Part shown: positions 1 through 64,000 of the stretch, piece by piece
Layout: each line of letters begins with the position of its first letter
How positions within the stretch are numbered: position 1 is the stretch's first letter
NCBI GenBank assembly: GCA_958295675.1
Contig: OY282360.1
Coordinates: 594,026 to 658,025, forward strand
Source: Minisyncoccota bacterium
Lineage (GTDB): Bacteria; Patescibacteriota; Minisyncoccia; Phycocordibacterales; JABAAK01
Direction: 5' to 3'
Length of the DNA stretch: 64,000 nucleotides
Translations under genes and position numbers: made by a program
Notes under the pieces: generated by a model
The model's input: only the letters and a program-made list of their open reading frames with translations
Databases searched by the model: none
What the model was told of the DNA's origin: nothing

Positions 1-119
1 CCGTTCCGATAGTCACTTCTTTTTCGTACTGAAACGATAAAAGTACCCTCACCATCAGCAAAACCGGCTATATAATAGCCGAGCGCTGACGGAATGGTTT
101 TGATGTGACTATTGGACAT
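1..119 (-). CDS. LAGLIDADG homing endonuclease, N-terminal part (ORF runs past the window start), encoded inside the 23S rRNA intron
   Basis: Minus-strand ATG at 119. Translation is MSNSHIKTIPSALGYYIAGFADGEGTFIVSVRKRSDYRN..., and the 'GFADGEGTF' segment is a classic LAGLIDADG motif. It lies inside a non-rRNA insertion in the 23S gene. Confidence 0.6.
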   Translation of the reverse strand, partial: MSNSHIKTIPSALGYYIAGFADGEGTFIVSVRKRSDYRN

Positions 120-282
120 AAGACATTACCTGCTGATTGTCTGCTCACTATACATTGTTACTGTTCAGTATACAACCGAACGAGTAGTATAGTTTCATTC
201 TTCCGCATACTTTCTAAAAAGTATGCAGCCAGAGTTTCCAGCATATAGCGGAATTTTTTAACGTAACTACAATGATCCATTT
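1..282 (-). mobile_element. Group I-type intron (partial; extends beyond the window start) inserted in 23S rRNA helix 69, around E. coli position 1917-1919
   Basis: The rRNA-sense sequence matches 23S up to ...GGCCGTAACTATAA. It then diverges into ~280 nt of non-rRNA sequence that contains the homing endonuclease ORF. Helix 69 is a known group I intron insertion hotspot. Confidence 0.55.
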
Positions 283-2262
<1,980 letters not shown>

Positions 2263-2766
2263 CTTTCGAGAGAAATTAATAACCGCCCTGTATTTTTTCA
2301 CCATATTCTGATGAACGAATTGCCCATGCTTATTGCAATAGTTAATTGTTAAACGAACAGGATGAAAAAGAAAAAAGCGCCTCAACAAGGGCGCGATATA
2401 CATACAACTATAACAACACCCTATGGCTTTCGTTTCTTATTTTTAATATTCTTTTTCACACAATTAGTATACCTGAACACACGATAAAAACACAAGAGTA
2501 CAGCAGGTGCATAACATGTGGATAAGAAAACAAAAATTGTAACATTCAAATGTAAAAAATATATGCGCATAGATTTATACAATACATCTATATAAAACAC
2601 AATGTAAAAAATTATTATATAATATTTTTTAAAACACAAAACTATTTCATAATATATTATATTATTGTCAATAGTATTGAGATATACTGTATTGTATGGT
2701 ATGATAATAAACGGGCAAGCTCAGTTGAGCTTTTCATTCATTAACCCAAAACCCAAGGAGAGAGCG

Positions 2767-3324
2767 ATGAAAAAGAATGCAATTGTTCTTGTATCAATTG
2801 CTGCGATCCTGCTGTTTGCTCGGAGTGTGGTAGCGCAGGATGACAATCGCGGTGCATACTTTGAGGTAAGTTACGGCATACCATCAGAAACCGGTCAAGA
2901 ACCGTTTGACAAAAAGCGGATGGTCTATACCGCTGGTGTCCGATTCACAAGGAACTTCGGGCTTGAGACATCCGTGATCAAGCAGGACGGCGAGGAGTGT
3001 GACGGGTGTGCTACCTATTTTTCGGCAGAAATGATCGGTGCGAAACTGTTCATACCGGTAGGATCGTCAGAAACCACTGAAATTGTCGGCACAATCTCGG
3101 CAGGTACCTACGATTTGAGGAAGGACAACGGGAAAATAGGTCGGCAAGAAGAAGACGGCACTGCCGCTATGGCCAAAGTTGCGGTGGTGAAACGATTCCT
3201 CAATGACCAAGAAAACAAATCAGCAAATCTCGGCTTTGAAGTATCTCACGTACGCATTGTCAGTGGAGATACGGAAGATGTGGGCGGCACAACCGTCGGA
3301 CTGAATGTTGGTTTTGAATTCTAA
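2767..3324 (+). CDS. Secreted protein with signal peptide and C-terminal Phe; putative small beta-barrel outer-membrane-like protein (paralog 1)
   Basis: SD AAGGAG lies before the ATG at 2767. Signal peptide is MKKNAIVLVSIAAILLFARSVVAQD. Alternating hydrophobic pattern. The protein ends ...GLNVGFEF. A terminator follows. Confidence 0.5.
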   Translation: MKKNAIVLVSIAAILLFARSVVAQDDNRGAYFEVSYGIPSETGQEPFDKKRMVYTAGVRFTRNFGLETSVIKQDGEECDGCATYFSAEMIGAKLFIPVGSSETTEIVGTISAGTYDLRKDNGKIGRQEEDGTAAMAKVAVVKRFLNDQENKSANLGFEVSHVRIVSGDTEDVGGTTVGLNVGFEF

Positions 3325-3350
3325 CCGACAATAGCATCTCAATCACGACA

Positions 3351-3382
3351 GAGAACCCTGTAGTTTCGGGTTCTCTTTTTTT
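3351..3382 (+). terminator. Rho-independent terminator (GAGAACCC..GGGTTCTC hairpin plus T-run)
   Basis: Stem-loop followed by TTTTTTT, directly after the stop codon at 3324. Confidence 0.6.
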
Positions 3383-3550
3383 ATGTACATATATTTTTAT
3401 ATACTAAAAATAAAATATGTCAACTTACTGGTGCACTGTACAACCCTATATCACACTCTTTGCAAAGAGCATAACTTGTGCTACACTACAAGTCAGGTGA
3501 TCATTGCAAAAGGATCATCAACACTCACACCACCAGCCAAGGAGCTTGGG

Positions 3551-4123
3551 ATGAAAGCACTAGCATTGATCACGACCATCGGAATGATGGTGTTTACCAC
3601 AACAACCGCATCGGCACAAGATGACCGGCGAGGTTCGTTCTCCGTGCATGCCGGCACCACGGTTGCCAGCATTGACGGCGATGCGCCGTTCAACGGCTCC
3701 GGCTATACGGTCGGCGTTGGCTACAATGTCACCGAGAACATCGCAGTCGGCGCGTCGTACACCAACAGGGAGGGCAAAGACAAGTGCGCGGCGAACTCCT
3801 CGCAGAAATGCGACACTGACATGCAGGACATCCGAGTTGGTGTGCAATACACCAAACGGATGCAGAGCATTGATGTGTACGGAGGCGTTGAAGCCGGTCA
3901 ATACCGATTGAAGGGCGGCCGTATCGCCACATCCGACGAGGAAGAGGGGATTGTCGGCGGTCTCAAAGTCGGCGTCGCCAAGGAGTTCTACATCGGCGGC
4001 GGCGATACGACCCTGATGGTCGCTCTTGAAACCAGCTACCAACGCCTCCTGAGCGGCGATATGTACGCCGATGAGGATGCGGACAGTTTGGGTGTCGGAG
4101 TCAAGGTCGGAACTCGATTCTAG
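3551..4123 (+). CDS. Secreted protein with signal peptide and C-terminal Phe; putative beta-barrel outer-membrane-like protein (paralog 2)
   Basis: SD AAGGAG before the ATG at 3551. Signal peptide MKALALITTIGMMVFTTTTASAQDD. The protein ends ...VGTRF. Same architecture as the upstream gene. A terminator follows. Confidence 0.5.
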   Translation: MKALALITTIGMMVFTTTTASAQDDRRGSFSVHAGTTVASIDGDAPFNGSGYTVGVGYNVTENIAVGASYTNREGKDKCAANSSQKCDTDMQDIRVGVQYTKRMQSIDVYGGVEAGQYRLKGGRIATSDEEEGIVGGLKVGVAKEFYIGGGDTTLMVALETSYQRLLSGDMYADEDADSLGVGVKVGTRF

Positions 4124-4153
4124 TCGCCCGGCTTCAGCAGCGGCAAAGCATCC

Positions 4154-4187
4154 AAGAACCCCACATACTGTGGGGTTCTTTTTTTAT
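4154..4187 (+). terminator. Rho-independent terminator (AAGAACCCCACA..TGTGGGGTTCTT plus T-run)
   Basis: Perfect hairpin followed by TTTTTTT after the stop at 4123. Confidence 0.6.
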
Positions 4188-4207
4188 CTTTCGTAGTATC
4201 CACATCT

Positions 4208-5290
4208 CTATCCGACACGGAAAATGATTACATCACCATCCTGCACAACATACCCTCTGCCTTCTAAACGAAGCAATCCTGCCGAACGAGCCGCGGTATA
4301 TGACCCTGCTTTTACAAGCGCATCCCAGGTGATAACCTCAGCCCGAATAAAGTTTTTTTCAAAATCCGTGTGTATGGCGCGAGCGGCACGCAATATAGAA
4401 GAATGCCGAGGGACCGTCCATGCTCTGGTTTCTTTCTCACCGGTGGTAAAAAACGACATAAGATCCAATGTGCGATACGCCGACCGGATAACATGATCAA
4501 TACCGCCGCCTTCAACAGTCAATTCCCTACGCATTTCCCGCGCTTCTTGATCGTCCAATTGCGATAACTCTTCTTCGGATCGCACAGAAATCTCAACAAC
4601 ATCACTCTCTGTCTTTTCCGCTATCTTCCGAACTTCAACAACTGATTGTTTTTCATACTCGGTGCCGATATTGCACACATATACCACCGGCTTGATGGTA
4701 AGAAAGCCGAGCGAGTATAACATGCGTTTCGTTGAATTGTCCGATGACAGTGATGAAACGGATTGCCCGCTTGATACTGTCTCAAGCGCGCTGCGCAACA
4801 ATTCCTTTTCCGCAACCGCGTCCGCATTTCCCCGCTTCACTTCCTTTTCTATTTTCTCAAGCCGGCGCTGCGCGAGCTGCGCGTCAGCAAGCAATAGCTC
4901 CGTGTGTATAACTTCAATATCACGAGCGGGATTCACCGCGCCGTCCACATGAATAATGGAATCATCTATAAAACAACGCACGACATGAGCGATGGCATCT
5001 GTTCCGCGTATATGCGAAAGAAAAGCATTTCCGAGACCTTCTCCCTGTGCCGCGCCGCGGACAAGTCCCGCAATATCAACAAATTCAACAACGGCAGGAA
5101 TTTTTTTCAGCGAACCAGAAAGCGCGGCAAGTTGTTCCAGCCGATCATCAGGCACTGATACCAAACCAACTGAAGGATCAATCGTACAGAACGGAAAATT
5201 TTCTGCCGGCACTGTTTTTTTCGTGAGTGCGTTAAATAAGGTACTCTTTCCCGCATTCGGCAAACCAACAATCCCTATAGAGATATTCAT
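4208..5290 (-). CDS. ychF: Ribosome-binding ATPase YchF (Obg-family GTPase)
   Basis: N-terminus MNISIGIVGLPNAGKSTLFNALTK (G1/P-loop). Length and C-terminal TGS-like region typical of YchF. The ATG at 5290 was preferred over the longer ORF start. Confidence 0.85.
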   Translation of the reverse strand: MNISIGIVGLPNAGKSTLFNALTKKTVPAENFPFCTIDPSVGLVSVPDDRLEQLAALSGSLKKIPAVVEFVDIAGLVRGAAQGEGLGNAFLSHIRGTDAIAHVVRCFIDDSIIHVDGAVNPARDIEVIHTELLLADAQLAQRRLEKIEKEVKRGNADAVAEKELLRSALETVSSGQSVSSLSSDNSTKRMLYSLGFLTIKPVVYVCNIGTEYEKQSVVEVRKIAEKTESDVVEISVRSEEELSQLDDQEAREMRRELTVEGGGIDHVIRSAYRTLDLMSFFTTGEKETRAWTVPRHSSILRAARAIHTDFEKNFIRAEVITWDALVKAGSYTAARSAGLLRLEGRGYVVQDGDVIIFRVG

Positions 5291-5300
5291 ACGCAACGCT

Positions 5301-5885
5301 CTATGAGATATCTTGTAACGCCATCTTTTCAACACGATGCAGCCAGCTCTTTATTTTTTTCTCAGAAGCGTTGCGCGTTGCACCGAAATTCGTCACCAGC
5401 ACTGAGCGCACGCCGCATACTTTCAATATTCCCTTTGACAGTTCATTGGTATATGAGCCGATGAGACACCACAACAGCAAAGGATGCGCGGAACCGACAA
5501 TATTAATTATTCTCGCGGTCTTCTGTTTAAAAAGCGGCTTGAATGTATTGTTCTCAAATTTAAACGCAAAACCGGGAAGAAAACAGCGGTCAAAAATACC
5601 TTTCATCTTTGCCGGCATAGTACTCCACCAATTCGGATACACGAATACGAGGTGATCGGCCCAGGTAACTGCTTCCTGAAACGCGACCAAATCCGGCTCA
5701 AGTTCCTGGATTTCTTCATACCCGTTATGCAGCACAGGGTCAAAGTCCATTTCGTCTATATTGAAACGCCGTACCTCCGCACCCGCATCTTTCGCCACTT
5801 TCTCGTACACATCACCGCAGGAATAAGAAAGGGATGTTTTCACCGGATTAGCGACTAATAACATAATTTTTTTTCTATCTTTCAT
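5301..5885 (-). CDS. Flavodoxin-fold NAD(P)H dehydrogenase (quinone)/FMN-reductase-like protein
   Basis: IMLLVANP...LVFVYPNWW... pattern typical of the Flavodoxin_2/NQO-like family. This is a family-level call only. Confidence 0.55.
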   Translation of the reverse strand: MKDRKKIMLLVANPVKTSLSYSCGDVYEKVAKDAGAEVRRFNIDEMDFDPVLHNGYEEIQELEPDLVAFQEAVTWADHLVFVYPNWWSTMPAKMKGIFDRCFLPGFAFKFENNTFKPLFKQKTARIINIVGSAHPLLLWCLIGSYTNELSKGILKVCGVRSVLVTNFGATRNASEKKIKSWLHRVEKMALQDIS

Positions 5886-5911
5886 ACAATCATGCCACAC
5901 TCATCTCATCA

Positions 5912-6442
5912 TTATACAGCATTTTGAGAACTATCCGAATGCTCTCGGATAAAAATGCGCCGTAGAACAATGAAGACGATTTGAAAAATAATAATAAATA
6001 ATAAATACCAAACAAACGGCAGGAGAATGGCGGTCAGGACAATATGCGCCGTATACGCGTGATACGATGCCAAAAAATACCAACCGGCGGCAATAACAGG
6101 AGCGGCGTAATCAAGCGGCACTAAATGTCTCGCCATACCGTATGCAAGCAGTGCATTGATGCACAAGATAACGGCTTTTACACCATATTCAACTTGCGCT
6201 TCAAGCACGCCGTCAAAAATGCCGAATATAATAATAAAGAGTACAACAAGCACTGCAAGGAAAATATGAAACAGGCGGATTAAAGTGTATACCGCCTGAA
6301 TCAAACGGTTACCGACACCTTCCTTCGGATACCCATACTTCAGGCATAGTGCATAGGAAATCACCGCGATCGTGGACGCACCGAGTAATACACCGACAAT
6401 ACCGTTTTCAACAATGGTAAGAAAAGTGATGGGAATATCCAT
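5912..6442 (-). CDS. Polytopic membrane protein (about 5 TM), function unknown
   Basis: Clean 176-aa ORF with several long hydrophobic segments, packed tightly between neighbouring genes. Confidence 0.45.
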   Translation of the reverse strand: MDIPITFLTIVENGIVGVLLGASTIAVISYALCLKYGYPKEGVGNRLIQAVYTLIRLFHIFLAVLVVLFIIIFGIFDGVLEAQVEYGVKAVILCINALLAYGMARHLVPLDYAAPVIAAGWYFLASYHAYTAHIVLTAILLPFVWYLLFIIIFQIVFIVLRRIFIREHSDSSQNAV

Positions 6443-6448
6443 ACGAAA

Positions 6449-6697
6449 CTATGATGTTGTATTTTGTACTTTTGCCATAAGCTTCTGCATTTCCGGCTGA
6501 TGCTTTTTCATAACAGCCATAGCGGCGAGCATTTCATCCTGCCCCTGATCCTTCTTCTCTTTAATTTCCTTAGCTAGCCGCTCAAAAAACTCAGGATCCT
6601 CGTCAAACATTTTTATAAATATAGCCCTCTGACTCTCGGGCAAATTCTTCAACTGCCGATCCAGCATTTTGCGCGCAAGAAAATTCTTCATTCCCAT
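6449..6697 (-). CDS. Small charged hypothetical protein (82 aa)
   Basis: ORF fits between the neighbouring genes; no recognisable motif. Confidence 0.35.
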   Translation of the reverse strand: MGMKNFLARKMLDRQLKNLPESQRAIFIKMFDEDPEFFERLAKEIKEKKDQGQDEMLAAMAVMKKHQPEMQKLMAKVQNTTS

Positions 6698-6770
6698 ACA
6701 TCAATAATATACCACACAGATAAACGGTATGGCAAAAGAATATGCACTAATGCTATACTAACAGGCATTG

Positions 6771-6846
6771 GGGCCCGTAGCTCAGTTGGCTAGAGCGCCG
6801 GTTTTGCAATCCGGAGGTCGCAGGTTCAAGTCCTGTCGGGTCCACC
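6771..6846 (+). tRNA. tRNA-Ala (anticodon TGC)
   Basis: Cloverleaf found by hand. Acceptor GGGCCCG/CGGGTCC carries the G3:U70 Ala identity pair. Anticodon loop TTTGCAA. T-loop GGTTCAAGTCC. Confidence 0.85.
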
Positions 6847-7239
6847 CAAGAGTACAGACGGTACCCACTCGCTCTCGCTCGTGTGTCGCTTTACAGAGAC
6901 GCGCCGTTTCGGCGCGTCATACATAGCCCGCCACGCATTGCGCGGTAAAAAACGGACGGACTGACCGCGCAGTACGCGGTTCAAACCGACCTTTCTGAAA
7001 AAATCTGCCGGAATGGCAGGATCGGTGCCTTCCAGTGCGTTTTGTGCCATCGTTGCTTGGTTAAGTATGGAAAGAGCGGGTTCAAACCACGAAGCACCGC
7101 CGTCCGAATCACTCCGCCTACGCCGGACTCGTACTTCACAAGCTCAATACCAGCCCTCCGCTCGCTCCGCTCCTGCGCCAATCACCGCCGACGGGATTCT
7201 TTTTTTCACTACAAAGATTTTTCAATATTTTTCTCCGTG

Positions 7240-7310
7240 CTGCCGGGCAGGGATTCGAACCCCGGTTACTTGGGCCAGAACCAAGCGTCCTACCACTAGA
7301 CGACCCGGCA
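7240..7310 (-). tRNA. tRNA-Gln (anticodon CTG)
   Basis: Reverse complement reads TGCCGGGTCGTCTAGTGGTAGGACGCTTGGTTCTGGCCCAAG...GGTTCGAATCC...CCCGGCAG. Anticodon stem CTTGG/CCAAG with loop TTCTGGC. Confidence 0.7.
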
Positions 7311-7528
7311 TATTGTTAATCAACAGAAATATACATTCTATTGTACAATCTCCAGTGCAACACAACAACCGCCGATTGTTCGGCGGTTGTTGCTCCTAGG
7401 GTTGACGTCCTTTTTTACCCTATTACACACAGCATACCATAAAAATAAAAACAAACGCACAATGTGTATACAACAAAAAACATCACTGTTTGCAATAAAA
7501 AATTAGTTATCATATACTCATATTCATT

Positions 7529-8260
7529 ATGTATATTGTGCGCAAAGAAATTGGTGAAACACCGTTAGCGTGTGTGCAGCGATTGTTTCCGGACAAAAAG
7601 AAAAAATATACTTACGCCGGTCGACTTGATCCGATGGCGGAAGGATTGCTGCTTGTGCTGGAAGGGGAAGAATGCAAAGATGCAAAAAAATATTTTGATG
7701 AGGAAAAAACATACAAGTATTCATTTGCGGTCGGTATCGCAACCGATACCTATGATTGTTTGGGCAGAATTGTTAAGCATGCACACATCAACGAAAATAT
7801 CCGCGGGAAAGTTCATGAAGCAATTCAAAAACTTAACGGTGATATCACGCTTCCCTATCCGCCATACTCATCAAAAACAGTGAACGGTGTTCCGCTGTTC
7901 GCGCACGCGAGAAACAATACACTGCAAAAAATACTACTGCCCGAACGAATAATGAAAATAAACGAGCATATATTGACAGACGAGGAGATCTCTACAGTCA
8001 ATATTGTAAGAAAAAAGGTCACACGAGATATTAAACTGGTGCGGGGTGATTTCCGTCAGGAAGAAATATGTGCTGATTGGCGGACGGTTGGTGATAGGTC
8101 AATCCGGGTTTTTTCAGCAGTTTTGCGCGGAAATGCCGGGGTGTATATCCGCGCTGTGGTCAATGAAATCGGCAGACAAATCGGATATCCGACCGTTACT
8201 ACTGCAATCCGAAGAACAAAAATCGGTAGATGGACACAGAGTGATGTTTACGGCCAGTAA
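7529..8260 (+). CDS. truB: tRNA pseudouridine(55) synthase TruB
   Basis: GRLDPMAEGLLLVLEGE motif (catalytic Asp region of TruB) and overall size. Confidence 0.75.
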   Translation: MYIVRKEIGETPLACVQRLFPDKKKKYTYAGRLDPMAEGLLLVLEGEECKDAKKYFDEEKTYKYSFAVGIATDTYDCLGRIVKHAHINENIRGKVHEAIQKLNGDITLPYPPYSSKTVNGVPLFAHARNNTLQKILLPERIMKINEHILTDEEISTVNIVRKKVTRDIKLVRGDFRQEEICADWRTVGDRSIRVFSAVLRGNAGVYIRAVVNEIGRQIGYPTVTTAIRRTKIGRWTQSDVYGQ

Positions 8261-8913
8261 TCCCTTGCTTTCGGATATATTGAAATGAGCGGATCCTGCT
8301 CGTGCAGTTCCTTCTTGCCGCGCGGATTGCCGTGTGTCCTGCCATAGTCAATAACGAAATATGAGAATCGGTACCAATCTTTTTTCGGCACAACTGCCAT
8401 CAAATCCTTTTCTATACGAACCGCATCTTTGTAATCAGTAAGATCAAAACGGCGCGCGAAACGAATCATATGCGTATCAACGGTAATACCGACTGTCACA
8501 TCAAAAAGCGTGCCGAGCAGTACATTAGCGGTCTTGCGGGCAACACCGGGAATGGTGAGCATATCTTCCATTGTCTTCGGCAGTTTGCCGCCAAAATCAG
8601 CAAGAATTTTTTTTGCCGCCGCCTGAATATTTTTCGCTTTATTTTTATAGTAAAGAACTGAGCTGACGGCTTCCTGCAGTTCTTTGAGATCAGCATCAGC
8701 AAAATCCTGCATGGTTCTATACCGACTGAAAAGTACAGGTATAATCTCATTCACCTTTTTATCAGTTGATTGCGCGGAAAGTTGCACAGCAACCAGAAGC
8801 TGCCAATGTGTCCGGTATGTAAGCGCAAGTTTCGCATCCGGAAATGTTTTCCTAAGAATTTTGATGAGACGCAATACCCGCTCCTGCCGCTCTTTTTGTT
8901 TTTTTGGTGTCAT
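8248..8913 (-). CDS. nth: Endonuclease III (Nth) family HhH-GPD DNA glycosylase, lacking the C-terminal 4Fe-4S cysteine cluster
   Basis: LPGVARKTANVLLG...VDTHMIRFARRF aligns to the EndoIII helix-hairpin-helix and catalytic K/D. N-terminus MTPKKQKERQ aligns to the EndoIII start. There is no Cys-X6-C-X2-C-X5-C. Confidence 0.75.
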   Translation of the reverse strand: MTPKKQKERQERVLRLIKILRKTFPDAKLALTYRTHWQLLVAVQLSAQSTDKKVNEIIPVLFSRYRTMQDFADADLKELQEAVSSVLYYKNKAKNIQAAAKKILADFGGKLPKTMEDMLTIPGVARKTANVLLGTLFDVTVGITVDTHMIRFARRFDLTDYKDAVRIEKDLMAVVPKKDWYRFSYFVIDYGRTHGNPRGKKELHEQDPLISIYPKARDYWP

Positions 8914-8985
8914 CGGTATACAGTATACAAAAAACATATAACCCCGCCAAGAGGATTTTGTATGCGTATGCAAAAGTGTTCCAGA

Positions 8986-9192
8986 TTACCGGTTCTTCAT
9001 CATTACCAGCACAACAACAGCGGACACACCAACGACAATGTAAATGACATCACCTATAATCGGTATGTTCAGCAAATCCAAAGAAAGCCATTCAACAAGA
9101 TCAAACCTGTTGCCAAGCACACTTGTCACACCGACCAATCCCCAATTCAGCGCGCCGATCAGGGTAAGTATCATTGCAATGTGATATATCAT
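8986..9192 (-). CDS. DUF378-like small membrane protein
   Basis: IGALNWGLVG...FDLVEWL signature and two TM helices in 68 aa. Confidence 0.5.
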   Translation of the reverse strand: MIYHIAMILTLIGALNWGLVGVTSVLGNRFDLVEWLSLDLLNIPIIGDVIYIVVGVSAVVVLVMMKNR

Positions 9193-9291
9193 ATATAAAA
9201 AAAGAAAACTAATAATATGGATTTATTCCATACAACAACAGCATACATTTCAAACAAAATGAACCGCGTGTTTGTCCACATCGCTGCTGTG

Positions 9292-10224
9292 TTACGATAT
9301 TTGCTGACTTCCCACCAGTGCTTCCACCCGCTTCTCTATAGGCGGATGTGTGTCAAAAAGACGATGCAGACCGAAACCAAGTCCCTCTTTCTTTTTTTTC
9401 TTCCGGTGATCAGAGGTTGCGTATGGATCTGATATGAATAAATGCGCGGTTGCCGAACTTGCGCGGCGCATCGGCTGATGACTCTTCCCTATCTTTTCAA
9501 GCGCGGATGCGAGTCCTTCCGGATAGCGAGTATACACACCGGCGGTTGCATCAGCAAGAAACTCACGCTTGCGAGAAATAGCAAGACGAATGATTGAAAG
9601 CACAATAGGAACAACAAGGTACGCAACTAAAATGGCAATCAGAATAACAAAACCGCCTTCTCTTCTGTCATCACCGCCGAACATAGTCGCGGCATGCAGA
9701 ACGATATCCAGCAAAATAGCTACAATGCCGAACAATACAACCGTAACGGTCATGAGGAGCGTGTCACGGTTTTGGATATGCGCGAGTTCATGCGCGAGCA
9801 CGCCTTCTAACTCCGATTTATCCATCATCTCCAGCAATCCCTTTGTAACAACAATGGCAGAATGTTCAGGACTTCGTCCGGTGGCGAAAGCGTTCGGTGA
9901 CGGATCATCAATAATATACAACTTCGGCATCGGAACGCCGATGCTAATACAAAGGTTTTCCACGATATTCCAGTAATCAAAATACTCTTCACGGGTAATC
10001 GGTTTCGCGCGAGTGAGCCGAATCGCAACCTTATCAGACCGCCAATATGCGGTGATATTTATGGCTATAGCAACAGCAACGACGATATAAAGAATGAGAG
10101 ATGAATTGAAGTAGTACGATGCAAACCATGCAATTGCGATAACAACAATGAGGAAAATACTCATCAGAAAGAATGTTCTTCGGACATTGCGTGATTGTTG
10201 TGTGTACAACGATGCCATAAACAA
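9292..10224 (-). CDS. htpX: Zinc metalloprotease HtpX (M48 family)
   Basis: N-terminal TM helices and the HELAHI zinc-binding motif. It neighbours LemA, a common gene pair. Confidence 0.8.
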   Translation of the reverse strand: MFMASLYTQQSRNVRRTFFLMSIFLIVVIAIAWFASYYFNSSLILYIVVAVAIAINITAYWRSDKVAIRLTRAKPITREEYFDYWNIVENLCISIGVPMPKLYIIDDPSPNAFATGRSPEHSAIVVTKGLLEMMDKSELEGVLAHELAHIQNRDTLLMTVTVVLFGIVAILLDIVLHAATMFGGDDRREGGFVILIAILVAYLVVPIVLSIIRLAISRKREFLADATAGVYTRYPEGLASALEKIGKSHQPMRRASSATAHLFISDPYATSDHRKKKKKEGLGFGLHRLFDTHPPIEKRVEALVGSQQIS

Positions 10225-10245
10225 AACGGGTGTATGCGGAACCCG

Positions 10246-10809
10246 TTAAAACTTCACATCAACCGGCTTTTCTGCCTCCTTTTTCTCACTTTCATCAAGT
10301 TCAAAGAATTCTGATTCCGTAAAACGAAACATGCCGGCAATCATATTCTGCGGAAAAACCTGAATTGCAGTATTCAAATCCTGCACAGTTGAATTGAAGA
10401 ACCTGCGTGCCGCCTGAATCTTGTTCTCAGTATCGCTCAACTCCTTCTGCAGTTCAACGAAATTCTGACTCGCTTGCAATTGCGGATAATTTTCCGCGAC
10501 CGCGAAAATTGATTTGAGCGCGTCAGTCAGCATATTCTCAGCCATACCCTGTTCCTGCACACCGCTCGCCTGAAGCGCTTTGGTACGCATCTCAGTAACC
10601 CGCTCAAATGTCTCTCTCTCGTGTTTCGCATATCCTTTCACCGTATTAACAAGATTTGGAATAAGATCATAACGGCGTTTAAGCTGCACATCAATATCCG
10701 ACCACGCCTCATCTTTTCTGTTGCGCATACCTACCAGCCGGTTGTATATAATAACAACACCGAGTGCCAAAACAATAAACACTCCTATAGCAATGTATAT
10801 AATAGCCAT
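10246..10809 (-). CDS. lemA: LemA family membrane protein
   Basis: N-terminal TM helix then a LemA-like coiled region. The ATG at 10809 (MAIIYIAIG) was chosen because the ORF-track start at 10884 is a TTG lying inside a terminator. Confidence 0.75.
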   Translation of the reverse strand: MAIIYIAIGVFIVLALGVVIIYNRLVGMRNRKDEAWSDIDVQLKRRYDLIPNLVNTVKGYAKHERETFERVTEMRTKALQASGVQEQGMAENMLTDALKSIFAVAENYPQLQASQNFVELQKELSDTENKIQAARRFFNSTVQDLNTAIQVFPQNMIAGMFRFTESEFFELDESEKKEAEKPVDVKF

Positions 10810-10883
10810 GAATAAATTTCTTATGTATATGATAATATTCAAAACAGCCGATGTGCAGTAGTATACCACAAAACACAATAACA

Positions 10884-10919
10884 ATGAAAAGAAAAAGGCA
10901 CCCTGTACAGGGTGCCTTG
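10884..10919 (-). terminator. Rho-independent terminator (AAGGCACCCTG..CAGGGTGCCTT plus T-run on the minus strand)
   Basis: Perfect 10-bp stem followed on the minus strand by TTTTTCTTTTC. It ends a minus-strand transcript coming from the groEL side. Confidence 0.55.
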
Positions 10920-11417
10920 CGATAGATGGATAAGGACGGATGAAACGGGTCCTCCATCACACACAAACAACAACTGTTCGTATGTGAAACCTCGGCGGGG
11001 TGTGACGCTACCGAGGAAACGAGCCCCTTTCCAAAAAATTTGGACACAATGGTCTGTTTGACCATCCGGCACACAGTGTGCGCGCCGTTTCATCCAGAAA
11101 CAGAGAGTATGGTGTTTTCTCCTCCAATATCCAATAGATAGCAAAAGGAGGGAAAATGACCAAGGCACGAAACAAGCACGCCTCACCACCTCTCTACATA
11201 CAATATACCATTTTTATACATAGAAGTCAATACCTTCAAAATGGGGTGTATCCCCTTCAAAATACTCAAAGATAGGGCTGTATATTCCGCAGAGTGTGCC
11301 TTATGTTAGAAAAATATGAGATTGTATACCCTTTTTGAGTGAGTTAAAAACGGAAATTCCGGTAAATTCAGTTTCACTGGGGATTGTGCGTAATATCGTT
11401 TCCACTGATATATGGGT

Positions 11418-13082
11418 TTAGTACATGCCGCCCATTCCCGGTGCGGGCATATCAGGTTTTTCAGGTTCCGGCTTGTCAGTAATCACCGCTTCCGTTGTCA
11501 GAAACATGCCGACTGTTGAAACTGCGTGCTGCAAACCGCCACGAGCAACTTTCACAGGGTCAATAATACCGCTTCGGAACATGTCATCCGTATAATCCCG
11601 CTTCAGCGCATCATATCCGCCTGAAGGTTGAGACATCAATCCGTTTCCGCCGCGCTCCTGCACCTGCCGCACAACTGCTTTTCCTTCTCCGTCACCGACA
11701 GCATTTTCCGCTATCTTGGCAAGCGGTGCTTCAAGAGCCGCAACAACGATGGTATATCCTTTTTCTTCATACTCATCATCCCAGTTCATCTTGCTTTTTT
11801 CCTCGCGCAAATGCTTCGCGATGTGAACAAACGCGGCACCGCCACCGGCTATAACCCCCTCCTCAAGAGCGGCTTTTGTGGCATTAACAGCATCCTCTAT
11901 CTTTAGTTTTAAATATTTCATTTCCGCTTCAGTCGCCGCGCCGACACGAATAACCGCGACTCCTCCTGAAAGTTTCGCTATGCGTTCCTGTATCTTCTCC
12001 AGTTCAAACTGCTGTTCAGTTTCAGCAAGCATATTCTCCAAAGAACGAACCCGCTCTGTGATTGCTGCCTGAGCATTTGAAGAGCCGACAATAATGGTGC
12101 TGTCTTTCTTTGAAACAATGCGAGTCGCGCGACCGAGCACTTCCGTGCCTATGGTCTCAAACGACATACCGGTATCCTGCGCGACGACAGTCGCTCCTAT
12201 AGTAGTGGCAATGTCACCGAGCAGCGCATTCTTTTTATCACCAAAACCCGGTGCTTTAATCGCAAGCACATTAAATGTTCCGCGGAGTTTATTGAGCACA
12301 AATGTGGTGAGTGCTTCGCCATCCACATCATCGGCAATGATCACAAGATTCTTGTGCCCTGCCTGCGTCACCTTTTCCAAAAACGGCATGATATCCTTCA
12401 TGCTTGAAATCTTTTGATCGGTCACCAGTACGGCGATATCTTTATACTCCGCCTCAAATCGTTCAGGGTTGGTCATCATGTACGGAGAGATGTAGCCCTG
12501 ATCTATTTCAAGACCCTCAACCACCTCTGACTCAATGCCGAATGACTGCGATTCTTCAACAGTCACCACACCCTTATTGCCGACTTTCTGTACAGTTTCT
12601 GCAATAATTTTACCGAACTCCTCCGATTCAGCGGAAACTGACGCGATATGCACCACTTCCTCATCTTTTGAAACATTCCGCTTCATTTTATCAAGCTCCT
12701 GTTCCGCCATTGTATGAGCTTTTTCCATACCCCGCCGTACTGAAAGCGCGTTCACACCCTTATCTATCTGTTTCAATCCTTCTTCTATCATCGCATGCGC
12801 AAGCACAACTGATGTGCTGGTGCCGTCCCCGGCAAGCTCGTTTGTTTTATTAGCAACCTCTTTGATAATCTCCGCGCCGACATTTTCAAACTGATCCTCC
12901 AAGGTAATATCCCGAGCAATTGAAACGCCGTCATTGGTGATAGTAGGACCACCGAAGGACTTCTGGAGCGCGACATTTCTGCCGAACGGACCGAGTGTTA
13001 CACCGACAGCATCCGCGACAGCGTCAACGCCTTTTTTCATTTTTGCCCGCGCCTCTTCATGAAATATAATTTCCTTTGCCAT
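11418..13082 (-). CDS. groL: Chaperonin GroEL (Cpn60)
   Basis: MAKEIIFHEEARAKM..., GDGTSTSV motif, C-terminal GGM repeats. Confidence 0.95.
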   Translation of the reverse strand: MAKEIIFHEEARAKMKKGVDAVADAVGVTLGPFGRNVALQKSFGGPTITNDGVSIARDITLEDQFENVGAEIIKEVANKTNELAGDGTSTSVVLAHAMIEEGLKQIDKGVNALSVRRGMEKAHTMAEQELDKMKRNVSKDEEVVHIASVSAESEEFGKIIAETVQKVGNKGVVTVEESQSFGIESEVVEGLEIDQGYISPYMMTNPERFEAEYKDIAVLVTDQKISSMKDIMPFLEKVTQAGHKNLVIIADDVDGEALTTFVLNKLRGTFNVLAIKAPGFGDKKNALLGDIATTIGATVVAQDTGMSFETIGTEVLGRATRIVSKKDSTIIVGSSNAQAAITERVRSLENMLAETEQQFELEKIQERIAKLSGGVAVIRVGAATEAEMKYLKLKIEDAVNATKAALEEGVIAGGGAAFVHIAKHLREEKSKMNWDDEYEEKGYTIVVAALEAPLAKIAENAVGDGEGKAVVRQVQERGGNGLMSQPSGGYDALKRDYTDDMFRSGIIDPVKVARGGLQHAVSTVGMFLTTEAVITDKPEPEKPDMPAPGMGGMY

Positions 13083-13087
13083 ATACT

Positions 13088-13393
13088 TTAATTATCGTTA
13101 TCGTTATTCAATATACCGAGTAAACTGCTTTCACTGACTAAATGGTATTCTTTTCCGCCGGTTTCCACCTTTTCGCCCCATGAAAAAATGACTTTTTGTC
13201 CTGCCGCAACTTTCGGCTTTATAACAGTGCCGTTGTCAGTTTCCCGCCCGGGACCGACTGCAATAACGGTGCCAATATTACTTTCTCCCCCGTCCGGGTT
13301 TTTCGGCAGAATAATACCGGATCGTACCTCTTCTCCTTTTTCCGCTTTCTCCACAAGTACACGATCCCCCAATGGTGTGATTGGTGTGCTCAT
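13088..13393 (-). CDS. groS: Co-chaperonin GroES (Cpn10)
   Basis: PLGDRVLVEK...GIILP motif, located immediately upstream of groEL. Confidence 0.85.
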   Translation of the reverse strand: MSTPITPLGDRVLVEKAEKGEEVRSGIILPKNPDGGESNIGTVIAVGPGRETDNGTVIKPKVAAGQKVIFSWGEKVETGGKEYHLVSESSLLGILNNDNDN

Positions 13394-13645
13394 TTTCTGA
13401 TTATATAGTACCTACTAATAATATGTATAATATATTAAACACAATACATACCTCTTACTCCGCATCAAAACTCATTTCACCTCAATACAATCACATTTTC
13501 ATCAAAAAAGGTATATACCACACAAAAGTATATACAAAAAGATGAGGAAATGCAAGAAAATATACTAGATAACAGATACATATGTATGTAAAACAATCTT
13601 GAGCTGGGTATCAACCGACAAAAGCGATGTGATATAATTAACAGT

Positions 13646-13876
13646 ATGGATATCGCATTCATCATACAGGCGGTGCAAGTCGTCAGTGCTGTGCTGCTTA
13701 TCATTGCCATACTTCTGCTTCGCAGTGAGGCAAGTGTCGGCGGCGCATTCGGCGGAGACAATATAACTGAAGGAGGCGGTGTACGGCGACGGGGTTCTGA
13801 GAAAATCATGTTTATCGGCACTGTGATCCTGGCAGTTGTATTCGTGGTAAGTATCGCTCTTCCGCTTGTTGTGTAA
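13646..13876 (+). CDS. secG: Preprotein translocase subunit SecG
   Basis: 76 aa with two TM helices flanking a Gly-rich loop (GGAFGGD...GGGVRRRG), the typical SecG layout. Confidence 0.55.
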   Translation: MDIAFIIQAVQVVSAVLLIIAILLLRSEASVGGAFGGDNITEGGGVRRRGSEKIMFIGTVILAVVFVVSIALPLVV

Positions 13877-13957
13877 TACAATATAAACATCCCGACAGAC
13901 ACTGTATACTAAGAGTGTGCGTGATACAATTATCGCATTTCACACTGCTATATTACA

Positions 13958-15700
13958 ATGAATTCTTTCTCATCGTTTCGCCCGCATGCGGGAATGTACA
14001 GCAAACTGCCACTGTCAGATGCGCTCATTATTATTATGCTTTTAGCAATACTGTCCGCTAACTTACTGGCAGTAATACACATTCTCAACAACTTTTTGGT
14101 GGCTGAAATACCGATACGCCACAGTACTATCAACGAAGGCATTGTCGGCGTGCCGGTACACAAAAATCCCTTGTTCGCGACATCAATAGTGGAACAGGAT
14201 ATTGCCGCACTCACGCACGCAGGTTTGTTGCAGCGAAATATGAACGGTGTGTTCACACCGCAACTCGCGGCTGACTGGAAACAAGACAGCAAGAATCAAT
14301 ATACACTGCACCTCAGAAAAAATGTGTTCTTCCATGACGGCACACCGCTCACGACCGCGGATGTGCTGTACACAATTAGAATAATCGGACTGCTGCCCGA
14401 GAAAAACGAGTATAGAATAGCATGGAATGGCGTTGAGGTCTCAGCACCGGATGAGCATACCGTTATTGTGACTGTGCCGGAAGGCAATCTGCACTTCCCC
14501 GAAGGATTCACCGTACCGATATTGCCGAAACATATCTGGCAGAAAATTCCGGAAGAGGACTGGCAGAAGTACAAAGGATCAGGAGCATACACGGGAGCGG
14601 GACCGTACATGCACCGAAGCGAAACACTGACTATGGATGAGCGGCTCACAACGCTAACACTGGAAGAATTCCCAGGATATGCACTCGGACGCCCGTACGT
14701 TGAAAAGATTACCTTTCATTTTTTCGCAACTCCGTCTGAACTGCTCAAAGCGTACACAAACGGCACCATCAATGCGCTTCACAGTATCGCACCGGCAGAA
14801 GTTGCCGCGTTGATGCGGCAGAACGAAACCGATCATACAGTGTATACCGCGCGGACAAATCGTATATTCGGTATATTTTTTAATGCAGGAGACGGTCGGA
14901 CCCTGGAGAACCCGTTTCTCAGAAGTATTCTCGCACAGAGGATTCAACGAGAACATATAGTCACCAATATATTCCAGGAACAGGCAACCGCGATACAGGG
15001 ACCGCTCGCCACGGATGAAGACATAAAAGAGCAGCATATTACAACCGAGGAGATACAACAGACACTTGAAGATATCGGATGGAAATTTGACGGAGCAAGC
15101 GGATACCGGGAAAAAGACGGTGTACCGCTCCGCCTGTCATTCGTGTTTCCCGATATTGAGGAAATGCGGCAAATCGCCGAGATACTCGTGACTGAATGGA
15201 AAAAATTCGGTGTGGATATTGAAATGCGCGCATTGCCGCAGATTGTGATGAAAAATATCATTGACGAAAGACAGTTTGATATAATCCTCCACGGCTACAC
15301 AGCGGAAAAACCGAAAAATCTCGGAAATCTCTGGAAATCAGGCGATGAAAATAATATTGCATCGCTGATTAGTTTCGGCAGTCCGACACTTAATTCCCTG
15401 CTTGAGGAATTAGAACATTCTTCCCCGCCGGAACGATATGCTGAAAAAGCAGACGAAATGAATGATAGCACATGGCGTAAAATGGTGTATACTGATATTA
15501 AAGTAGAGATGAAAAAAAGTGTACCCGCTGTCTTTCTCTATTCACCACACTTTCTGTATATACTGCCGGGTAACATTATCAGTGATGATTTGCGGAATAC
15601 CCATCAAAACCGCATAACAAAACCGAGGGATCGATTCAGCGCAGTACACAAGTGGCATACCAAAAAAGAAAAAGTATGGAAATTCCTGGTAAAGGAATAA
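13958..15700 (+). CDS. Extracellular solute-binding protein family 5 (Opp/Dpp-type peptide-binding protein), with N-terminal membrane anchor
   Basis: N-terminal TM then about 540 aa with SBP_bac_5-like regions. No permease or ATPase genes are adjacent. Confidence 0.65.
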   Translation: MNSFSSFRPHAGMYSKLPLSDALIIIMLLAILSANLLAVIHILNNFLVAEIPIRHSTINEGIVGVPVHKNPLFATSIVEQDIAALTHAGLLQRNMNGVFTPQLAADWKQDSKNQYTLHLRKNVFFHDGTPLTTADVLYTIRIIGLLPEKNEYRIAWNGVEVSAPDEHTVIVTVPEGNLHFPEGFTVPILPKHIWQKIPEEDWQKYKGSGAYTGAGPYMHRSETLTMDERLTTLTLEEFPGYALGRPYVEKITFHFFATPSELLKAYTNGTINALHSIAPAEVAALMRQNETDHTVYTARTNRIFGIFFNAGDGRTLENPFLRSILAQRIQREHIVTNIFQEQATAIQGPLATDEDIKEQHITTEEIQQTLEDIGWKFDGASGYREKDGVPLRLSFVFPDIEEMRQIAEILVTEWKKFGVDIEMRALPQIVMKNIIDERQFDIILHGYTAEKPKNLGNLWKSGDENNIASLISFGSPTLNSLLEELEHSSPPERYAEKADEMNDSTWRKMVYTDIKVEMKKSVPAVFLYSPHFLYILPGNIISDDLRNTHQNRITKPRDRFSAVHKWHTKKEKVWKFLVKE

Positions 15701-15705
15701 GCGGG

Positions 15706-17544
15706 ATGGCAATCGCAAGCAACTATACAATGGCAATCATAAACAGAAATACAATCAGAAGAAGGAACACCGCACGCGACAGACAATCGCCCGGACGACG
15801 CATGAAACAGCCGGAAAGAACAAGACAATCCGCACCGCAAAAGAAAAATTCCTTCATACCGAAACCAAGACCCGGTGAGATACGAACACTTATCCTCGGC
15901 GGAGTGTCAGAAATCGGTAAAAATATGTACGCTGTTGAGTACAACGATTCCATAGTAGTATTTGAATGCGGCACTATGTTCGGCGAAAGCACAACACCGG
16001 GTATCAGCACAATAATGCCGAATATAGAATATCTGAAAGAAAGGAAACAAAGCGTGCGCGCATTGGTGGTAAGCGATGCGTCAATGGCGCATATCGGTGC
16101 CATTCCGCACGCGATTCGCGATATCGGCAATCCGACCGTATACTGTCGCACGCTTACCAAAGCAGTTATTGAAAGATATCAGGAAACTGTACGACGCGCT
16201 CCCACGCCTTCATTCTATGAAGTGAAAAAATCAGAAACTGTAAAAATAGCGGATGACATACTGCTGCATTTTTTCGGCATCTCGGATGAAACACCCGGAA
16301 CACTTGGCATCATCATGGAAACAGAATCAGGATGCGTCGCATACACCGACGGCATGCGGGTAAAAAACACAAACGGAGTGGTTGAACCGAAAGAGGAAGA
16401 AAGATTTAAGGTCCTGAGAGAAAAAGAAGTGGTGCTCTCAATAGCGGGATCCGTCAATGCTGAGCGACCGGGGTTCTCTATGAGCGACAAAGAAATTGCG
16501 GAAAAAATAACGCACATCCTGAAAGAAGCACCGAATCGAACATTTCTCCCTCTCTTCCCTTCTCAAATACAGAGAAACGGATTGATTTTAGAAGCTGCTC
16601 TCAAACTCGGCAAAAAAATATTCGTACAAAGCGTATTCCTTCTGAAAAACCTGGAAACAGCATGCGATCTCGGTCTTATCTCAATACCGAAAGAGGCAAT
16701 CATTCCTATTGATGAACTTCAGAATGAAAGTGATGGCAGTAACGATCTTATCGTGCTGGGTGCCGCGGAAAATGAAGAGTACGACATGCTTGAGAAAATG
16801 TCACAGGAAGCGTACAGCCACACATCAGTAATGAAAGAGGATACAATGATATTCCCGTCCCCTGTTATTCCGACAAATGCGCGATCCACACAAAATCTCA
16901 AAGACCGTTTGTCCCGTCTCGGCGCGATAATTCAGTCATATGACACGAGCGATGTAAAGGCGAGTATTCATGCCGGTAAGGATGAATTGCATTGGATACA
17001 CCAGCGGGCAAATCCGAAGTACTTCATACCCGTTCAGGGGTACCACTACATGCTCACGGCACATACGCACATACTTCGCGATATCGGCATGTCTCCGGAC
17101 TCATGTGTGATTCCTGAAAACGGATCAATCATTGACATCAGTCAGGACAACAAGATAATCAAAAGACAAAAACAACGGCTGTCGGTATCACCGGTATCCG
17201 TGGACGGACATACCCCGACACTCGTGCATGATGTCGTGGTGCAGGACAGAAAAACACTCGCGCAGGAAGGGATACTCATCGTGGTAGTATTTATCAATCA
17301 AAAGAAACTTGAGCTCAGAAAATCACCCGATATTCTTTCCCGTGGTTTTATATATCTGAGAGAATCACGGGATCTTATCGCCCGTATTCGTCTCGTCATC
17401 AAAAAAGTCACGGAAAAAGAAGCGCAGGAACACGGAAAGGTTGATATAGATACGATGAAAAAAGCGATACAAAAAGAAGCGCAAAACTTTCTGGTGAACG
17501 AAACAAATAAAAAACCGATTATTATCCCTGTCATATTCACATAA
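15706..17544 (+). CDS. RNase J-like paralog with a degenerate metallo-beta-lactamase motif, probably catalytically impaired; basic N-terminal extension
   Basis: Co-linear with the downstream RNase J (MBL, beta-CASP and C-terminal domains). It has SDASMAHIGA where the canonical SHAHLDHIGG (HxHxDH) should be. The start at 15706 was chosen because it avoids overlap and sits after AGGA; the ORF-track start is a GTG at 15652. Confidence 0.7.
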   Translation: MAIASNYTMAIINRNTIRRRNTARDRQSPGRRMKQPERTRQSAPQKKNSFIPKPRPGEIRTLILGGVSEIGKNMYAVEYNDSIVVFECGTMFGESTTPGISTIMPNIEYLKERKQSVRALVVSDASMAHIGAIPHAIRDIGNPTVYCRTLTKAVIERYQETVRRAPTPSFYEVKKSETVKIADDILLHFFGISDETPGTLGIIMETESGCVAYTDGMRVKNTNGVVEPKEEERFKVLREKEVVLSIAGSVNAERPGFSMSDKEIAEKITHILKEAPNRTFLPLFPSQIQRNGLILEAALKLGKKIFVQSVFLLKNLETACDLGLISIPKEAIIPIDELQNESDGSNDLIVLGAAENEEYDMLEKMSQEAYSHTSVMKEDTMIFPSPVIPTNARSTQNLKDRLSRLGAIIQSYDTSDVKASIHAGKDELHWIHQRANPKYFIPVQGYHYMLTAHTHILRDIGMSPDSCVIPENGSIIDISQDNKIIKRQKQRLSVSPVSVDGHTPTLVHDVVVQDRKTLAQEGILIVVVFINQKKLELRKSPDILSRGFIYLRESRDLIARIRLVIKKVTEKEAQEHGKVDIDTMKKAIQKEAQNFLVNETNKKPIIIPVIFT

Positions 17545-17548
17545 CACT

Positions 17549-19435
17549 ATGAGAGAGAAAACGACAATTAAAAAAAGCGCGCCAGAGCAAAAAAAACAAT
17601 CAGCGACAACGGTGAAACAGAAAGCGAGCGAAAATGAAAAACAAAAAGTACCGCGAGGATTGTACCAAAAGCCAATTCGCCGTCAGGGCGGACTTATCGG
17701 ATCCCGGGAACTGACTATGGGTTCTGAAACAGAATCCACACTCACTATACCAAAACAGGAAAAAGGTTCTGTCCGTGTACTTTTCTTCGGCGGTGTCGGC
17801 GAAATAGGTAAAAACATGTACGCCATTGAACTTGAGGACGATATACTCATCATGGATTGCGGCCTTAAATTTTCTGAAGAAGACACGCCTGGTGTTGACT
17901 TCCTGGTGCCGAATGTGCAGTACCTCGAAGAAAGAAAAGAAAAAATACGAGGCATAGTTATTTCTCACGCTCACCTCGACCACATCGGCGGGATATCAGT
18001 ATTAATGGAAAAACTCGGAAACCCGCCGATATTCTCAAGAAGACTCAGTATTGAACTCATTAAAAACAGGCAGGGTGAATTTGAGAGTAAAGAGCCAATC
18101 GTCTACCACGAAGTTGAAAAAAACACTGTACTGAAACTGACTGAAAATCTGACACTGACCTTCTTCGCCGTTACACATACTATTCCCGACTCAATGGGCA
18201 TAATCATTGATACTCCGGCGGGAATAATCACTTTTACCGGCGATCTGAAACTGACACACATAGACGGTGTCGTCAGCAAGGAAGAAGAAAGCGAATTTTC
18301 CGTCTTCAAAAAGAAAAAAGTGCTGCTGACCATGGCAGATTCAACCAATGCGGACCGCCCCGGCTTTTCTCTGCCTGAAAGCAGGGTTATTGAAACAATC
18401 GGAAAAATTATACGCCAAACAAAAGGATGTATTATTCTTTCATCTTTCTCTTCACAGATAGAACGAACAATACAAGTTATTGAACATGCCATAGCGGACG
18501 GAAGAAAGGTGATCGTTCAAGGACGATCAATGATAACCAATCTTACCATCGCCTCAGGAATGGGATTATTAAAAATGCCTATGAGTTCCATCATACCGAT
18601 AGAAAAGATGGGTGATTACCCAAGAGAGAAAATATTGGTGCTTGCGACCGGCGCGCAGGGCGATAACTTCACCGCGCTTGACCGCATGTCCCGTGAAGCA
18701 CATCGACACATGAAACTCGGGCGGGATGATACTGTGGTCTTTTCATCATCGGTCATTCCCGGCAATGAAGAGCCGGTGCAGAACCTCAAGGACCGTCTGT
18801 CCCGCCTCGGCGTGAACCTTATCACATACCAAACAAGTGATGTTCACTCAAGCGGTCACGCGAATCGGGACGAGTTGAAGTGGATACACGAACACATCAA
18901 TGCGAAGTTTTTCCTGCCTATACACGGATACCACTACATGCTGTCAGCACACGCGCAGATTCTGCACGATATAGGCATGGCGGAGGAAAACACTGTACTT
19001 CCCGATAACGGATCAATAATTGATATCAGTCCGGACGGGAAAACAATAACAAAACAAGAGTACACCATGCCGACAAAACTGACTGTTGTGGACGGAAATG
19101 CCGTCGGCACGGTGCAAAACATCGTCCTCAGCGACCGAAAGATTTTGAAGGAAGACGGTATTTTTGTTGTTATTGTACTGATAAATCAAAGGAACAAAAG
19201 AGTAAAGAAGTCCCCCGACATCATATCCAGGGGTTTTATATATCTGAAAGAATCCCAACAAATAGTGAACAGGGCAAGATTTGTCGCAAAAAAATCAGCT
19301 GAACAAAATATGCAGCGAGGCAAATCAATCAATATTGAAAATTTGAAACGATCCATAAACAGGGAAATACAGAACTTCCTGTATTCCGAGACAAAAAAGC
19401 GACCGATCGTGATGTCTGTGGTGTATGTACAGTAA
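17549..19435 (+). CDS. rnj: Ribonuclease J (canonical HxHxDH intact)
   Basis: VISHAHLDHIGG motif, beta-CASP region, and an RNase J C-terminal domain. Confidence 0.85.
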   Translation: MREKTTIKKSAPEQKKQSATTVKQKASENEKQKVPRGLYQKPIRRQGGLIGSRELTMGSETESTLTIPKQEKGSVRVLFFGGVGEIGKNMYAIELEDDILIMDCGLKFSEEDTPGVDFLVPNVQYLEERKEKIRGIVISHAHLDHIGGISVLMEKLGNPPIFSRRLSIELIKNRQGEFESKEPIVYHEVEKNTVLKLTENLTLTFFAVTHTIPDSMGIIIDTPAGIITFTGDLKLTHIDGVVSKEEESEFSVFKKKKVLLTMADSTNADRPGFSLPESRVIETIGKIIRQTKGCIILSSFSSQIERTIQVIEHAIADGRKVIVQGRSMITNLTIASGMGLLKMPMSSIIPIEKMGDYPREKILVLATGAQGDNFTALDRMSREAHRHMKLGRDDTVVFSSSVIPGNEEPVQNLKDRLSRLGVNLITYQTSDVHSSGHANRDELKWIHEHINAKFFLPIHGYHYMLSAHAQILHDIGMAEENTVLPDNGSIIDISPDGKTITKQEYTMPTKLTVVDGNAVGTVQNIVLSDRKILKEDGIFVVIVLINQRNKRVKKSPDIISRGFIYLKESQQIVNRARFVAKKSAEQNMQRGKSINIENLKRSINREIQNFLYSETKKRPIVMSVVYVQ

Positions 19436-19457
19436 TAAGTACTGAACACTTTTCCGC

Positions 19458-20283
19458 TCATTCAATCAGATAATACCTATTATTCCGTTTTTCAACAATC
19501 CCGTCGGAAACAAGTCCGGCAAGTGCTTCTGTTACTTTCTCAGATTGAACGCCGGACAGATTTTTAGAAGAAAGACCATTCGTGTGTTCCAAACACAGGC
19601 GAAGCAATTCGCCTCGCGCCTGTCTGACAGAGCCGGCAAATTTTTTCTGTTTTGTATACTGCTTGCTTCGCGTATTCATGGCAACGCCGGATTGTTTCAG
19701 ATACGATCCATAATCCATGAGCGCGCTGTAGAACACGCGGGGACCCGTGCGTTTCCGACCCGCATCCCGCATCATAGGTTCCACAAACTGCTTAACAACT
19801 GTATCATCAACATCCTGATCTTCCGGTATGCAATGATGAAACACCACAGTCCGTATATTTGTTTCAACCACAACCGCATCCATATCGTATGCAAAAATCA
19901 TCACAGCACCGGCAGTATATTCACCGATACCGGGAAGCGTGAGGAGTATTTCCTTCTCTTTCGGAATTAAACCATTATGAGTGTCAACAACTATCTTCGC
20001 GGCATTGTGCAGAGCAATCGCTCGCCTGTTGTATCCCAGACCGCTCCATAGCGCAAGCACATCACGCCTGTCCGCTCCGGCAAGTTTTTGTACGGTCGGA
20101 AATTTTTTCAGAAACATATAATACTTCGGCACAACACGATCGGTTTGCGTTTGTTGCAGCATATATTCGGAAACCAAAATATGGTACGGATTATTCGTTT
20201 CCCGCCACGGAAATGACCGCCCATTCTGACGATAGTATGAAAAAATAATATCAACAACATCCGACAACTCTTTCTTTCGCATA
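19458..20283 (-). CDS. HhH-GPD superfamily DNA glycosylase (MutY/MagIII-like), without Fe-S cluster cysteines
   Basis: LPGIGEYTAGAV helix-hairpin-helix and an ...FPWRE N-terminal motif. The start is uncertain; the longer ORF to 20414 begins with TTG and crosses a GC-rich hairpin/terminator-like element. Confidence 0.6.
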
Positions 20284-21022
20284 TACATACACAGTGTAAC
20301 AAAATAATACAGCAAATGAAAACCCCCGGCGACCCGAGGTTGAAACAGGGTAGCCGAGGGGCTTAAGCGCGCTTTTATTGTGCGCAACTTTTTTAATCGC
20401 GTCATATGTGACAACGATTAAACATCTTCATGTGGACTTATATGTATCTCACATAAATGATATGTGTGCGATTCTAAGCGCGAGAAAAGAAAAGATGCGG
20501 CAACAGTTACAATAAAACTTATCAATCCGTGTTCACGCCTTGAGTGACTGCGAACCTTGGAAACAGCAATTCTGTCTTTGTAACAGAAATTGCTCATGCC
20601 TAACCATCCTGTCTTCAGACAAAGATATATCCTCGGCAAAAAATTTCATGTTCACTGATTTCTGACGCAATCTTTTCGCGCAGCGCAGATTAAATGCGCA
20701 TACGCTATTCAACGGGACTTTCGGTCACCGTCGTTAGGCGAGGTTATACGAAATAACACTCGCAGAAAAGATAAAGAACAAACACATTTTTTGATGTTAA
20801 AGATCAACTGGCGGGATGAGCAGGTCACCTGTTCTGGTGAAGTACGCTCGTTATGCTGTCTGTCATAGAGTTTTCTAATTTCATATAGAACTCTATATTT
20901 TTAGACAAATCACTTACCCGTCTACCTATAGAGTACAACAAAAAATGGAATATGGACAACCCTTGTGGAAAACCGCTTGTGTCGCGGCAACTGCACGCAA
21001 AACAGGAACAGTAAAAGAAAAA

Positions 21023-22726
21023 TCAGCATGCCTTCTCCCTCTTTAGAAGATCAACTTCTTCCTGAAACCGCCGGGCTTTTGAAAGAACAGCATCACAATA
21101 TTGTCTGGCAACCGCAGAACGCCAGTTGCTGCCGGCATAGTACCATCGTGCCGCTTTGCATTCATCCGACTCCGCACCAAGCTCTTTCAAATACAGACCG
21201 GAAGCAAAGAAAGCATCCCGGGGATTCCATGGATTTGAAGGAGATTCAGATCTGGTCTGTTGCCGTATCAAATCCCTATCACTGCGATACTGCCAGGGAC
21301 CGGAGTAAAAACTAATTTGATTAACAGCTGCGCGTGTTGACGGACCGACGCTGCCGGTACCCCGTGTATACCCGTACGGTCGCAGTATGCGCGATGCATA
21401 CCGTTCCTGAAATTTCTTAACGGCACCGGCAACCTCATCTGTGTATGTTGCCGTCTCTTTACCCGGACTGCTTGAACCGCTCTGCGCGATGGTGAAACCG
21501 TTTTGATTGAGAAACTTTTGGAGTCGCTTCACATCCGCACCTTTACTGCCAATCCGCAATGTATCTCTTGTTTTTATTAAATCACCATTAAACCCGCATG
21601 TACCGGTCTTAGTATTTACAAGACCGCCATAGCACACCCATGTTGACGGAATAAATTGCGCCGGTCCCATGGCACCGCCCCAACCAAATCCCGGATTTTT
21701 TGAAACGCGCAATTCATCCGGATCAAATCCGAACAACTTCGCGATATACGGAAATATCGGCTGATCACGAGTAGGATGCATATCAGTAAGATATGTACCG
21801 GTGCCGACATTCTTGCCGAGATCAGATTCATGTTTGATAAGTCCGAGCAGGAACGCAGTGCGGACACCTAACTTTCTTTGCACTTCTTCCGCTATAACAC
21901 ACGCAGAACCGAATGATATTGCTCCGCCTCCGCTGAGTTCAAACAAACGCGTCTGAATACGCGCGGCGCGTGTTTCATATTCATCAATCTGCTCCAGTGT
22001 TTTTTTCTCCACATGCAGCTGCTGCTCAAGCACAACTTCTTTTTGCTGCCTCTGATGTTTCACTTCATTCGCGGCAACCTGCTGCTGCTGCCGCACACGG
22101 CTTTGCTCCTGCCGCTTTGAAGCAAGATCATCAACACTCGCGGTCAGACGGAGTTTGAGATTATCAATGCTTTGTATAGAATCCTCCATTGTTTCACGCA
22201 GCGATGTGTATTCATTCGTTCTTGAAAAGAATGAAGAAATGGTCACATTGGATAACAACAAGTTCATAAAACCTTTTTGTTCAGCTTCGTTAATTCTCTG
22301 AAGAACTTCTCCGAGAAAATGCTGATGCTCCTCAATATCATTATTCAATTGATTCACGGTTTTTTCCTTGCTTGTGATTTCTTGACCGAGTTCTCCGATA
22401 ATCACATCACTGGAACGAATGCGAAGCAACGCTTTATTAATCTCCTGATCAATAAGCAGAATATCATACTCGGTGCTGGTTCTTTCCGCCTGATGTTTCT
22501 GCAGAACACGCTCGGTTTCTTCAATATGCTCCTGACAATTTTCCAACGCGCGTTCAAGAGCACTCCTATCCGATGCGTTCTTATCATCGTTAAGATCAAC
22601 AAAACATTCTTCTGCAAAAACAGTGTAAAAAAAGAATCCACACAGCAAACTAAAAACCAACAAAACGGTACCGCAAAGCGCAGCGATATTATGACACAGC
22701 GACCTCTTCTTCAGAAAGTTCGTCAT
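21023..22726 (-). CDS. Membrane-anchored cell-wall remodelling protein: long coiled-coil, lytic transglycosylase-like core, and PG_binding_1 domain
   Basis: N-terminal TM. About 250 aa rich in heptad-like E/Q/K/L repeats. GLIKHESDLG lytic-transglycosylase-type catalytic Glu motif. C-terminal GADVKRLQKFLNQNGF...VGPSTRAAV peptidoglycan-binding repeat. Confidence 0.6.
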   Translation of the reverse strand: MTNFLKKRSLCHNIAALCGTVLLVFSLLCGFFFYTVFAEECFVDLNDDKNASDRSALERALENCQEHIEETERVLQKHQAERTSTEYDILLIDQEINKALLRIRSSDVIIGELGQEITSKEKTVNQLNNDIEEHQHFLGEVLQRINEAEQKGFMNLLLSNVTISSFFSRTNEYTSLRETMEDSIQSIDNLKLRLTASVDDLASKRQEQSRVRQQQQVAANEVKHQRQQKEVVLEQQLHVEKKTLEQIDEYETRAARIQTRLFELSGGGAISFGSACVIAEEVQRKLGVRTAFLLGLIKHESDLGKNVGTGTYLTDMHPTRDQPIFPYIAKLFGFDPDELRVSKNPGFGWGGAMGPAQFIPSTWVCYGGLVNTKTGTCGFNGDLIKTRDTLRIGSKGADVKRLQKFLNQNGFTIAQSGSSSPGKETATYTDEVAGAVKKFQERYASRILRPYGYTRGTGSVGPSTRAAVNQISFYSGPWQYRSDRDLIRQQTRSESPSNPWNPRDAFFASGLYLKELGAESDECKAARWYYAGSNWRSAVARQYCDAVLSKARRFQEEVDLLKREKAC

Positions 22727-23339
22727 CGGCTTTCTTTCCTCCTTTACCGGTGACCTCAATGTCTTCCATATATGACTCATTTATTTCTTCTTCATCCGCC
22801 TGAGATTTTTCAAGAATGGAAACCACAATCTCATCAGGACTTGTTACCAGTGTAACACCATTCGGAAGCAGTAAATCAGAAACCAAAAGGCGTGAACCGA
22901 TGGTTTTCAGCACGCTGACATCAGCATCTAACTGCGCGGGAATATTCTGCGGCAGAGCGCGAATACTCACCTTATCAAGCACCACAACCATCTGACCTTC
23001 ATCGATTTTCACACCGGGTGCTTCGCCGATTACCCGCACCGCCACCTCATGTTCCACCTCATGCGTCGCATCAACAAAAAGAAAGTCAGCATGCAGCGGC
23101 ATATCGGATACCGGATGAAAACTGATGTCCTGGAGAATAACCTGCTTGCCGGACATATCACCGTCCGTTTCAATAACAACCGAGCCGGATACGAGTGATT
23201 TCAAAAGAGATTGTGTGTCCACACTGTACAGCGCGGACGGCTCCCCCTTGCCGTAACAAGCAACGGGCGTCTGACCATCCCTGCGCAGAGCGGCAACTTT
23301 CTTACCGGTGACGGATCTTTTCAAAAAAGTGAGTTTCAT
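22689..23339 (-). CDS. rplY: 50S ribosomal protein L25, general stress protein Ctc form
   Basis: N-terminal L25 fold pattern (KRSVTGKKVAALRRDGQTPVACYG) plus the Ctc-type C-terminal extension. Confidence 0.7.
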   Translation of the reverse strand: MKLTFLKRSVTGKKVAALRRDGQTPVACYGKGEPSALYSVDTQSLLKSLVSGSVVIETDGDMSGKQVILQDISFHPVSDMPLHADFLFVDATHEVEHEVAVRVIGEAPGVKIDEGQMVVVLDKVSIRALPQNIPAQLDADVSVLKTIGSRLLVSDLLLPNGVTLVTSPDEIVVSILEKSQADEEEINESYMEDIEVTGKGGKKADDELSEEEVAVS

Positions 23340-23342
23340 GGT

Positions 23343-23500
23343 TATTTTTTTGTCTCCTTGTACTTCGTATGCTTTCTGATCTTCGGATTATACTTCATCA
23401 ACTCAAGCGCATCAGGATTTTGCTTTTTATTTTTCCTGGTAACATAACTTATCTCACCGGTTTCGGTACACTTCATTTTCACAATATGATCTTGTGACAT
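23343..23500 (-). CDS. rpmG: 50S ribosomal protein L33 with an apparent 1-nt deletion that interrupts the frame
   Basis: The frame starting at the ATG gives MSQDHIVKMKCTET and then stops. The frame ending at the stop gives ...GEISYVTRKNKKQNPDALELMKYNPKIRKHTKYKETKK. Joined, the two pieces align to L33 (e.g. [33 protein letters not shown]). The break lies in the CCG/TTT run near 23457-23461. Confidence 0.5.
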
Positions 23501-23856
23501 ATATACCAGTGTAGCACAAAAGAACTATAGGTGCCAATGTACCCTTTATGTTGATACACAGAAAAATGAGGAGCAACGCCTGGGACAACGATTACTCTGC
23601 CCAGTTGAGCAAGTGACTGATTAACCGAAACCAACCTATTCCTCTCTTCCTCATTTGGCACCTCATACACTGCTCTCAGATTATTGGCACCGGCTGCATG
23701 TATGAATGTAAGAATATCAACACTGCTGACATCATTTCTGTCAGTAAAATTCACATCAACACACGCACCGTCAAAATGACATGATGCTCTATGTTGTATA
23801 GTGGGCGGCCACGATTCAGTAATTCTCCAATCACGAACCTCATCATTACTACTCAA
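23479..23856 (-). CDS. Hypothetical protein (125 aa)
   Basis: ORF overlaps the downstream gene by ATGA. No recognisable motif. It overlaps the rpmG start by about 20 nt. Confidence 0.3.
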   Translation of the reverse strand: MSSNDEVRDWRITESWPPTIQHRASCHFDGACVDVNFTDRNDVSSVDILTFIHAAGANNLRAVYEVPNEEERNRLVSVNQSLAQLGRVIVVPGVAPHFSVYQHKGYIGTYSSFVLHWYICHKIIL

Positions 23857-24332
23857 GGATCTGCAGTCGTGGTAGACGGTTCAGGTACACTAAATGGAGA
23901 TCCATACCTATACCCAAGAGCAGCGAACGCAAATTTGACAATCAACCACGCACTAAGTACAAGAATAAGACCGAATGCTGACCATCCTATATGCTTTTTT
24001 GCCGCACTCGTCACCGCTTCAGGACCGCCCCAAAATACATTAATCGACATTCTTACACCGCTCCAGACGATGACAAGAACAAAACCGATTGTAGCAAACC
24101 AAATGATCACTTTTAAAATTTTATTCGCCAAAGTAAATAGGTGAGATATTTTGCACCCGTCCCCGTCGTTCTGCCCGGGAAAACCACAATCAACGACAAG
24201 ACCTTCACCCTCAGACGGAATAGGGTCAATGGCATCCGACGGCAGCGCAGACAAAATAGGTGTGCTAAAAAACAATGAAACGAAGCACAATAGTACGATA
24301 GAATAAATAAAAAGGTAACATTTCCGAATCAT
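23853..24332 (-). CDS. Small secreted membrane protein with pilin-like architecture (signal peptide, Cys pair, then TM-loop-TM)
   Basis: Signal peptide. CGFPGQNDGDGC. Two hydrophobic helices separated by a short loop. Same layout as the five island paralogs at 39.6-43.3 kb. Confidence 0.4.
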   Translation of the reverse strand: MIRKCYLFIYSIVLLCFVSLFFSTPILSALPSDAIDPIPSEGEGLVVDCGFPGQNDGDGCKISHLFTLANKILKVIIWFATIGFVLVIVWSGVRMSINVFWGGPEAVTSAAKKHIGWSAFGLILVLSAWLIVKFAFAALGYRYGSPFSVPEPSTTTADP

Positions 24333-24404
24333 ATATACTATATTGTACAGTAAAAAAATAAACTGATGTCCGCTATTTCTCGGTCGTGGTATACTTTGCG
24401 TATT

Positions 24405-24488
24405 GCGTCGGTGGCAGAGTGGTCAATTGCAACGGACTGTAAATCCGTCGCCGAAAGGCTACGCAGGTTCGAATCCTGCCCGGCGCAC
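24405..24488 (+). tRNA. tRNA-Tyr (anticodon GTA), long variable arm
   Basis: Acceptor GCGTCGG/CCGGCGC. Anticodon stem ACGGA/TCCGT with loop CTGTAAA. Variable arm CGCCGAAAGGCTAC. T-loop GGTTCGAATCC. Confidence 0.85.
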
Positions 24489-24768
24489 CGTACAAGAATT
24501 ATTGGGAGTGGATGTATTTATACTATCATCGTACAAACATCCTTTCGTATGCAGATTACTGCATAGACCGCCATAGAGAGATTTCCGTGCCGTTCGGTGA
24601 AATAATATCAGTGCAGTGCAACGAGAGAGAAATCAATGAACGAATATGTCCCCTTATGTAAAGTATTTTTTGAATTCATACGCTACATCCTGAAGAAACA
24701 CAGCACACCACGCATCAAATATATAAAAGAAAATAGAAAGACGGAAACAGGAAAACAAATATCACACG

Positions 24769-27465
24769 CTACACTGCAACCTGTTCTTTTCTTTTTCTCT
24801 TTGTTGACACTTTCCGCTGTTTCGAAACAGAAAAAGTATATGCATTATCTTTAACAGCAATGGTGACCATAGCACCGTCCTTGACATTGCCCTCAATAAT
24901 TGCGTTGGCAAGCGGGTTGAGTATATCGGTTTGAATCTTTCTGCGGAGCGGACGCGCACCGTATTTCGTATCATATCCCTCTTTACTGAGTTTTTCAAAA
25001 ACTCTTCTGTCAATGTGCGCGGTAATCCCCTTATCAGACAATTGACCAATTGCTTCATTGATAAGAATAGAAACAACTTTTCTGATATTTTGCTGATCAA
25101 GTGGTTTAAACACGATCACTTCATCAAGCCGATTCAAAAACTCCGGTCTGAATGACTTCTGCAACTCATCCATTACTTTGTCGCGCACCTCATCATACTG
25201 TTTCTGTTTTTCTTCCGACTTTTTCATCGAATCCTCAAAACCGATTTGATTCATGGAAACTAACTGCTCGGAACCGATATTTGAAGTGAGGATGATAACA
25301 ACATTCTTAAAATTGACCACTCGCCCTTTACTGTCGGTAAGCCGTCCGTCATCAAGCACTTGCAGAAGAATATTAAACACATCAGGATGCGCTTTCTCCA
25401 CCTCATCAAAAAGTACTATAGAATACGGACGATGGCGAACTGACTCCGTCAACTTCCCTGCCTCCTCATAACCCACATATCCTGGAGGGGCACCGATGAG
25501 TTTTGAAACTGTGTGCCGTTCCATATACTCCGACATATCAAAACGCACTAACGCTTTTTCACTGTCAAACATATACTGAGCCAACTGTTTGGCAAGTTCG
25601 GTCTTTCCGACACCGGTCGGACCGAGAAAAAGAAATGAACCGACAGGTCGATCAGGGTTGGCAATACCCGCCCGCGACCGTTTGATTGCATTCGCGATTT
25701 TATGTATTGATTCATCCTGACCGACAATCTGTTTTTTGAGTTCACTTTCCATTCTGGTCAGTTTCTGTGCCTCACTCTCAAGCATACGGATTGCCGGAAT
25801 ACCTGTCCATCTGGAGATAACCTGCGCTATATCCTCCTCCGATATCTCTTCACGCAGTATTTTCCTGGTTTTTTGCAGGCGTTTTAGGCGCGTTTGTTCC
25901 CGTTTAAATTGGTTTTCAAGACGAGGAATCTCCTTGTACCGAATTTCAGCCGCCTTCGTGAAATCAGCTCTGCTTTCCGCTTCCTCACCCTGATAACGCA
26001 CTGATTCAAGCTCCTGTTGAAGTGTTTTTATTTTACCGATGGTCTCTTTTTCATTCTTCCAGCGCATTTCCAGTTCCCTGCTCTTTTCCTTTACATCGGC
26101 AATCTCTTTTTCCAAATCGGTTATTCGCTTTTTTATTTTCTCATCTTTAATAGTGCTATAGTCCTTCCTCACCGCTTCAAGCTCTATCTCTAATTGCATA
26201 ACTTTACGATGCGCATTATCCAACTCCGGCGGCTTATTTTCAAGCGATACACGAATAAGTGATGCGGCTTCATCCACAAGATCAATCGCCTTATCCGGAA
26301 GATACCGTTCCGTGATGTACCTGCTGGAAAGATGTGCAGCCGCGACAATAGCCGCATCGGTGATGCGAACACCGTGATACACTTCATAACGCTCCCGCAA
26401 ACCGCGAAGAATGGAAATTGCATCCTCAACGGATGGTTCTGAAACATACACCGGCTGAAACCGTCTAGTAAGCGCGCCGTCTTTTTCAATATGTTGCTGA
26501 TATTCTTTCAGTGTTGTCGCCCCGATCATGCGCATTTGTCCGCGCGCAAGTGCCGGTTTTAAAATGTTCGCGGCATCCACAGTCCCCTCAGCACTGCCGG
26601 CACCGATTAGGGTGTGAATCTCATCAACGAATAAAATATATGCATCACTTGCATCCTCAACTTCCTTCATTACTTTCTTAAGACGATCCTCAAATTCGCC
26701 GCGGAATTTGGTGCCGGCAAGCATAGAGACGATATCAAGAGCGTACAGTTCCTTGTCGCGCATTGATTCCGGCACATCGCCGGACACAATGCGCTGCGCC
26801 AAACCCTCGCCAATTGCCGTCTTTCCTGTGCCGGCTTCACCGATAAGGATGGGGTTATTTTTTGTGCGTCGGGATAAAATCTGAATGACACGGTTGGTCT
26901 CTTCATCTCTCCCTATTACCGGATCCAACTTATTCTCCCGGGCGGTCTGTGTCAAATTATGCCCGTATTTTTCTAAATTCTTCGCCTTTTGCGCTCCACC
27001 ACGGCGCTGCCCTTCCTCGCGCAGCTCGATAATCGTCCTGAACACCTCCTTTGCACTTAGTTCATATTCAGCAATGACACTGCGTAATATACCCGGCTTC
27101 TCAAGAATAGAAAGAAACAGGTGTTCCGTTGAGATGTGCGTATCCTTCATCGCCCTGGCAATCTTGCCGGCGTGCTCCAATACAATCGCCAATTCCGGTG
27201 TTGTATACAGTTGCACAACAGGTGAACCGTCAACATCAAATGAAGACGCGCGGGCTTCCAAAAGACCAATGGCTCTGTTATACAGTGAATCGGGATCAAT
27301 GGAAAGTTTCTGTAACACCGGCTGCACGAGCCCGTCTTCCTGACCAATCAGTGCCGCAAACAGGTGTACCGGACTTATATTCTGATGTCCGTGTTCAACA
27401 GCGTGTTCCTGCGCCATTCGGAACGCTTCTTTCGCGCGTGCGGTTAGTTGTTGAAACGGAGACAT
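24769..27465 (-). CDS. clpB: Chaperone ClpB (two AAA+ modules with coiled-coil middle domain)
   Basis: Two Walker A sites ([17 protein letters not shown]), a long M-domain coiled coil between them, and an N-terminal Clp repeat domain. Confidence 0.9.
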
Positions 27466-27573
27466 GCAAGTATAGTACCATACACCATAATTGGATTCAA
27501 TCTATATCCGCACATATTGCAAAAAATTCAAATAATTGCATAAAAAAATATGTTCGGTGCAGTGTACAGAAAA

Positions 27574-28419
27574 CTACAATGATATCGGCGGGAGAGTATC
27601 CTGTACGCGTGTTTCCGGCACATTGTTTTCCGTCACTTCTTCTGCCGTTTCAAACTCTTCTCCCTCGTCTTCTCCGACAGTAAACAGAGCGGCATCAACA
27701 ATCGGTATCCAACCGGTATAGTCGCTCATAAAACCGGCGAGGCGCGTGCCGACGAATACCACAGACGGCAGCACGGTTTCAGAAATCGGAACAGCAGTGT
27801 ACACCCGCACAGTGCCGTCGGCATCGGTTTGCTTCTGTGAAACAATCTCACGGTGCAAACGCGCATCTTCCCCGAATCCGCCGAAGATAAGAACGGGTTC
27901 GCCGAGCGGCACATCCGCAACGCTACCATCAAAAGGAATATGCATAACCGGTGTATATTCCTCTTCAAAAGGTGTAAGAAGTGTATAGTGCATGCCGCGA
28001 TTCAACACTGCAAAAGGCACAAATGCTTCCTCTCGTTTCACATTATAACGCCGTTCCGTAAGAAGCCGTCCGGGCACAAGCAACATACCTTCAGAAGAAA
28101 CAAAAATACCGACAGAAACCGGACGGGAACCGTGATACACCTGTACCAATGACTGTCCGACGGCATCAAGTGTTATCTGGTCAGTACTGGCTACTGATGT
28201 CTCACTTGGTGACGGAGGAACAACAGGTGTTGTATCCCGTTCAATAATTCTATTGATGGTCTGCTGAATAATAGTGGGCTGCGATGAATCCCCGCGCGCG
28301 AACAACAGCCGCTCATGCACAAGAGAAAGCGTGCTGATAGCGGTTGCCGCGCTCACAACAAGAGTTATGAGCAGCACCAAAAGAATAAGCTGAGAATTAC
28401 TCAAGTTATCAATCTTCAT
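27574..28419 (-). CDS. Membrane-anchored extracytoplasmic protein, possibly a degenerate trypsin-like fold
   Basis: N-terminal TM. Weak resemblance to the S1C protease fold (GIFVSSEGMLLVPG) but no identifiable catalytic triad. Acidic C-terminal tail. Confidence 0.35.
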   Translation of the reverse strand: MKIDNLSNSQLILLVLLITLVVSAATAISTLSLVHERLLFARGDSSQPTIIQQTINRIIERDTTPVVPPSPSETSVASTDQITLDAVGQSLVQVYHGSRPVSVGIFVSSEGMLLVPGRLLTERRYNVKREEAFVPFAVLNRGMHYTLLTPFEEEYTPVMHIPFDGSVADVPLGEPVLIFGGFGEDARLHREIVSQKQTDADGTVRVYTAVPISETVLPSVVFVGTRLAGFMSDYTGWIPIVDAALFTVGEDEGEEFETAEEVTENNVPETRVQDTLPPISL

Positions 28420-28479
28420 ACATACAACAGTATACTATAACTTCCTGAAGAGAAATCGCATTATAGATGAACAAACATA

Positions 28480-29658
28480 CTACCGGGAAACACACGCGAG
28501 CGGAAGATGTTTTCGTATACAACGCGCCAATGCGCGCGCATCACCAGCTGTCGCGGTCGGCAGCACACCGATGCGAAGTGCTTCATCTGTCTGTTCAGCA
28601 CAGGCAGTGGCGGTAGAAACTGCGAAACCGTCCGCATCAAGCAGTGCCGCCAGATACATATGATTGGTGTTCGCAAACGATATATACATCAGATGCGGCG
28701 CGAAAGAACTCAAGTCAGCATTGACAGCATCACGCGCGTTCATTGCAATACCATGTACATACGCATCAGGAGCAAACTCAATAATTGAGTGCAGTACCGA
28801 ATCACGCACATGCCTCGCCCGACAACACACCTCTTCCCGATTTCCGTACATCCTATGCAGAGCGGCTGTGAAACCGCATATAAGCGCAACAGAGGGCGTA
28901 CCGGGACGAATATCCCATATACTGTGTTCTCCCGAAAAACCGGCATATCTGCCAGATCCGGGCAGCAGCAGCGCACCGACACCTTGCGGACCGAACAGCT
29001 TCGCGCTGTCCACGGTCACCGCATCAGCGCGAAGCGACATCGGTGAACAGTCAAAATACACCGATGCCTGTGCCGCATCTGTATGCACAAAAAGCGATGG
29101 TTGACGAACTCTGCATGCGTCAGCAATCCGTCCGACTGGCTGCACAGATCCGTGCTGACTGTTCACATATTGCAGCGAAAGAAAAACTGTGTTTTTCCTT
29201 ATACACCGAACAACATCGTCAGGTGTGTATAACACACCCGATGCTGATGGTTTTGCAACCGTATATGAGACACCGAGCGCGCTGAAATACAACGCGCTTT
29301 TATGAACCGAACTGTGCTCCTCATGTCCGATGACAATATGTATATCAGAAAGCGCGATCCCCTTTCTCAGTGCACGCAGTACCGCGATACGCATCGCTGT
29401 TATATTCGCCTCTGTTGCGCCGGAAAGAAATATCACATCGCACGCTTTAACCTTGTACAATTCCGCTGCTATCTTTCTCGAACGATCAAGATAGCCCTGC
29501 GCTCGTCTGCCGAACGCATGCGCTGAAACAGGATTACCGGAACGGCAGACGGATTGTTCCCGCAAAACTTTTTCCATAGCAATGCGGGCATCTCTGCAGA
29601 CAGGCGTAAATGAACCGGAATCAAAGTAGCGCGCACTTTTGTCCCGAAAAAATGACAT
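28480..29658 (-). CDS. Class V aminotransferase / cysteine desulfurase family protein
   Basis: RYFDSGS near the N-terminus. SGATEANI. HTDAAQ. DSAKLFGPQGVGALL with the PLP-lysine region. Start trimmed so it does not overlap the divergent infB. Confidence 0.6.
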   Translation of the reverse strand: MSFFRDKSARYFDSGSFTPVCRDARIAMEKVLREQSVCRSGNPVSAHAFGRRAQGYLDRSRKIAAELYKVKACDVIFLSGATEANITAMRIAVLRALRKGIALSDIHIVIGHEEHSSVHKSALYFSALGVSYTVAKPSASGVLYTPDDVVRCIRKNTVFLSLQYVNSQHGSVQPVGRIADACRVRQPSLFVHTDAAQASVYFDCSPMSLRADAVTVDSAKLFGPQGVGALLLPGSGRYAGFSGEHSIWDIRPGTPSVALICGFTAALHRMYGNREEVCCRARHVRDSVLHSIIEFAPDAYVHGIAMNARDAVNADLSSFAPHLMYISFANTNHMYLAALLDADGFAVSTATACAEQTDEALRIGVLPTATAGDARALARCIRKHLPLACVSR

Positions 29659-29737
29659 GACATGCATCATGGTATCACAGAACGATACCATTTCTAATTT
29701 GTTAGATGAGATACTTTTGTATATACTACAAAACTAT

Positions 29738-31228
29738 ATGGCACATACACGACCGCCGATTATCACTGTCGTCGGACACATAGATCACGGCAAATCAAAA
29801 CTGCAACACGCTCTGAGAAATATGGACATTCAGGCAGCGGAAGCGGGCAACATCACCCAGCACATCGGCGCATACGAACTCAATGCGCAATACGAAGGCA
29901 TGCCACGCAGAGCAACCATAATTGACACCCCGGGACATGAAGCATTCTCACACATACGCAAACACGGTCTTGAAATCGCTGATATAGCTCTGTTGGTCAT
30001 TTCCTCCGAAGAAGGATGGAAAGAGCAAACCAAAGAAGCGCATCGGCTTATAGAAAAAGCAAACCTGCCGTATATTGTGGTATTCACAAAAATTGACACG
30101 GACCGCGCAAATATTGAACGCGCAAAACAAAGTGTGCTGCAGAACAACATTCTGCTTGAAGGACTCGGCGGTTCAGTGCCATGGACTGCTGTATCATCAG
30201 TTACCAATGAAGGTATAGCGGATCTTGTTGAACTCATATTCCTCACCACGGATGTCTATGAAATCATTGAAGACAGAAAGGACGGATCAGTCGGCATATT
30301 GATTGAAGCGGATATTGATCCAAAAATAGGAATAGCAGGAACAGTGATAGTACTGCAGGACACATTGGAAACAAACAAATATGTCCGTATCGGCGGCAGC
30401 ATCGCCCCGCTCAGAATTATGAAAGACGACTGGGGAAACACCAAAACATCGGTCACACCGTCAACACCGGTACGAATAATCGGTTTTGACAGCATACCGC
30501 CGATAGGAGAACCAGTATTCCTGTACGAAACAAAAAAAGAGGCATTGGAAGACGCAAAAAAAATCCAACCGGCGCAAAGCCATAACAATGAAACAGGACA
30601 CAAAGACAGAAACATACATCTCGTACTGCGGTCCGACACAGCATCGGGCCTCTCATCAATTGAACATGCCATTACCGGTGTTGCTGTTGAGGGTATATCG
30701 TTCATTATTGTGAAAAAAGAGGTCGGCAATATAACCGAAGAGGATATGCGACTCGCGCTGGCTCAGGACGGCGGACAGGTTGTCGGCTTTCACACCTCTG
30801 CTGATCAGCGCGCGAAACAATTCGCCGAAAGAAACGGCATGACTGTCAATATTTTTTCCACTATCTATGAATTAATTGATTGGGCGACCGCAACATCACA
30901 GGAAAAAAAGGAGGTGTATGAAGAAGCAAACCCGACCGGCAGCGCAACCGTTATCCGAATCTTTGAAGAACAACCGGCGCAAAGTATATACATAATCGGT
31001 GCGCAGATAATAAAAGGGAGATTTACTGTGAACCAAAATATCATCACACGGAGAAACGGTAATGCTGTCGGACGATTTACCATTGAATCTATAGAACAAC
31101 GAAATGCGGCACAGGAAGAAGTGTCCGGAGAAAAAACACAGTTCGCAATGCGTATCAAAGGAAACGGCTCAATAATAGCACAGGACACTATTTTCGCGCT
31201 GCCGAATATGATGAAAAACAGCGTATGA
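29738..31228 (+). CDS. infB: Translation initiation factor IF-2, short form lacking the N-terminal domains
   Basis: G-domain VVGHIDHGKSKL...DTPGHEAF...TKID. The beta-barrel domains follow. rbfA follows with an ATGA overlap, the classic infB-rbfA operon arrangement. Confidence 0.75.
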   Translation: MAHTRPPIITVVGHIDHGKSKLQHALRNMDIQAAEAGNITQHIGAYELNAQYEGMPRRATIIDTPGHEAFSHIRKHGLEIADIALLVISSEEGWKEQTKEAHRLIEKANLPYIVVFTKIDTDRANIERAKQSVLQNNILLEGLGGSVPWTAVSSVTNEGIADLVELIFLTTDVYEIIEDRKDGSVGILIEADIDPKIGIAGTVIVLQDTLETNKYVRIGGSIAPLRIMKDDWGNTKTSVTPSTPVRIIGFDSIPPIGEPVFLYETKKEALEDAKKIQPAQSHNNETGHKDRNIHLVLRSDTASGLSSIEHAITGVAVEGISFIIVKKEVGNITEEDMRLALAQDGGQVVGFHTSADQRAKQFAERNGMTVNIFSTIYELIDWATATSQEKKEVYEEANPTGSATVIRIFEEQPAQSIYIIGAQIIKGRFTVNQNIITRRNGNAVGRFTIESIEQRNAAQEEVSGEKTQFAMRIKGNGSIIAQDTIFALPNMMKNSV

Positions 31229-31554
31229 ACTTCACACATGAACAACAGAATACAATTCGCGAAGGACGACTTGCATCGCTCCTCAGAGAAACCGTATCAC
31301 ATTTTCTCCAGGGAACAGCAAACAAAAGTTCGTTTATCACAATCTCCTACATTCATATGAACAAATCAGGACATACAGCAGTCGTACATTGTTCTGTTTT
31401 CCCTGAAGAGCGACAAAATGAAGCGATGTCCTTTCTTAAAAGACAAGAAAATGCTTGTCGTGATTATATTCGAAAAAATACCTCGCTGCGCGTCATACCG
31501 ACAATCCGTTTTGAACTGGCAAAAGGAATGAATATAATGGCACACTATGAGTAG
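31225..31554 (+). CDS. rbfA: Ribosome-binding factor A
   Basis: 109 aa with an RbfA-like pattern (R..RLASLLRE...ITISYIHMNKSGHTAVVHCSV...RVIPTIRFE), located directly after infB. Confidence 0.6.
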   Translation: MNFTHEQQNTIREGRLASLLRETVSHFLQGTANKSSFITISYIHMNKSGHTAVVHCSVFPEERQNEAMSFLKRQENACRDYIRKNTSLRVIPTIRFELAKGMNIMAHYE

Positions 31555-31582
31555 CGACGGCACGACAATGAGTGCCGGACGC

Positions 31583-31654
<72 letters not shown>

Positions 31655-31695
31655 CAACATACTCCGCATAGACACTAATACCGTATACTTACAAT

Positions 31696-33006
31696 ATGAA
31701 AGAAAACACTCATGACCTACTCATTCACGGCGGCAAACCGCTTGCAGGAACAATAACAACAAACACATCAAAAAACGGATCAGTGGCATTGCTCTGTGCG
31801 GCACTCATCAATCAGAATAAAACACATGTACGAGGCATAGCGGACATTGAGGAGGTGAAACGCCTTATTGAAGTTATGGAAGATCTTGGTGTCTCGGTAA
31901 CCCGTGAGAACGATACTGTGACCATTGCACCACCAACCACATACAACTTAAACGGCTTGTTTAATAAATCATTTGAACGCATTCGCTCAGGACTAATGCT
32001 TATTCCTGCACTGGCACACAAACACACAACATTCAAACTGCCGGCAGCAGGCGGCTGCAGTATGGGAAAAAGAACAACTATTGCACACACACACGGACTG
32101 GAAAAATTAGGCATTAGCATACAGCGGGAAGAACTGTGTTCTGTTGTCAGTAAAACTGAACCAAAAACCGACACAATTGTGATGTATGAAATGAGTGATA
32201 CAGCAACCGTCAACATGCTCATAGCGGCATCACTGACACCACAGACGACGACAATATCATTCGCATCAGCAAACTATCAGGTGCAGGAGATCTGCTTTTT
32301 TCTGCAGACATTAGGTGTGGAGGTAGAAGGTATCGGCACAAGCACGCTGCATGTGCACGGTATCGGAACCATAGCGAAAGAGGTAACCTATACTAACAGC
32401 GAGGATCCGACCGAGAGCATGGCATTTATCGCCATAGCGGCGACAACAAACTCACCGCTCACTATAACACGCGCGCCGATTAGCTTTCTTGAATTGGAAC
32501 TACTTATTCTGGAGTCCATGGGATTCTCTTTCACACTCTCAAAAGCGTACACATCAGAAAACGGAAAGACAAAATTAGTTGATATAACCATGCGCGAATC
32601 AAACCTCACCGCGCCTGCGGAAAAGATTCACGCGCTTCCCTACCCGGGTATAAATACTGACAACTTACCCTTCTTTGTGCCGATAGCGACACAAGCGAAA
32701 GGAGTAACCCTGATACACGACTGGATGTGGGAAAACCGAGCGATTTATTATACTGAACTTAACCGTCTTGGCGCGAATATCACCCTACTGGACCCGCATC
32801 GCGTGACTATACACGGCAAAACACCCTTGCGTGGCGCGCAAGCCGTCTGCCCGCCGGCGCTCCGTCCGGCAATGATTATCCTCGTCGCAATGCTCGCATC
32901 AGAAGGAACATCAATCCTACGTGATACCTACATCATCCATCGCGGCTACGAGGATATAGTGCAACGCCTCAATACCCTCGGCGCGGATATGAGCGTACTG
33001 AAATAA
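31696..33006 (+). CDS. murA: UDP-N-acetylglucosamine 1-carboxyvinyltransferase (EPT family, MurA-like)
   Basis: 436 aa. N-terminus HGGKPLAGTITTNTSKNGSVAL. AAGGCSMGKRTTIAHTHGLEKLG with a catalytic-type Cys. EPT-fold repeats. Confidence 0.7.
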   Translation: MKENTHDLLIHGGKPLAGTITTNTSKNGSVALLCAALINQNKTHVRGIADIEEVKRLIEVMEDLGVSVTRENDTVTIAPPTTYNLNGLFNKSFERIRSGLMLIPALAHKHTTFKLPAAGGCSMGKRTTIAHTHGLEKLGISIQREELCSVVSKTEPKTDTIVMYEMSDTATVNMLIAASLTPQTTTISFASANYQVQEICFFLQTLGVEVEGIGTSTLHVHGIGTIAKEVTYTNSEDPTESMAFIAIAATTNSPLTITRAPISFLELELLILESMGFSFTLSKAYTSENGKTKLVDITMRESNLTAPAEKIHALPYPGINTDNLPFFVPIATQAKGVTLIHDWMWENRAIYYTELNRLGANITLLDPHRVTIHGKTPLRGAQAVCPPALRPAMIILVAMLASEGTSILRDTYIIHRGYEDIVQRLNTLGADMSVLK

Positions 33007-33169
33007 CCAGCAATATAAAAGAAATAATACTTGACAAGAAAAACTATATTATTTTATAAAAATAATATTGCCAGTACACATATATAATTGTATCGTATGT
33101 GGTATTATATAAATGGATGGTGTTACTGACACCTTGAACACTCAAACCAGACGGCAGGAGGAAAAAGCA

Positions 33170-33724
33170 ATGGCTTGCCGAATTACATGCATCCTTTTCC
33201 TTTCTTTCTTCTTCATCATCAGTTGCTCAACAACTGAAAACCGTGTCCGTGATGTGGAAAACCGTATCCGTGATGTGGAGAAGGAAGCAGAAAAGATAAT
33301 GGAGAACATAGCAATGGACATGGACTTCATAACAGAAACCTTTTGTAGGAACAAGGGGTTTCCGCAACACGACGCTTCAATAACGCTCGGTAGAAATGGC
33401 ATGATTATCAAAAACACTGATTTTCATGTCAATGGCAATATCTACCTTTGTGGGGATGATGCACTCGTCACGATAAAGGGGACACTGCAGGTACAACGCA
33501 TTTACCTGATTGGCAAACGCGTACGAGTGCAAGCAGAACAATTCATTCTGAGTGCACCGATTAGTCGATCGGTGTTTGTCGTTGAAGGCAGCGATGCCAT
33601 GATCATAACCGCTGATCAATTAACAGATCCGGCGGTATTACAAGCATGGCAAGAAAAATCTCCAAGACGTTATGGCGTCAACAACATCAAAATGAGACGA
33701 AAGTTCGTTCATTTCAACAGGTAG
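33170..33724 (+). CDS. Putative lipoprotein with short ENRVRDVE repeats
   Basis: Strong SD GGAGG. N-terminus MACRITCILFLSFFFIISCSTT, lipobox-like IISC. Bidirectional terminator downstream. Confidence 0.45.
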   Translation: MACRITCILFLSFFFIISCSTTENRVRDVENRIRDVEKEAEKIMENIAMDMDFITETFCRNKGFPQHDASITLGRNGMIIKNTDFHVNGNIYLCGDDALVTIKGTLQVQRIYLIGKRVRVQAEQFILSAPISRSVFVVEGSDAMIITADQLTDPAVLQAWQEKSPRRYGVNNIKMRRKFVHFNR

Positions 33725-33737
33725 AAGAATTCGCATA

Positions 33738-33780
33738 ACCCCCTTTTTTTACTTCAAGTGAGAAAAGGGGGGTTCTTTTG
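33738..33780. terminator. Bidirectional hairpin terminator (AACCCCCTTTTTTT...AAAAGGGGGGTT plus T-run)
   Basis: G/C-rich stem flanked by T/A runs on both sides. Sits between the lipoprotein gene (+) and the tRNA cluster (-). Confidence 0.5.
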
Positions 33781-33787
33781 TATCAAA

Positions 33788-33870
33788 GAAAACAGAGGAC
33801 TCGAACCTCCATGGGTTGCCCCACCGTCTCCTAAGACCGGCGCGTCTACCCGTGCCGTCAATCTTTGATT
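33788..33870 (-). pseudogene. tRNA-Leu-derived pseudo-tRNA fragment
   Basis: About 57 nt (part of the D-arm, anticodon arm, variable arm and T-arm) is near-identical to the adjacent tRNA-Leu(TAG). There is no complementary acceptor stem and the D-stem pairing is broken. Confidence 0.35.
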
Positions 33871-33910
33871 GATGCTGACAAGCAGTCGCCACAGGTGGCG
33901 GAAGTATCAG

Positions 33911-33992
33911 GTGCCGAGGAGAGGACTCGAACCTCCATGGGTTGCCCCACCGGTTCCTAAGACCGGCGCGTCTACCAATTCCGCCACCTCGG
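33911..33992 (-). tRNA. tRNA-Leu (anticodon TAG), long variable arm
   Basis: GCCGAGGTGGCGGAATTGGTAGACGC...CCGGTCTTAGGAACCGG...GGAGGTTCGAGTCCTC...CCTCGGCA. Anticodon loop CTTAGGA. Confidence 0.85.
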
Positions 33993-33997
33993 CATAG

Positions 33998-34070
33998 TCC
34001 GCCCACTAGGATTCGAACCTAGGACCCACCGGTTAAGAGCCGGTTGCTCTACCAACTGAGCTATGGGCGG
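33998..34070 (-). tRNA. tRNA-Lys (anticodon CTT)
   Basis: CCGCCCATAGCTCAGTTGGTAGAGC...ACCGGCTCTTAACCGGT...CTAGGTTCGAATCCTAG...TGGGCGGA. Anticodon loop CTCTTAA. Confidence 0.8.
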
Positions 34071-34244
34071 TAAGCACAGTAATACTATACAATAGAGCAC
34101 ATAAAAAATAAAAAAGATTTAAAAACTGAGTGTATTACAAAATCTAACCTATACACAAACTATACAATCACTCAATATTAAATCGTATGCATCCATCCAT
34201 TTAGCACTGAAAAACAGTTACCACGAAACGACAGGATCGCCGAG

Positions 34245-34327
34245 TGCCGGAGGCGGGAATCGAACCCGCACACCCCGAGGGTACACGATTTTAAGTCGTG
34301 AGCGTCTACCAATTCCGCCACTCCGGC
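34245..34327 (-). tRNA. tRNA-Leu (anticodon TAA), long variable arm
   Basis: GCCGGAGTGGCGGAATTGGTAGACGC...CACGACTTAAAATCGTG...GCGGGTTCGATTCCCGC...CTCCGGCA. Confidence 0.85.
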
Positions 34328-34397
34328 TTTATAAAATACTATAACACTTTGTACGAATCATATAGAATATATAAACTTACTTTCGGTTCTTTTAGAT

Positions 34398-34441
34398 TCT
34401 AAAAAAACAAACCCCACAGGAGCGAACTCCTGTGGGGGTTT
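34398..34441 (-). terminator. Rho-independent terminator downstream of secreted paralog A1
   Basis: AAACCCCACAGG..CCTGTGGGGGTTT hairpin with T-run on the minus strand. Confidence 0.55.
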
Positions 34442-34462
34442 GGGTTTGGTGAAGGCGACGAC

Positions 34463-35194
34463 CTACTCCGACGTGTTGAAGAACACATAGCCGGGGTTGG
34501 GTACACCATCAAGTGCCGCGGCTGCCCTGTTGGCAAGATCTCGCTCTGCAAGAGTCGCATCAACCTGAGCGGCAAGCATGGCGAGTCGCTCTTGATCAAG
34601 CCGCGCCATCTCAAGATTGGCGCCGTTGTCAAAGTCAGCCGAAACAGGGTCCTCCTGCTTGTGCGGGAAAGATTGCCCTTGGTCGGCACCGGTCGTCACA
34701 TCACCTACAGACCTGGCAACATGAGCTGCGAGAGCCCGCTCACCGGTGTTCTCAAGCAGCGCACTAGCGTTGATCTTGTCTCCGCCAACAATGTGCACTC
34801 CCGGAGGAGTGTCGAAGAGATCTTCTTCGGCAACAGACCGACGACCGTCAATCCACTCGATGGTCGCTACCCGAAGGGCATGGTTCCAACCGCGCGTTCC
34901 AGGGCGAACCCGGTACTTGGAGTCACTCAGATACGTACTCCAAGTCGCGGTGACATCACGAGCACTCACCCGATCCTGCGGACCAAGTTGCCGATTGCTG
35001 CCGGTCAGCGCGTAGATCGCGTTGGCGGTTTCCCGCGTGATCTTCGAAGAGCCGGACGGCACCTTGGAATCGAAAGAGACCGCGAGCTCGGTGTTGAGGG
35101 CAGAGATCGTTTGTGCCTTTCCGTAGTCCCCTTGCCCCGCAAAAGCGGTAGCACCGAAGAGAACGGCGATGAAAAGGAAAAGTAGTTTGCGCAT
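34463..35194 (-). CDS. Secreted protein, island family A (paralog A1)
   Basis: SD AAGGAG. Signal peptide MRKLLFLFIAVLFGATAFAGQ. Shares the IxGGDxIN...LENTGERALAAH...TTGADQ module with the other three paralogs. High GC. Confidence 0.6.
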   Translation of the reverse strand: MRKLLFLFIAVLFGATAFAGQGDYGKAQTISALNTELAVSFDSKVPSGSSKITRETANAIYALTGSNRQLGPQDRVSARDVTATWSTYLSDSKYRVRPGTRGWNHALRVATIEWIDGRRSVAEEDLFDTPPGVHIVGGDKINASALLENTGERALAAHVARSVGDVTTGADQGQSFPHKQEDPVSADFDNGANLEMARLDQERLAMLAAQVDATLAERDLANRAAAALDGVPNPGYVFFNTSE

Positions 35195-35559
35195 TTCAGC
35201 ACTCCTTTTGTTTACGGGGTAGGTTAAGTAAAACGGCTGAGTGAATCACTCTTCCGCTCTGTTTGGTAGATTAGAGAGATGTTACACACACGGTGTTGAA
35301 CTCCCAACCCTGCCCAAATCTACTGTGTAGTATAGAGAAAAAAATACTCTTGTCAAGACCACCCAAAGAATAGACAATAATAGATTATTATTTTATAATA
35401 AAACACACCTATACACACGATAAAATATGTGGTGTAGTGTATGGAATAGCATATACATAAAAAATCAATCCTCTATGAAAGTAAACTTCCATAGAGGATT
35501 GTGAGATCTCCTACTCCGCCGGTGCATCACCAGCAGGCATAGAACCACCGACTGCACGA
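35171..35559. repeat. 389-bp junction cassette, copy 1: 3' tail of gene B, terminator, AT-rich promoter region, SD, and first ~8 codons of gene A1
   Basis: Essentially identical to 36070-36456. Confidence 0.8.
35456..35501 (-). terminator. Rho-independent terminator inside junction cassette copy 1
   Basis: CAATCCTCTATG..CATAGAGGATTG 12-bp stem plus T-run on the minus strand, just after the gene B stop. Confidence 0.6.
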
Positions 35560-36092
35560 GCAACCGGATTGGTGCCGCCCAGTTCCCGCATCATGTCCCC
35601 GGCGGGGAAACATTGAGGCGTGCGCACGCTGCGATTGACGAGGAATTCAAAGTACCGCCGAGCCGTATCAAGTCTGGCCAAATCGGCACCACCCTCTATC
35701 AACTGCACAAACTCCTCAGCGCGCTTCTGCAGCACAAGCGGAGGAATCTCCGTGCCGCTGAGACAGGCCTTCACATCCTCGGTACTGGCATTTGCCATCC
35801 ACCGGGCATAGGCATCAAGCCCATCGTCAACGCGCTTGTAGATCGTGATCGCCCCACCGGAGTTCACGACGGCACCGAAGACGGCGTCATCTCCCACATT
35901 GCGAGCGGTGCCGTCGATTTCGGACCCTTGAACGATTTCCGCGCTGCCGCCGCGTTTTGCAACGGATTCGACCATCTTCGCCGCATCTGCGCTTTCCAGA
36001 ACGAACTGGAAACTGACAGTCGGTTCAGCAACCGCAGCAGTGCCAATGCCGAGAGAGAGAACGGCGGTGAAAAGGAAAAGTAGTTTGCGCAT
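35511..36092 (-). CDS. Secreted protein, island gene B. Shares its signal-peptide start and its GGSMPAGDAPAE C-terminal tail with paralog A2 via the cassette
   Basis: Signal peptide MRKLLFLFTAVLSLGIGTAAVA. Unique ~160-aa body. The 5' and 3' ends lie inside the repeated cassettes. Confidence 0.55.
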   Translation of the reverse strand: MRKLLFLFTAVLSLGIGTAAVAEPTVSFQFVLESADAAKMVESVAKRGGSAEIVQGSEIDGTARNVGDDAVFGAVVNSGGAITIYKRVDDGLDAYARWMANASTEDVKACLSGTEIPPLVLQKRAEEFVQLIEGGADLARLDTARRYFEFLVNRSVRTPQCFPAGDMMRELGGTNPVARAVGGSMPAGDAPAE

Positions 36093-36456
36093 TTCAGCAC
36101 TCCTTTTGTTTACGGGGTAGGTTAAGTAAAACGGCTGAGTGAATCACTCTTCCGCTCTGTTTGGTAGATTAGAGAGATGTTACACACACGGTGTTGAACT
36201 CCCAACCCTGCCCAAATCTACTGTGTAGTATAGAGAAAAAAATACTCTTGTCAAGACCACCCAAAGAATAGACAATAATAGATTATTATTTTATAATAAA
36301 ACACACCTATACACACGATAAAATATGTGGTGTAGTGTATGGAATAGCATATACATAAAAAATCAATCCTCTATGAAAGTAAACTTCCATAGAGGATTGT
36401 GAGATCTCCTACTCCGCCGGTGCATCACCAGCAGGCATAGAACCACCGGTCGTCAT
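36070..36456. repeat. 389-bp junction cassette, copy 2
   Basis: Near-identical to 35171-35559. Contains the 3' tail of A2, a terminator, a promoter region and the 5' start of gene B. Confidence 0.8.
36354..36399 (-). terminator. Rho-independent terminator inside junction cassette copy 2
   Basis: Same 12-bp hairpin and T-run as copy 1. Confidence 0.6.
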
Positions 36457-36948
36457 GTCATCTGCAGACCTGAGAACATGAGCTGCGAGAGCCCGCTCAC
36501 CGGTGTTCTCAACCCGCGCAGTAGGGTTGATCTTGTCTCCGCCAACAATGTGCAATCCCGGAGGAGTGTCGAAGAGATCTTCTTCGGCAACAGACCGACG
36601 ACCGTCAATCCACTCGATGGTCGCTACCCGAAGGGCATGGTTCCAACCGCGCGTTCCAGGGCGAACCCGGTACTTGGAGTCACTCAGATACGTACTCCAA
36701 GTCGCGGTGACATCACGAGCACTCACCCGATCCTGCGGACCAAGTTGCCGATTGCTGCCGGTCAGCGCGTAGATCGCGTTGGCGGTTTCCCGCGTGATCT
36801 TCGAAGAGCCGGACGGCACCTTGGAATCGAAAGAGACCGCGAGCTCGGTGTTGAGGGCAGAGATCGTTTGTGCCTTTCCGTAGTCCCCTTGCCCCGCAAA
36901 AGCGGTAGCACCGAAGAGAACGGCGATGAAAAGAATTACATTACGCAT
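36409..36948 (-). CDS. Secreted protein, island family A (paralog A2); chimera of the A1 body with the gene B C-terminal tail
   Basis: Residues ~8-150 identical to A1; DNA 36470-36925 near-identical to 34715-35170. The C-terminus switches to ...TTGGSMPAGDAPAE, the same tail as gene B. Own SD AAGGAG. Confidence 0.55.
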   Translation of the reverse strand: MRNVILFIAVLFGATAFAGQGDYGKAQTISALNTELAVSFDSKVPSGSSKITRETANAIYALTGSNRQLGPQDRVSARDVTATWSTYLSDSKYRVRPGTRGWNHALRVATIEWIDGRRSVAEEDLFDTPPGLHIVGGDKINPTARVENTGERALAAHVLRSADDMTTGGSMPAGDAPAE

Positions 36949-37085
36949 GTATGTCTCCTTGTAAGTTAGTTAATAAGGATGGAAGGGTCTCAAAGTATGG
37001 ATGAGTACTACCCTTCAACATCCAACCCTAAAAAGATTTTAGCAAATAAAATATGAATTGTCAACTACAGTAGTATATAAATTTC

Positions 37086-37131
37086 AAAAAGACAAAAATA
37101 AACCCTGTGGGATGTGTATCCCACAGGGTTT
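37086..37131 (-). terminator. Rho-independent terminator downstream of paralog A3
   Basis: AAACCCTGTGGGAT..ATCCCACAGGGTTT hairpin plus T-run on the minus strand. Confidence 0.55.
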
Positions 37132-37143
37132 AACAACCAACCA

Positions 37144-38376
37144 CTAGCGATCGCTCTCGCCGCAGTAAACGACTGAATCTACCCGTTCACCATCAGAGTT
37201 AGTATACGATCTTGTACACAAACGCTGTGTGTAAACAGATTCCCTCCTCATCGTCATAGGGTTAAAATCGCTTGCTACACTGATGTCAACCTTACACGCC
37301 TTCGGATTACTTTCAACAACGAGTCCCACAACTGTGGAGTCGTCGTTTATGTTAAGTGCCTGCATCTGATCTACTGAAACGGAGTAAGCGCTCCCACAGA
37401 CACGAATCGGATTTTTCCGAAGATCACCGATAAAGCGACTCAAGGACATCTGATCAGTCCAACGTATATACAGTCGACATTGTTTTTCTTCTGTATTGAC
37501 AAGCGCACCGATGACCTTACCGTTGTTGCCTCTATTAGCGATAACGCTATCGTTCATGACAACATTGTAAGAGTCCCGACAAAATTCAATCAATGGATTG
37601 TTGACGGAGGGTTTGCGACTGATTTCCGCTACAGCTGCAACAACAGCACTCTCACCATCATTTGCAACAATGGTGTTTGCTATACTGTGCCCGCCAACAA
37701 TGATCAAATGAGATCCACTCTCTGAATCAGTAAGTGAACTTTTAGCAGACAAGATGTGTTCTAGCACAGCATCAATCCCAACATCACCACCAAGTCCATC
37801 AAAAACTGAAGTTCTCTTAGGCAGATATGTAGGTTGAGCATCAGAACCTGATCGCGGCTGATCAGCACCAGTCGTCACATCTCCAGCCCTGAAAATATGA
37901 GCTGCGAGAGCCCGCTCACCGGTGTTCTCAAGCTGCGCAGTAGAGTTGATCCGATCTCCGCCAATAATGGTCAGTTTTGGAGGGGGTTTGAGGAGATCTG
38001 CTTCAGCAGTAGCGTGAAAACTCATCGCCCATTGCACGATGGCCCTACGGGCGTCGGAGTCCAGTCGCCTGGATCCAGGATTCACATCCGTGAACCCCTG
38101 ATTGCGAAGGAAGGAAGTCAAAAGAGAAAATGTGTCCTCTTTTCGGAACCGCTGATCACTAGTCAACGGTTCCATACCCGCAAGGGTACGGACAGCATTC
38201 GCTGTTTCACGGCTGACAACGGGAGACCCTGCCTGAACAGACGGATCCACGAACTCAGACAGTGCTGTGTTGAGGACGCTTATCGCTCCTCGATTGCCAA
38301 CATCGTTAGCAACTGCGGCAGGACCGCTGAGAGCCATAGCGAATGCTACGGCGAAAGAGAGAATTGCTTTACGCAT
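37144..38376 (-). CDS. Secreted protein, island family A (paralog A3), with an internally duplicated GG-x-I-x-T...G-E-x-A module and a Cys-containing C-terminal domain
   Basis: SD GGAGG, 9 nt before the ATG at 38376. Signal peptide MRKAILSFAVAFAMALSGPAAVA. Motifs LTIIGGDRINSTAQLENTGERALAAHIF and LIIVGGHSIANTIVANDGESAVVAAV. Confidence 0.55.
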   Translation of the reverse strand: MRKAILSFAVAFAMALSGPAAVANDVGNRGAISVLNTALSEFVDPSVQAGSPVVSRETANAVRTLAGMEPLTSDQRFRKEDTFSLLTSFLRNQGFTDVNPGSRRLDSDARRAIVQWAMSFHATAEADLLKPPPKLTIIGGDRINSTAQLENTGERALAAHIFRAGDVTTGADQPRSGSDAQPTYLPKRTSVFDGLGGDVGIDAVLEHILSAKSSLTDSESGSHLIIVGGHSIANTIVANDGESAVVAAVAEISRKPSVNNPLIEFCRDSYNVVMNDSVIANRGNNGKVIGALVNTEEKQCRLYIRWTDQMSLSRFIGDLRKNPIRVCGSAYSVSVDQMQALNINDDSTVVGLVVESNPKACKVDISVASDFNPMTMRRESVYTQRLCTRSYTNSDGERVDSVVYCGESDR

Positions 38377-38535
38377 TTGTTGCTCCTCCAATAAAAACCA
38401 AATTTCCACATGTAAGATGGAAATCCCTATTTATATAATAACACTTTATTTGTAAAAGTCAAATAATAAAAAAGAGAGCGCTGCTTGCATATTTCAGCAA
38501 ACAACGCTCTTGAGAAGTCCGGCTAGACAGGTTGT

Positions 38536-39522
38536 CTAAATCGAAGCTTGCCGAAGCAGAGGCGCAGACGGCACACCTCTCAGTCCAAGTGTCTTCAAAA
38601 AGTCAAGAGGAATACCGGCGAACAAAAAACTTCCCGGATTCAGGTAGTTATCTTCCAAGCGTCCGCCGCCTGATCTCTCAGCTCTGTGTTCCCATCCCTC
38701 TATGACATACGGAATGGTGAGACAGTAGTCAAACGCTATGTCCCACTCCACATTCTGCAGATTTGTCACGCAAGTCCCGGAATCTACCCGCTCGTACCCG
38801 TCAACAGGACCGGAGATCGCTCGACGAATGACAGGGTTATCTCCACCGCTAAATGCAGCAAGGTACTTCTGCGCAAGACGATCCCTCTCTTCCATACCTG
38901 GTTTGGCAAAGAACATTTCGTAGTTCCGTCCTGCTCTTACCACCTTCTGATGCCACTTCAAGACGACGCATCTATAGGCATGCCTATAGTCATCCGTCAG
39001 CGGATTACTCACAATTGGCCTCCGAAAACCAGAAGATGTTGAGTACCATCCTTGAGAAGATGTATCAAGGGAAAGGTCAACACGAACAATCTCCGGACAA
39101 GCCGGTGGCATACCAATCGGTTGCAACCCTACATCCTCTAAAACAGCTGCTGCTGGTACAACTTCTGCCAAAGGAATGTCTTTCGGAAGAGGTGGGAGTT
39201 GGAGTGAAGGTGGAGTAACGGCAACGGTGTGATGCTCACGCACCACATCAAACTGATTGGCGAACAGCATGATCACCAACAGAACCAGACCAGTGATCAC
39301 CGCAATGACCACTGACTTCCGATTGCGTTCCCACCAAGTCAGATGACGGGGCCGATACGGTTGCCGTCGTCGGTTTTGGTGTTGGTTTCTACGACCACCA
39401 CCAGGTCTGACGACAATTTGGGGGGGTCTGGTATATGCCTTGTACACCACACACCCCAAGCCCACTACTGCAAGTGTCACCAATAGAAGCACTACGATGA
39501 CGACAATTTGAAAAAAATCCAT
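38536..39522 (-). CDS. Two-TM membrane protein with an Arg-rich cytoplasmic loop and a ~250-aa extracytoplasmic domain
   Basis: Strong SD AAGGAGG. TM1 IVVIVVLLLVTLAVVGLGCVV. Loop RPGGGRRNQHQNRRRQPYRPR. TM2 VVIAVITGLVLLVIMLF. Confidence 0.5.
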   Translation of the reverse strand: MDFFQIVVIVVLLLVTLAVVGLGCVVYKAYTRPPQIVVRPGGGRRNQHQNRRRQPYRPRHLTWWERNRKSVVIAVITGLVLLVIMLFANQFDVVREHHTVAVTPPSLQLPPLPKDIPLAEVVPAAAVLEDVGLQPIGMPPACPEIVRVDLSLDTSSQGWYSTSSGFRRPIVSNPLTDDYRHAYRCVVLKWHQKVVRAGRNYEMFFAKPGMEERDRLAQKYLAAFSGGDNPVIRRAISGPVDGYERVDSGTCVTNLQNVEWDIAFDYCLTIPYVIEGWEHRAERSGGGRLEDNYLNPGSFLFAGIPLDFLKTLGLRGVPSAPLLRQASI

Positions 39523-39651
39523 GTGCTTTCCTCCTTATGAAACAAAACAGATTTCCAAATATAGTATACAATAAAATAAAAAATAATGCAAGTATTGCCC
39601 TTCTCCGACCTCATTTTAACATTGATTTCCGCTTAAAGCTAATTCTGTACT

Positions 39652-40290
39652 CTATTCATCCGTCCTTTTTATCCATTCATCAATTAGGCTATTCTTTGTT
39701 GAAGGATCAGAGTCTTTATACTGTTCAGATATCTGACTCAATTGCGCAATTGCAGTACTTTGCTGTGCAGGTGATAAACTACGCAAATGAGTAATTGCAG
39801 CACTTTGGTGTGCTGAAGATAGACTATTCCAATGTGTAACGGAACTTCCAAGATGAGCAAGTGAACCTGGTACTTGGTGGACAACCGAACCAGCAGCAGG
39901 AGATCCACGAGGCAGGCGTAAAGATTCAATATTGGTATTTCCTGCGTTTCCGGGACCACCACTACCTGAACCGAGTAAAATAAGTCCTAAAAAGTATACA
40001 AGACCCCAAATGCTGGTCAGGACAAAAATGGCAAGCAGTCCCCAAAATATCTTCTTTTTTGCTTCATCTAAACCCTCTTTACCTCCTCCGGTATTCAAAA
40101 TAAAGGTCGCAAGATTCCAAAAGAAAAAAAGAAAGGCACAACCAACCGCAATTATAACCAGCAAATTTACAATGTTTATAAAACTAGAAAGAATATTAAT
40201 AATCCTGCCCACTTCCGCAGCGGCGGTCTGCGCAGATGCAATAGGTGCTGCTAGTATGCCGATACAAGAGAGTACAATATACGATGCCAT
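39652..40290 (-). CDS. Pilin-like small membrane protein P1 (VirB2/TrbC-like layout) with a Ser/His/Leu-rich repetitive C-terminal extension
   Basis: Signal peptide MASYIVLSCIGILAAPIASAQT. TM FLFFFWNLATFIL. Loop NTGGGKEGLDEAKKK. TM IFWGLLAIFVLTSIWGLVYF. Paralogous to P3. Confidence 0.5.
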   Translation of the reverse strand: MASYIVLSCIGILAAPIASAQTAAAEVGRIINILSSFINIVNLLVIIAVGCAFLFFFWNLATFILNTGGGKEGLDEAKKKIFWGLLAIFVLTSIWGLVYFLGLILLGSGSGGPGNAGNTNIESLRLPRGSPAAGSVVHQVPGSLAHLGSSVTHWNSLSSAHQSAAITHLRSLSPAQQSTAIAQLSQISEQYKDSDPSTKNSLIDEWIKRTDE

Positions 40291-40394
40291 ATACGAGAAG
40301 TATACTATATAGACATAACAAGAATGTTGGTTATAAACAAAAAATTATGACCGTAACAGTGGGATAAACCACTGCTACGGTCATGGAATGTGCG

Positions 40395-41261
40395 CTAAAG
40401 CGCAACAAGCTGATACAGGTCAGATGTCATCACGATGGGTTGTCCGCCGCGCAGCAATGCAGTGCACGCGCGAGAGTAGACATTCCCTCCGTCCGTCTGT
40501 GCCGGCAGGTGAGAAATACAATCACGAACCGTGATCTCCTCATCACCCATCACAATGCTGCCAGCAACAGAAGGCATCTCGGCAAGGTTGTATGCGAGTG
40601 ATGCGTTGTATGCGCACCACGTTGCTGCAGGATACACACGAACACCGCCGCGCCTGAGATCAACAACATGCTGAGCACTTGGCGGTTGGCTTGCATACCG
40701 ATCGCAAGCGTTTTCCGACGCGCCAAACATCGTCGCAACCGGAGCTCCGACGAAATCAGCCACATCGTCCCGCTGCTGGTAGGTGAAAGCACCAACCAAC
40801 ACAAGAACGGCACCGGTGGTGGCCCAGCTAACGCGTGGCCACTGACCGAAAACACGGCGAACTACGCCGGTTACGCCGGAAACAGCACCTCGCACAGCAC
40901 GGCGAACTACGCCGGCTACGCGGGAAACAGTACCTCGCACAGCACTCCACACCTTCCCGGAAGCAGTGGCGACACCGCTGCCGAAACGGGAAAACAGACC
41001 GGGCTGCTGCTCTTGAGCGGCGGCGTCTACTGCGGCCGTTGCCGTTGCGGTCTGCGGCTGCGGATCTTGAGCACCCGCTGCTGCGGGCTGCTGCTCTTGA
41101 GCGTCTACTGCGGCCGTTGCGGTCTGCTCGGGCTGCTGCTCTTGAGCGTCTACTGCAGCCGTTGCGGTCTGCTCGGGCTGCTGCTCTTGATCGGTGTCGG
41201 CATCTGCTGGCAAAAACTTCCCTTGCGCATCGCGTCGCTGACCGTTACCATTTTCACTCAT
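40395..41261 (-). CDS. Repeat-containing membrane protein: acidic QQPEQTATAAVDA repeats, a basic VRGxVS repeat region, one TM helix, and a Cys-containing extracytoplasmic domain
   Basis: Very GC-rich ORF. 45-bp tandem DNA repeats encode the EQQPEQTATAAVDAQ units. Confidence 0.5.
   Translation of the reverse strand: MSENGNGQRRDAQGKFLPADADTDQEQQPEQTATAAVDAQEQQPEQTATAAVDAQEQQPAAAGAQDPQPQTATATAAVDAAAQEQQPGLFSRFGSGVATASGKVWSAVRGTVSRVAGVVRRAVRGAVSGVTGVVRRVFGQWPRVSWATTGAVLVLVGAFTYQQRDDVADFVGAPVATMFGASENACDRYASQPPSAQHVVDLRRGGVRVYPAATWCAYNASLAYNLAEMPSVAGSIVMGDEEITVRDCISHLPAQTDGGNVYSRACTALLRGGQPIVMTSDLYQLVAL
41010..41215. repeat. 45-bp coding tandem repeat, about 3.5-4.5 copies (VNTR-like)
   Basis: GGGCTGCTGCTCTTGAGCGTCTACTGC[G/A]GCCGTTGCGGTCTGCTC recurs head-to-tail with minor variants. 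Confidence 0.7.
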
Positions 41262-41464
41262 CGCTTTCTCCTTCGGTTAAATGGAAATGAACCTGACTCT
41301 ACAAATAAAGCCAGAACCAGTACACAAGATACCATAAACAATCAAAACACGCAACTATACAAGAAATATTGTTTAATATACTGTATATTAAACAATATTA
41401 TAACGAAAATATGCAGTATTTATAGGATAATTTTACTATTTTCCTGATTGACTACCTCAATGTG

Positions 41465-41779
41465 CTACCTCAAAAATTGATACTCAGCAAACTGTATGTG
41501 CTCCTTTTTATTCAACTGCTGATCCGACTGAGATAAGCGGGCAACAAAGGAAAAAAGGGTATAAATTGAGAATATAATAAAAATACCAAGAATAATGATG
41601 CTCAAATTCTTGAACATACCGCCCCGTTTTTCCGCGGCATCAGCATTGGCGACAAATCGAACTGCAGTCACAATCAGCAGCAACAAGGCAATGAATGCCA
41701 TAGCGGCAATGAGCGGATCTACGATATTGTTAAACAAACTGTTTGCAACACCGCTTGCTGTTACTGCATAGACAATCAT
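41465..41779 (-). CDS. Pilin-like small membrane protein P2
   Basis: 104 aa. Leader, TM IAAMAFIALLLLIVTAV, loop RFVANADAAEKRGGMFKN, TM LSIIILGIFIIFSIYTLF. Confidence 0.45.
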   Translation of the reverse strand: MIVYAVTASGVANSLFNNIVDPLIAAMAFIALLLLIVTAVRFVANADAAEKRGGMFKNLSIIILGIFIIFSIYTLFSFVARLSQSDQQLNKKEHIQFAEYQFLR

Positions 41780-41835
41780 ACAGTAGTATAGTATACAAGA
41801 TTACAAAAAATAGAAAACAATTATGGTGTTTATGT

Positions 41836-42273
41836 CTACTTAGTAGTGTTTCCTTTTTGATTAAATGTTACACCAGGCACTTTAATCTCATTTATATTTG
41901 CATCAGTACCTGCACCAACACCAAAGATAGAACGCACAAATGTAATAAGACCCCATAGCGAAGTTATCACGACCATAGCAAGAACCCCCCACAACATATT
42001 TGCTTTTGCTTTTGCTTTTGCATCTTCATCACTCTTCAAAACAAACATTGCAAGATTAAAAAAGAAAAACAAAAAGGCAAGTGACACAACAACAATGGTT
42101 GATGTGCCGACAAGACCGCCGACAGCACCGACACTATCGGTAAGCTGATCCAAAGGATTCTCAGTATCAACCTTCGGCGTTTGAGCAAGAACACTTGTCA
42201 TGCCAAGAACCGCAGTAAGCCCAACGGCAAATAATAAAGTACTAACTGACTGAATAGATTGTGATAGTTTCAT
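41836..42273 (-). CDS. Pilin-like small membrane protein P3
   Basis: Signal peptide MKLSQSIQSVSTLLFAVGLTAVLGMTSVLAQT. TM FLFFFFNLAMFVL. Loop KSDEDAKAKAKAN. TM MLWGVLAMVVITSLWGLITF. Confidence 0.5.
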   Translation of the reverse strand: MKLSQSIQSVSTLLFAVGLTAVLGMTSVLAQTPKVDTENPLDQLTDSVGAVGGLVGTSTIVVVSLAFLFFFFNLAMFVLKSDEDAKAKAKANMLWGVLAMVVITSLWGLITFVRSIFGVGAGTDANINEIKVPGVTFNQKGNTTK

Positions 42274-42398
42274 ATACTATGGTAATAAAGTAAGTAATTA
42301 TTTTCTTTTCTCAGGTAATCGGATACTGTAAGAACACTGTTAGTATACTATTTCGCCATACACACAAAAAAATACTGTGGATAACTTCTGATTGTACT

Positions 42399-42779
42399 TT
42401 ATGCGGAAAAGAGGATGCGCAATACCGCTATAATTCCCCACAGCGTGAAAACCAGTAACAAAATAATGACCGGATACCACAACCGCTTCACTGCCAACTC
42501 AGCCATATTTTTACTGCCGCCATGCGTCTCTTTGATGTAGACAACGATACCATACACAAAAACCAAAAATAACACCGTTATCGCCAGTGGAATCAGCGTG
42601 CCGCCAACAACTTTGATAATCGTATCAACAAGTTCTCTCAACGATAGTTTTTTAAAAGGGAAAAAAGAGGAGTCAGCAGCATACGATACCAACGGCACAA
42701 CAAGCAGAACCGCAGAGGACACAACACCGACTAGCGGTGCCCATCTCCATGTCCATTGATTGCTTCCCATGCACTTCAT
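42399..42779 (-). CDS. Pilin-like small membrane protein P4
   Basis: Signal peptide. TM LIPLAITVLFLVFVYGIVVYI. Loop KETHGGSKNMAELAVKRL. TM WYPVIILLLVFTLWGIIAVL. 4-nt overlap with P5. Confidence 0.45.
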   Translation of the reverse strand: MKCMGSNQWTWRWAPLVGVVSSAVLLVVPLVSYAADSSFFPFKKLSLRELVDTIIKVVGGTLIPLAITVLFLVFVYGIVVYIKETHGGSKNMAELAVKRLWYPVIILLLVFTLWGIIAVLRILFSA

Positions 42780-43261
42780 ATAATGTTATGAGTACCGGAA
42801 GATACGCTGATGAGTGGATTATCGGGACCATTGTCATTATATAACGATGTCGCTTCGGGTTCGCTGTCCTTCAGCACCTGATTAACCGTGTTTTGTATTA
42901 CACTCAGAATGCCTTTTATGCCTAATACAATAAACAGACCGATAAAAGCAATGACAAGGGACCTTTTTAATTCAGCAAATTTTTCCGGCTTGGACGCACC
43001 TGCCAAGACCATCTGAAAACCAATATACACAATTGCAACCGTCATAATCGGTATAAGGATGAGTGTAACAGCATCTAATATGCGCAAGAGAAGTTCTGTC
43101 AAACTGTTAGATGTGATAGGGTTACATAAAATTTTTCCTGTTTCACATCCGGTTTCCGCAACAGCAGGTGTTTCCGCAACAGCAGGTATAGCGTAAAGCA
43201 TAAAAACAACCGAGGTTATACAAAGAACACAGTACGCGGTTAGCGATGATATGCGTTTCAT
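42776..43261 (-). CDS. Pilin-like small membrane protein P5
   Basis: Signal peptide MKRISSLTAYCVLCITSVVFMLYAIPAVAE. Cys pair. TM LILIPIMTVAIVYIGFQMVL. Loop AGASKPEKFAELKRS. TM LVIAFIGLFIVLGIKGIL. Confidence 0.45.
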   Translation of the reverse strand: MKRISSLTAYCVLCITSVVFMLYAIPAVAETPAVAETGCETGKILCNPITSNSLTELLLRILDAVTLILIPIMTVAIVYIGFQMVLAGASKPEKFAELKRSLVIAFIGLFIVLGIKGILSVIQNTVNQVLKDSEPEATSLYNDNGPDNPLISVSSGTHNII

Positions 43262-43278
43262 ACATCATGCAGTATACA

Positions 43279-44541
43279 TCACCGAAACAGATTCAAGACA
43301 GTTTTTGCGCCGGTTTCCGCGGTCTGTGTTCCGACCACAACTCCCTGAAGAGTTTGCAACAGAGTTTCTAGTTCCTCTGAAGTCAAATACACACTTCTGC
43401 TTGAGAACAAGGAATCAATAAAAACTCGTTCAGTTGCTGTTGATTCATTGTCCGGATAGTACCATTTCACTGCCGGCGGCAGAGAGAACAGTTCGGAAAT
43501 ATCATTATCTTTATCATACAAAACACCGAGCATATCAAGCAATACCGCCAATGCCGCCTCCGGTGCCCTGCTCCGCTTCGGAACCGCGAACGCGTAGAGT
43601 GTTGACGGTGTTACTGCTATGCCATTCCGGTCAAATTGCGGCAACGGTGCGACCCGAACAGGAATATTCGGATTTGCGCGCTGCAGTTCATGAAATTCGC
43701 TGATATAGCCGGGATACAGAAAAAGGTTGCCGCCCGTGAACATATCACGAGCATCGGCATGCGCGACACTCCAGGTGTATACCGACGAACGGGGATGAGC
43801 GAAACTGGCATAAAACCTAAGAATGTCCCTCGCTGAACGCTCCGTCAAACCGATATCCGACTCCCGCACCTGCAGTATGAGCGCGGCAAAAAGATCCGCA
43901 GCATGGCGATAATTGCCATATGCGCCGAGCGGTATCAATGCCTGCGATGTATCACGGTACCGTTCGTTAACCTTCAAAAACGAACCGGCTGACAACTGTG
44001 ACCACTCGGTCGGCAATGCGCGAATACCGTTCCGCAATCGCATATTCTCATTGTAATAAAGCACCATCGCATCCGAGAAAAACGGTATGGCAACATAACC
44101 GTCATTGGGACGAATAAACAAATTTGCCGGCTGAATAAAGGTTTGCTCGTACCGCGCTAAGGGAAAGTAAGAAAACGGAACGGTCTGCAAGGTATCCTCA
44201 AGAGCAAAAATTGTATGGTGGTCAATGAGGAGCAGATCCGGCTGTCTGCCGACCGCGATTGCTCCTATGTACTCATCCTGTATGGTATCAGGATTCTTTT
44301 CAACATATCTGACATTCCCGTACAGCCGATCAGAAAAATTGCTTAAACGCCGAGCAATCGGAGCTATCTCACGAATATCAATGGTACCCCACACTAAAAT
44401 ATCCACCGTCTGAGTCCGTGTGGATTGATCATCTGCTGCTCTTTTTTTTAAAAAACCGTATGCCGCCAAACTCCCGAATCCGACAAGAATAAACACACCG
44501 AAAACAACATACAGTATGAGTTGAAAACTTTTTGCCTCCAT
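43279..44541 (-). CDS. N-terminally membrane-anchored extracellular solute-binding-like protein (SBP family 1-like)
   Basis: TM anchor then ~390 aa with periplasmic-binding-protein-like segments. No cognate ABC permease or ATPase is adjacent. Confidence 0.45.
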   Translation of the reverse strand: MEAKSFQLILYVVFGVFILVGFGSLAAYGFLKKRAADDQSTRTQTVDILVWGTIDIREIAPIARRLSNFSDRLYGNVRYVEKNPDTIQDEYIGAIAVGRQPDLLLIDHHTIFALEDTLQTVPFSYFPLARYEQTFIQPANLFIRPNDGYVAIPFFSDAMVLYYNENMRLRNGIRALPTEWSQLSAGSFLKVNERYRDTSQALIPLGAYGNYRHAADLFAALILQVRESDIGLTERSARDILRFYASFAHPRSSVYTWSVAHADARDMFTGGNLFLYPGYISEFHELQRANPNIPVRVAPLPQFDRNGIAVTPSTLYAFAVPKRSRAPEAALAVLLDMLGVLYDKDNDISELFSLPPAVKWYYPDNESTATERVFIDSLFSSRSVYLTSEELETLLQTLQGVVVGTQTAETGAKTVLNLFR

Positions 44542-44554
44542 AGAACTTGCGCCC

Positions 44555-46993
44555 CTACATGTGGGTGCTTGCAGTCAGTATATCATCTCCTTTCAGCTTC
44601 ATCACCGAAACTCCCTGCGTTTGCCGCCCGAGCTGCGAAATCTCGGCAACACCCATGCGCACCATCTGGCCGTTCTTTGACATGGTAATAATCTCGCTCT
44701 CAGTATCACTCAGAATATGCGCGCCGACCAGCCGCCCCGTCCTCGCCGTAACCGAAGCGGCTTTTACGCCAGCTCCGCCGCGTTTTTGCACTTTAAACGC
44801 ACTGATACCGGTCTGCTTTCCATACCCTTTCTCACTGAGTGTGAGCAGGCGGGCGGTCGTCCGCAGATGCTCCTCAACAACGAGCGCACCGATAACGGCG
44901 TCGTCCTTGCCAAGCCGAATGCCGCGCACACCTCGTGCCGTCCGTCCGGAGGGACGCACATCCTTTGCGGCAAAACGAATTGCCTTACCCTCTCTGGTGG
45001 CGATTACAATAGTGTCATTATTGGTGCAAAACATGGTATCCACCAACTGATCATCCTTCTCAAGCGTTACAGCGATGAGACCGGTTTTTCGTATGTTCTT
45101 AAACTGATCAGTCGCGACTTTTTTAACCGTTCCGTGTTTGGTCACAAAAAATAAGTATGTATTCTTTGCCGCATCTGTAGCGACAGGCACAACAGAAGTA
45201 ACTCGCTCATCGCCGTCCATTGAAATGAAATTCACCAGCGCGCGTCCTTTGCCGGTCCGTTTTGCCTCGGGTATCTCATATGCTTTCAGTTGATACACCT
45301 TACCCTTGTTTGTCAGAAAATAAAGTGTGTCATGAGAACTGGCACTTATAGAAATATTGGTAAAATCTTCTTCTTTCAGCTCCGCGCCTTTCGTGCCGAC
45401 GCCGCCGCGCCGTTGCCGTTTATATTCATCATGCGTGGTGCGTTTCACATACCCGCCGTCGGTAACCATCACAATACTCTGCTTTTCCGGAATGAGATCC
45501 TCATCGGCGACCGAATTCTGCCCCTGACTGACAATTTTGGTGCGGCGGTCATCCCCAAAGAGTTTCTGCGCTTCTTCTATTCCCTTTTTTACCTCATCAT
45601 CTATCTTCTTTTTGCTTTTCAGCACACCTTCCAACCGTTCAATTGTTTTTTTCAGTTCGGCAAGTTCATCCTCCACCTTCTGTCGTTCAAGACCCGCAAG
45701 CTTTGACAGCCGCATTTCAAGAATAGCATTCGCCTGCACCTCTGAAAATTTAAACTCTTTCATCAGCGCTTTGCGCGCGTCGCTCACTTCCCGCGATTTC
45801 CTGATAAGTGCGATAATTGTATCTATATGATCAAGTGCTTTCTTCAATCCTTCAACGATATGCGCCCGTTCCATAGCTCTTCCGAGATCAAATTTAGTTG
45901 CCCGCTCAATAATAACGCGGCGATGGTCAATATACGCCTGTAGCAACTGATGCAGAGTCAGTGTCTGCGGCACACCATCAAGCAGTCCGACTAAATTATA
46001 ATGATAGGTCTCCTCAAGCTGTGTATGCTTATACAGCACATTCTGCACCCGTTGCGGCTGCGCGGCCGGCTTCAGATCAACAACCACACGGATGTCATCA
46101 GTTGACTCATCCCGCAGGTCTTTTATCCCTTCTAACTTTTTGTTCCGCACCAGCTCGCCTATCTTCTCAATTAAACGCGCCTTATTCACCCGGTACGGCA
46201 TGGAACTGATGATTAAACTAACGCCTTTCTTATCTTCAACAATTTCTACCTCACCCCGCACGACCACACCGCCTTTACCGGTCATGTAGGCCTGTGCAAT
46301 CGCCTTTTTGTCATACGCAATACCGCCTAACGGGAAATCAGGACCCTTGATGAACTGAAGTAAATCCTCAGTGGTCGCGTCAGGGTTCTCTATCAAATGT
46401 CGCAATGCTCCGGCAATCTCATTCAAGTTATGCGGCGGGATGTCGGTCGCCATGCCGACAGCAATACCGAGCGTGCCGTTCAGCAGCAGATTGGGCAGCT
46501 TCGCCGGCAGCACTGTCGGTTCCTTCAGTGTATTTTCATAGTTCGGTATAAATTCAACGGTTTCTTTATCAATATCCTCAAGCATTTTTTCAGCAATACT
46601 GGACATCTTTGCTTCAGTATACCGGGGTGCAGCGGGCGGATCGCCGTCAATGGAACCGAAATTTCCCTGTCCCGTGATAAGCGGGTACCGGGTGAAAAAC
46701 TCCTGACTCATCCTCGCCATCGCTTCATACACCGACTGATCGCCGTGCGGATGATATTTACCGAGTGTTTCACCGACCACGGTTGATGATTTTCTTGTTT
46801 TTGCCGACGGACGGAGACCCATGCCTAGCATTGCGTACAGAATACGCCGCTGCACCGGTTTAAGTCCGTCACGCACATCAGGAAGCGCGCGTGAAGTAAT
46901 AACTGACATCGCATAATCTAAATACGCGCTCCGCATCTCCTCGGTGATGTCTTTATGCACAATACTTGAACCGTCACTGATAGTTTCAGCCAT
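44555..46993 (-). CDS. gyrA: DNA gyrase subunit A
   Basis: YLDYAMSVI...[21 protein letters not shown]. Active-site Tyr region. C-terminal beta-pinwheel repeats. The ATG at 46993 (MAETISDG) was chosen by alignment to GyrA N-termini. Confidence 0.9.
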
Positions 46994-47085
46994 ATAATCC
47001 GCAGTATAACATACAACAAAGACACAAAAAGATATGGTGATAAAAAAACGCATCCGCTGTTCGCGAATGCGTAAGTGCTGACACA

Positions 47086-47739
47086 TCACGGTACGACATA
47101 CCGATTAAGTATCTCCGTGGCAACATCAAGTGAGGACCGCACCGCACCGGTGCTGTCAAGCATGTTCATCATGACGACAGGTGCCGGATCCATAAAGTCG
47201 CAGACACACAACATACTGTATCCGCGCACCACCGCATCAAGATCATACTCAAAACCGCTGCGCGCATCGCGCCTGTCAATGCGGGAATTGAGCACATCAA
47301 GCGGCATACCGCAAAGAACGATATACCGTGGCAACAAACCGTACTTTCGGATCAGAACACGCTGCTCCCGCTGAATCAGGTCAATAACCGCGTCATTGCG
47401 TTCTCGTTTTGAGTACCGCAAGTACTGATACACCAGTGTGGAGATTAAAAAACGATCAAGAATAACCGTTTTTTGTTCTCGCAACGCAGGGACAATGATT
47501 TCCTCAGCGGAAAGCGCAAAGTCGGCACAAAAGAGGTGCGTGAGAGCGTATGGATCGGTGTCAGTGCTGTCAAGAATGATGTCACGCAGTCGCTGACCTG
47601 TACCGGTCGCGCCCGGCGCGCGGACACAAACCGCTTCCAAACCCATGTCACGCATCATTTCCGACAACTCTCTAACAACAGTTGTTTTTCCAATTCCGTC
47701 GGGACCTTCAATCGCCAAAACATTTCTGTTTTCAGTCAT
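47086..47739 (-). CDS. tmk: Thymidylate kinase
   Basis: [14 protein letters not shown]-loop, DRF motif, and size of 217 aa. Confidence 0.8.
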
Positions 47740-47835
47740 GGTTCGTTTCCTCCGCTAAAAGCGTCAAACCTAATACACTATAGCAAAAAATATTGAAAAC
47801 AAAAAATGCTTTAAAATAAAGGTAAAATTAGCTTT

Positions 47836-47961
47836 TTTAAACTCGTTAGTATATCCACAGGAAAGCGATCGGGACCCAGACAGTGCACACCACAACGGTG
47901 ATAATAACCGCCCGTCGTCGATTTCGGTCATTTTTCTCTTTCTGTTGTTTTAAAAATTCTT
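47836..47961 (-). CDS. Possible small membrane protein (41 aa), not in the ORF track
   Basis: ATG ORF MDSEEFLKQQKEKNDRNRRRAVIITVVVCTVWVPIAFLWIY lies in the 267-bp gap between two minus-strand genes. No clear SD. Confidence 0.2.
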
Positions 47962-48006
47962 CAGAATCCATATATCAGATAGTATAAAATATAGAAAAGA
48001 GCGCAT

Positions 48007-48624
48007 CTAATCCAGCACAACCACTCTGGATTGTCCTTCAAGAAGGTCTTTCTTTTTAACCGCACACTGTCCTGTCACTGCATCTGCGCCACCGAGCTCT
48101 TTCGCGATTTTTTTCTTTAAGTCCTCATCGGTACCGATAAGTACCGTCAACCGCACCTGCAAAGACGCGGCGACACCGGCTATTGATGCGGCATCCAAGC
48201 GTCTGTCTTTTGTGCTGTTGCACAGCAGAATAAGTACATCGGCATCACCGACCTCGGATGCGACATGTTGCGCATCTTTTTTCTCAGCAAGGTCGCCGAG
48301 AACCGACACACGCACACCGTCACCCTCAATGCACCATGATGTCGTCTGTAGTTCATTCCCCTGCACCATCGTGCTTGAACTGTATCCGCGCGCAAAAAGT
48401 CCGTTCTTTTCAAATTCTCCCGCTCCGCTGAACACTTTCTGCCCCTCCTCCTGCGCGGTAAAAACAGTTTCCCAATCCTTGACAGGAACAGGATAAGTGG
48501 TGAGTATAACATCCGGTACCGGCACTTTCCTGTTTCCCGAAGGAGATTCGGGAAAATTAACCGCGACTACGCCCTCCGAAAATTTGAGAGCGGTTCCAGT
48601 ATCCGATATACGATATATCTCCAT
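48007..48624 (-). CDS. Hypothetical protein (205 aa)
   Basis: ORF with an ATG at 48624 (MEIYRISDTG). No confident motif. Confidence 0.4.
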   Translation of the reverse strand: MEIYRISDTGTALKFSEGVVAVNFPESPSGNRKVPVPDVILTTYPVPVKDWETVFTAQEEGQKVFSGAGEFEKNGLFARGYSSSTMVQGNELQTTSWCIEGDGVRVSVLGDLAEKKDAQHVASEVGDADVLILLCNSTKDRRLDAASIAGVAASLQVRLTVLIGTDEDLKKKIAKELGGADAVTGQCAVKKKDLLEGQSRVVVLD

Positions 48625-48688
48625 GTTATAGAGCAGTGTAGCATATATGGTATGGGTATTGTATACTGAATTGTGTATGTACTGCACA

Positions 48689-49831
48689 ATGCAAAAGAAA
48701 ACATCACTACATAAAGAGCCGATTAATAGTGCAACCATACCGCCCATTATTACTATGACAACTATGACAAACACAGATACGGAAACCCTTTACACCACCG
48801 GCGATATCGTTGAAGGAAAAATTATTGCTGTTGATCGTTCAACGGTATACATAGATTTATCCCCCGTCGGCACCGGCATTATCTACGGAAGAGAGTTCAC
48901 TCTCGCGAAAGATGTGCTGAGAAAGGTAAAAGTCGGCGATACTATTTCCGCAAAAATCATTGATTTAGAAACTCCGGACGGTTATATTGATCTTTCACTC
49001 AAAGAAGCAAGGAAAATATATATATGGAGTGAAGCGGAAGAAGCGATGCGCGATAACAGGGTGTACAAGGTAATTATCAAAAACGCTAACAGGGGCGGCT
49101 TGGTGATTGATTGGAATGGTGTGCGTGGATTTCTGCCGGCATCACAACTCGCCGAAGAACATCATCCAAAAGTGCTGAACGGCGACAAGGATACCGTCCT
49201 CAATGAATTACGGAAATGTATAGGCAAGGAGTTATCTGTGGTTATAGAAAATACCGATCAGGAGAATGACACGCTTATTTTCTCAGAATACAAGGACAAA
49301 GACAGCAAAACGGAGAAAGGTGAAGGCGGCGGAGCTCCGGCATATAATGTGGGCGATGTGAAAAGCGGTATTGTAACCGGTGTGGTTGATTTCGGCGTGT
49401 TTGTTACTATTGACAATGAAATTGAAGGACTCGTGCATATATCCGAGATGGACTGGGGTCTCGTGGATGATCCGAGAAAATTCTACAGTATCGGCAATCA
49501 GGTTCAGGTAAAGATTATTGAAATTGAGGGTGATAAGTACTCATTTTCATTCAAGGAACTGCATAAAAACCCGTGGGAAGACATTACGGATCGCCATAAA
49601 GTCGGCGACACCGCATCAGGAGTTATCATTAAATACGGTCCGTTCGGCGCTTTCGCATCCATTGAAGCCGGTGTGTCGGGTCTCATACATATTTCAAGCT
49701 TCAAGGACGCGGAGGATCTGCGCAATACGCTTGAAATCGGCAAAACATACGAATTTGTTATCACTAATCTTGAACCGAAAAACCAAAAACTTACGCTCGT
49801 ACCGAAAGATCGGTATAACAAAAAGCAGTAA
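48689..49831 (+). CDS. rpsA: S1 RNA-binding domain protein (ribosomal protein S1-like, four S1 repeats)
   Basis: Repeated GxxVxGxV...GLxHxS-type S1 motifs (GDIVEGKII..., GDVKSGIVTGVVDFGVFV...GLVHISE). The start among several in-frame Met codons is uncertain. Confidence 0.65.
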   Translation: MQKKTSLHKEPINSATIPPIITMTTMTNTDTETLYTTGDIVEGKIIAVDRSTVYIDLSPVGTGIIYGREFTLAKDVLRKVKVGDTISAKIIDLETPDGYIDLSLKEARKIYIWSEAEEAMRDNRVYKVIIKNANRGGLVIDWNGVRGFLPASQLAEEHHPKVLNGDKDTVLNELRKCIGKELSVVIENTDQENDTLIFSEYKDKDSKTEKGEGGGAPAYNVGDVKSGIVTGVVDFGVFVTIDNEIEGLVHISEMDWGLVDDPRKFYSIGNQVQVKIIEIEGDKYSFSFKELHKNPWEDITDRHKVGDTASGVIIKYGPFGAFASIEAGVSGLIHISSFKDAEDLRNTLEIGKTYEFVITNLEPKNQKLTLVPKDRYNKKQ

Positions 49832-49833
49832 TG

Positions 49834-50364
49834 TTACCGCACCGTGCCGCCATTTTTCCGGAATAATTGAATGAGTATATCCGGCAGAGAATCCTGAAGT
49901 GTCTGAGCGATGGTGTGCATGTCATCAGCCGGTAGACGGGCGAGCACATGCTGTTTGATACTGCCTCGTTTTCCGACACCAATGCGCAGACGAAAAAAAT
50001 CTTTCGTGCCGAGGACTTCAATAATAGATTCAACGCCGTGATGTCCGCCGGCACTTTTCCCTTCGGACAAACGAATAGTGCCGACATCAAAATCAACTTC
50101 ATCGTGTACTACAACAAGCCGGGACGGTTCAAGTTCACTGAGCACAGAACGCATATCCTGTCCCGTTTCGTTCATAAAACCGTCACTCACGCCGCAGGTA
50201 ACTATATGCGGACCGAGAAGCAGAACGGAAATCTTTCCGTTACTAACCTCCCGCCATAGACAGCCCGCCTGCTTTACAAGTCCTTCCACAAGATCCTTGC
50301 CGACATTATGACGCGTGCCTTCATAACCGGTTGGATTGCCGAGTCCGAGAAAAAAGTACTCCAT
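49834..50364 (-). CDS. pth: Peptidyl-tRNA hydrolase
   Basis: Begins MEYFFLGLGNPTGYEGTRHNVG with the catalytic His. The ATG at 50364 was chosen over the long upstream ORF. Confidence 0.8.
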   Translation of the reverse strand: MEYFFLGLGNPTGYEGTRHNVGKDLVEGLVKQAGCLWREVSNGKISVLLLGPHIVTCGVSDGFMNETGQDMRSVLSELEPSRLVVVHDEVDFDVGTIRLSEGKSAGGHHGVESIIEVLGTKDFFRLRIGVGKRGSIKQHVLARLPADDMHTIAQTLQDSLPDILIQLFRKNGGTVR

Positions 50365-50413
50365 ACAAATGCTATAGTAGCAGAAAATAAGTGTGCTACA
50401 CTGAAAAAACGAT

Positions 50414-51019
50414 ATGAAAAAAGAGGAAAACGCGAATACAGAACAGAATGCACAGGGAAATGTTGTGATTGTCGCGGGTATACTCTGCGGACTCCTTGTT
50501 TGGTTTTTCGGATTCCGACCGTTTTTGGTGGACGGAGCATCTATGTACCCGTCATTTAACACCGCCATTGCTGAAGAAACAAAGGATAATATTCCTATTA
50601 TTAAAGGCGATTATCTCATCATTGATATATTCTCTTACCTCTTCCGCAAAGACCCGGAACGATTTGATGTAGTCGTGTTCAGAAGTCCTATAGAGCCGAA
50701 ACGGTACCTGCTGAAACGCATCATCGGACTGCCGAATGAGCAAGTGCATCTTTCCGGAAGCAATATTACAATAACAAAAGCGGACGAAACAACGCTGGCA
50801 CTTAATGAACCGTACATCAATCAAGAAGAAATTATAGTGTATAAGAAACAGACGGTAGCACTGGGCAAGAATCAGTATTTCCTGCTGGGTGACAACAGGA
50901 CAAACAGTTTAGATTCGCGTGTGTGGGGAAGTTTAGAAAAAGATAACATCATCGGCAAAGTCATCTTGCGTCTCTATCCGTTCAGTGAAGCAGGCACATA
51001 TCCGGGTGAGTACAAATAA
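50414..51019 (+). CDS. lepB: Signal peptidase I
   Basis: N-terminal TM, GASMYPSF (catalytic Ser), KRIIGLPNE (catalytic Lys box), and GDNRTNSLDSR. Confidence 0.8.
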   Translation: MKKEENANTEQNAQGNVVIVAGILCGLLVWFFGFRPFLVDGASMYPSFNTAIAEETKDNIPIIKGDYLIIDIFSYLFRKDPERFDVVVFRSPIEPKRYLLKRIIGLPNEQVHLSGSNITITKADETTLALNEPYINQEEIIVYKKQTVALGKNQYFLLGDNRTNSLDSRVWGSLEKDNIIGKVILRLYPFSEAGTYPGEYK

Positions 51020-51085
51020 CATATTACACAATCATACTACATAACATTGACAGCAGCCCATTACCCGACTATTATTTGAGTGTAT

Positions 51086-52261
51086 ATGAGCTTTTCAGAA
51101 ATAACATCAGAAAAATTTTTTGATCGGGCATACAAAACGGCACAAGCATACGGTTTCGTTCCGGCAAATGCTCTCATTGCCGAATACAAGGGGAGCAAAA
51201 GAAAAAAAATAACAACATACAAAAAAACAGATAACAGAAATCTGCAACATCTATCAACACTGCTTCAATTTATTTTTGAGCGGCAGATTAACGCGGTTGA
51301 TAATCCGCTGTATATCTTTCACAGCAATATTGATTCAGAGACAAAGTCAGCAGTAACAAACTCAAAAAAACCGGACAAAACATACTGCACGCTTTCCGTG
51401 ATAGGAATACCGGAACCGTATGCTGAAGCGATCATTCTCTCCTGCGCGCACCGTATTTTTAAATCGCTCAAATCAAAACAGAATATAATCCGCATTAATT
51501 CAATGGGGACGCGCGAAGATTCAAAGGAATATTTCTCCCGATTAGGGAAAACACTGAGAAAAGTGAAAAAAAACATACGGCCGGAATGTAAAAGAATGCT
51601 TGATCGCAACCAATTGGTGGACGCGCACGCGCTGCTGCACGACGAAGACCACGCCGGTGTTTCCGAATACATCACACCGACACTGCGATTGCTTTCGGAC
51701 GGTGCCAGAATACATTTTGAAAAAGTCATAGAGTACCTGGAAGCGCATGAATTACCGTATGAATTCGCGCCGGACCTGGTTGAACTCACTCAGCACGGTA
51801 TTCACACCATCTTTGAGGTGAGCACAGAGGACTCGCCGCTGCATGCTCACGGCGGTCGCTATGACACACTTCCCTTTCTTATGTACCGCCGCAGGGTGCC
51901 GGTCGCTTCAATCACCATAACACTGCCGGAAAAAACAACCGGAACATATATAGCAAATAAAAGAAACAGAAAGCCGAAAGCGTTTTTCGTTCATGCGGGA
52001 GACAAGGCGCGTCTGCGCGCGCTGCGGGTGCTTTCACAACTCTGTGATTCAAATATTCCGGTCGCGCACCGCCTTCATTGCAAAAAAGTATCCGAACAAC
52101 TGAACGAAGAGGCGATGAAGTACCCGTGTACTATTATCTTCGGACAGGAAGAAGCAGAAAATAATACAATCTGCATACGAAAAACAGATACGCGTGTGTC
52201 AAAAACAATGTGTCTTGATGAATGCACTCTTGAGGACATTAAGAGTTTTCTGCGTAAATAA
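51086..52261 (+). CDS. hisS: Histidyl-tRNA synthetase-like class II protein with anticodon-binding domain but a poorly conserved motif 2
   Basis: INSMG (HisRS signature after motif 2). GGRYDTL (HisRS motif 3 / His-binding region). C-terminal HGTP_anticodon-like domain. The motif-2 arginine loop is not recognisable. Confidence 0.5.
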   Translation: MSFSEITSEKFFDRAYKTAQAYGFVPANALIAEYKGSKRKKITTYKKTDNRNLQHLSTLLQFIFERQINAVDNPLYIFHSNIDSETKSAVTNSKKPDKTYCTLSVIGIPEPYAEAIILSCAHRIFKSLKSKQNIIRINSMGTREDSKEYFSRLGKTLRKVKKNIRPECKRMLDRNQLVDAHALLHDEDHAGVSEYITPTLRLLSDGARIHFEKVIEYLEAHELPYEFAPDLVELTQHGIHTIFEVSTEDSPLHAHGGRYDTLPFLMYRRRVPVASITITLPEKTTGTYIANKRNRKPKAFFVHAGDKARLRALRVLSQLCDSNIPVAHRLHCKKVSEQLNEEAMKYPCTIIFGQEEAENNTICIRKTDTRVSKTMCLDECTLEDIKSFLRK

Positions 52262-52323
52262 AAAACATACATACACAGCTGTTATTGCAACCGCGCCCTT
52301 TTGCTGATATACTACCCTGCATT

Positions 52324-52575
52324 ATGACAGACACTGTAATTATGGTAAAAAAACAGGACGAAAACGCGCCGTCGCTTTACAGACGGTTCGTAAAACATTT
52401 TCGTTCATCAGGTATACAGACATCAGTGAAACGGAACAAATTCCATGATCGCAAACCGTCAAAAAATGTCAGGAGAAAGGACTGCATCAACCGTCTGGAA
52501 CAGAGAAAGAAGTATGAGGAAGCATATCGCCTCGGAAAGATACAATCTCCCCACAAACACAAAAACCGTGGCTAA
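52324..52575 (+). CDS. rpsU: 30S ribosomal protein S21
   Basis: VIMVKKQDENAPSLYRRFVKHFRSSGI aligns to S21 [26 protein letters not shown]. Basic C-terminal tail. The 3' end overlaps the ybeY start. Confidence 0.55.
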   Translation: MTDTVIMVKKQDENAPSLYRRFVKHFRSSGIQTSVKRNKFHDRKPSKNVRRKDCINRLEQRKKYEEAYRLGKIQSPHKHKNRG

Positions 52576-52966
52576 ACATTCATTGCGCATATTCAACGAA
52601 ACCGGCATTCGGGTACCGAGAAAAAAAATAGTCGCCATATATGACAACCTGCTGAAAAAGAAATATCCGCTGAATATCATATGTATTAATGACGCATTTT
52701 CGCGAAAATTGAACAAAACTTACAGAAAAAAGAATGAAGCGACGAACATTCTCACTTTTCCGGCGAATAATACACCTACAGGAACCTCTGCTGCGGAGAT
52801 GTATATAAATATGGATAGAGTTCTCCGGGAAGCAAAAAAGACAGATACAACACCGACGCGGCAGATTATATTTCTCGCCATCCACGGCATGCTGCACCTC
52901 CTCGGACACAAACACGGCAATGTCATGGAGCATCTGGAGGATGTATACACCAAAAAATTTATGTAA
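52514..52966 (+). CDS. ybeY: Endoribonuclease YbeY
   Basis: HGMLHLLGHKH metal-binding motif (HGxLHLLGYDH consensus) and size of about 150 aa. Confidence 0.7.
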   Translation: MRKHIASERYNLPTNTKTVAKHSLRIFNETGIRVPRKKIVAIYDNLLKKKYPLNIICINDAFSRKLNKTYRKKNEATNILTFPANNTPTGTSAAEMYINMDRVLREAKKTDTTPTRQIIFLAIHGMLHLLGHKHGNVMEHLEDVYTKKFM

Positions 52967-52976
52967 TCATACAAGT

Positions 52977-54185
52977 ATGAAGCAAAAAGCACAGAATATC
53001 GTTATCCTTGATATCGGCAGTGCCAACCTAAAAGGATTGCTCGGATCTTTTAACAATGAAACATCAGAAAAAAAAGCATTTTTTGAACTGCAAGGCGCGG
53101 TACACAGAACAAACGGTCTCTCAAACGACGGCATTGTGAGAAACAAAAAAATGCTGAGCGAATCTGTTGAGCATGTATGCGAGACACTCAGTTCGTTTTC
53201 AGGATACGATATAGAAAATATATATGTACTGCATACGAACCCGAATACACGCCTGTTGACAAAAACAATAGGAATAAACGCGGTCAAAAACCCTGAAGGT
53301 GTGTATATAACCGAAGAATGGATCAGAGACAAACAGGAACGCATAAAAACGCTTATCACAAAAACATACAAACAGGAAGTATGCACATACTTCACCATCC
53401 AATCCATCATCGCCGACGGAGAAGAGATCATACACGACAATCCGTACGAGCATGTTGCAACCGGTTCAATTCAGATCACATATAGTTTTACACTCACCCC
53501 GGCAATCTTCACTGAAAATATGCGGGAAAGTATTGAAAAAGTGGCGAACACGAAATTGATTCAACCGACTGCCATAGCAAACGGATTTTTTCTGACAAAC
53601 AGACAAAGAGAGCGCGGAGCAATTCTGTGCGACATCGGAGCGAACTTTACCGCCATCACTGTATGCAGGGACAATACCATCATCGGTATACACACTATCC
53701 CGTTCGGCGGCAACACCATCACTGATATAATAGCGCTGAAACAAAAAATAGCAATAGAAGAGGCGGAAGAACTGAAATGCGTGCTGCGCGATGAAAAAAC
53801 GATGCTCAAAAAAAGAGACACACAATCTGTTAATAAAAAAATAACGGATATTCTCAAAAAAAACTTGACACCATATATACATCGGATAGATCCGAAAAAG
53901 AATTTTCCGGGCGGTATCGTTCTCATCGGTGGCGGATCACGCTATCCGTATATGGAGCAGATAATTGAAAAACTGACAGGATTACATGCAGTACGGGCAA
54001 AATCATCATTCCACATCCAAAGCCAGCGGCATAACACACAGGACACATGGCAGTCCGCCTATGCCATGCTCCAGTCACTTGCCGCACAAACAACAAATAC
54101 AGGATTTATAAAACAGCAAAAACAGAATGCGTGGTGGCATCAACCGATTAATTGGATGAATAAAATATCACGAATGATACACTAA
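52977..54185 (+). CDS. ftsA: Cell division protein FtsA-like (actin-fold ATPase)
   Basis: N-terminus IVILDIGSANLKGLL (phosphate-1 motif). Actin-like fold length. Immediately upstream of ftsZ. Confidence 0.6.
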   Translation: MKQKAQNIVILDIGSANLKGLLGSFNNETSEKKAFFELQGAVHRTNGLSNDGIVRNKKMLSESVEHVCETLSSFSGYDIENIYVLHTNPNTRLLTKTIGINAVKNPEGVYITEEWIRDKQERIKTLITKTYKQEVCTYFTIQSIIADGEEIIHDNPYEHVATGSIQITYSFTLTPAIFTENMRESIEKVANTKLIQPTAIANGFFLTNRQRERGAILCDIGANFTAITVCRDNTIIGIHTIPFGGNTITDIIALKQKIAIEEAEELKCVLRDEKTMLKKRDTQSVNKKITDILKKNLTPYIHRIDPKKNFPGGIVLIGGGSRYPYMEQIIEKLTGLHAVRAKSSFHIQSQRHNTQDTWQSAYAMLQSLAAQTTNTGFIKQQKQNAWWHQPINWMNKISRMIH

Positions 54186-54417
54186 CATCCGTCAATCTTG
54201 CGAAATAGGCATATATCCCACTATAACCTAATATCCGGTAAAACAGTTGTTGTGAACAAAGCGTGAAAATAAACAGAGGAGGATTTATTAACTTTTTTGA
54301 TATAATTTGATATAAAACGGTGTAATAGGTGAGTATCGTTAGGGTGTCAGGGGATACACCTCGCGGAATAAGCGTTGAACTGGTGAATATATTCTGTTTG
54401 GTGTATAGTGTCTGTAT

Positions 54418-55596
54418 ATGAAAAAGGTTGAAGCACCGACAAGCGAGACATTTGCCAGAATTCGTGTCATAGGTGTCGGTGGATCGGGGAAAAACGCCAC
54501 AAATCATATGATAAAAATCGGAGTTCCGGGCGTTGAATTCATCGCGGCAAACACCGATGCACAGGATTTACAATACTCAAAAGCGGAAAAGAAGATACAC
54601 CTCGGCAAACGAACCACCAAAGGACTGGGAACCGGTATGAATCCGATATTGGGCAAGACCGCGGGAGAAGAATCCCTTGCCGAGGTCAACGAAATGCTGA
54701 AAGGTGGTGATTTGGCGTTCATTGCCTGCGGCATGGGCGGCGGCACCGGCACCGGTGCGGCCCCTGTCATAGCAAAAGCGGCAATGGATCTGGATATACT
54801 CACTGTCGCGGTGGTAACCAAACCGTTCACTTTTGAAGGCGGAAAACGGCGGACACTTGCTGAGGATGGGATTAAAGAATTAGCGCGAAACACGGATTCC
54901 ATGGTTATCATCCCGAACGACAACATCCTGTCCATAGCTGATGACAAAACAACTATGGCGGATGCGTTTGTTCTGAGCGATACCGTACTGTTACAGGCGG
55001 TCAGCGGTATATCCCAGCTCATTATGAAACCGGGCGATATCAATATTGATTTTGCGGATATACGAGCCATTTTAGAAGGATCCGGCATTTCATTGCTCGG
55101 ACTTGGTATCGGACGGGGCGTGAATAAGGCGGAAATAGCGGTGACACGGGCGGTGTCTTCCCCGCTCCTTGAAACATCAATCAAAGGTGCGAAACGCGTG
55201 CTTTTTTCTATCGCATCAAAATCACGAAATGAAATCACAATGCAGGAAGTACGAACTATAGCAGAACGAATAACGGAATCAGTTGATCCGGATGCGAAAA
55301 TAATTTTCGGAACTTCAACGGATAGAGATTTAAGGCAGGGTGAAATCCGTGTTACATTGATAGCAACTGCTTTTGACCAAAAAGAATCACCGGAAGTAAA
55401 AACAGAAAAAATAACCGAAGAGGAAGAATCAAAGAAAATAGAAAAGACACCTGAACGATTGAGAAACTTTACAATAGAGGACAGCAGTTTGGAAGACGAA
55501 ATCATACTCGGAGACGAAATAATTGACGACGGGGTTGAGGATAACAACATTGAAAAAGATACACCGAAATGGAAAAAGTTATGGAACAAAAAGTAG
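54418..55596 (+). CDS. ftsZ: Cell division GTPase FtsZ
   Basis: GVGGSGKNA and GGGTGTGAAPVIAKAA tubulin-signature motifs. Acidic C-terminal tail. Confidence 0.9.
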   Translation: MKKVEAPTSETFARIRVIGVGGSGKNATNHMIKIGVPGVEFIAANTDAQDLQYSKAEKKIHLGKRTTKGLGTGMNPILGKTAGEESLAEVNEMLKGGDLAFIACGMGGGTGTGAAPVIAKAAMDLDILTVAVVTKPFTFEGGKRRTLAEDGIKELARNTDSMVIIPNDNILSIADDKTTMADAFVLSDTVLLQAVSGISQLIMKPGDINIDFADIRAILEGSGISLLGLGIGRGVNKAEIAVTRAVSSPLLETSIKGAKRVLFSIASKSRNEITMQEVRTIAERITESVDPDAKIIFGTSTDRDLRQGEIRVTLIATAFDQKESPEVKTEKITEEEESKKIEKTPERLRNFTIEDSSLEDEIILGDEIIDDGVEDNNIEKDTPKWKKLWNKK

Positions 55597-56504
55597 AACT
55601 ATTGATAATAGGTGCCGGACCCGCGGGAACTGCGGCTGGCGTGTATGCGGCACGCAAATATCTCAAAACACTCCTGATAACAGAAACATACGGCGGTCAG
55701 AGCACGGTATCACCGGATATAAGAAACTGGATAGGAACACCGAGTGTCAGCGGAAATGACCTCGCAAAAGCATTCAAGGCACACCTTAAGGATTATGAGG
55801 GCGATATACTTTCAGTTATTGAGACCAAAGTCACCGGTATAAAAAAAGAGGGTGACGGGTGGAAAGCAGCTTTGGAAAACGGTGATACCGTCACCGCGGA
55901 AACACTCCTGCTTGCCGCCGGTGCGGACAGACGGCGGCTCACGGTTCCCGGAGCGGATGAATTTGAACACAAGGGACTTACCTATTGCGCATCATGCGAC
56001 GGACCGCTGTTCGCGGAAAAAGATGTGGTGGTTATCGGCGGCGGTAACGCCGGTTTTGAAACGGCTGCGCAATTATTAGCATATGCGAAAAGTGTCACAC
56101 TCCTTCACCGCAGTAACACATACCGAGCGGACCCAATTACCGTTAAAAAAGTTCTTGACCATTCAAATATGACCGGCATAACAAACGCAAATATTACCGC
56201 CGTGCTGGGAGACGGATTGGTAACAGGTATCACATACGAAAAAGACGGGAAAGAGGAAAAACTCGCCGTTGAAGGTGTATTTGTTGAAATCGGTCTGATA
56301 CCGTCAACCGAGATTGTTCGCGGGTTGCTGGATATGGATGAGATACGCAGAGTTGTGGTTGATCCGAAAACACAACAGACAAGCGATAAAAGAGCATGGG
56401 CGGCCGGAGATTGCAGTGACGGCATGTTTCATCAGAATAATATAGCCGCGGGAGATGCAGTGAAAGCATTGGAACACATTTATCTTACACTTCGGGCGAA
56501 ATAG
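55581..56504 (+). CDS. trxB: Thioredoxin reductase
   Basis: ELLIIGAGPAGTAAGVYAARK (FAD site), CASCDG redox-active disulfide, and a second GGGNAG nucleotide-binding site. Confidence 0.8.
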   Translation: MEQKVELLIIGAGPAGTAAGVYAARKYLKTLLITETYGGQSTVSPDIRNWIGTPSVSGNDLAKAFKAHLKDYEGDILSVIETKVTGIKKEGDGWKAALENGDTVTAETLLLAAGADRRRLTVPGADEFEHKGLTYCASCDGPLFAEKDVVVIGGGNAGFETAAQLLAYAKSVTLLHRSNTYRADPITVKKVLDHSNMTGITNANITAVLGDGLVTGITYEKDGKEEKLAVEGVFVEIGLIPSTEIVRGLLDMDEIRRVVVDPKTQQTSDKRAWAAGDCSDGMFHQNNIAAGDAVKALEHIYLTLRAK

Positions 56505-58659
56505 CATCAGGCCACGACTCAATCATAATCAAATCATACTTCTTATACCCATCCTTCGGAATATGCGCCCACACTGCCTCCGTCAAAAACGGCATAAACG
56601 GATGCAGTACCCGAAGCGACTCGGTATACACACTCATCAACAGCGCTTTCTTTGACCGTTTCACGGCATCATCATCCCCGTTAAGCGCAGTTTTACTTTC
56701 CTCAACAACAGTATCGGCAAAGGTGTGCCATATATAATGATATATCTTCTCGCCCGCCAGGTGATAACGGTATTGCTCCATATCATCTGTAATTTCAGCA
56801 ACAAGCGAACGCCATGCGCGCAGCACTGTCTTATCTCCATCAACCAACAACATATTGTCGGTATCAGCATCAGCGGCTTCAGAAAGCACAAACCGTCCGA
56901 TGTTCCACACCTTATTCGCAAATTTTTTATATCCGCGTATTTTGTCCGTTGAAAAATTGATGCTGTCACCCGGCACATTTCCCGCAATATATGCCATCCG
57001 CAGCGCATCTGTGCCGTACTCGCCGGCAACCGTAACAGGGTCAATTACATTCCCTTTTGACTTGCTCATCTTCTCGCCCTTTTCGTCCCGAACCATACCG
57101 TGCAGATACACGCGCCGAAACGGAACCTTGCCGGTGCGGTACAGACCGAGCATAATCATGCGCAACACCCAAAAAAACAAAATATCATGTCCGGTCTCAA
57201 TCACATCGGTCGGATACCGCTTTGCATAATCCGCGCCGTCAGGATAACCGAGCGCAATGAACGGCAGCTGCCCGGACGAGAACCATGTATCAAAAGTGTC
57301 CGCATCCGGCGTGACCTCGCCGCCACACTCCGTGCAGGAATGTATCGTATCCTCAATATCAACCATACCGTGACCGCATTTGACGCACAATTTCGCGGGA
57401 ATGGAGATGCCCCACACAATCTGACGGGAAATGTTCCAGTCCTGAATATTCTCCAGCCAATGCAACGCAATTCGTTTATACCGCTCTGTAACAAATGACA
57501 CATCATTATTCTCAATTGCGGATACCGCTTTTTTTGCCAGCGGTTTCATACGGATAAACCATTGCTTTTTCAGTTGCGGTTCAATCTCCCGACCACACTT
57601 ATAGCAGGTCGGCACAGTGTGGGTGTACGATTCATCAACACGCGTAAGCAACCCTTTCTTTTGCATCATTTCAACAATCTTCCCGCGCGCATCACGAATA
57701 TCCATACCGGCAAACTCACCGGCAACAGGCAGCAATTTTCCTCGATCATCAATAATCTGCTCATACGCCAAACCGTGCCGCTGCGCTATCTCCCAATCAA
57801 CCGCCGAATGCCAAGGTGTGATAGTCATAGCACCGCTTCCCTTTTCAGGATCACTTGCTTCATCCTTTATCACGGTCGCTGTAATCGGTCCGTTCATCCA
57901 CTCAACTGCAATGGTTTGTCCGTGCTCATACGCGCTATACCGCTCATCATCCGGATGCACTACCACATACTTATCACCGAATTTGGTCTCGGGACGGACA
58001 GTGCCGATAACAAACGGTCCGTACTGAAAGTAGTAAAATGGATCCATCCGCTCTTCGTATACCAATTCAAGATCTGAAAAACCTGTCTGATGTTTCGGAC
58101 ACCAATGCGCGGTCCGAAGGTTCCGGTACAGCAAACCGTCCTCCTCAAGCTGGGCAAATGATGTATATACTTCTTTTTTCACCCTATCATCCAGTGTAAA
58201 CACCTCCCGGGACCAATCACAACTCGCGCCGAGTACGCGTAACTGTCCCTGCATCTCCTTCTTATGATCCAGAGTGAATTGCAGCATCTCATCATACAAT
58301 TCTTCACGGGACAAATCAAAACGAGACCGTCCTTCTTTCGCAAGGTATTTCTCGTATACCACTTGTGTCTCAAAACCGGCATGATCGGAGCCGGGAAGCC
58401 ACAGCGAACCCTTGCCGCACATACGATTATACCGAATCATTGTGTCCTGCAGGGTAACAAAGAACGCATGACCGGCATGCAGTAATCCGTTCGCATTTGG
58501 CGGCGGCATAATGACGGTGAACGGCTGACGCTCCTCTCCGGGCAGATTGTCAGGATTAAAGTAGCCGCTTGCTTCCCATGTTTTATACAGCAATTCTTCC
58601 TTTTGAGCGTGATTGTAGGGAGAGAGAAACTCCTCGGGAATATCAAGTGCCCCTTTCAT
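56485..58659 (-). CDS. valS: Valyl-tRNA synthetase, short form (about 724 aa, no long C-terminal coiled-coil extension)
   Basis: HIGH-type motif PPNANGLLHAGHA. TVRPETKFGDKYVVVHPDDERY (ValRS editing-domain signature). KMSKS. The ATG at 58659 (MKGALDIPEEF) was chosen by alignment. Confidence 0.8.
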   Translation of the reverse strand: MKGALDIPEEFLSPYNHAQKEELLYKTWEASGYFNPDNLPGEERQPFTVIMPPPNANGLLHAGHAFFVTLQDTMIRYNRMCGKGSLWLPGSDHAGFETQVVYEKYLAKEGRSRFDLSREELYDEMLQFTLDHKKEMQGQLRVLGASCDWSREVFTLDDRVKKEVYTSFAQLEEDGLLYRNLRTAHWCPKHQTGFSDLELVYEERMDPFYYFQYGPFVIGTVRPETKFGDKYVVVHPDDERYSAYEHGQTIAVEWMNGPITATVIKDEASDPEKGSGAMTITPWHSAVDWEIAQRHGLAYEQIIDDRGKLLPVAGEFAGMDIRDARGKIVEMMQKKGLLTRVDESYTHTVPTCYKCGREIEPQLKKQWFIRMKPLAKKAVSAIENNDVSFVTERYKRIALHWLENIQDWNISRQIVWGISIPAKLCVKCGHGMVDIEDTIHSCTECGGEVTPDADTFDTWFSSGQLPFIALGYPDGADYAKRYPTDVIETGHDILFFWVLRMIMLGLYRTGKVPFRRVYLHGMVRDEKGEKMSKSKGNVIDPVTVAGEYGTDALRMAYIAGNVPGDSINFSTDKIRGYKKFANKVWNIGRFVLSEAADADTDNMLLVDGDKTVLRAWRSLVAEITDDMEQYRYHLAGEKIYHYIWHTFADTVVEESKTALNGDDDAVKRSKKALLMSVYTESLRVLHPFMPFLTEAVWAHIPKDGYKKYDLIMIESWPDAISPEV

Positions 58660-58798
58660 ACAGCACAGTGTAGCATACACAGCAATGAAATCATCGCGCT
58701 CAATATATCTTAAAACAGCACGGAAAAAAAGCGGCAATAAGAAAAATAACGTATACAAGAACAAAAATGTTTGATATATAGGGTACACTACCTTCGGT

Positions 58799-59737
58799 AT
58801 GGCGGATATATGTGAAGAATTGCGGAAACAGTTACATAAGTTGGATACACTGCGGGAATCCTGTGTCTCCACACTTATCAGAGAAGGGGTAGAATCTGAC
58901 ACAACGAAGGAAACAATCAGGAAATTTGATACGCTTGCGGAAGAATTGCGTGATGCTGCGGTATTCTACAGAAAGCCGTATAGTGAGCGTTTGGACGGCA
59001 TAGAGCGTAAAATAAATAATGATGAGAACTTGAATGAGAACTTGACAAAGTGGGAGTGCCGGGTGCTATACTGTGTGGACAATGAGCATCCGAGAAGTTT
59101 CAATACTCGTGAGGGAGAAAGGCAATTTTTTCTAGAGAAAAGGAGAAGTGATATACAAAAGAAACAGGATCTCGCGCTCGCGTTTGACACCATACCTGAT
59201 CGTATTTCCGTGACTAAAGAAGAGGCACTTTCCGGTACCATACGATACCATTACGGTGATCTGTATGACGATGAAATCACCTCAACAAACGGACTCATCT
59301 TGCCGGAAGAGATCAGGGGCAGTCTACACTTCATCTCTCTCACATCCGCAAACAATTTCATTTTTCCGAAGAGGATCGGTACGGATCTAATACTCTCCAA
59401 TCTCACCTCAGCAAAAAATGTCACCCTACCAGAAGAAGTTGGTGTCACTCTAGACCTTGCCAAACTCACTTCCTCCGAGAAATTAACATTACCGGAGAAG
59501 GTCGGCGGCAATTTGGATCTTGGAAGTCTTACTTCTGCTAACAATCTTGCGCTACCGAAGAAAATTGGTGGTATTCTGGATGTCCGCGGTCTTACCACTA
59601 TCCAAGGTATCACCAATTGGCCATCAAATGATGACAGGTTTAACCCGGTTGGAGTGTGTGTAAACAAAAAACTACCACAGAAAGAGAAAGAAGGACTGGA
59701 AAAACGGTATCCGAATCGGGTTATTAATAGTTACTGA
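58799..59737 (+). CDS. Hypothetical protein with five to six tandem ~22-aa leucine-rich-like repeats (L-x-S-L-T-S-A-x-N-x-x-L-P-x-x-I-G-x-x-L-D-L)
   Basis: Repeats ILPEEIRGSLHFISLTSANNF / IFPKRIGTDLILSNLTSAKNV / TLPEEVGVTLDLAKLTSSEKL / TLPEKVGGNLDLGSLTSANNL / ALPKKIGGILDVRGLTTIQGI. Confidence 0.45.
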   Translation: MADICEELRKQLHKLDTLRESCVSTLIREGVESDTTKETIRKFDTLAEELRDAAVFYRKPYSERLDGIERKINNDENLNENLTKWECRVLYCVDNEHPRSFNTREGERQFFLEKRRSDIQKKQDLALAFDTIPDRISVTKEEALSGTIRYHYGDLYDDEITSTNGLILPEEIRGSLHFISLTSANNFIFPKRIGTDLILSNLTSAKNVTLPEEVGVTLDLAKLTSSEKLTLPEKVGGNLDLGSLTSANNLALPKKIGGILDVRGLTTIQGITNWPSNDDRFNPVGVCVNKKLPQKEKEGLEKRYPNRVINSY

Positions 59738-59754
59738 AACGCAGCCATTTCCGT

Positions 59755-60921
59755 TCATTCAATAACATCTTCAGAAACTGGTTCAGTGGATTCATCGGAA
59801 AAACCATCCTCGTGATCATCATCAACGCTTTCAAATTCTTCTTCGTTACTGAAACCGTCATCTTGCTCATCCCCTACATTGTCATCAGACACACCGTCAT
59901 CACCTTCGTTATCATCTCCTTCCAGATCTTCAACACTACCGGCGCGCCCACCGATATATTGATCCCGCACACTGTCAATGTACTTTGCCTTCTTTATAAG
60001 ATGTTGATCGTATGTCTCGCTAAAATAAGTATTTCCGTGGAAATCAGCTAAAAAGAACATATCATCGGATTCAATCGGATTAAGTACCGCCTCTATCGCT
60101 TCCCTGCTCGGATTGCCGATTGGTATGGACGGTATACCCTTGTATTTGTAAGTATTTGAAGGATCATCAATGGTCAAATCACCCTTGCTCAACTGAAAAG
60201 TATGCTTGCCGGCTATAAAAAGAAAAGAGACATCAACCTGCAGCGGTAAATCTTTCTCTAACCGATTAAACAGCACACCCGCTATCCGCCGCCGATCTTC
60301 CTGGCGATTAGCTTCAAGCTCAACAATGGATGCCAATGCGACAATTTCATCCTGTGTAAGCGGTCCTTCATACGATTCAAACAAATCATCAGTCCGGCGT
60401 TTGAATGTCTCTGTCATGACAGCAATAAGATTTTTTGCGGACACACCGTCCGCGGTGAAAAAATAGGTATCGGGATACAGGTAGCCATGCTTGCTGATTG
60501 ATCGCTCTTCGAATTTCTCCCTATCAAAATTGGAAAAACTCTCCTCCAAAATATCAGCGATTTCATAAAGATTGCTTCCCTCGGGGACAGCAATTCGTTT
60601 GAAAGGAGCGTTCTTATCGCCTACATACATTTTCCTCGCCCGCGTAAACACACCCCGCGGCTCAGACAGATGATACGAACCCCACAAAATTTTTCCGCCA
60701 ACGAGATAATTTGAGACAATGAATAAGGTCTGAGAATTAACAATGTGTTTCTCACGCATCTGTTCGGCGATGGTACGGATATTCTCACCCTCAGAAACAA
60801 TGAACACCTGCGGATAGTATGCTCTATCATCCAGAGACGGAGTGAACAGCAGAATACAGAGACAAAAAAGAGTGAACGCAAAACCAAATGCGGTATACCA
60901 AAAAAATGTGGGATGCGACAT
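59755..60921 (-). CDS. mltG: Endolytic murein transglycosylase MltG (YceG family) with a long acidic C-terminal tail
   Basis: N-terminal TM. IAVPEGSNLYEIADILEE and YKGIPSIPIGNPSREAIEAVLNP YceG motifs. The C-terminal ~70 aa are D/E-rich. Confidence 0.7.
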   Translation of the reverse strand: MSHPTFFWYTAFGFAFTLFCLCILLFTPSLDDRAYYPQVFIVSEGENIRTIAEQMREKHIVNSQTLFIVSNYLVGGKILWGSYHLSEPRGVFTRARKMYVGDKNAPFKRIAVPEGSNLYEIADILEESFSNFDREKFEERSISKHGYLYPDTYFFTADGVSAKNLIAVMTETFKRRTDDLFESYEGPLTQDEIVALASIVELEANRQEDRRRIAGVLFNRLEKDLPLQVDVSFLFIAGKHTFQLSKGDLTIDDPSNTYKYKGIPSIPIGNPSREAIEAVLNPIESDDMFFLADFHGNTYFSETYDQHLIKKAKYIDSVRDQYIGGRAGSVEDLEGDDNEGDDGVSDDNVGDEQDDGFSNEEEFESVDDDHEDGFSDESTEPVSEDVIE

Positions 60922-60977
60922 AGTAGTACAAGTATACCCTGTTCATAGAAACACCACGAGGATGTGCAATATAACCG

Positions 60978-62450
60978 TTAAACAGGGAGATTTTCCGGCG
61001 GTTCCACGGTAGTTGACAGAGTCCGTTGGACTGATGGCGTGCGTACATGCACAGTGGGAAAATGACACACCGTCGTCAATGTTTCAGTAGTCATGACAGT
61101 TGCAATACGCTTTCTTGACGGTTCCCGCAGTTTTTTTGACCATCGCCGCTCATCAGCGGCACAGTAGGCGTACAGAGCGGGTGCGTACCAAAACATGCGA
61201 TCACGAAAAAGTTGAAGAAGCAATTGTTTTTCCGCATCCTTATCACGACGGGGCGGTTCTAACGACGGAACATTATATACATCATCAAGAAGAGTGCCGT
61301 GCGGAACAAAGGAGTTATCCTCGGTCTTGGTCAGTTTATAAATCGCGGTCATCGGCGTGATACGAGCCGGTGTGAACACATTCTTTGAAGCGACATATAT
61401 CAGCCGAATGCCGACCTCAAGCGCCTGCTTCTCCCGCAGTCGCGGACCAATCTCCTGCAGCCGTTTCTCGGACTGTGTAAGTACCACGGAATCAGCGCCG
61501 TCCTCGCGCCCGCTCCGTATTTTCTTCTCCAATGCAACAAGCGCGTTTTGTATCTCTTTAGGAAGCTTTTGCTTATTCCAATACTCACGATCCAGAGGAT
61601 TATCAGCGGCATCTTCCGGCTGTCGCGGATACTTTTGTGTTCGGAAAACATACTGCAGCCACATTTGCTCGTCTCCCCGTATAGATCCGAAAAAATCGTA
61701 CAAAGATGCGAGCGGATCAACGAGCGGCTGGGGTTGCTGAGCCGGCAAACTGGTGCCGGACAATGCGCCGGGGCTCTGGCGCTTCTCAAGCTGAAATTCA
61801 ACATAAGTTTTTATCGGCAATGCATTGTTTGATTCAAATTTCCATTCAAACGCGAACATGCTGTGGGTCTCTTCATCATACTCAATATCGTATGTATAAT
61901 CATCAATTTCAAGAATCTGTGCTTTAGGATAGAATGCAAAAATGGCCGAGCGTACCGCGTCAACCCAAAAAGCGCGAGTGCTAATGATGAATGCCACACT
62001 CCCGCCACGGGATACAATTTCAAAAGAATACACAGGTCGTTTCCTTCCGTTCCACCACACCGGAAACCACAGCGATTCACCGCTGCCGTAAGAAATCATT
62101 TCAAGCACAGCCTCCATATTTGCCAGGGTCTCCTGTGTATTGTCCGGAACACGCACCTCCAGTATTTTCCTTTCTTCGGTGAGATACGCCAACTGCTGCT
62201 TATACCGACCGATTTCAATATAGGCATAGAGTGCTGCGGCAATAAGGAGAATAACAATTGACGAAAAGACAAGAAAAACGGGCAGAAATTTAAGCGCGGC
62301 AAATGCCGACGGATTTGTAAAGAATGCGTCAATCGGATACGCAGGAGTCAGAATATTGTAAACGAGAAATGCGGCGTATGCGAGAAACAGCGCCATAAAG
62401 CCGACCTTGGCGAACGGAACGAATATATTGTCTCTGAAGATAGTGAACAC
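60978..62450 (-). CDS. Membrane protein (N-terminal multi-TM region plus ~400-aa soluble domain), function unknown
   Basis: Clean 490-aa ORF. TM helices within the first 90 aa. No recognised motif. Confidence 0.45.
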   Translation of the reverse strand: MFTIFRDNIFVPFAKVGFMALFLAYAAFLVYNILTPAYPIDAFFTNPSAFAALKFLPVFLVFSSIVILLIAAALYAYIEIGRYKQQLAYLTEERKILEVRVPDNTQETLANMEAVLEMISYGSGESLWFPVWWNGRKRPVYSFEIVSRGGSVAFIISTRAFWVDAVRSAIFAFYPKAQILEIDDYTYDIEYDEETHSMFAFEWKFESNNALPIKTYVEFQLEKRQSPGALSGTSLPAQQPQPLVDPLASLYDFFGSIRGDEQMWLQYVFRTQKYPRQPEDAADNPLDREYWNKQKLPKEIQNALVALEKKIRSGREDGADSVVLTQSEKRLQEIGPRLREKQALEVGIRLIYVASKNVFTPARITPMTAIYKLTKTEDNSFVPHGTLLDDVYNVPSLEPPRRDKDAEKQLLLQLFRDRMFWYAPALYAYCAADERRWSKKLREPSRKRIATVMTTETLTTVCHFPTVHVRTPSVQRTLSTTVEPPENLPV

Positions 62451-62518
62451 AATACGATGTAAATAGTAACACCTTCAGTATACGGCAGAAATTCCGCCCC
62501 CACGCTCCCGCACGGGTT

Positions 62519-63565
62519 TTATGTCCGTACGGGAGGATTTTTCTCAACAAAATGATATCGATTGCTATCGTCTCTCATAAACCTATCTTTCTTATAGAGC
62601 GACAGAATAACCGATTGGGGCTGCACACGGCGATGCTGGCGAACATAATCAATCACCTCGTCCCGTGTCATAGGACCTTTTTCCTTCATGCCGGCAACAA
62701 TAACATCATAGATAGTACCGGGGTAATATCCCATGCTTGCAAGCGCATACAGACCGCGACCTACCAGCACAAAACTCTCATTTCGTACCAATTCGTTGTG
62801 ACAACTTTCCAAGTTACATGCCTTACCTTCACGCATAGATCCGATCCGTTTTGAGATCTCAGAAAAGTGCAACGGCTCACCGGCCTCGCGAAGCACAAGA
62901 CTGATAAATCCACCGAGGTTGGACAGTGAAATTTCAGGGTGCGTACGCAGTCCCCACTCGCCCTTGGCATTGGAATCAATCTTCTTAGACAGTTTTGCAA
63001 TGCTGTCGTGCTGCGGAACCGACTCATACGACGCAGTAATGGTCTTGTACACTTTCTTAAACTCATCATCAGTCATAAGATTGTTCTCATCTTTCTCAAA
63101 CTCTTGATGCATAATCTGCATGATCTCATCAACCGTCTTTTTGTGACTCTGATCAGCGTACCAATACTTCTCCGCATCATCCGTCTCAGCAGACAGATGG
63201 AAATTATTCCCCACATCAAGCAAAAGCCGCACATAGTTCTTTTCAGTGTTGGTCGCGAGATTACAGGAGAGGCAGAGAGTTTCCTCATCCACAGCACCGC
63301 CGCATGCGTGCAACGCCTGCTCAAGGTTAGTGATAGTAGACGCGAGATGACGGATGCAATCGTCCTGTTGAAGCCGTTTAACCACATTATTCTGAATCTG
63401 ACGGATTCGTTCCCTAGTCAGTGAGTATTCATCAGCAATTTCCTGCAAAGTCCGATACCTCTTCCCGTCCAGTCCAAAGCGCAGAACAATAACCTCACGC
63501 TGCTGTTCGCTAAGCGCTTCCAATGCTTTATCTACTGGTTGTTTGATTTGCAGTTTCATAGTCAA
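62519..63565 (-). CDS. Protein with an N-terminal sigma-70 region-4-type HTH followed by a ~280-aa domain of unknown function
   Basis: ALSEQQREVIVLRFGLDGKRYRTLQEIADEYSLTRERIRQIQNNVVKRL is a canonical region 4.2. It sits at the N-terminus, whereas in sigma factors it is at the C-terminus. Confidence 0.5.
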   Translation of the reverse strand: MTMKLQIKQPVDKALEALSEQQREVIVLRFGLDGKRYRTLQEIADEYSLTRERIRQIQNNVVKRLQQDDCIRHLASTITNLEQALHACGGAVDEETLCLSCNLATNTEKNYVRLLLDVGNNFHLSAETDDAEKYWYADQSHKKTVDEIMQIMHQEFEKDENNLMTDDEFKKVYKTITASYESVPQHDSIAKLSKKIDSNAKGEWGLRTHPEISLSNLGGFISLVLREAGEPLHFSEISKRIGSMREGKACNLESCHNELVRNESFVLVGRGLYALASMGYYPGTIYDVIVAGMKEKGPMTRDEVIDYVRQHRRVQPQSVILSLYKKDRFMRDDSNRYHFVEKNPPVRT

Positions 63566-64000
63566 ATTGAATACCCATAACTAAACACAGACCCTGCTTT
63601 GTTGCAAGGTAGCCGTATTACGGATATACTAATACTTTACCACACTTTGTAATTTATGCAACTATTATATACAGAAAAAATACCTTTAAAAATAAAGGTA
63701 TTTTATACACCCCAAAAAAATCAAGTTGACAGGGAATAAAAAATATAACAAAAAGGTAAAATATCTCTGTTTTTTAAGGTATTTTTATATTTGCCATATA
63801 CTACATTCTATCCTAACATATGAAAGTATTGCTGAAAATATGATCCTATGGTATAGAATCAACACGCCAATCCCTGACCGCAGGATGATAAGTAATAACA
63901 GATACTCCACGCCTACCCAACCTCCGTAATCAAAAAAAGGTGGTGAAAAATGATAAGAATGTGGATTTTAACCTTAAATATATAGACCTCAACACGCTCT

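Follow-up and report, generated by a model that had tools for sequence, protein, structure and literature searches.

A gyrA-linked array of pilin-like genes beside a hypervariable region of putative surface proteins in a Paceibacteria genome

Results

Gene content of the locus

We analyzed a 64-kb stretch of DNA (the window) from a member of the class Paceibacteria, whose genome is tiny. Twelve co-directional open reading frames (ORFs), all on the minus strand, fill positions 34463-44541, which we refer to as the block. The parts list and single orientation that an earlier note had given for this block proved correct. The twelve genes are catalogued below with their neighboring features. Secretion and topology calls throughout are based on hydropathy.

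44555-47089, minus: gyrA, the synteny anchor (ORF; true start likely near 46993)
43279-44541, minus: membrane-anchored SBP-fold protein, 420 aa, matching SBP_bac_8 and PDB SmoF
42776-43261, minus: pil161, first gene of the array, VirB2/TrbC-like pilin type; predicted signal peptide and two TM helices
42399-42779, minus: pil126, VirB2-like paralog; predicted signal peptide and two TM helices
41836-42273, minus: pil145, VirB2-like paralog (relatives' profile, E 3e-22)
41465-41779, minus: pil104, VirB2-like paralog; two predicted TM helices and no signal peptide
40395-41261, minus: rep288, GC 0.60, predicted bitopic protein that interrupts the array; 45-nt tandem repeats
39652-40290, minus: pil212, VirB2-like paralog with a C-terminal extension of ~100 aa (relatives' profile, E 2e-23)
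38536-39522, minus: tm2_328, orphan protein with predicted TM helices at residues 6-24 and 70-88
37144-38376, minus: secD, longest member of an orphan family, 410 aa from the ATG at 38376; promoter 38462-38435, terminator 37132-37099
36409-36948, minus: secC, chimera, 179 aa, GC 0.58; secA-type N-terminal 490 nt and secB-type C-terminal tail
35511-36092, minus: secB, second cassette type, 193 aa, GC 0.59; predicted signal peptide; promoter 36254-36227, terminator 35501-35466
35158-35550, minus: repeated recombination unit; second copy at 36056-36448, 99.7% identical over 393 nt
34463-35194, minus: secA, full-length A-type cassette, 243 aa, GC 0.58; promoter 35356-35329, terminator 34437-34412
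34244-34327, minus: tRNA-Leu(taa)
33997-34070, minus: tRNA-Lys(ctt)
33910-33993, minus: tRNA-Leu(tag)
33794-33860, minus: degenerate copy of tRNA-Leu(tag), 96% identical over 57 nt
33113-33724, plus: orf203, putative lipoprotein at the low-coordinate edge of the hypervariable region; candidate lipobox ...IISC

The earlier note had assigned a signal peptide or TM helix to every product. By hydropathy, 11 of the 12 begin with a hydrophobic segment or contain TM helices, but the hydrophobic core of rep288 is only marginal (16 residues). Searches with Pfam, NCBIfam, PHROGs and PADLOC found the pilin and SBP families and detected no integrase, ATPase or enzyme domain in the block, in agreement with the note. 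Profile searches of the block proteins likewise revealed no transposase.

A class-wide SBP and pilin-like gene cluster downstream of gyrA

The block ends at gyrA, as had been noted, with the SBP gene beginning 13 nt past the gyrA stop codon. Its product matches Pfam SBP_bac_8 (6.3e-8; 33.2 bits, cut-off 27) and PDB SmoF (E 3.7e-9), and it has a single predicted N-terminal TM segment, which bears out its description as an anchored SBP-like protein. A gap of 17 nt separates this gene from pil161, which overlaps pil126 by 4 nt (ATGA). We found no strong terminator between gyrA and pil126. Transcription from gyrA probably continues through SBP, pil161 and pil126 at least.

The description of five small proteins as VirB2/TrbC-like also held. 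All five match a profile that we built from 242 homologs of relatives (E 2e-10 to 2e-23; 5e-17 for pil126 and 2e-10 for pil104). Only pil161 passes the gathering threshold of PF18895 (4.2e-10, 40 bits; PF04956, 3.9e-5), and the other four fall short of it (pil212, 2.7e-5; pil145, 1.7e-4; pil104, 6e-4; pil126, 0.03). pil145 additionally matches the NCBIfam Mbov_0395 pilin-like conjugal transfer protein family at 3.3e-7, under the cut-off. Orthologs of pil161 match PF18895 in 20 of 20 cases and PF04956 in 17 of 20, and genes of its subfamily stand first or second in the array for 47 of the 49 best matches. Pairwise identity within the array does not exceed 38%. A PDB sequence search with the family profile gave no matches.

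We used gyrA to anchor a comparison across relatives. Among 51 Paceibacterota loci whose flank downstream of gyrA spans 6 kb or more, 48 have gyrA followed by SBP and at least two pilin-like genes; the remaining three have neither SBP nor pilin genes, and no locus is discordant. The arrays in Paceibacterota loci contain a median of 5 PF18895 genes (range 3-7). In 62 of 80 loci, the gene directly 3' of gyrA is an SBP homolog, and pilin genes accompany it every time. The array is embedded among housekeeping genes, and a tRNA Leu/Lys(/Cys) cluster is its conserved downstream neighbor, distant relatives included (in 27 of 44 loci, a Leu/Lys cluster lies no more than 10 kb away). Thus, the SBP-plus-pilin half of the block is ancestral and class-wide in Paceibacteria. 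The earlier note would have taken absence of the block from relatives as support for an island and a conserved position in all of them as contrary to one; half of the block stands in the same place in 48 of 51 loci, which tells against an island there.

Base composition and the tRNA cluster

The note had also described a rise in GC across the whole block. This did not hold: the block has a GC content of 0.475 against 0.456 for the rest of the window, and the SBP-plus-pilin half (39652-44541) is at background, 0.453. The outliers are four ORFs, secA, secB, secC and rep288, at 0.58-0.60 (z = 4.2-4.8 relative to a background of 0.457±0.030). Their GC3 is 0.55-0.61, the increase in GC extends to all three codon positions, and their synonymous codon use is strongly atypical. 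The shift was correctly placed in rep288 and in three of the secreted proteins, but secD has an average GC of 0.487. The pilin-like genes are at or under average (0.40-0.45), and all spacers in the block are AT-rich (0.23-0.36).

Three tRNA genes and a degenerate tRNA-Leu copy do adjoin the block, but the degenerate copy lies on the side of the cluster that faces away from it. Its acceptor arm is destroyed, and it is a tandem copy with a 126-nt period that is present once in the window and three times in a sister genome. These tRNAs, together with the atypical GC and codon use of the four ORFs and the absence of ~6-8 kb of the block from all relatives but one sister genome, are what would favor integration of all of 34.4-44.5 kb at tRNA-Leu/Lys/Leu as one acquired, self-contained appendage module. 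However, proximity to gyrA is ancestral for both the SBP-pilin half and the tRNA cluster, that half has host-like GC, and neither an integrase or transposase nor an att-like repeat of the tRNA end at the far border was found. Comparison with phages, plasmids and viral contigs gave no match for the block either. We consider such an island very improbable, and its earlier proposal is largely refuted; what survives of it is an accessory stretch of ~7.9 kb confined to two genomes.

A hypervariable region between the array and murA

We compared the window with the sister genome (locus L081), which has the same gene order; hypervariability is judged from this one genome pair. Nucleotide identity is 94.5-95.5% in the flanks, and the 95.5%-identity flank stops at 33175. 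Across the 7.9-kb interior (33176-41076), identity drops to 82-87%, and the coding sequences of secA-C cannot be aligned. Amino-acid identities show the same gradient: flanking proteins are nearly invariant (GyrA, 99.8%; murA, 97%; pil104, 97%; SBP, 95.7% with dN/dS 0.14), and interior proteins span 33-78% (tm2_328, 75-78%; rep288, 69%; pil212, 67%; orf203, 46%; secD, 44%; secA-C, 33-35%, with secB at 35%). pil212 (dS 0.375) is the first gene within the region. The sister gyrA call begins at residue 33 of the window ORF.

Synonymous divergence is 0.04-0.2 in the flanks and 0.32-1.6 in the interior, or 3-15 times the flank value. Interior dN/dS ranges from 0.28 to 0.65 and never exceeds 1 between the window and its sister, and thus this comparison gives no signal of positive selection. 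Relaxed constraint on old alleles may be an alternative cause of the divergence. In other relatives the same slot is occupied by different, lineage-specific surface genes that are atypical in composition: locus L001 contains four type IV pilin genes that are AT-rich against a GC-rich backbone, and L002 contains genes for secreted proteins and a lipoprotein with a GC content of 0.50-0.52 against 0.44. Region 33176-41076 is accessory, compositionally patchy and confined to the window genome and one sister.

The sec proteins and tm2_328 are orphans. secA, secC and secD are true paralogs with a common N-domain (41-47% identity), to which secD adds a Cys-rich C-terminal domain. secB has no more in common with them than the signal peptide, the 5' region and a short motif, plus a C-terminal tail that it shares with secC, and so the earlier count of four secreted paralogs comes down to three. 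A search of ~15 billion proteins found the sec family in the window genome and one sister only. tm2_328 fits its earlier description as a two-TM protein with a large outer domain (~240 aa, C-terminal); its Arg-rich loop is likely cytoplasmic by the positive-inside rule. Its only matches among 5.8 billion clusters are itself and the sister copy. Its AF2 model was uninformative; among the sec, tm2 and rep proteins, AF2 models had low confidence (pLDDT 40 and 43), and Foldseek returned zero matches. rep288, the tandem-repeat protein of the earlier note, appears to place its 15-aa tandem repeat in the cytoplasm and a four-Cys domain outside, with a weak TM segment and a basic amphipathic repeat as its other parts; its repeat number differs in the sister genome. 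orf203 (dS 1.4), which lies beyond the stretch treated by the earlier note, matched no family in profile searches.

Mosaic cassettes and the origin of their GC content

Each sec cassette carries its own promoter and terminator, and the promoters are conserved between both sister genomes. The repeated recombination unit consists of C-terminal tail codons, a terminator hairpin, a promoter, a ~130-nt 5' leader and signal-peptide codons. Positions 36444-36933 in secC match 34687-35176 in secA at 97.8% (490 nt), with mismatches that gather in the final 112 nt and show no specificity for adenine. The sister genome has a 1812-nt tandem duplication (99.95%), which brings it to five small cassettes, compared to three in the window. 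Thus, cassette copies are 97.8-99.9% identical inside one genome, and their number varies.

Repeats of 0.4-1.8 kb that are almost identical, and places where GC changes abruptly, are well known to trouble assemblers, and in a metagenome-assembled genome the GC-rich genes or the repeats could in principle be an artifact or stem from a contaminating chimera. We find this extremely hard to credit. The sister genome, an independent assembly from another sample, shows the same order, GC pattern and cassette logic with different sequences, and host-typical promoters, terminators and AT-rich spacers surround the GC-rich ORFs.

We considered recent import of secA-C and rep288 from a higher-GC member of the same bacterial family, through homologous recombination in the flanks, such that their GC reflects the donor. 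L001 has a GC-rich backbone (gyrA GC 0.58, GC3 0.76) and carries a distant rep288 homolog with a GC content of 0.57 (L001:20013-20687, opposite strand; 22% identity, pairwise E 3e-6); the pilin genes that flank rep288 in the window stand adjacent there. Interior dS far above flank dS, and slots in three lineages that hold genes atypical for their own genomes, also fit an import. However, no sec homologs were found in L001, L002 or anywhere else searched, within the repeated units the spacers have the AT-rich composition of the host, and the cassette promoters are shared by the sisters. High GC is common to both sisters even though their alleles are saturated at synonymous sites, which indicates an old, maintained property of the family. 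A recent import is therefore possible but doubtful.

Alternatively, the GC content could stem from GC-biased gene conversion among recombining paralogs combined with an Ala/Gly/Arg-rich composition, with no foreign source. Each genome contains conversion or duplication tracts identical over 378-1812 nt, GC is raised at every codon position, and it persists in both genomes. This explanation seems unlikely to us, as the intergenic parts of the repeated units remain at 0.36, rep288 has the highest GC despite being single-copy, and secD of the same family is average.

Discussion

We favor, with some reservation, a composite locus in which a pilin array of a known kind stands beside a recombination-driven hypervariable surface-protein region. 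The first unit (41465-44541 plus pil212) is an ancestral cluster across the class Paceibacteria, in which the gene for an SBP-fold protein with an N-terminal anchor precedes those for five VirB2/TrbC-type paralogs of PF18895 that are old and divergent. Each paralog is predicted to form a helical hairpin in the membrane, mostly after a Sec signal peptide. Such proteins could be the building units or the anchors of a filament or display structure on the cell surface, for use in a host-dependent lifestyle. We found no VirB4, VirB6 or VirD4 genes in the 64-kb window or beside relatives' arrays; the ATPase and channel genes would lie elsewhere in the genome.

The second unit (33176-41076: orf203, the tRNAs, secA-D, tm2_328, pil212 and rep288) would vary at the strain level; it fills the slot between the array and murA, which is followed by tRNA-Cys, rbfA and IF2. 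Its features point to a surface region made hypervariable by recombination rather than to a mobile element. The sec genes are mosaic tandem cassettes of an orphan family, individually transcribed and with predicted export by Sec. We propose that unequal crossing-over and gene conversion homogenize the copies in each genome and alter their number. The alleles of the two sisters are far older than the backbone. Replacement of alleles by recombination could account for this, and so could prolonged selection, diversifying or frequency-dependent, acting on exposed proteins that may serve to recognize the host or to escape phages or the host.

A different role for the array is conceivable, though we hold it only tentatively: the PF18895 proteins would be hairpin anchors or scaffolds on which extracellular domains are mounted, and the SBP-fold protein would act as the receptor for a ligand or for the host, together making a display or sensing module independent of a type IV secretion system (T4SS). 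The first array member in relatives is often 340-740 aa long, with fn3-like repeats fused to a C-terminal PF18895 hairpin. The C-terminal extension of pil212, the lack of a nearby T4SS ATPase and the housekeeping surroundings of the array agree with such a role. Against it stand the sequence kinship to TrbC/VirB2 and pilin-like conjugal transfer proteins and the setting of related genes in Southlakia (below). Family membership and the literature suggest that the array of our composite locus is linked to a T4SS.

VirB2-like gene arrays in Patescibacteria are an already published kind, with 441 arrays of 2-11 genes at ~25% identity (PMC12102498). Linkage of arrays to gyrA and SBP is not mentioned in that study or in PMC10633639. 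The related pilin genes of Southlakia are found inside a T4SS cluster, where the pilin subunits are essential (PMC10633639).

Gene content and composition of the block behind gyrA

The block behind gyrA contains 12 minus-strand ORFs at 34463-44541. The tRNA genes and the degenerate tRNA copy listed in the earlier note are also present, so its gene inventory holds. The features discussed below are:

33113-33724, plus strand: orf203
33794-33860: degenerate copy of tRNA-Leu(tag)
33910-34327: tRNA-Leu(tag), tRNA-Lys(ctt) and tRNA-Leu(taa)
34463-35194, minus strand: secA, predicted secreted protein, GC outlier
35511-36092, minus strand: secB, predicted secreted protein, GC outlier
36409-36948, minus strand: secC, predicted secreted protein, GC outlier
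37144-38376, minus strand: secD, predicted secreted protein
38536-39522, minus strand: tm2_328, orphan protein
39652-40290, minus strand: pil212, VirB2/TrbC-like protein
40395-41261, minus strand: rep288, repeat-containing protein, GC outlier
41465-44541, minus strand: the pilin-like genes pil104, pil145, pil126 and pil161 and the solute-binding-fold (SBP) gene (43279-44541)

The window has a GC content of 0.460 and is part of a small Patescibacteria chromosome. It also carries 23S rRNA, groES/EL, two RNase J genes, clpB, IF2, murA, gyrA, tmk, S1, pth, ftsA, an FtsZ-like gene, a class I tRNA synthetase and sigma-70. The 23S rRNA match (1-2269, minus strand) takes 2269 nt to span model positions 1-1948, which implies about 320 nt of insertions. 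Insertions in rRNA are common in CPR bacteria. Two ORFs lie just upstream of the 23S rRNA (2665-3324, and 3383-4123 with a GC3 of 0.63). The tandem RNase J paralogs at 15652-19435 code for 630 and 628 aa, and no metallo-beta-lactamase domain match was detected in Pfam for the first.

We compared the block ORFs with a background of 39 genes (GC 0.457 ± 0.030, GC3 0.460 ± 0.049). Four of the 12, secA, secB, secC and rep288, are outliers with GC 0.58-0.60 (z = 4.2-4.8) and GC3 0.55-0.61. The pilin-like genes do not exceed the average (GC 0.40-0.45), secD, tm2_328 and the SBP gene are average, and all spacers in the block are AT-rich (GC 0.23-0.36). The whole block has a GC of 0.475 compared with 0.456 for the remainder, and its gyrA-proximal SBP/pilin half (39652-44541) has a GC of 0.453. 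The block-wide rise in GC that had been described is thus absent, and the deviation is limited to four ORFs.

Scans against Pfam, NCBIfam, PHROGs and PADLOC identified no integrase, recombinase or other mobility gene among the block proteins. A blastn-short search of the tRNA region against 34401-45000 for att-type repeats of a tRNA 3' end returned chance matches of 11-17 nt alone. We rejected the att-site hypothesis because no tRNA-derived direct repeat was present at the distal border. The pseudo-tRNA is a local tandem copy on the far side of the tRNA cluster from the block.

The SBP and pilin-like genes are conserved neighbors of gyrA

We assembled a GyrA-anchored set of 80 loci from species-representative genomes, all of Paceibacterota/Parcubacteria type, and clustered all of their ORFs. 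GyrA identity to the window is 80% for L001 and 75% for L002, the next relatives, and about 55% for the remaining loci. SBP homologs occur in 62 of the 80 loci, and 272 pilin-like proteins are distributed across 60. Co-occurrence was counted in the 51 loci whose sequence continues for 6 kb or more downstream of gyrA. Of these, 48 have the equivalent of 41465-44541, an SBP gene with two or more pilin-like genes; three have neither, and none is discordant. The arrays in relatives contain 3-7 genes (median 5).

The flanking genes are also shared. A tRNA Leu(tag)/Lys(ctt)/Leu(taa)(/Cys) cluster is found within 10 kb in 27 of the 44 loci with full flanks, and rbfA and IF2 usually come after it, as they do in the window. 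In 47 loci (e.g., L005, L009 and L016), gyrA and the SBP gene are separated by a gene for a class I SAM methyltransferase of about 175 aa, which is missing from the window, L001, L002 and the sister-genome locus L081. From these maps, the ancestral order is gyrA, (methyltransferase), SBP and the pilin array, then a short variable slot, then the tRNA cluster, rbfA and IF2.

Because the tRNA cluster and the SBP/pilin order are ancestral, the tRNAs are not the integration site for the block. The sec, tm2 and rep genes are absent from the 80 loci and present in L081. The proposal of an island integrated at the tRNAs survives in spirit for a 7.9-kb accessory stretch (33176-41076), whose limits differ from those drawn in the earlier note; it largely fails for the pilin/SBP half, as does the tRNA argument, since these are ancestral gyrA neighbors with neither integrase nor att repeats. 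This corrects a tempting mis-annotation: adjacent tRNAs and patchy GC are not enough to call a mobile island.

Two other loci in the comparison deserve mention. In the window, murA (EPSP_synthase family) and orf203 (31696-33724) separate tRNA-Leu(tag) from tRNA-Cys, which are adjacent in most other Paceibacterota loci; this stretch is a second lineage-specific insertion at the tRNA cluster. L056, one of the three relatives with neither SBP nor pilin-like genes behind gyrA, encodes an 865-aa VirD4/TrwB-like coupling protein and several large uncharacterized proteins at 13558-21572, and this segment may be a real integrated conjugative element.

Properties of the SBP-fold and pilin-like proteins

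The secretion and topology of the block proteins are predicted from hydropathy and the positive-inside rule only. The 420-aa protein beside gyrA is an N-terminally anchored solute-binding-fold protein that scores 33.2 bits against SBP_bac_8 (cut-off 27). The SBP_bac_8/SBP_bac_1 fold signature spans residues 77-415, and residues 83-415 match SmoF in the PDB (7nbz) with an E value of 3.7e-9. No permease or ATPase genes were found beside it in the window or in the gene-order maps of 48 loci, where its neighbors are gyrA and pilin-like genes.

Five block proteins (pil161, pil126, pil145, pil104 and pil212) are VirB2/TrbC-like members of PF18895. pil161 scores 40 bits (cut-off 26.6), and the other four fall below the cut-off with E values of 2.7e-5 to 0.03. 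A profile built from 242 homologs in other genomes, with the window left out, matched all five (E 2e-10 to 2e-23). Hydropathy analysis predicts a signal peptide and a two-helix hairpin (three hydrophobic segments) in four of the five; pil104 has two hydrophobic segments without a signal peptide. The NCBIfam matches, all sub-threshold, are to pilin-like conjugal transfer proteins of monoderm elements, and a PDB sequence search with the family profile returned no match.

Identity between paralogs in the window array is at most 38% and mostly undetectable, and a pil161-type paralog comes first or second in the array in 47 of 49 cases. The low identity and fixed head position indicate that the array consists of old specialized paralogs rather than a recent expansion. 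The arrays of several relatives open with a long protein (476-737 aa) that has fn3/purple-acid-phosphatase-N-like repeats and ends in the PF18895 hairpin (L010 14502-16715, L070 15534-17444 and L037 7395-8825). Such proteins would be pilin-type anchors with a large extracellular part, which argues for surface exposure. At the head of the window array, gaps of 13 nt (gyrA to SBP, the first block gene) and 17 nt (SBP to pil161) are followed by a 4-nt overlap. This tight spacing, with no strong terminator, suggests that gyrA, SBP, pil161 and pil126 are co-transcribed.

Arrays of 2-11 VirB2-like genes (PF04956/PF18895) with mutual identity of about 25% were reported in 383 Patescibacteria assemblies (PMC12102498, Microb Genom 2025), and a series of essential pilin genes lies within the T4SS cluster of Southlakia epibionticum (PMC10633639, Cell 2023). 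We found no VirB4-type ATPase or channel components within the 64-kb window of the 724-kb genome, or in scans of large ORFs from the ±10 kb array loci of relatives.

A sixth PF18895 pilin-like gene lies outside the block (23853-24332, minus strand, E 1e-8). It is part of a minus-strand stretch (21023-24332) with genes for ribosomal proteins L33 and L25, identified from their translations, followed by a 585-aa SLT/PG_binding_1 lytic transglycosylase-like protein. The gene beside the pilin-like gene encodes a 125-aa protein, which we read from its SxHxxGxAxD-type motif as a putative LAS/M15 peptidoglycan peptidase; no family scan supported this reading. The putative peptidase and the transglycosylase-like protein could act as a VirB1-like pair that opens the wall for the same apparatus.

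A probable hypervariable region distinguishes sister genomes

We compared the window with L081, from the sister genome (ENA assembly ERZ19488997). Gene order is the same from tmk to IF2, and the flanks share 94.5-95.5% nucleotide identity. Backbone proteins are 94.6-99.8% identical (GyrA 99.8%, rbfA 98%, murA 97%, SBP 95.7%, IF2 94.6%). Identity falls within 33176-41076: to 75-78% for tm2_328, 69% for rep288, 67% for pil212, 46% for orf203 and 44% for secD. secA, secB and secC share 33-35% identity with their L081 counterparts, and similarity at the DNA level is left in promoters and terminators only.

The dS values are 0.04-0.2 for the backbone, 0.14-0.23 for the four conserved pilin genes and 0.32-1.6 for the variable genes. 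The far higher dS of the variable genes indicates that their alleles are much older than the genomes carrying them. This points to allelic replacement by recombination or to long-maintained allelic lineages, not simply to fast adaptive change. The dN/dS of the variable genes is 0.28-0.65, and positive selection as such is not demonstrated.

The two next relatives carry other surface genes in the slot. L001 has a secreted protein and four type IV pilin genes (16543-18767, N-terminal GFTLIELLIV motif) in the middle of its VirB2-like array, as well as a distant rep288 homolog in inverted orientation. In L002, the slot encodes a lipoprotein along with three other proteins, of which two have signal peptides. 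The type IV pilin genes of L001 are AT-rich (GC 0.43 compared with 0.58 for the backbone), and slot genes are atypical for their lineage in L002 (0.50-0.52 compared with 0.44) and in the window (0.58-0.60 compared with 0.46). These lineage-specific deviations support lateral exchange among members of the group as one origin of the unusual GC values, for which GC-biased gene conversion is an alternative explanation.

The sec cassettes form an orphan family

secA-D, tm2_328 and rep288 had no match above noise in Pfam, NCBIfam, PHROGs or PADLOC, and the distant rep288 homolog in L001 is their only homolog in the 80 loci. Among 5.8 billion protein clusters, secD and tm2_328 each retrieved themselves and one relative, from L081. 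When 1.84 billion representatives were searched exhaustively with HMMER and a sec profile, four proteins were retrieved, all from the window genome and L081. Neither the tm2 nor the sec profile found a relative in JGI metagenome contigs, two scans of viral contigs were likewise negative, and blastn against phages and plasmids found no match. secA-D had no Pfam match at E <= 0.1, to VirB5/TraC or to any other family. We also considered a curlin-repeat likeness of the motif IVGGxxINxxAxLENTGExA, which was unsupported: it has no Pfam match and occurs once or twice per protein. An AF2 model of secD from a four-sequence alignment (pLDDT 40) is confident for residues 30-120 only, a helical bundle; this model and that of tm2_328 (pLDDT 43) are too poor to interpret. 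The best Foldseek hit of the low-confidence secD model in the PDB had an E value of 0.44, among unrelated proteins.

Each sec gene is predicted to be a separate transcription unit: a near-consensus promoter (e.g., TTGACA-16-TATACT) is followed by about 130 nt of leader and a ribosome-binding site, and a strong hairpin terminator closes the unit. Two copies of a 393-nt unit, one upstream of secA and one upstream of secB, are 99.7% identical; the unit spans the codons of the C-terminal tail, the terminator, the promoter, the leader and the codons of the signal peptide. secA and secC share 490 nt at 97.8%, the first 378 nt of which are identical, and secC is a chimera of a secA head and a secB tail. 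The cassette order is D, C, B, A in the window and D, C, A, B, A, B in L081, where an 1812-nt tandem duplication is 99.95% identical; the small cassettes number three and five, respectively. The copies are homogenized within genomes and vary in number, and the alleles of the two genomes are deeply divergent, a pattern explained by unequal crossing-over and gene conversion.

Tandem instability extends to the pseudo-tRNA-Leu(tag) and to the 45-nt repeat of rep288, which has about 2.5 copies in the window and more in L081. The pseudo-tRNA, which has a 126-nt repeat period and a replaced 5' acceptor arm, is present once in the window (33794-33860) and three times in L081 (16173-16507). ARAGORN calls the L081 copies tRNAs although their acceptor stem cannot pair.

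We looked for a device that could switch sec genes and found no recombinase; each copy is complete, with its promoter, ribosome-binding site and terminator. Phase variation through a promoter T-tract was rejected because the tracts (T7 and T6) leave the spacer at 16 nt. A diversity-generating retroelement (DGR) target was rejected because the 11 mismatches in the secA/secC tract are not adenine-specific, and no reverse transcriptase was seen in the scanned ORFs. The secA and secB leaders (35195-35325 and 36093-36223, minus strand, about 130 nt) begin with a stem, UAGAUUUGGG ... CCCAAUCUA. This stem is kept in the sister genome, where coding regions are down to about 34% amino-acid identity; covariation support is weak, as two sequences were compared.

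Possible functions of the locus

Paceibacteria are among the most abundant uncultured bacteria, and to our knowledge almost nothing is known about their contact with hosts. The SBP-fold protein and five-member VirB2-like array, fixed behind gyrA class-wide, are a candidate conserved core surface apparatus. In our best functional reading, this cluster would be part of the core envelope machinery of Paceibacteria, related by homology to the pilin arrays that accompany the T4SS of Saccharibacteria and that epibiotic growth there requires. Between genomes that are about 95% identical, the orphan secreted proteins in the slot beside the array are turned over, which makes them candidate specificity factors. 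The variable region would encode proteins that are exposed or secreted and that hosts or phages drive to diversify.

A more specific model, which we consider improbable, is that the sec cassettes, tm2_328 and rep288 form the exchangeable host-recognition end of a VirB2-like apparatus. The sec proteins would then be signal-peptide-bearing helical bundles acting as VirB5-type tip adhesins or secreted substrates, an assignment that is speculative for proteins with no profile or fold match. Strains would exchange these alleles and so track different hosts, and the SBP-fold protein would serve specifically to assemble or anchor the pilin hairpins. If this model is true, the locus is a compact, genetically tractable host-range determinant in Paceibacteria.

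Comparison with known systems

The locus resembles tRNA-integrated islands and integrative elements in its tRNA adjacency, nearby partial tRNA duplicate and partly atypical composition. It differs in having no integrase or att repeats and in that the partial tRNA is a local tandem copy. The 7.9-kb variable region resembles the surface hypervariable ("metagenomic") islands of free-living microbes, of which SAR11 HVR2 is one. Another is the cell-wall-associated island of Haloquadratum walsbyi (PMC4535781). Like these islands, the region is a fixed slot between conserved genes for strain-specific, compositionally atypical genes for exposed proteins and has no mobility machinery. Unlike them, it is far smaller and contains genes for orphan secreted proteins rather than glycosylation or S-layer genes, and it adjoins a pilin array in a likely host-dependent bacterium.

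The vsp, vlp and vsa genes of Mycoplasma are multigene families for variable surface proteins in wall-less bacteria. They share with the sec cassettes a near-identical promoter, leader and signal-peptide region joined to divergent mature parts in tandem paralogs, as well as copy-number change, chimeras and within-genome homogenization. In contrast, secA-D lack a lipobox, no site-specific recombinase or on/off switch is evident, and all copies are apparently expressed from their own promoters. The sec cassettes are a new orphan family that behaves like a classic variable surface-protein locus.

The protein beside gyrA shares its fold with the sugar-binding SBPs of ABC transporters, such as SmoF, and is membrane-tethered as in monoderms. 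It differs from them in lacking an accompanying permease and ATPase, and its invariant neighbors are gyrA and the pilin-like genes. The pilin-like proteins have the signal peptide and two-helix hydrophobic hairpin of TrbC/VirB2 T4SS pilins (PF04956), with weak but consistent profile matches for 17 of 20 head-of-array orthologs. They differ in comprising several ancient paralogs rather than one major pilin, in having no adjacent VirB3, VirB4 or VirB6, in their presumed monoderm host and in that no solved pilin is detectable by sequence.

There is a close parallel with the published patescibacterial VirB2 arrays, which PMC12102498 defines as 2-11 pilin genes of low mutual identity, in tandem or with one non-pilin gene between them. 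The window array fits this definition, with five small PF18895/PF04956-type proteins in tandem, a single interruption (rep288) and identity of at most 38%, although most of its members score below the thresholds used there. Both occur in reduced-genome CPR hosts, with paralog identity no more than about 25-38% and no relaxase or coupling protein nearby. The window array is not beside virB4; it lies behind gyrA with an SBP-fold protein, as in 48 of 51 loci, and neither this strict coupling nor the fixed gyrA position in Paceibacteria is described in PMC12102498 or PMC10633639. The window array is a member of this known kind of VirB2 array in a new conserved context.

Follow-up and report, generated by a model that had tools for sequence, protein, structure and literature searches.

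How neighboring genes for secreted proteins come to have near-identical starts and ends, and whether such an arrangement is a device for switching or a trace of ordinary recombination, is the question raised by four tandem genes (C, A2, B, and A1) in the 64 kb window, the whole stretch of DNA analyzed here, from a Patescibacterium with a genome of ∼0.72 Mb (724,510 bp). The array and all repeats, junction signals, and tracts described for it lie on the minus strand. The sole relative found, L081, is 94%–95% identical to the window in the flanks of the array, which allowed comparison of the two loci. On the strength of the sequences, we consider it likely that unequal crossing-over and gene conversion (concerted, birth-and-death evolution) shaped this orphan secreted-protein family.

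Two Pairs of Direct Repeats

Self-BLAST of the region, a check proposed in the initial annotation, was run together with a repeat finder and defined the boundaries and identities of two pairs of direct repeats, R1 and R2. R1 is a 393-bp sequence present at the B/A1 junction (35158–35550) and at the A2/B junction (36056–36448), with an offset of 898 bp; the two copies are 99.7% identical, and their single mismatch (35169/36067) falls in the Ile9/Thr9 codon. R2 spans 490 bp in A1 (34687–35176) and in A2 (36444–36933), with an offset of 1757 bp, 11 mismatches, and 97.8% identity. These are the same repeats as those first placed at 35171–35559/36070–36456 and 34715–35170/36470–36925; the ends given there are off by 9–28 nt.

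The R2 mismatches are unevenly distributed. All 11 lie within the 3′ 124 nt (36444–36567 in A2), and the 5′ 366 nt (36568–36933) are identical to A1; the probability of such clustering by chance is (124/490)^11, or ∼3e-7. The 3′ clustering had been missed in the initial annotation. Ten of the A1-A2 mismatches are non-synonymous and one is synonymous, an excess that alone is not significant (∼0.16 under neutrality). Two tracts are very recent: R1, in which one of 393 bp has changed, and the initial 366 bp of R2, which are unchanged.

Apart from R1 and R2, the 64 kb window has no large near-identical repeats. The R1 promoter motif occurs there exactly twice (0 occurrences expected), and a search of the same 64 kb revealed no further copies of the R1 junction, the A body, or the B body. 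All long repeats are direct in orientation: beyond terminator hairpins, the repeat finder returned no inverted repeats except one 20-nt, 75% pair.

Genes of the Array

Gene C (37144–38376; 410 aa from the ATG at 38376) encodes a Sec-signal protein with an A-type N-terminal 4-helix domain, a motif segment, and a 230-aa C-terminal extension. It is followed by A2 (36409–36948, 179 aa), composed of a signal peptide, an A body, and a 12-codon B-type tail. The A body is joined in frame to the B tail at a 5-nt overlap, CGGTG, and A2 is a truncated, chimeric paralogue, just as the initial annotation had proposed in describing it as the A1 body with the tail of B. Gene B (35511–36092, 193 aa) encodes a Sec-signal protein of a second body type, residues 50–84 of which form a motif related to the A/C segment. 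A1 (34463–35194, 243 aa) is the full-length A, with a native tail that ends in GYVFFNTSE. The A domain is thus found with three C-terminal ends, of 230 aa (C), 75 aa (A1), and 12 aa (A2), and the array holds two body types only.

Sec-type signal peptides are predicted for the products, in line with their earlier description as secreted. A, B, and C have no match in Pfam, NCBIfam, PADLOC, or PDB sequences; a T4SS_pilin (PF18895) or TrbC/VirB2 (PF04956) domain is absent from A1, A2, B, and C, which gave no Pfam match. We propose that A, B, and C are an orphan, previously unseen family of small exported proteins.

Junctions and Expression Signals

R1 begins with the last 12 codons of the upstream gene, GGSMPAGDAPAE, and their stop. 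Next come a terminator hairpin (35466–35501 and 36364–36399) with a perfect 12-bp core (16 pairs including one G-T) and a T-run, a promoter, TTGACA-N16-TATACT (35329–35356 and 36227–36254), a leader of ∼130 nt, and AAGGAG (35202–35207 for A1, 36100–36105 for B) 7 nt upstream of the ATG. The repeat ends with the first 12 codons of the next gene, MRKLLFLF I/T AVL. The order of elements, the hairpin, a promoter-like spacer, the AAGGAG, and the presence of shared start codons had all been recognized before; the lengths need correction, to 12 codons plus stop from ∼16 for the tail and to 12 codons from ∼8 for the start.

The remaining signals lie outside R1. Upstream of A2, region U contains a promoter, TTGACA-N17-TAAAAT, with TG before the second hexamer (37036–37064). 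This region is 82% identical to the sequence upstream of the truncated A gene of L081, to which it is orthologous. Terminator hairpins follow C (37099–37132; kept in L081) and A1 (34412–34437; CCCCACAGGAGTTCGCTCCTGTGGGG), and the CCCCACAGGAGTTCGCTCCTGTGGGG hairpin core is found after each of the five A/B-type genes of L081, its last base varying between G, A, and T.

The array genes of both genomes have a common front module, which consists of TTGACA-N16/17-TATACT (TAAAAT in A2), a leader (generally ∼130 nt, ∼85 nt in A2), AAGGAG, and a start of the form ATGCG(C/T)AA that leads into a hydrophobic signal-peptide start; promoter, leader, Shine-Dalgarno sequence, and start can be aligned across all eight junctions of the two genomes. 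Neither junction nor leader matched an Rfam family. The leader folds no better than shuffled sequences (z −1.3 to −1.4), and its alignment contains no compensatory pairs.

A promoter, AAGGAG as ribosome-binding site, an ATG start codon, and a terminator are predicted for each of C, A2, B, and A1. With a full set of such signals per gene, the four are complete monocistronic units, and none is a silent cassette.

A Hyper-Divergent Island

The array is part of a hyper-divergent island of ∼10 kb (33100–43300) between conserved MurA and SBP/GyrA, which contains G, tRNAs, A1, B, A2, C, D, E, F, and four small VirB2-like pilin genes. The array adjoins the far end of this pilin gene row, with the four small pilin-like genes and the pilin-domain protein E directly upstream; pilin-domain Pfam matches were obtained only for the neighbors at 42776–43261 and 39652–40290. 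The genes scanned in the island and on either side of it include neither a recombinase nor a reverse transcriptase.

Amino acid identity with L081 is 99.8% for GyrA (dS 0.09) and 97% for MurA (dS 0.12), 78% for D, 47% for C, 35% for A, and 34% for B. The array is the divergence peak of the island, with a dS of ∼1.5 for both A and B versus ∼0.1 in the flanks. Divergence far above the surroundings had been expected of surface or effector genes, and this was found. Because dS is raised as well as dN, old or imported alleles account for the divergence of the island to at least the same degree as positive selection.

The gene order of the L081 locus is D, C, truncated A (181 aa), A, B, A, B, tRNAs, G, and MurA, so that an array ordered A2-B-A1 in the window corresponds to truncated A-A-B-A-B in L081. 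An A-then-B order is found in L081 and is absent from the window. L081 also contains a 1812-bp tandem duplication with 99.95% identity. In both genomes a truncated A occupies the same position after C, and an A2-type chimera is for this reason probably not new. The L081 truncated A matches A over 520 bp, of which the first 427 nt are identical, and its tail weakly resembles the L081 B tail (z 2.75, versus 0.25 for the A tail). The mosaic pattern is also seen in both genomes: 0 mismatches in 366 nt followed by 11 in 124 nt for R2 in the window, and 0 in 427 nt followed by 8 in 93 nt in L081.

A further tract involves C. A segment of this gene (37866–38008) was found by self-BLAST and segment comparison to be ∼81% DNA-identical to the 3′ end of the A body. 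Comparison of A with C from the same genome gave identities of 74% and 66% over a 39-residue segment, as against 24%–29% for orthologues; the dS of this segment is 0.24–0.29, versus ∼2.5 for the rest of the domain. High identity within genomes, low identity between orthologues, and low synonymous divergence together point to gene conversion, and we interpret 37866–38008 as an older conversion tract common to C, A2, and A1. A proposed swap of two motif variants between A/C and B across the two genomes proved only half true and was dropped.

Outside these two genomes the family was not recovered. Word-indexed homologue searches returned the genome's own proteins and one C homologue, nothing else, and a full HMM search of 1.84 billion representatives placed the A domain in two genomes only. 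Three extra HMM matches were repetitive proteins scoring by summed weak matches and were regarded as spurious. Scans of a genome collection and of a metagenome collection with the A profile gave no match; the leader DNA pattern had three matches in the metagenome collection, all unrelated and by chance. When MurA was used as a synteny anchor, relatives in the genome collection were at most 62% identical, and A to G were encoded in 0 of 80 MurA-anchored loci.

A Model for the Origin of the Array

That recombination and gene conversion among paralogues shape the locus, as first suggested in the initial annotation, is borne out by the repeat tracts, the A-C segment, and the L081 mosaics. The shared front module and the paralogous A bodies provide long direct repeats for ordinary homologous recombination. 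If the order was once truncated-A–A–B–A, unequal crossing-over in the front module could have set R1 before B with the loss of one A copy; alternatively, gene conversion may have placed R1 there. The left edge of R1 would lie at the CGGTG microhomology, and a separate conversion would have homogenized the 5′ part of A1 and A2. The proteins may act at the cell surface, on a host cell or other outside partner, under diversifying pressure. Such a role would give rise to slow variation at the level of the population rather than to a programmed switch.

Alternative Explanations

Programmed high-frequency variation, with R1 and R2 as the direct repeats of a contingency switch and sets of exported proteins that differ among cells, is unlikely. 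Under such a scheme, exchange between the two R1 copies would delete or multiply B (898 bp), and a 1757-bp deletion between the two R2 copies would put a single full-length A under control of the A2 promoter. All products would be in frame, the long, near-perfect direct repeats are situated exactly at gene boundaries, gene number and order are unlike between close relatives, and the proteins are exported and diverge fast. However, there are no silent copies, since promoter and terminator are present on every gene; there are two body types only, with no more copies in 64 kb; no recombinase was seen among the scanned genes, and long inverted repeats are lacking. Any pair of direct repeats, moreover, recombines at some rate, and repeats alone are not proof of design. 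The same observations (four complete genes, two body types, no spare copies in 64 kb, neither recombinase nor reverse transcriptase) speak against the dedicated cassette system originally envisaged. Within the 64 kb window we found neither one expressed copy with promoterless donors nor a donor store, as silent cassettes would entail, and the direct orientation of the repeats, with no recombinase family in the scanned island and flanks, does not fit site-specific inversion or a shufflon.

We give a correspondingly small chance to a contingency locus at which frequent RecA-driven deletion, amplification, and conversion among the R1 and R2 copies would create subpopulations with different exported A-/B-type sets. 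If this were true, an obligate episymbiont would keep pace with changes in host surface or defence, and the 39-residue segment, homogenized in A1/A2/C and wholly different between strains, would be a partner-recognition element.

A polymorphic toxin/immunity locus is very unlikely. Here A proteins would be toxins whose N-terminal delivery domain stays constant while the C termini are swapped, B would confer protection, and A2 would be an orphan that has been displaced. This reading would be in keeping with the three C-terminal ends of the A domain, the alternation of A and B as pairs in L081, and the truncated copy that heads the array in both genomes. Yet no toxin, immunity, or defence family was matched, although a new toxin among orphan sequences would escape such family searches, and no delivery-system marker domain was present; B has its own signal peptide and a motif in common with A; and the N-terminal domain ranks with the most divergent parts (35% identical in the two genomes), whereas polymorphic toxins show the reverse.

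It is highly improbable that the repeats are an assembly artefact, produced when strain variants in a metagenome were collapsed or duplicated and joined. The source organism is apparently uncultured, repeats of 400–500 bp at 98%–100% identity are typical trouble for short-read assemblers, and the 1812-bp duplication of L081, perfect as it is in effect, could be of the same nature. But each copy is set in different sequence on either side and has differences of its own (1 and 11 mismatches), every junction preserves the reading frame and a full set of expression signals, a related genome that was assembled independently shows the same arrangement, with a truncated A following C there too, and the single 724,510-bp contig suggests a finished assembly.

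A diversity-generating retroelement, with the 124-nt cluster at the 3′ end of A2 as variable repeat and its template in A1, would place mismatches at the 3′ end of a short exported-protein gene and change amino acids, as 10 of 11 do, but has virtually no probability left and is refuted by mixed substitutions (G/T, G/C, T/G, C/G, C/T, T/C, and G/A) that are not limited to adenines of one copy, by A1 and A2 copies that are equally changed relative to C, and by the lack of a reverse transcriptase nearby, among the scanned island and flank genes.

Significance and Comparison with Known Systems

Patescibacteria live attached to other microbes, and the proteins responsible for this attachment or for its specificity are, to our knowledge, almost entirely uncharacterized. 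The array is the most diverged spot between two genomes that are otherwise 94%–95% identical, it marks an exported-protein family found in two genomes only, and it adjoins pilin genes of a secretion system reported to be important for the epibiotic lifestyle. Given the two-genome family, the peak divergence, the active reshuffling, and the pilin neighbors, it is reasonable to regard A, B, and C as candidate strain-specific factors in host interaction. The locus also shows homologous recombination to be still at work on the genes of a ∼0.72-Mb genome.

Several well-studied loci have features in common with the array. The babA/babB/babC and sabA/sabB genes of Helicobacter pylori have near-identical 5′ and 3′ ends and divergent middles and form chimeras by RecA-dependent gene conversion. 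Near-identical ends, divergent middles, chimeras, and copies that are all potentially expressed are likewise found here; however, the bab loci are dispersed and the array is tandem, and the shared 3′ part of the array genes amounts to merely 12 codons and the terminator. In Neisseria pilE/pilS, Borrelia vlsE, and Anaplasma msp2, one expression site is served by many promoterless donors. Gene conversion moves segments between exported-protein paralogues in these systems as in the array, but every array copy is a full gene, and the window contains no donor store. The Vlp/Vsp/Vsa lipoproteins of Mycoplasma, with internal repeats, switch by promoter slippage or by recombinase-driven site-specific inversion. 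They resemble the array in small genome size and in a conserved promoter, 5′ UTR, and signal peptide before variable bodies, whereas slippage, inversion, recombinase, lipoproteins, and internal repeats were not seen in the array.

Parallels also exist within the phylum. Arrays of variable VirB2-like pilins and of Sec-secreted proteins are reported to be common in Patescibacteria (PMC12102498), and a "Sec secreted array" is described there (PMC12102498; McLean et al., 2020, as cited there). The view that the layout is unexpected in a streamlined genome was thus overstated. Our array has the same pilin neighborhood and the same kind of small, variable exported proteins, but A, B, and C are without pilin domains, and reported pilin-array members are at most 54% identical (PMC12102498), versus tracts of 98%–100% here.

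The same report compares Patescibacteria pilin arrays with the Bartonella Trw locus (PMC12102498), a type IV secretion system (T4SS) in which the trwL pilin genes and trwJIH are tandemly amplified and evolve in concert and under diversifying selection (Nystedt et al., 2008, as cited in PMC12102498). Like Trw, the array lies beside T4SS-type pilin genes, consists of paralogues in direct tandem order that encode exported or surface components, bears recombination tracts that leave paralogues more alike within than between genomes, and changes in copy number among relatives. Three marks of Trw-like concerted evolution were found: mosaic tandem paralogues, likeness within genomes that includes synonymous sites, and change in copy number and order. 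Unlike Trw, A, B, and C are not recognizable T4SS parts, two unrelated body types alternate behind one promoter/leader/signal-peptide module, and the host is a tiny-genome Patescibacterium. The mechanism is ordinary, and the array belongs to a familiar class of rapidly evolving surface-protein loci, made up here of a new family.

Two Direct Repeat Pairs in an Exported-Protein Array

Two direct repeat pairs were found by self-BLAST and a repeat finder. They are the sole large near-identical repeats of the 64-kb window, and they bear out the repeat anatomy proposed in the initial annotation, although its repeat ends were off by a few to 28 nt. The junction repeat R1 (35158–35550 = 36056–36448) is 393 bp long with one mismatch; R2, a repeat of the A body (34687–35176 = 36444–36933), is 490 bp long with 11 mismatches. 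The minus strand carries all genes here, in the order C (38376..37144, 410 aa), A2 (36948..36409, 179 aa), B (36092..35511, 193 aa), A1 (35194..34463, 243 aa), and three tRNA genes. R1 opens with the 3′ end of the upstream gene, 12 codons plus stop (GGSMPAGDAPAE), a shared tail initially taken to be 16 codons long. Next come a hairpin followed by a T-run, a TTGACA-N16-TATACT promoter, and an ~130-nt leader, and then AAGGAG, 7 nt 5′ of the ATG, and the initial 12 codons of the next gene, so that R1 terminates within signal-peptide codons. A2 consists of an A body and a B tail joined in frame at CGGTG (a 5-nt overlap).

The 11 R2 mismatches are all confined to the 3′ 124 nt, leaving the 5′ 366 nt identical; the chance of such clustering is, by our own arithmetic, (124/490)^11, or ~3e-7. 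Therefore, A1 and A2 are mosaics in which an older, 9% diverged stretch adjoins a freshly homogenized one. Of the 11 changes, 10 are nonsynonymous, an excess that is suggestive and not significant alone.

The Array Is the Peak of a Divergent Island

A, B, and C had no family match in Pfam, NCBIfam, PADLOC, or PDB; the family is new and an orphan, in a very small genome. Word-indexed searches returned only the genome's own proteins (724,510-bp contig) and one C homologue, on ENA contig ERZ19488997:contig_1 (locus L081). A full HMM search across 1.84 billion representatives placed the A domain in just these two genomes; three extra hits, to repetitive proteins, were judged spurious. The neighboring MurA is at best 62% identical to those of species representatives; its top matches all belong to Patescibacteria (Paceibacteria, Yanofskybacteria, and similar groups), and A to G are encoded at none of their loci.

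Judged by their flanks, the window and L081 appear to come from almost the same organism: amino-acid identity is 99.8% for GyrA (dS 0.09), 97% for MurA (dS 0.12), and 96% for SBP (dS 0.13), and flanking DNA is 94–95% identical. Between the flanks identity drops and then climbs back. Amino-acid identities, mostly from codon alignments, are 82–84% for the pilin, 57–69% for F, 67–71% for E, 76–78% for D, 44–47% for C, 34–35% for both A and B, and 50–54% for G. The dS of A and B (~1.5) is more than 10 times that of the flanks (~0.1); divergence thus peaks at the array, within an ~10-kb island (33100–43300; L081 5000–17200), and tapers gradually toward the pilin side. This suggests that the island alleles are far older than the otherwise shared genome around them, or were imported into it by recombination.

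The L081 order is D, C, truncated A (181 aa), A (245 aa), B (183 aa), A, B, tRNAs, G, and MurA; the A-B unit is tandemly duplicated over 1812 bp with 99.95% identity. The 520-bp match between truncated and full A has no mismatch in its first 427 nt and eight in the remaining 93 nt, a mosaic also seen in the window.

Other repeats surround the array. A 126-bp tandem repeat made from part of tRNA-Leu(tag) occurs in both genomes (window 33794–33993; L081 16048–16507); the window has one full and one partial copy of this tRNA and L081 four tRNA-Leu(tag)-like calls, and the repeats create spurious ORFs of 85 and 211 aa, respectively. F (40395–41261; 288 aa versus 341 aa in L081) contains two 45-nt tandem repeats (40853–40945 and 41078–41190) that code for a Q/E/T/A-rich region. 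G (33113–33724, plus strand), a signal-peptide or membrane protein, carries a 21-nt tandem repeat at 33236–33279 (ENRVRDV/ENRIRDV). Elsewhere, adjacent long ORFs (15652–17544 and 17549–19435) probably represent an old tandem pair of paralogues, with 68% DNA similarity between 16891–17169 and 18779–19057.

Array Genes in Both Genomes Share a Junction Module

When eight junctions from both genomes were aligned, common promoter and leader blocks (e.g., TAGATTTGGG and AATCTACCAAAC) were seen, and AAGGAG and the ATGCG(C/T)AA start were identical throughout. In L081, the copies upstream of A and B are 97% identical over ~216 bp. The R1 terminator (CAATCCTCTATGGAAG...) is confined to the window, and a hairpin core, CCCCACAGGAGTTCGCTCCTGTGGG, is common to the A1 terminator (34412–34437) and all five L081 A/B-type genes (12093–12118, 13091–13116, 13865–13890, 14863–14888, and 15637–15662), among which its last base varies (G/A/T).

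The A2 upstream region and that of the L081 truncated A are orthologous (82%), so the two genes correspond by position. Both diverge from A at one alignment point, followed by a GG(S/G) tail; the L081 truncated-A tail is weakly like the L081 B tail (z 2.75 versus 0.25 for the A tail). We infer that a gene with an A body plus a B-type 3′ end already existed before the two genomes separated and that its neighbors have overwritten it repeatedly since.

The ~130-nt leader (window 35195–35322 and 36093–36220, minus strand; L081 12208–12321 and 13170–13283) is conserved across A and B genes, and also from one genome to the other, despite coding bodies that are only 34–35% identical. No Rfam family matched it, and folding predictions were no better than for shuffles; one hairpin (GAGTG/CACTC versus GAGTT/AACTC) may hold a compensatory change.

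Evidence for Gene Conversion between A and C

A 39-residue segment closes the A domain (VHIVGGDKINASALLENTGERALAAHVARSVGDVTTGADQ in A1; 34688–34810 in A1, 36445–36567 in A2, 37866–38008 in C). Within a genome, A and C segments are 74% (window) or 66% (L081) identical; orthologous segments are 24–29% identical between genomes. The rest of the domain shows the reverse, with C orthologues 59% identical and A versus C 34–46%. Between window A and C, dS is 0.24–0.29 in the segment and ~2.5 elsewhere; the resemblance is therefore in DNA, not only in protein. The segment provides direct evidence for gene conversion.

Residues 50–84 of B hold a related motif (hhalign E 3.5e-5). The L081 B motif is nearer to window A/C (16/36 identical) than to L081's own A/C, and C has a possible second copy of the segment near residue 225.

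Origin of the Arrangement

The shared module and paralogous bodies are long direct repeats, between which ordinary homologous recombination yields deletion, duplication, or conversion. A single crossover between the modules 5′ of the first A and 5′ of B could turn a truncated-A–A–B–A array into the A2–B–A1 of the window. Such a history fits the end of R1 inside signal-peptide codons and the likeness of the R1 spacer to the L081 B-to-A spacer, both being longer and holding a similar AT-rich block. A separate tract would have homogenized A1 and A2 over their first 366 bp. This is the most likely history; two genomes do not fix its exact path.

For a toxin and immunity locus there are only hints, from the architecture; these come without domain support, and the N-terminal domain is itself hyper-diverged. 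That the repeats are an assembly artefact is unlikely, since their copies differ in flanks and carry copy-specific differences, every junction is in frame, and an independent assembly has the same design. The repeats must recombine at some rate, but a programmed cassette or phase switch is not supported: C, A2, B, and A1 each have their own promoter, SD, start codon, and terminator, so that none is silent, only two body types exist, and neither additional copies within the window, a recombinase among the scanned genes, nor long inverted repeats were found. A diversity-generating retroelement was ruled out by the substitution pattern. We conclude that the locus is a real, well-defined case of a fast-evolving exported-protein array reshuffled by recombination.

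The array proteins A, B, and C are candidate strain-specific host-interaction proteins, and the 39-residue segment of A and C is uniform within a genome and completely different between strains. Helicobacter bab and sab chimeras behave similarly, as do Mycoplasma gene families that share a 5′ promoter and signal peptide. Four small genes for two-helix proteins (41465–43261) resemble pilin genes; the 42776–43261 product matches T4SS_pilin/TrbC, and the other three are pilin-like by resemblance only. E (39652–40290, 212 aa) has a T4SS_pilin domain scoring 24.6 bits, slightly under the Pfam cut-off of 26.6. Together these five proteins make up a predicted VirB2-like pilin array of the kind reported in Patescibacteria, which are said to often carry variable VirB2-like pilins and Sec-secreted proteins in arrays (PMC12102498). 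Those arrays have been likened to the Bartonella Trw locus, which evolves by concerted evolution and diversifying selection (PMC12102498). The setting here is the same, with the four pilin-like genes and E directly upstream; none of A, B, and C is itself a pilin.

Follow-up and report, generated by a model that had tools for sequence, protein, structure and literature searches.

Several described systems provide points of reference for the locus reported here. In the Vlp, Vsp and Vsa arrays of Mycoplasma, tandem genes carry a near-identical promoter, 5′UTR and signal-peptide start ahead of divergent mature regions. In Helicobacter pylori, one segment of the babA/babB and homA/homB paralogs is alike within a strain and different between strains, and the other segments follow orthology (PMC3960876). 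The maf islands of Neisseria hold tandem copies and encode MafB proteins composed of a signal peptide, a lineage-restricted N-domain, a junction motif and variable C-termini (PMC4287609). Additionally, a block of surface and envelope genes has been found to differ between near-identical genomes through homologous recombination, a difference that was read as a response to viruses (PMC4535781).

Organization of the gene cluster

The window, by which we mean the whole 64,000-nucleotide stretch that was analysed, contains four adjacent, monocistronic minus-strand genes (A1, B, A2 and A3) where the first-pass annotation had placed them. A1, A2 and A3 are paralogs for small exported proteins that combine a mostly helical N-domain of ~110 residues, common to all three, with a short module that follows it and with alternative C-termini. 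The gene of B, an exported protein that is not related to these, is interleaved with the A genes and is driven by the same cassette of promoter, 5′UTR and signal peptide.

34463-35194, minus strand: A1, 243-aa exported protein (ORF and signal-peptide features); signal peptide, N-domain, module, then coiled-coil-like tail ending GYVFFNTSE
35511-36092, minus strand: B, 193-aa exported protein with 2 cysteines and a conserved QCFPAGDMM motif
36409-36948, minus strand: A2, 179-aa chimera with its own promoter (DNA repeats and codon comparison)
37144-38376, minus strand: A3, 410-aa exported protein (ORF); N-domain, module, linker with a second module-like copy, then 6-cysteine C-terminal domain
37147-37593, minus strand: C-terminal domain of A3, six cysteines, beta-rich
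35329-35356, minus strand: promoter-like site of A1, TTGACA-16-TATACT
36227-36254, minus strand: promoter-like site of B, identical to that of A1
37036-37064, minus strand: promoter-like site of A2
38435-38462, minus strand: promoter-like site of A3
34412-34437, minus strand: terminator-like hairpin after A1
35466-35501, minus strand: terminator-like hairpin after B
36364-36399, minus strand: terminator-like hairpin after A2
37099-37132, minus strand: terminator-like hairpin after A3

Every gene is equipped with a strong promoter-like site, a Shine-Dalgarno sequence and a terminator hairpin of its own, and the promoter-like sites are kept in the sister strain L001 despite coding DNA that cannot be aligned. 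A3 starts at the ATG at 38376, downstream of a GGAGGAG Shine-Dalgarno sequence, and its 410-aa product is also the one in public gene calls; the Cys-containing C-terminal domain previously ascribed to it is borne out by a count of six cysteines. No confident fold emerged except for a generic four-helix N-domain, the AF2 model of A3 being confident only over residues ~28-120 (four helices, pLDDT 73-88).

All four proteins had been said to begin with cleavable signal peptides, and the features agree, as assessed by rules rather than by a trained predictor in the four cluster proteins and their four L001 counterparts. Canonical Sec features are present in 8 of 8: the N-terminus bears 1-2 positive charges (MRK), the hydrophobic stretch extends over 18-21 residues without a charge, and residues 19-23 hold a cleavage site of A-x-A type (AFA↓G, AVA↓E, AVA↓N). 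By the same rules, a lipobox cysteine and a later transmembrane segment are absent from all eight. Cleavage of A1, A2 and A3 by signal peptidase I is clearly predicted, and the mature parts carry even numbers of cysteines (6 in A3, 2 in B).

The shared module and its relatives

34679-34810, minus strand: module in A1, TPPGVHIVGGDKINASALLENTGERALAAHVARSVGDVTTGADQ
36442-36567, minus strand: module in A2, ending where the tail of B joins, with CGGTG microhomology at ~36444-36448
37861-37989, minus strand: module in A3, within a ~150-nt tract at 37859-38008
34721-34755 (A1), 36478-36512 (A2) and 37897-37931 (A3), minus strand: identical 35-nt block encoding LENTGERALAAH
37630-37707, minus strand: second, diverged module-like copy in A3, LIIVGGHSIANTIVANDGESAVVAAV
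35841-35945, minus strand: module-like segment of B, SAEIVQGSEIDGTARNVGDDAVFGAVVNSGGAITI (hhalign and shuffle tests)

The first-pass annotation described a module of ~40 residues common to A1, A2 and A3, and we could locate it in each (72-76% pairwise identity), along with the upstream RETANA segment. The ~150-nt A3 tract is 80% identical at the DNA level to both A1 and A2, and the 35-nt block is found in three exact copies, with matches in 0 of 100 shuffles. The consensus that had been written for the module fits overall but is slightly idealised; in A1, S replaces T and one extra residue precedes D, and in A2, V replaces L and the final A-D-Q is missing because the tail has been replaced. 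The diverged duplicate proposed within A3 receives modest support from shuffling (local score 41 versus 24 ± 4 in shuffles, 5 of 2000 of which reach 41, p ~0.0025), although the module HMM alone gives no significant match to it (E 7.1). As for the proposed family of four, A1, A2 and A3 belong together, whereas B is unrelated to them over most of its length and has in common with them only the 5′ cassette and a module-like stretch: residues 50-84 alone align to the A profile (hhalign probability 68.6%, E 4.6e-5), shuffle tests give z 3-4, and the module HMM matched the L001 counterpart B′ at E 6e-7 and the B of the window at just E 2.1.

The view that the module matches no named family stands. 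Pfam, NCBIfam, PHROGs, PADLOC and PDB contain nothing that matches, and when 1.84 billion representative proteins were searched exhaustively with an HMMER profile, a kind of search the annotation had proposed, the 4 matches were all cluster genes or their L001 counterparts; confident homology to a housekeeping family was found in none of the families or databases searched. Nor was a homologue found in phage, plasmid and viral collections, in contig scans outside the window and L001, or at 80 other Patescibacteria murA loci; Paceibacterota/Parcubacteria MAGs supply the nearest reference MurA proteins. Within Patescibacteria (the CPR group), the family is confined to a single narrow lineage and, as judged from sequence comparison, is a true orphan.

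Repeats, chimera formation and gene conversion

34687-35176 paired with 36444-36933: repeat R1, 97.8% identical, spanning the A1/A2 body
35158-35550 paired with 36056-36448: repeat R2, 99.7% identical 393-nt cassette

The repeats, as they stand in the assemblies, and the comparison with L001 both uphold the earlier description of the locus as tandemly amplified and recombinant. The cluster has been remodelled by tandem duplication, by a microhomology-mediated fusion that joined the A1 body to the B tail in A2, and by gene conversion among paralogs. A2 is A1-like over codons 6-169, after which comes the 13-codon tail taken over from B. Differences within R1 are unevenly placed, with 0 in 378 nt and then 11 in 111 nt (Fisher p = 5.5e-8); codons 7-132 of A1 and A2 are identical, and codons 133-166 hold 9 nonsynonymous and 1 synonymous changes. 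R2 comprises the 13-codon tail, stop codon, terminator hairpin, promoter, 5′UTR and first 12 codons; the part from the promoter to the twelfth codon is what B and the A genes have in common at the DNA level.

Gene conversion is indicated by the synonymous divergence of A1 from A3, with a pS of 0.76 over the N-domain but only 0.20 over the module; between strains the relation is reversed (N-domain 0.39, module 0.73). The A3 N-domain tracks orthology (63% between strains versus 33% to A1). Module identity among the L001 paralogs is 71% and only 20-31% between strains. The module DNA of L001 is likewise homogenised across its three paralogs, with synonymous divergence (0.42) slightly under that of the N-domain (0.53), so that within-genome likeness there may partly reflect protein-level constraint instead of recent conversion. 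Paralog conversion has left the module near-identical among the A genes of one genome and almost unrecognisable between strains. The module was put forward as a conserved hallmark of the family, and this idea has to be given up: it is the least conserved part between the two carrier genomes, and it looks conserved here only through homogenisation of one genome's paralogs.

A strain-hypervariable envelope island

33189-41209: strain-hypervariable envelope-gene island of ~8 kb that contains the cluster, delimited by identity to L001

Compared with L001, the DNA flanking this island is 94-95% identical, and inside the island identity is 81-84% or undetectable. The island also holds a lipoprotein-like gene (orf203), three tRNAs, orf328, a T4SS_pilin-like gene and orf288, and its gene products are membrane or exported proteins (Pfam; transmembrane or lipobox features). 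Background proteins are close to identical between strains (GyrA 99.8%, MurA 97%, SBP 96%), whereas island proteins are 34-78% identical overall (orf203 50-54%, orf328 75-78%, pilin212 67-71%; ranges span BLASTP and codon alignment values). Between-strain dS is 0.09-0.13 in the background and 0.3-1.6 in the island, which points to old alleles exchanged through recombination; the island alleles are far older than the surrounding chromosome.

Copy number differs as well, with A3-A2-B-A1 here and A3-Atr-A-B-A-B in L001, where a 1772-nt unit that carries the A-B pair occurs twice. The orthologue of A1 is A′ (245 aa, 34-35% identical overall), in which the tail is the best-conserved part at 46%; B′ is 35-36% identical to B, and A3′ is 44-47% identical to A3 overall and 64.5% over the last 110 residues. 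The positional orthologue of A2 is Atr (181 aa), and both stop just past the module, the short copy ending at codon 169 here and at codon 167 in L001.

Selection and proposed role

Diversifying selection had been suggested for this locus, and very fast evolution relative to the genome background is compatible with it; however, whole-gene dN/dS between the two genomes is 0.47-0.60 with saturated dS, so positive selection is not demonstrated. The module flanks alone reach pN/pS ~1-1.6, on very few changes (about 10 substitutions). Diversifying selection is suggested, then, and not proven. A role as adhesin or toxin, which was also raised, finds no positive support.

With two genomes to compare, we consider the cluster probably best explained as orphan exported paralogs in a recombining envelope island, with an interaction outside the cell that differs by strain. 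We infer an extracellular or surface interaction role: the A and B proteins would act outside the cytoplasm, at the cell surface or in the medium, most likely in contact between this reduced-genome bacterium and a host or partner cell, or in exposure to phage. Diversifying or frequency-dependent selection would then keep divergent alleles that recombination exchanges, and the module would be an exposed flexible segment that links the N-domain to the variable C-terminus as well as a favoured tract for conversion and breakpoints.

Alternative explanations

DGRs are common in CPR genomes, and a programmed hypervariation device (a DGR target, cassette shuffling or phase variation, with the 35-nt core as recombination or homing site) could account for an exact core flanked by codons that differ in all three paralogs (4 triallelic nonsynonymous sites) and for identical 5′ cassettes. 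We regard it as highly improbable and, within the window, largely refuted: the Pfam scan, which covered ORFs of at least 120 aa, turned up neither a reverse transcriptase nor an integrase or invertase, the window holds no fourth (template) module copy, and the differences are not adenine-specific, with core adenines invariant. Moreover, all copies are in direct orientation, the promoter T-tract is invariant in length, the core is not kept in L001, which leaves no fixed recognition site, and by our own estimate 35 identical bases are just mildly unexpected in a tract with pS 0.2. The idea of a MafB-type polymorphic-toxin-like system, in which A would be a Sec-exported toxin with a carrier N-domain, the module a conserved junction for recombinational swapping of C-terminal warheads and B a partner or immunity protein, fares somewhat better but is still unlikely. 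The layout of signal peptide, lineage-restricted N-domain, short transition motif and alternative C-termini is similar to that of MafB (PMC4287609), the breakpoints of the truncated copy lie right behind the module in both strains, and the A-B pair was duplicated as a unit in L001. Yet searches of family libraries detected neither a toxin nor an immunity domain, the paralog N-domains are not conserved (A1 versus A3 33%), and the A1 tail, ~70 residues of low-complexity, coiled-coil-like sequence, is best conserved between strains, contrary to what a swapped warhead would show; orphan C-terminal cassettes are absent, the short copy is without any C-terminus, and B has a signal peptide and does not adjoin A3.

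Could the repeats instead be assembly errors, or A2 and B pseudogene debris? A2 is a truncated chimera, and near-identical repeats of 393-490 nt are of the kind that short-read assemblers mishandle, but this account is very unlikely, given that an independent assembly has a comparable arrangement with the truncated copy ending at the same point, that the private promoter of this copy is conserved (upstream DNA 82% identical to L001), and that no ORF is disrupted in either strain, pN being below pS and each ORF having a Shine-Dalgarno sequence, a promoter-like site and a terminator. Recent horizontal acquisition of a mobile island at the tRNA cluster, as opposed to allelic divergence in situ, would fit the adjoining tRNA-Leu/Lys/Leu genes, the partial duplicate of tRNA-Leu(tag) here and its four tandem copies in L001, and a slightly raised G+C (0.515 versus about 0.45-0.47). 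We nevertheless find it improbable, as the window ORF scan revealed neither an integrase nor any other mobility gene, both strains keep the gene order and orthology, divergence tapers across neighbouring envelope genes without sharp att-like borders, and phage, plasmid or viral collections hold no homologue.

Comparison with known systems

Read as orphan exported paralogs in a recombining envelope island, the locus has partial likenesses to each of the systems introduced above. The module and N-domain show the concerted-evolution pattern of babA/babB and homA/homB, and chimeric genes arise from paralog recombination in H. pylori too; unlike those adhesins, to which they have no sequence or fold relationship, the proteins here are small, soluble and exported instead of beta-barrel outer-membrane proteins, the homogenised tract is internal (~150 nt) and not at the 3′ end, and the organism is an uncultured CPR bacterium without a known animal host. 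With Neisseria MafB the cluster has in common a signal peptidase I signal peptide, a lineage-restricted N-domain, a junction motif, C-termini that vary and additional tandem copies within an island; it differs in that no toxin or immunity domains are detected, N-domains differ between paralogs, the A1 tail is conserved and not swapped, orphan C-terminal cassettes are missing and B is itself exported. Cassette R2, placed ahead of divergent mature regions, recalls Mycoplasma Vlp, Vsp and Vsa, but there is no lipobox here, no tandem-repeat C-terminal region, no variable promoter homopolymer and no invertible element. Finally, like the gene block of PMC4535781, this 8-kb envelope island differs strongly between near-identical genomes, although it is much smaller, is known in only two versions and encodes small orphan secreted proteins in place of glycoproteins or glycosyltransferases.

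The A/B gene cluster and its export signals

Four genes for exported proteins, the paralogs A1, A2 and A3 and the interleaved gene B, are arranged in the window as follows.

34463-35194, minus strand, A1, 243-aa ORF
35511-36092, minus strand, B, 193-aa ORF
36409-36948, minus strand, A2, 179-aa ORF
37144-38376, minus strand, A3, 410-aa ORF

A Shine-Dalgarno sequence (AAGGAG or GGAGGAG, 6-9 nt 5' of the ATG), a promoter-like site (10-11 of 12 consensus positions matched) and a terminator-like hairpin accompany each gene individually, so that the four seem to be transcribed separately. Immediately downstream of A1 come three tRNA genes (Leu, Lys, Leu), and the window is otherwise ordinary chromosome, with murA, infB, rbfA, gyrA, tmk, clpB, groEL, ftsZ, ftsA and a 23S rRNA gene; an Rfam scan returned the tRNAs and 23S rRNA only, the leaders being without any match. 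The contig carrying the window is 724,510 bp long. Among GTDB species representatives, the nearest relatives of MurA come from Paceibacterota/Parcubacteria MAGs and share only 55-62% identity with it, so the host represents a poorly sampled lineage of Patescibacteria (CPR). Antisense ORFs of 163-197 aa (34592-35185, 36478-36969 and 37897-38394, plus strand) overlap A1, A2 and A3; they recur because the underlying DNA repeats, and nothing indicates that they are genes.

The first-pass annotation placed signal peptides on all four proteins, and our check, which was rule-based rather than a trained predictor, agrees. The tripartite features, i.e. an MRK-type n-region, an uncharged hydrophobic run of 18-21 residues and an A-x-A cleavage motif at residues 19-23, are present in 8 of 8 proteins (the four in the window and four counterparts from a sister strain), the same eight have no lipobox or further transmembrane segment, and the cysteine number of their mature parts is even. 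These features fit Sec export with predicted cleavage by signal peptidase I.

Orphan proteins known from two genomes

The ~40-residue module common to A1, A2 and A3 had been reported as belonging to no named family, and broader searches bear this out. No match to Pfam, NCBIfam, PHROGs or PADLOC came close to threshold (best E at least 0.03, scores far under curated cut-offs), PDB profile searches were empty or reached E 0.91, and Foldseek found no match at E <= 0.001 in PDB and BFVD. Three word-seeded searches of 5.8 billion clusters returned only the window's own proteins and P0002, a 441-aa protein 44% identical to A3, and when 1.84 billion representatives were searched exhaustively with a HMMER profile, the four proteins found came from the contigs of the window and of P0002; no relative in a housekeeping family, or any other relative from outside, emerged from the libraries, PDB or this search. 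Additionally, the A alignment had no match in GTDB genomes, JGI metagenomes and viral contigs, nor the B alignment in JGI metagenomes; phage and plasmid tblastn was empty; A and B profiles matched none of the six-frame ORFs at 80 other Patescibacteria murA loci at E <= 1; and exact look-ups of A3, RbfA and GyrA for further strains gave no record. The A/B set is a real set of orphan, lineage-restricted, exported proteins.

Structure prediction was informative for one part of A3. The AF2 model, built on a 4-sequence alignment (mean pLDDT 40), is confident only at residues ~28-120 (pLDDT 73-88), where the N-domain, the ~110-residue mostly helical part before the module, forms four helices; the module itself has a pLDDT of ~23, the module and C-terminal domain together lie at about 23-40, and no fold match was significant. 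The single-sequence model of B (mean pLDDT 41) is unusable.

By alignment, A1, A2 and A3 match across the N-domain, including its RETANA segment, and across the module, so that the consensus first drawn up was essentially right, if slightly idealised. The duplicated module proposed within A3 fares less evenly: the score of this second copy was reached by 5 of 2000 shuffles, which is modest support, but the module HMM alone does not detect it. The description of a four-member family has to be revised, as B is not a true member. B can be aligned to A only at the signal peptide and along one 34-column stretch (B residues 50-84 vs A residues 134-169; hhalign probability 68.6%, E 4.6e-5), and a module HMM built from A copies only finds the B' counterpart of the sister strain at E 6e-7 and B of the window at only E 2.1.

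A mosaic locus and an apparently retained short gene

Self-comparison of the cluster revealed two pairs of direct repeats, and these, together with the chimeric nature of A2, substantiate the tandem amplification and recombination that had been proposed.

34687-35176 and 36444-36933, R1, direct repeat, 97.8% identical, codons ~7-169 of A1/A2
35158-35550 and 36056-36448, R2, direct repeat, 99.7% identical

R2 contains a 13-codon tail (GGSMPAGDAPAE), the stop codon, a terminator hairpin, a promoter, a ~125-nt leader and the first 12 codons (MRKLLFLF...); with copies this alike, B and A1 are driven by identical expression/export cassettes. A2 consists of an A1-type body and the tail of B, joined at a CGGTG microhomology. 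Codons 7-132 of A1 and A2 are identical and codons 133-166 hold 9 nonsynonymous differences and a single synonymous one; this unevenness (0/378 nt, then 11/111 nt; Fisher p = 5.5e-8) means that two or more conversion tracts, differing in age, are present.

P0002 is encoded on an ENA contig of 90.9 kb, within a 21.3-kb locus (L001, the sister-strain locus) that is syntenic with the matching part of the window. Its genes run A3', Atr (181 aa), A' (245 aa), B' (183 aa), A', B' and tRNAs; the A'-B' pair occurs twice, in 1772-nt units that are 99.9% identical. A2 and Atr are positional orthologues whose upstream regions, including the private promoter, are 82% identical. In both genomes the short gene ends just past the module, at codon 169 in A2 and codon 167 in Atr, and its body resembles the full-length A gene of its own genome. 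The short form thus seems to have been kept and not to be an accident, and a boundary recurs at the 3' edge of the module.

The tRNA-Leu(tag) gene has a 67-nt partial duplicate alongside, 91% identical (window 33794-33860 vs 33920-33986), and is present in L001 (16048-16507) as four tandem copies with a 126-nt period; a spurious ORF runs through the copies (85 aa in the window, 211 aa in L001).

Within-genome homogenisation of the module

The N-domain of A3 is 63% identical to that of A3' and 33% to that of A1. The module behaves in the opposite manner, with 72-76% identity among A1, A2 and A3, 71% among the three L001 paralogs and 20-31% between genomes. Synonymous differences (pS) are compared below.

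Proportion of synonymous differences (pS) in the N-domain and module
A1 vs A3 (within window): N-domain 0.76 (saturated); module 0.20
A3 vs A3' (between strains): N-domain 0.39; module 0.73
A' vs A3' (within L001): N-domain 0.53; module 0.42

Module-tract DNA is ~90% identical among the L001 paralogs, yet differs in sequence from that of the window. The module thus groups by genome and the N-domain by orthology, with module pS lowered in the window, a pattern that, at the level of sequence, carries the signature of concerted evolution by gene conversion. Given the weak synonymous contrast in L001 (0.42 vs 0.53), protein-level constraint may also contribute to module likeness there. The apparently conserved module is, on this evidence, a product of within-genome homogenisation, and we see in it a clean example, from a reduced genome, of how concerted evolution yields a seemingly conserved motif, as well as a warning against defining families by motifs from a single genome.

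Is the module also under diversifying selection, as had been suggested? When A1, A2 and A3 are compared at the 38 ungapped codons of the module, 23 of 114 sites are variable, and the four triallelic sites are all nonsynonymous (V/L/L, A/P/S, L/R/Q, A/L/F). The module flanks have a pN/pS of about 1.1-1.6 when A1 or A2 is compared with A3, and 7 nonsynonymous and 0 synonymous changes separate A1 from A2 there. These values are compatible with positive selection on a few exposed module residues, with counts too small to test; between strains, dN/dS of the island genes is 0.33-0.65 and dS is saturated, leaving diversifying selection plausible but unproven.

A strain-hypervariable envelope island

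Divergence between the two strains extends beyond the A/B genes, as the flanking comparators and island neighbours make clear.

Protein identity between the two genomes (BLASTP)
GyrA: 99.8%
MurA: 97%
SBP: 96%
IF2: 94%
Tmk: 91%
orf328: 75%
pilin212: 67%
orf203: 50%
A3: 44%
B: 35%
A1: 34%

DNA identity to L001 is 94-95% on either side (window 29000-33188 and 41000-48000) and 81-84% or undetectable inside 33.2-41.2 kb, so that the whole ~8-kb block (~33189-41209) is hypervariable, with orf203, orf328, the T4SS_pilin-like gene and orf288 included, and between-strain identity drops gradually toward the A/B cluster. All of the island genes encode membrane, lipoprotein-like or exported products. By the Nei-Gojobori method, background dS between strains is 0.09-0.13, and island genes have dS 0.32-1.6 and dN 0.15-0.76. 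Because synonymous divergence is raised as much as nonsynonymous, the island alleles are much older than the flanking chromosome, and allele replacement by recombination with long-term upkeep of divergent alleles fits better than a recent burst of point mutation.

The neighbours have features of their own. For example, orf203 (33113-33724, plus strand) probably starts at an internal MACRIT..., has a lipobox-like IISC and no Pfam match, and its C-terminal half is repetitive, G-rich and beta-strand-like, which we presume, as an impression only, to be reminiscent of bactofilin or a beta-helix. There are 2 transmembrane segments in orf328. Low-complexity repeats (QEQQPEQTATAAVDA, repeated) characterize orf288 (40395-41261, minus strand), of which only ~30 residues can be aligned to its 341-aa positional counterpart in L001; its weak tape-measure and capsid profile matches are probably compositional.

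Possible role of the A/B proteins

Bacteria of the Patescibacteria (CPR) depend on other cells, and most of their secreted proteins are orphans; to our knowledge, the molecules that they use at the cell-cell interface are almost entirely unknown. The A/B locus is a small, well-delimited candidate for this interface: its proteins are exported and lineage-specific, its strong promoter-like sites are conserved between strains, and it is the most divergent stretch in the ~19 kb that can be compared between strains, where other genes are 91-99.8% identical. Our best inference from this analysis is that the A/B proteins would have an extracellular, strain-specific role, taking part in an interaction such as host contact or phage exposure. 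Practical value is limited, as the family is found in only two genomes.

A more specific proposal, which we consider improbable, is that the module is no passive linker but a strain-specific recognition or pairing element, a 'barcode' in an A-B complex for self/non-self or host-specific recognition. The module would be common to the otherwise unrelated exported A and B, matched within a genome by gene conversion and diverging between strains, and through their modules A and B would join into an extracellular complex of an episymbiotic CPR bacterium. If true, this would be a new kind of kin- or host-discrimination system from an orphan fold. A weak hint comes from reciprocity: in the window the G-E-R-A motif form (IVGG...TGERA) belongs to the A proteins and the G-D-D form (...GDD[AS]V.G) to B, whereas in L001 B' (13284-13835) has the former and the A proteins have the latter. 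As a reciprocal swap of module types across strains this is not supported and stays a weak lead, since alignment scores fail to discriminate; paired with the A modules of the window, B of the window gives z 3-4, and with those of L001 z 1.7-2.

Could the locus encode polymorphic toxins instead? MafB toxins are built from a signal peptide, an N-domain, a junction motif and varying C-termini (PMC4287609), and the A/B proteins match this layout in having signal peptides, a lineage-restricted N-domain, a junction motif and alternative C-termini. The resemblance, however, fails on four points: no toxin or immunity family is among the matches (Pfam, NCBIfam, PHROGs, PADLOC); paralog N-domains diverge (A1 vs A3, 33% identical); the C-terminal tail of A1 is its best-conserved part between strains (46%); and B is itself exported, by its rule-based signal peptide, and placed after neither A3 nor A1. 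The short copies, too, are without a C-terminus rather than being orphan C-termini. A mobile island at the tRNAs would have the tRNA-Leu duplications in its favor, but is not supported: no mobility genes were found in the window and gene order is retained in both strains. Assembly artefact or pseudogene debris is unlikely because all ORFs are intact and an independent assembly is organised comparably, with matching gene types and a truncated copy of its own. We also rejected the module as a target of a diversity-generating retroelement (DGR) or of site-specific recombination: the scanned window ORFs of at least 120 aa include no reverse transcriptase or recombinase, only 3 module core copies exist in the window, substitutions are of mixed type with core adenines invariant (no adenine-specific pattern), and the cluster repeats are all direct. 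Within A3, only the ~150-nt module tract resembles A1 and A2 at the DNA level (80%), and a 35-nt block of this tract is the same in A1, A2 and A3. Given a tract pS of ~0.2, a run of 35 identical bases is, by our estimate, only mildly unexpected, and we do not take the block, whose sequence is not kept in L001, for a dedicated site of recombination. Phase variation through a promoter T-tract was rejected as well, spacer length being identical in all copies and both strains, as was a shared C-terminal sorting signal, GYVFF[ND]T being confined to A1 and its orthologues. The locus itself, inside a strain-hypervariable envelope island, is shaped by duplication, fusion and gene conversion.

Other features of the window

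Two tandem ORFs, 2665-3324 and 3383-4123 (both plus strand), match Pfam OMP_b-brl (E 6.8e-5 and 1.3e-11), the second passing the gathering score, with an empty PDB sequence search. From internal starts they have signal peptides (MKKNAIVLV..., MKALALITT...), and their alternating beta-strand patterns and C-terminal Phe are classic features of outer-membrane beta-barrels, odd in Patescibacteria, which are generally thought to lack an outer membrane. The partial 23S rRNA gene (1-2269, minus strand) spreads Rfam model positions 1-1948 across 2269 nt, so that about 300 additional nt, perhaps an insertion or intron, may be present. Four PF18895/TrbC-like 'T4SS pilin' paralogs, all small membrane proteins (23853-24332, 39652-40290, 41836-42273 and 42776-43261, all minus strand), are scattered among housekeeping genes, and the window shows no further recognisable genes for type IV secretion. 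Adjacent RNase J paralogs lie at 15652-17544 and 17549-19435 (plus strand); the first has no significant metallo-beta-lactamase domain match.

Comparison with known systems

The phenomenon is of a known kind; the novelty lies in the protein family and in its being found in a CPR genome. Unlike polymorphic toxins of the MafB, CdiA or Rhs type, the A genes do not combine a conserved N-terminal region with a variable C-terminal one, and they differ from Mycoplasma-type arrays of phase-variable lipoproteins in that the A/B proteins are without a lipobox cysteine, the promoter spacer is invariant and the repeats are direct. Cell-envelope islands have been described in other microbes, and the role proposed for the A/B island would run parallel to theirs (PMC4535781). 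In mechanism, the A-gene module resembles babA/babB and homA/homB of Helicobacter pylori, whose 3' segments are described as evolving in concert through gene conversion, with the same signature (PMC3960876).

Follow-up and report, generated by a model that had tools for sequence, protein, structure and literature searches.

The DNA stretch analyzed, a 64-kb window of the housekeeping chromosome of a Patescibacteria (Minisyncoccota) genome of about 0.72 Mb (contig of 724,510 bp), includes five closely spaced genes, P1 to P5, that probably constitute a Patescibacteria-type array of VirB2-like type IV secretion system (T4SS) pilins, whose products would be Sec-exported subunits of a filament or conduit with the machine encoded elsewhere. 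Such arrays have been defined as 2-11 PF18895/PF04956-type genes in a Patescibacteria genome, in tandem or one non-pilin gene apart (PMC12102498), and here a segment of 3.6 kb contains five genes of this type, P2 and P1 being separated by a single non-pilin gene, X288 (Table 1). The locus is thus a further example of a kind already published, as the 2025 survey of Quinonero-Coronel et al. described 441 VirB2 arrays in 383 Patescibacteria assemblies, their 2-11 genes having a mean identity of 25% (PMC12102498). The new elements are the fixed five-type orthology, the existence of a leaderless type and the mapping of the variation to the termini. The relatives used for comparison are metagenome-assembled genomes (MAGs) of Candidatus Paceibacterota, a name synonymous with Minisyncoccota (phylum), with chromosomes of 641-662 kb.

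Table 1. Features of the pilin array and of the solitary pilin-family gene (coordinates within the 64-kb window).
Feature	Coordinates	Strand	Evidence
Solute-binding-protein-like (SBP-like) gene (420 aa), membrane-anchored	43279..44541	-	Pfam SBP_bac_8 33.2 bits (cut-off 27); N-terminal transmembrane segment
P5, VirB2-like T4SS pilin, 161 aa, array gene 1	42776..43261	-	PF18895 40.0 bits
P4, pilin paralogue, 126 aa	42399..42779	-	PF18895 top match, 14.8 bits, below cut-off
P3, pilin paralogue, 145 aa, AFLFFF(W/F)NLA ... SLWGL motif	41836..42273	-	PF18895 22.0 bits
P2, leaderless pilin paralogue, 104 aa	41465..41779	-	PF18895 20.2 bits
X288, non-pilin gene between P2 and P1	40395..41261	-	no Pfam family
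Strong terminator-like hairpin, 16-bp stem and T-run, between X288 and P1	40347..40384	-	
P1, pilin paralogue, 212 aa, long repeat-containing hypervariable C-terminal tail	39652..40290	-	PF18895 24.6 bits
P6, solitary sixth pilin-family gene, 159 aa	23853..24332	-	PF18895 35.5 bits

The five ORFs that an earlier note on this DNA had described were all recovered at the coordinates it had given and lie on the minus strand, and P1-P5 are real genes since each of them has conserved orthologues in related genomes. The 4-nt overlap reported between P4 and P5 is present (42776-42779), and a gap of 17 nt separates the SBP-like gene from P5. For most of the array genes a separate -10-like box lies close 5' of the ATG. 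A sixth protein, P6, had been said to have the same layout, and both its layout and its family are indeed those of P1-P5. Its gene lies between tRNA-Tyr/clpB on one side and an ORF of 125 codons, which it overlaps by 4 nt, on the other, and P6 forms a separate group in clustering. A profile built from P1-P6 detected no seventh copy in the window.

Pfam analysis revealed that PF18895 (T4SS_pilin) is the best match of all six proteins, so that the profiles point to this family and not to an unrelated one of small membrane proteins. The gathering score of 26.6 bits is exceeded by P5 and P6 only; P1-P4, which score below it, are linked with these two by the paralogue profile and by orthologues bearing precomputed PF18895 matches. 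PF04956 (TrbC/VirB2, cut-off 27.9 bits) was secondary and in no case reached its cut-off, the scores being 24.2 bits for P5 (E = 3.9e-5), 18.1 for P3 and 14.9 for P2. The NCBIfam model NF045849 (cut-off 40 bits), which represents Mycoplasma ICE pilin-like proteins such as Mbov_0395, a small two-helix protein of a wall-less/monoderm conjugation system, matched P2-P5 weakly, at 20-30 bits (29.9 for P3) and always below the cut-off, and did not match P1 or P6. No match to the PF18895 family was found for the other two-helix membrane proteins of the window (38536-39522 and 60978-62450). On the basis of these profile searches the six proteins are assigned to the known Patescibacteria type IV secretion pilin family. 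A search with a profile of this family retrieved 16,803 cluster representatives when E ≤ 1e-3 was required and 1,074 with the stricter limit of 1e-10. The family includes fused proteins in which 2-8 concatenated hairpins follow one leader, e.g. P0024 (820 aa).

The reading of these proteins as VirB2/TrbC-like T4SS pilins, put forward in the earlier note, is therefore supported by PF18895 and by the weaker TrbC matches, with a marginal similarity to genuine VirB2. Comparison by hhalign with six annotated VirB2/TrbC proteins from virB1-virB2-virB3 operons gave a marginal probability of 20.6%, and that of a 52-sequence family alignment with genuine MPF-T VirB2 gave 11.7%, also marginal. A sequence search of the PDB produced no relevant match and Foldseek against the PDB produced nothing below E = 9. 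This marginal similarity, together with the location of four of the six genes below the Pfam cut-off, counts against the proposed explanation, and a fold as simple as a hairpin of two helices can originate independently.

P1 and P3-P6 consist of an N-terminal hydrophobic leader with an AxA-type site followed by two strong hydrophobic segments in Kyte-Doolittle plots. Cleavage is predicted at ASA↓Q in P1, VLA↓Q in P3, SYA↓A in P4 and AVA↓E in P5. The loop between the helices, as read from the sequences, has 13-17 residues, is rich in K, E and D and is positively charged, at roughly +1 to +3 net. A leader, two helices and a loop had been attributed to all five array proteins; this layout was found in P1, P3, P4 and P5, and the leader attributed to P2 does not exist, the frame being open for just 7 codons 5' of its ATG. 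The signal peptide is absent from the P2 type in all seven genomes (P2 and six orthologues). A cleavable leader combined with a pair of hydrophobic helices and a short positive loop is the architecture of VirB2-like proteins, and P2 alone departs from it. The motif common to P1 and P3 lies in an alignment of 33% identity over 120 amino acids (E = 1e-17). P5 has a leader, a Cys-x-Cys-containing N-terminal segment, a helical hairpin and a variable C-tail, and its AlphaFold2 model is a helix-turn-helix hairpin (helices 52-90 and 93-132, pLDDT about 80). P4 terminates directly after the second helix, and the P4-type proteins are likewise flush-ended.

The order gyrA, SBP-like gene and 5-7 pilin genes is found in the related loci L002, L004, L005, L007, L010, L011, L018 and L022. 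SBP-like orthologues with 38-54% identity are located immediately 5' of the pilin genes in L002, L004, L005, L007, L010 and L011; the L018 orthologue is 29% identical and adjoins the pilin genes although a methyltransferase gene parts it from gyrA. The SBP-like gene, which directly precedes the array in every relative compared, is probably part of the conserved module, and its product is a probable partner of the pilins. The survey text makes no mention of the gyrA/SBP-like synteny (PMC12102498). P1-P5 represent five one-to-one orthologous groups with one orthologue per genome in seven genomes, and the identities across genomes are 36-67% (best local alignments) versus at most 33% among paralogues. 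The P4 orthologues, 38-56% identical, follow P5 in all relatives, and the order P5-P4-P3 is constant across the seven genomes. Judging from these alignments, the five array genes are ancient, individually conserved types and not recent copies. Because the five types are individually conserved and not interchangeable, this suggests that they have distinct roles in one structure.

The distribution of the variation was determined by comparison with the close relative L022, whose gyrA is 99.8% identical. The hairpin core is conserved at 365 of 377 positions (97%), the predicted outward N-terminal segments at 41 of 73 (56%) and the C-terminal tails at 89 of 189 (47%). The values of dN are 0.05-0.24 for P3, P4, P5 and P1, 0.012 for P2 and 0.001 for gyrA. 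Fast-changing N-terminal segments are found in P5, P4, P3 and P1 and fast-changing C-tails in P5 and P1, with dN/dS of 0.4-0.7 for the fast-evolving exposed segments. P2 is the most conserved member (97% identity, dN/dS 0.07), which is suggestive of an invariant core component or an initiator. In the solved structures of the F- and T-pilus the termini face outward, and variable termini combined with an invariant hairpin and loop are the pattern expected if the same orientation is adopted here. A polymer on the cell surface that encounters hosts or phages would be expected to vary in this way, with the differences between close relatives confined to the predicted outward termini.

The C-terminal region of P1 is hypervariable. 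Residues 1-123 are near-identical to those of the L022 protein and the tail is partly unalignable, while P1-type orthologues elsewhere have unrelated low-complexity tails, e.g. PINPDL repeats. The region had been described as repetitive, and it contains two degenerate copies of a unit of about 15 amino acids, THWNSLSSAHQSAAI / THLRSLSPAQQSTAI, recognizable at the protein level only; Tandem Repeats Finder did not detect this unit in the DNA. The neighboring X288, preceded by a Shine-Dalgarno-like GGAG, encodes Q/E/A/T-rich 15-amino acid repeats (45-nt tandem repeats in the DNA) and a C-terminal Cys-containing domain. Its G+C content is 0.60 compared with 0.46 for the window. A counterpart with 71% identity is present in L022, and X288 was not found at the loci of six more distant relatives.

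Arrays of VirB2 paralogues in Bartonella and Anaplasma have been proposed to be interchangeable variants of one major pilin, alternately expressed for antigenic variation or host-range switching. The high divergence of the paralogues, the rapid evolution of the exposed segments, the -10-like boxes of individual genes and the adaptation to different host strains suggested by the 2025 survey (PMC12102498) are all compatible with such a role here. We nevertheless regard it as quite unlikely, since the one-to-one orthology in seven of seven genomes, with fixed P5-P4-P3 order and higher identity between orthologues than between paralogues, the differing architectures (leaderless P2, tail-less P4 and long-tailed P1) and the translational coupling of P4 to P5 form the pattern of old subfunctionalised genes and not that of a variation cassette. 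That array pilins can be old, non-redundant and fixed in order argues for a composite structure over simple antigenic variants.

The absence of VirB4, VirD4 and VirB6 genes from the window, noted earlier, was confirmed by scanning about 50 of the larger ORFs against Pfam, and no T4SS ATPase or channel gene was found within 10 kb on either side of nine related loci. In Patescibacteria the pilin genes are near virB4 in 1,135 of the 1,948 assemblies that include both and apart in about 40%, and in Paceibacteria virB4 is usually near dnaA (PMC12102498). A location of the assembly machinery elsewhere in the genome would fit this literature. The lack of T4SS genes in 64 kb and in the flanks of the relatives could also mean that these are lineage-specific two-helix proteins unrelated to T4SSs, acting with the SBP-like protein, whose gene is the sole invariably linked neighbor, e.g. 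in a T4SS-independent surface fiber or an uptake/anchoring complex; the statistically insecure homology to genuine VirB2 points in the same direction. However, PF18895 is the best match of all six proteins with TrbC as the secondary one, the family adjoins virB4 in most Patescibacteria assemblies that have both (PMC12102498), and it sits within the essential T4SS cluster of Southlakia epibionticum (PMC10633639), all of which makes this origin very unlikely.

As VirB2-like T4SS pilins, P1, P3, P4, P5 and P6 would reach the membrane via Sec and be cleaved by signal peptidase I, and P2 would be inserted without a leader. Each subunit would form a two-helix hairpin whose short positive loop is cytoplasmic and whose two ends lie on the outside. 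A T4SS machine of the monoderm type (MPF-FATA-like), based on VirB4 and VirB6 and with its genes elsewhere in the genome, possibly near dnaA as is usual in the lineage, would then extract the subunits from the membrane, and these might be assembled into a filament or a wall-spanning conduit serving a host-dependent lifestyle. No pilus or filament made of PF18895-family proteins has been reported in the literature (PMC12857230). It is possible, though we do not consider it likely, that the subunits form a short membrane-embedded or wall-spanning ring or conduit in a monoderm channel with no extended pilus: Gram-positive-type T4SSs generally lack pili (PMC10633639; PMC12857230), the P4-type proteins end flush with helix 2, and the polypeptides with 2-8 hairpins and one leader resemble multi-pass membrane proteins and agree with an assembly embedded in the membrane no less well than with a filament. 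The fast-evolving N-segments and C-tails and the long hypervariable tails of the P1 type suggest instead exposure to the outside and not burial, and reviews prefer a pilus-like structure, though as speculation (PMC12857230).

A more specific proposal, which we hold to be doubtful, is that the five types build, together with the SBP-like protein, a heteromeric module dedicated to a surface filament and with a fixed division of labor, in which P2 is the invariant leaderless initiator or base, at least one type the major subunit and P1 a long-tailed hypervariable adhesin-like component. If true, a monoderm would have a VirB2-type fiber made of major and minor pilins and coded apart from any ATPase, and its assembly might be unlike that of classical T4SS pili.

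Among the known Patescibacteria arrays are the pilin series within the T4SS cluster SEML1_0006-0019 of Southlakia epibionticum ML1, that of Nanosynbacter lyticus TM7x, named the 'Sec secreted array', and the 441 of the survey. With them the present locus has in common PF18895, tandem divergent but structurally alike small proteins, an occasional non-pilin insert, paralogue identities averaging about 25%, and a place on the chromosome of an ultra-small monoderm whose genome is reduced. The array of S. epibionticum is essential and lies within a T4SS cluster (PMC10633639; PMC12857230), whereas the present one is outside any such cluster, after gyrA and the membrane-anchored SBP-like gene. Arrays have been reported to be commonest in Microgenomatia and Saccharimonadia, and this one belongs to a lineage labeled 'Paceibacterota/Pacebacteria'. 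The T4SS of Patescibacteria is essential in the one species tested, mostly has no relaxase, has no recognizable coupling protein in the one experimentally studied species, and differs from other monoderm systems by its pilin arrays; the locus leaves this general picture unaltered.

Agrobacterium VirB2, RP4 TrbC (PF04956) and F-plasmid TraA are likewise small proteins with a long signal-peptidase-I leader, two helices, a short basic loop and both termini predicted outside. The differences are the monoderm host, the presence of five or six paralogues and not a single gene, the lack of an adjacent virB1/virB3/virB4 operon and the absence here of evidence of cyclization or acetylation. The VirB2 paralogues of Bartonella, Anaplasma and Rickettsia share with the array the divergent tandem genes, the host-dependent bacterium and the variation in exposed parts. 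These organisms are, however, diderm Alphaproteobacteria with recognizable VirB2, in which the paralogues are interpreted as variants in antigenicity or host range, while the five types described here are individually conserved across genomes.

Type IV pilins (T4P/Com pseudopilins) are also small secreted filament subunits and are abundant in Patescibacteria, but they have one N-terminal helix and a globular head, unlike the six window proteins with their two transmembrane helices. In agreement with the earlier note, the six proteins have no Pfam N_methyl match, class III leader or N-methylation motif (G|F/M-T-L-I/L-E) and are not type IV pilins. In one related locus, L002, four N_methyl pilin genes are found inside the VirB2-like array.

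The window includes an array of five genes, P1 to P5, that code for small pilin-like proteins, and a sixth gene of this type, P6, that stands alone. Examination of the ORFs and of the hydropathy profiles bore out the array, its coordinates and the shared two-helix plan as described in an earlier note made from the sequence, together with the 4-nt overlap of P4 and P5 and the same layout in P6. By hydropathy, P1, P3, P4, P5 and P6 begin with a hydrophobic leader whose end is marked by a signal-peptidase-I site of the AxA type. A short outward segment leads into two strongly hydrophobic helices, between which lies a net-positive loop of 13-17 residues rich in K, E and D, and a C-terminal tail of variable length follows. 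A leader had been ascribed to all five array proteins, but P2 has none, its frame being open for just 7 codons upstream of the ATG. The likeness of P1 and P3 amounts to 33% identity in a 120-aa alignment; P4 and P6 are more distant kin of these two, and P5 is joined to the others by profiles only. The repeat in the P1 tail comes down to two degenerate copies of a ~15-aa unit and is apparent at the protein level only. A profile of the six proteins found no seventh member among the full set of 821 window ORFs that are 40 aa or longer. The AlphaFold2 model of P5, computed from a 23-sequence alignment, consists of a leader helix and a helix-turn-helix hairpin (residues 52-90 and 93-132, pLDDT ~80).

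Positions of the pilin-like genes and of other features discussed in the text
Feature	Position	Strand	Remark
P1	39652-40290	minus	212 aa
P2	41465-41779	minus	104 aa
P3	41836-42273	minus	145 aa
P4	42399-42779	minus	126 aa
P5	42776-43261	minus	161 aa
P5 upstream region	43262-43291		no Shine-Dalgarno sequence
P6	23853-24332		outside the array; plan as in P1, P3, P4, P5
X288	40395-41261		288 aa; unrelated ORF between P2 and P1
X328	38536-39522		two transmembrane segments
SBP-like gene	43279-44541		420 aa; directly upstream of P5
ORF overlapping P6	23479-23856		125 aa; 4-nt overlap
Coiled-coil protein gene	21023-22780		membrane-anchored; ~1 kb from P6
RNase J paralogues	15652-17544, 17549-19435		adjacent
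OMP_b-brl genes	2665-3324, 3383-4123	plus	adjacent; signal peptides
490-aa protein gene	60978-62450		
Secreted-protein genes	34463-35194, 35511-36092, 36409-36948, 37144-38409		family spans 34463-38409
300-nt repeat, first pair	35158-35457, 36056-36355		100% identical
300-nt repeat, second pair	34687-34986, 36444-36743		96% identical
tRNA-Leu	33910-33993		
tRNA-like segment	33794-33860		67 nt

The Pfam family T4SS_pilin (PF18895) was the top match for all six proteins, in agreement with the pilin assignment first made from topology; with the gathering score set at 26.6 bits, P5 (40.0 bits) and P6 (35.5 bits) qualify, and the other four fall below it (P1, 24.6; P3, 22.0; P2, 20.2; P4, 14.8 bits). 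The TrbC/VirB2 family itself (PF04956) gave a weaker secondary match to P5 (24.2 bits, E = 3.9e-5) that lies under its cut-off. P2 to P5 also match, below threshold, the NCBIfam model NF045849, a "pilin-like conjugal transfer protein" of Mycoplasma ICEs. The remaining two-helix membrane proteins of the window do not match these pilin families, and the pilin match therefore reflects more than hydrophobic composition. Run against 1.84 billion cluster representatives, a family profile built from 13 members recovered 16,803 with E<=1e-3, of which 1,074 had E<=1e-10. In hhalign alignments with six annotated VirB2/TrbC proteins that belong to virB1-virB2-virB3 operons, the probabilities were 20.6% and 11.7%. 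A search of PDB sequences with the family profile returned nothing relevant, its sole match being a designed protein (E = 0.025), and Foldseek comparison of the P5 model with the PDB gave a single match with E = 9, helical hairpins being too simple for this method. No match to P5 was found by tblastn in 72,556 plasmids. Weak sequence signals, together with the topology, hint at homology to classical VirB2. Since the N_methyl motif is absent from the window proteins, the identification as type IV pilins was rejected, as the earlier note had argued.

Comparison with related genomes adds synteny, a five-group orthology and a mapped pattern of variation. At loci L002/L006, L004, L005, L007, L010, L011 and L022, gyrA is followed by a gene for a membrane-anchored SBP_bac_8-like protein of ~420-450 aa and then by the array; the window SBP-like protein shows 38-54% identity to the orthologues of the relatives. 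Two of these relatives are complete chromosomes of 641 kb and 662 kb labelled Candidatus Paceibacterota, a synonym of the phylum Minisyncoccota (former Patescibacteria/CPR), and one more distant relative is labelled "Candidatus Pacebacteria". In the more distant locus L018 the SBP-like gene (29% identical) has a methyltransferase gene between itself and gyrA but still adjoins seven pilin-like ORFs; judged from gene order, the stable unit is therefore the SBP-like gene plus the pilins.

The 38 pilin-like proteins of the window and seven related loci cluster into five groups, P5, P4, P3, P1 and P2, all five of which have a member from the window and from each of six further genomes. Departures from this pattern are a duplicated P3 in one genome and a solitary P3-like gene in an eighth; one P3-type outlier enters its group at a looser threshold only. 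Best local alignments across genomes show 36-67% identity, whereas paralogues share no more than 33%. P5, P4 and P3 always occur in this order; some genomes have P1 and P2 exchanged. Architecture distinguishes the types as well: P2-type proteins are leaderless in 7/7 genomes, the C-terminus of P4-type proteins is flush with helix 2, and P1-type tails are long, of low complexity and unrelated between genomes (e.g. PINPDL repeats). Both the one-to-one orthology and these differences in build argue against the array being a set of interchangeable antigenic or host-range variants.

Variation was mapped against the close relative L022, whose gyrA is 99.8% identical at the amino acid level (dN 0.001, dS ~0.09). 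Amino acid identity decreases from P2 (97%, dN 0.012, dN/dS 0.07) through P3 (91%, dN 0.054), P4 (87%, dN 0.088) and P5 (84%, dN 0.126) to P1 (71%, dN 0.242). Summed over the five proteins, identity is 365/377 (97%) in hairpin plus loop, 96/113 (85%) in the leader, 41/73 (56%) in the outward N-terminal segment and 47% (89/189) in the C-tail. In the solved F- and T-pili the termini point outward, with the loop toward the lumen or the cytoplasm; such an arrangement would be expected to keep hairpin and loop invariant and let the termini vary.

The window is ordinary chromosome, encoding among others GroEL, two RNase J paralogues, ClpB, IF-2, MurA, GyrA, thymidylate kinase, ribosomal protein S1, FtsA, FtsZ and a class I tRNA synthetase. 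VirB4, VirD4 and VirB6 were not found in these 64 kb, as the earlier note had stated, and neither were other T4SS parts. Two candidates for such parts, X328 and the 490-aa protein, were rejected as they have no family matches; X328 has no homologue in the loci of more distant relatives either.

Arrays of this kind have been described. Quinonero-Coronel et al. (2025) applied PF18895 and PF04956 to 3,035 Patescibacteria genomes and found VirB2-like pilins in 1,948 VirB4-containing assemblies, in 1,135/1,948 of them near virB4, with a mean identity of 25% and a maximum of 54% within arrays; the typical site of virB4 in Paceibacteria is near dnaA/dnaN (PMC12102498). Southlakia epibionticum requires the pilin series of its T4SS cluster in order to grow as an epibiont (Wang et al. 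2023, PMC10633639). According to a 2025 review, VirB2-like pilins occur in no other monoderm T4SSs; its authors speculate on a pilus-like conduit for signal exchange with the host or uptake of host molecules (PMC12857230). The window array is a further example of this feature, and the earlier note's suggestion that its machinery lies elsewhere in the genome is what published work would predict.

Taking the analysis as a whole, we consider it rather likely that P1, P3, P4, P5 and P6 are Sec-exported as VirB2-like subunits alongside one leaderless type, P2, that these would function in a monoderm-type T4SS whose genes lie elsewhere in the genome, and that the five non-redundant types probably build one composite, surface-exposed filament or conduit, in which the SBP-like protein perhaps takes part. 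Family membership is the more secure element and filament formation the less so. The T4SS role is carried over from another class of Patescibacteria, and a T4SS-independent surface or membrane system is possible, the search for a T4SS ATPase having covered this 64-kb window, where none was found. A further rival to a pilus is a short membrane-embedded or wall-spanning assembly, an idea favored by the existence of fusion proteins in which as many as eight hairpins follow a single leader.

Many family members elsewhere are such poly-pilins, single polypeptides with 2-8 tandem hairpin units and one N-terminal leader, e.g. P0024 (820 aa), P0045 (606 aa) and P0022 (335 aa); they are relevant to the question of filaments versus membrane assemblies in this family. 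In the complete genome of L002, the P3-type and P2-type genes are separated, within the VirB2-like array, by four inserted type IV pilin genes (Pfam N_methyl; 12783-15007). The coiled-coil protein encoded near P6 matches PG_binding_1 and, weakly, SLT_2, and a lone P3-like pilin comes immediately after a Peptidase_M23 protein in two further genomes (L008 8440-9900, L021 8463-9884). Solitary pilins may be paired with cell-wall hydrolases.

The starts of P5, P3, P2, P1 and P6 lack a Shine-Dalgarno sequence, and a TATACT/TATAGT-like box, often preceded by TG, ends 3-11 nt before each ATG, which suggests individual promoters and leaderless or near-leaderless mRNAs. Unlike the pilin genes, the high-G+C X288 and its neighbor X328 are preceded by GGAG(G) sites.

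Elsewhere in the window, the first RNase J paralogue has no detectable metallo-beta-lactamase domain matches. Two proteins match the outer-membrane beta-barrel domain OMP_b-brl (45.4 and 23.5 bits, cut-off 28.7), which is unexpected in a lineage held to be monoderm.

X288 and the secreted proteins encoded just downstream of the array were rejected as conserved array parts, being missing from more distant relatives and having a G+C content of ~58-60%. X288 (G+C 60%), which splits the array and has a GGAG ribosome-binding site, contains 45-nt tandem repeats coding for 15-aa units, Q/E/A/T-rich and R/V/G-rich, a weak transmembrane segment and, at the C-terminus, a conserved domain with Cys; its repeat number differs in the close relative (341 aa versus 288 aa). 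The downstream signal-peptide proteins have no Pfam match, and their genes have a G+C content of 48-59% (58-59% for the three shorter ones versus 46% for the window). Two of them are 92% identical to each other, and the 300-nt repeats point to very recent duplication. The family is missing at the loci of more distant relatives and is expanded and highly divergent (33-47% identity) in L022. On its border, the tRNA-like segment is 91% identical to part of the adjoining tRNA-Leu; it received no ARAGORN call and may be a tRNA remnant flanking this variable high-G+C region.
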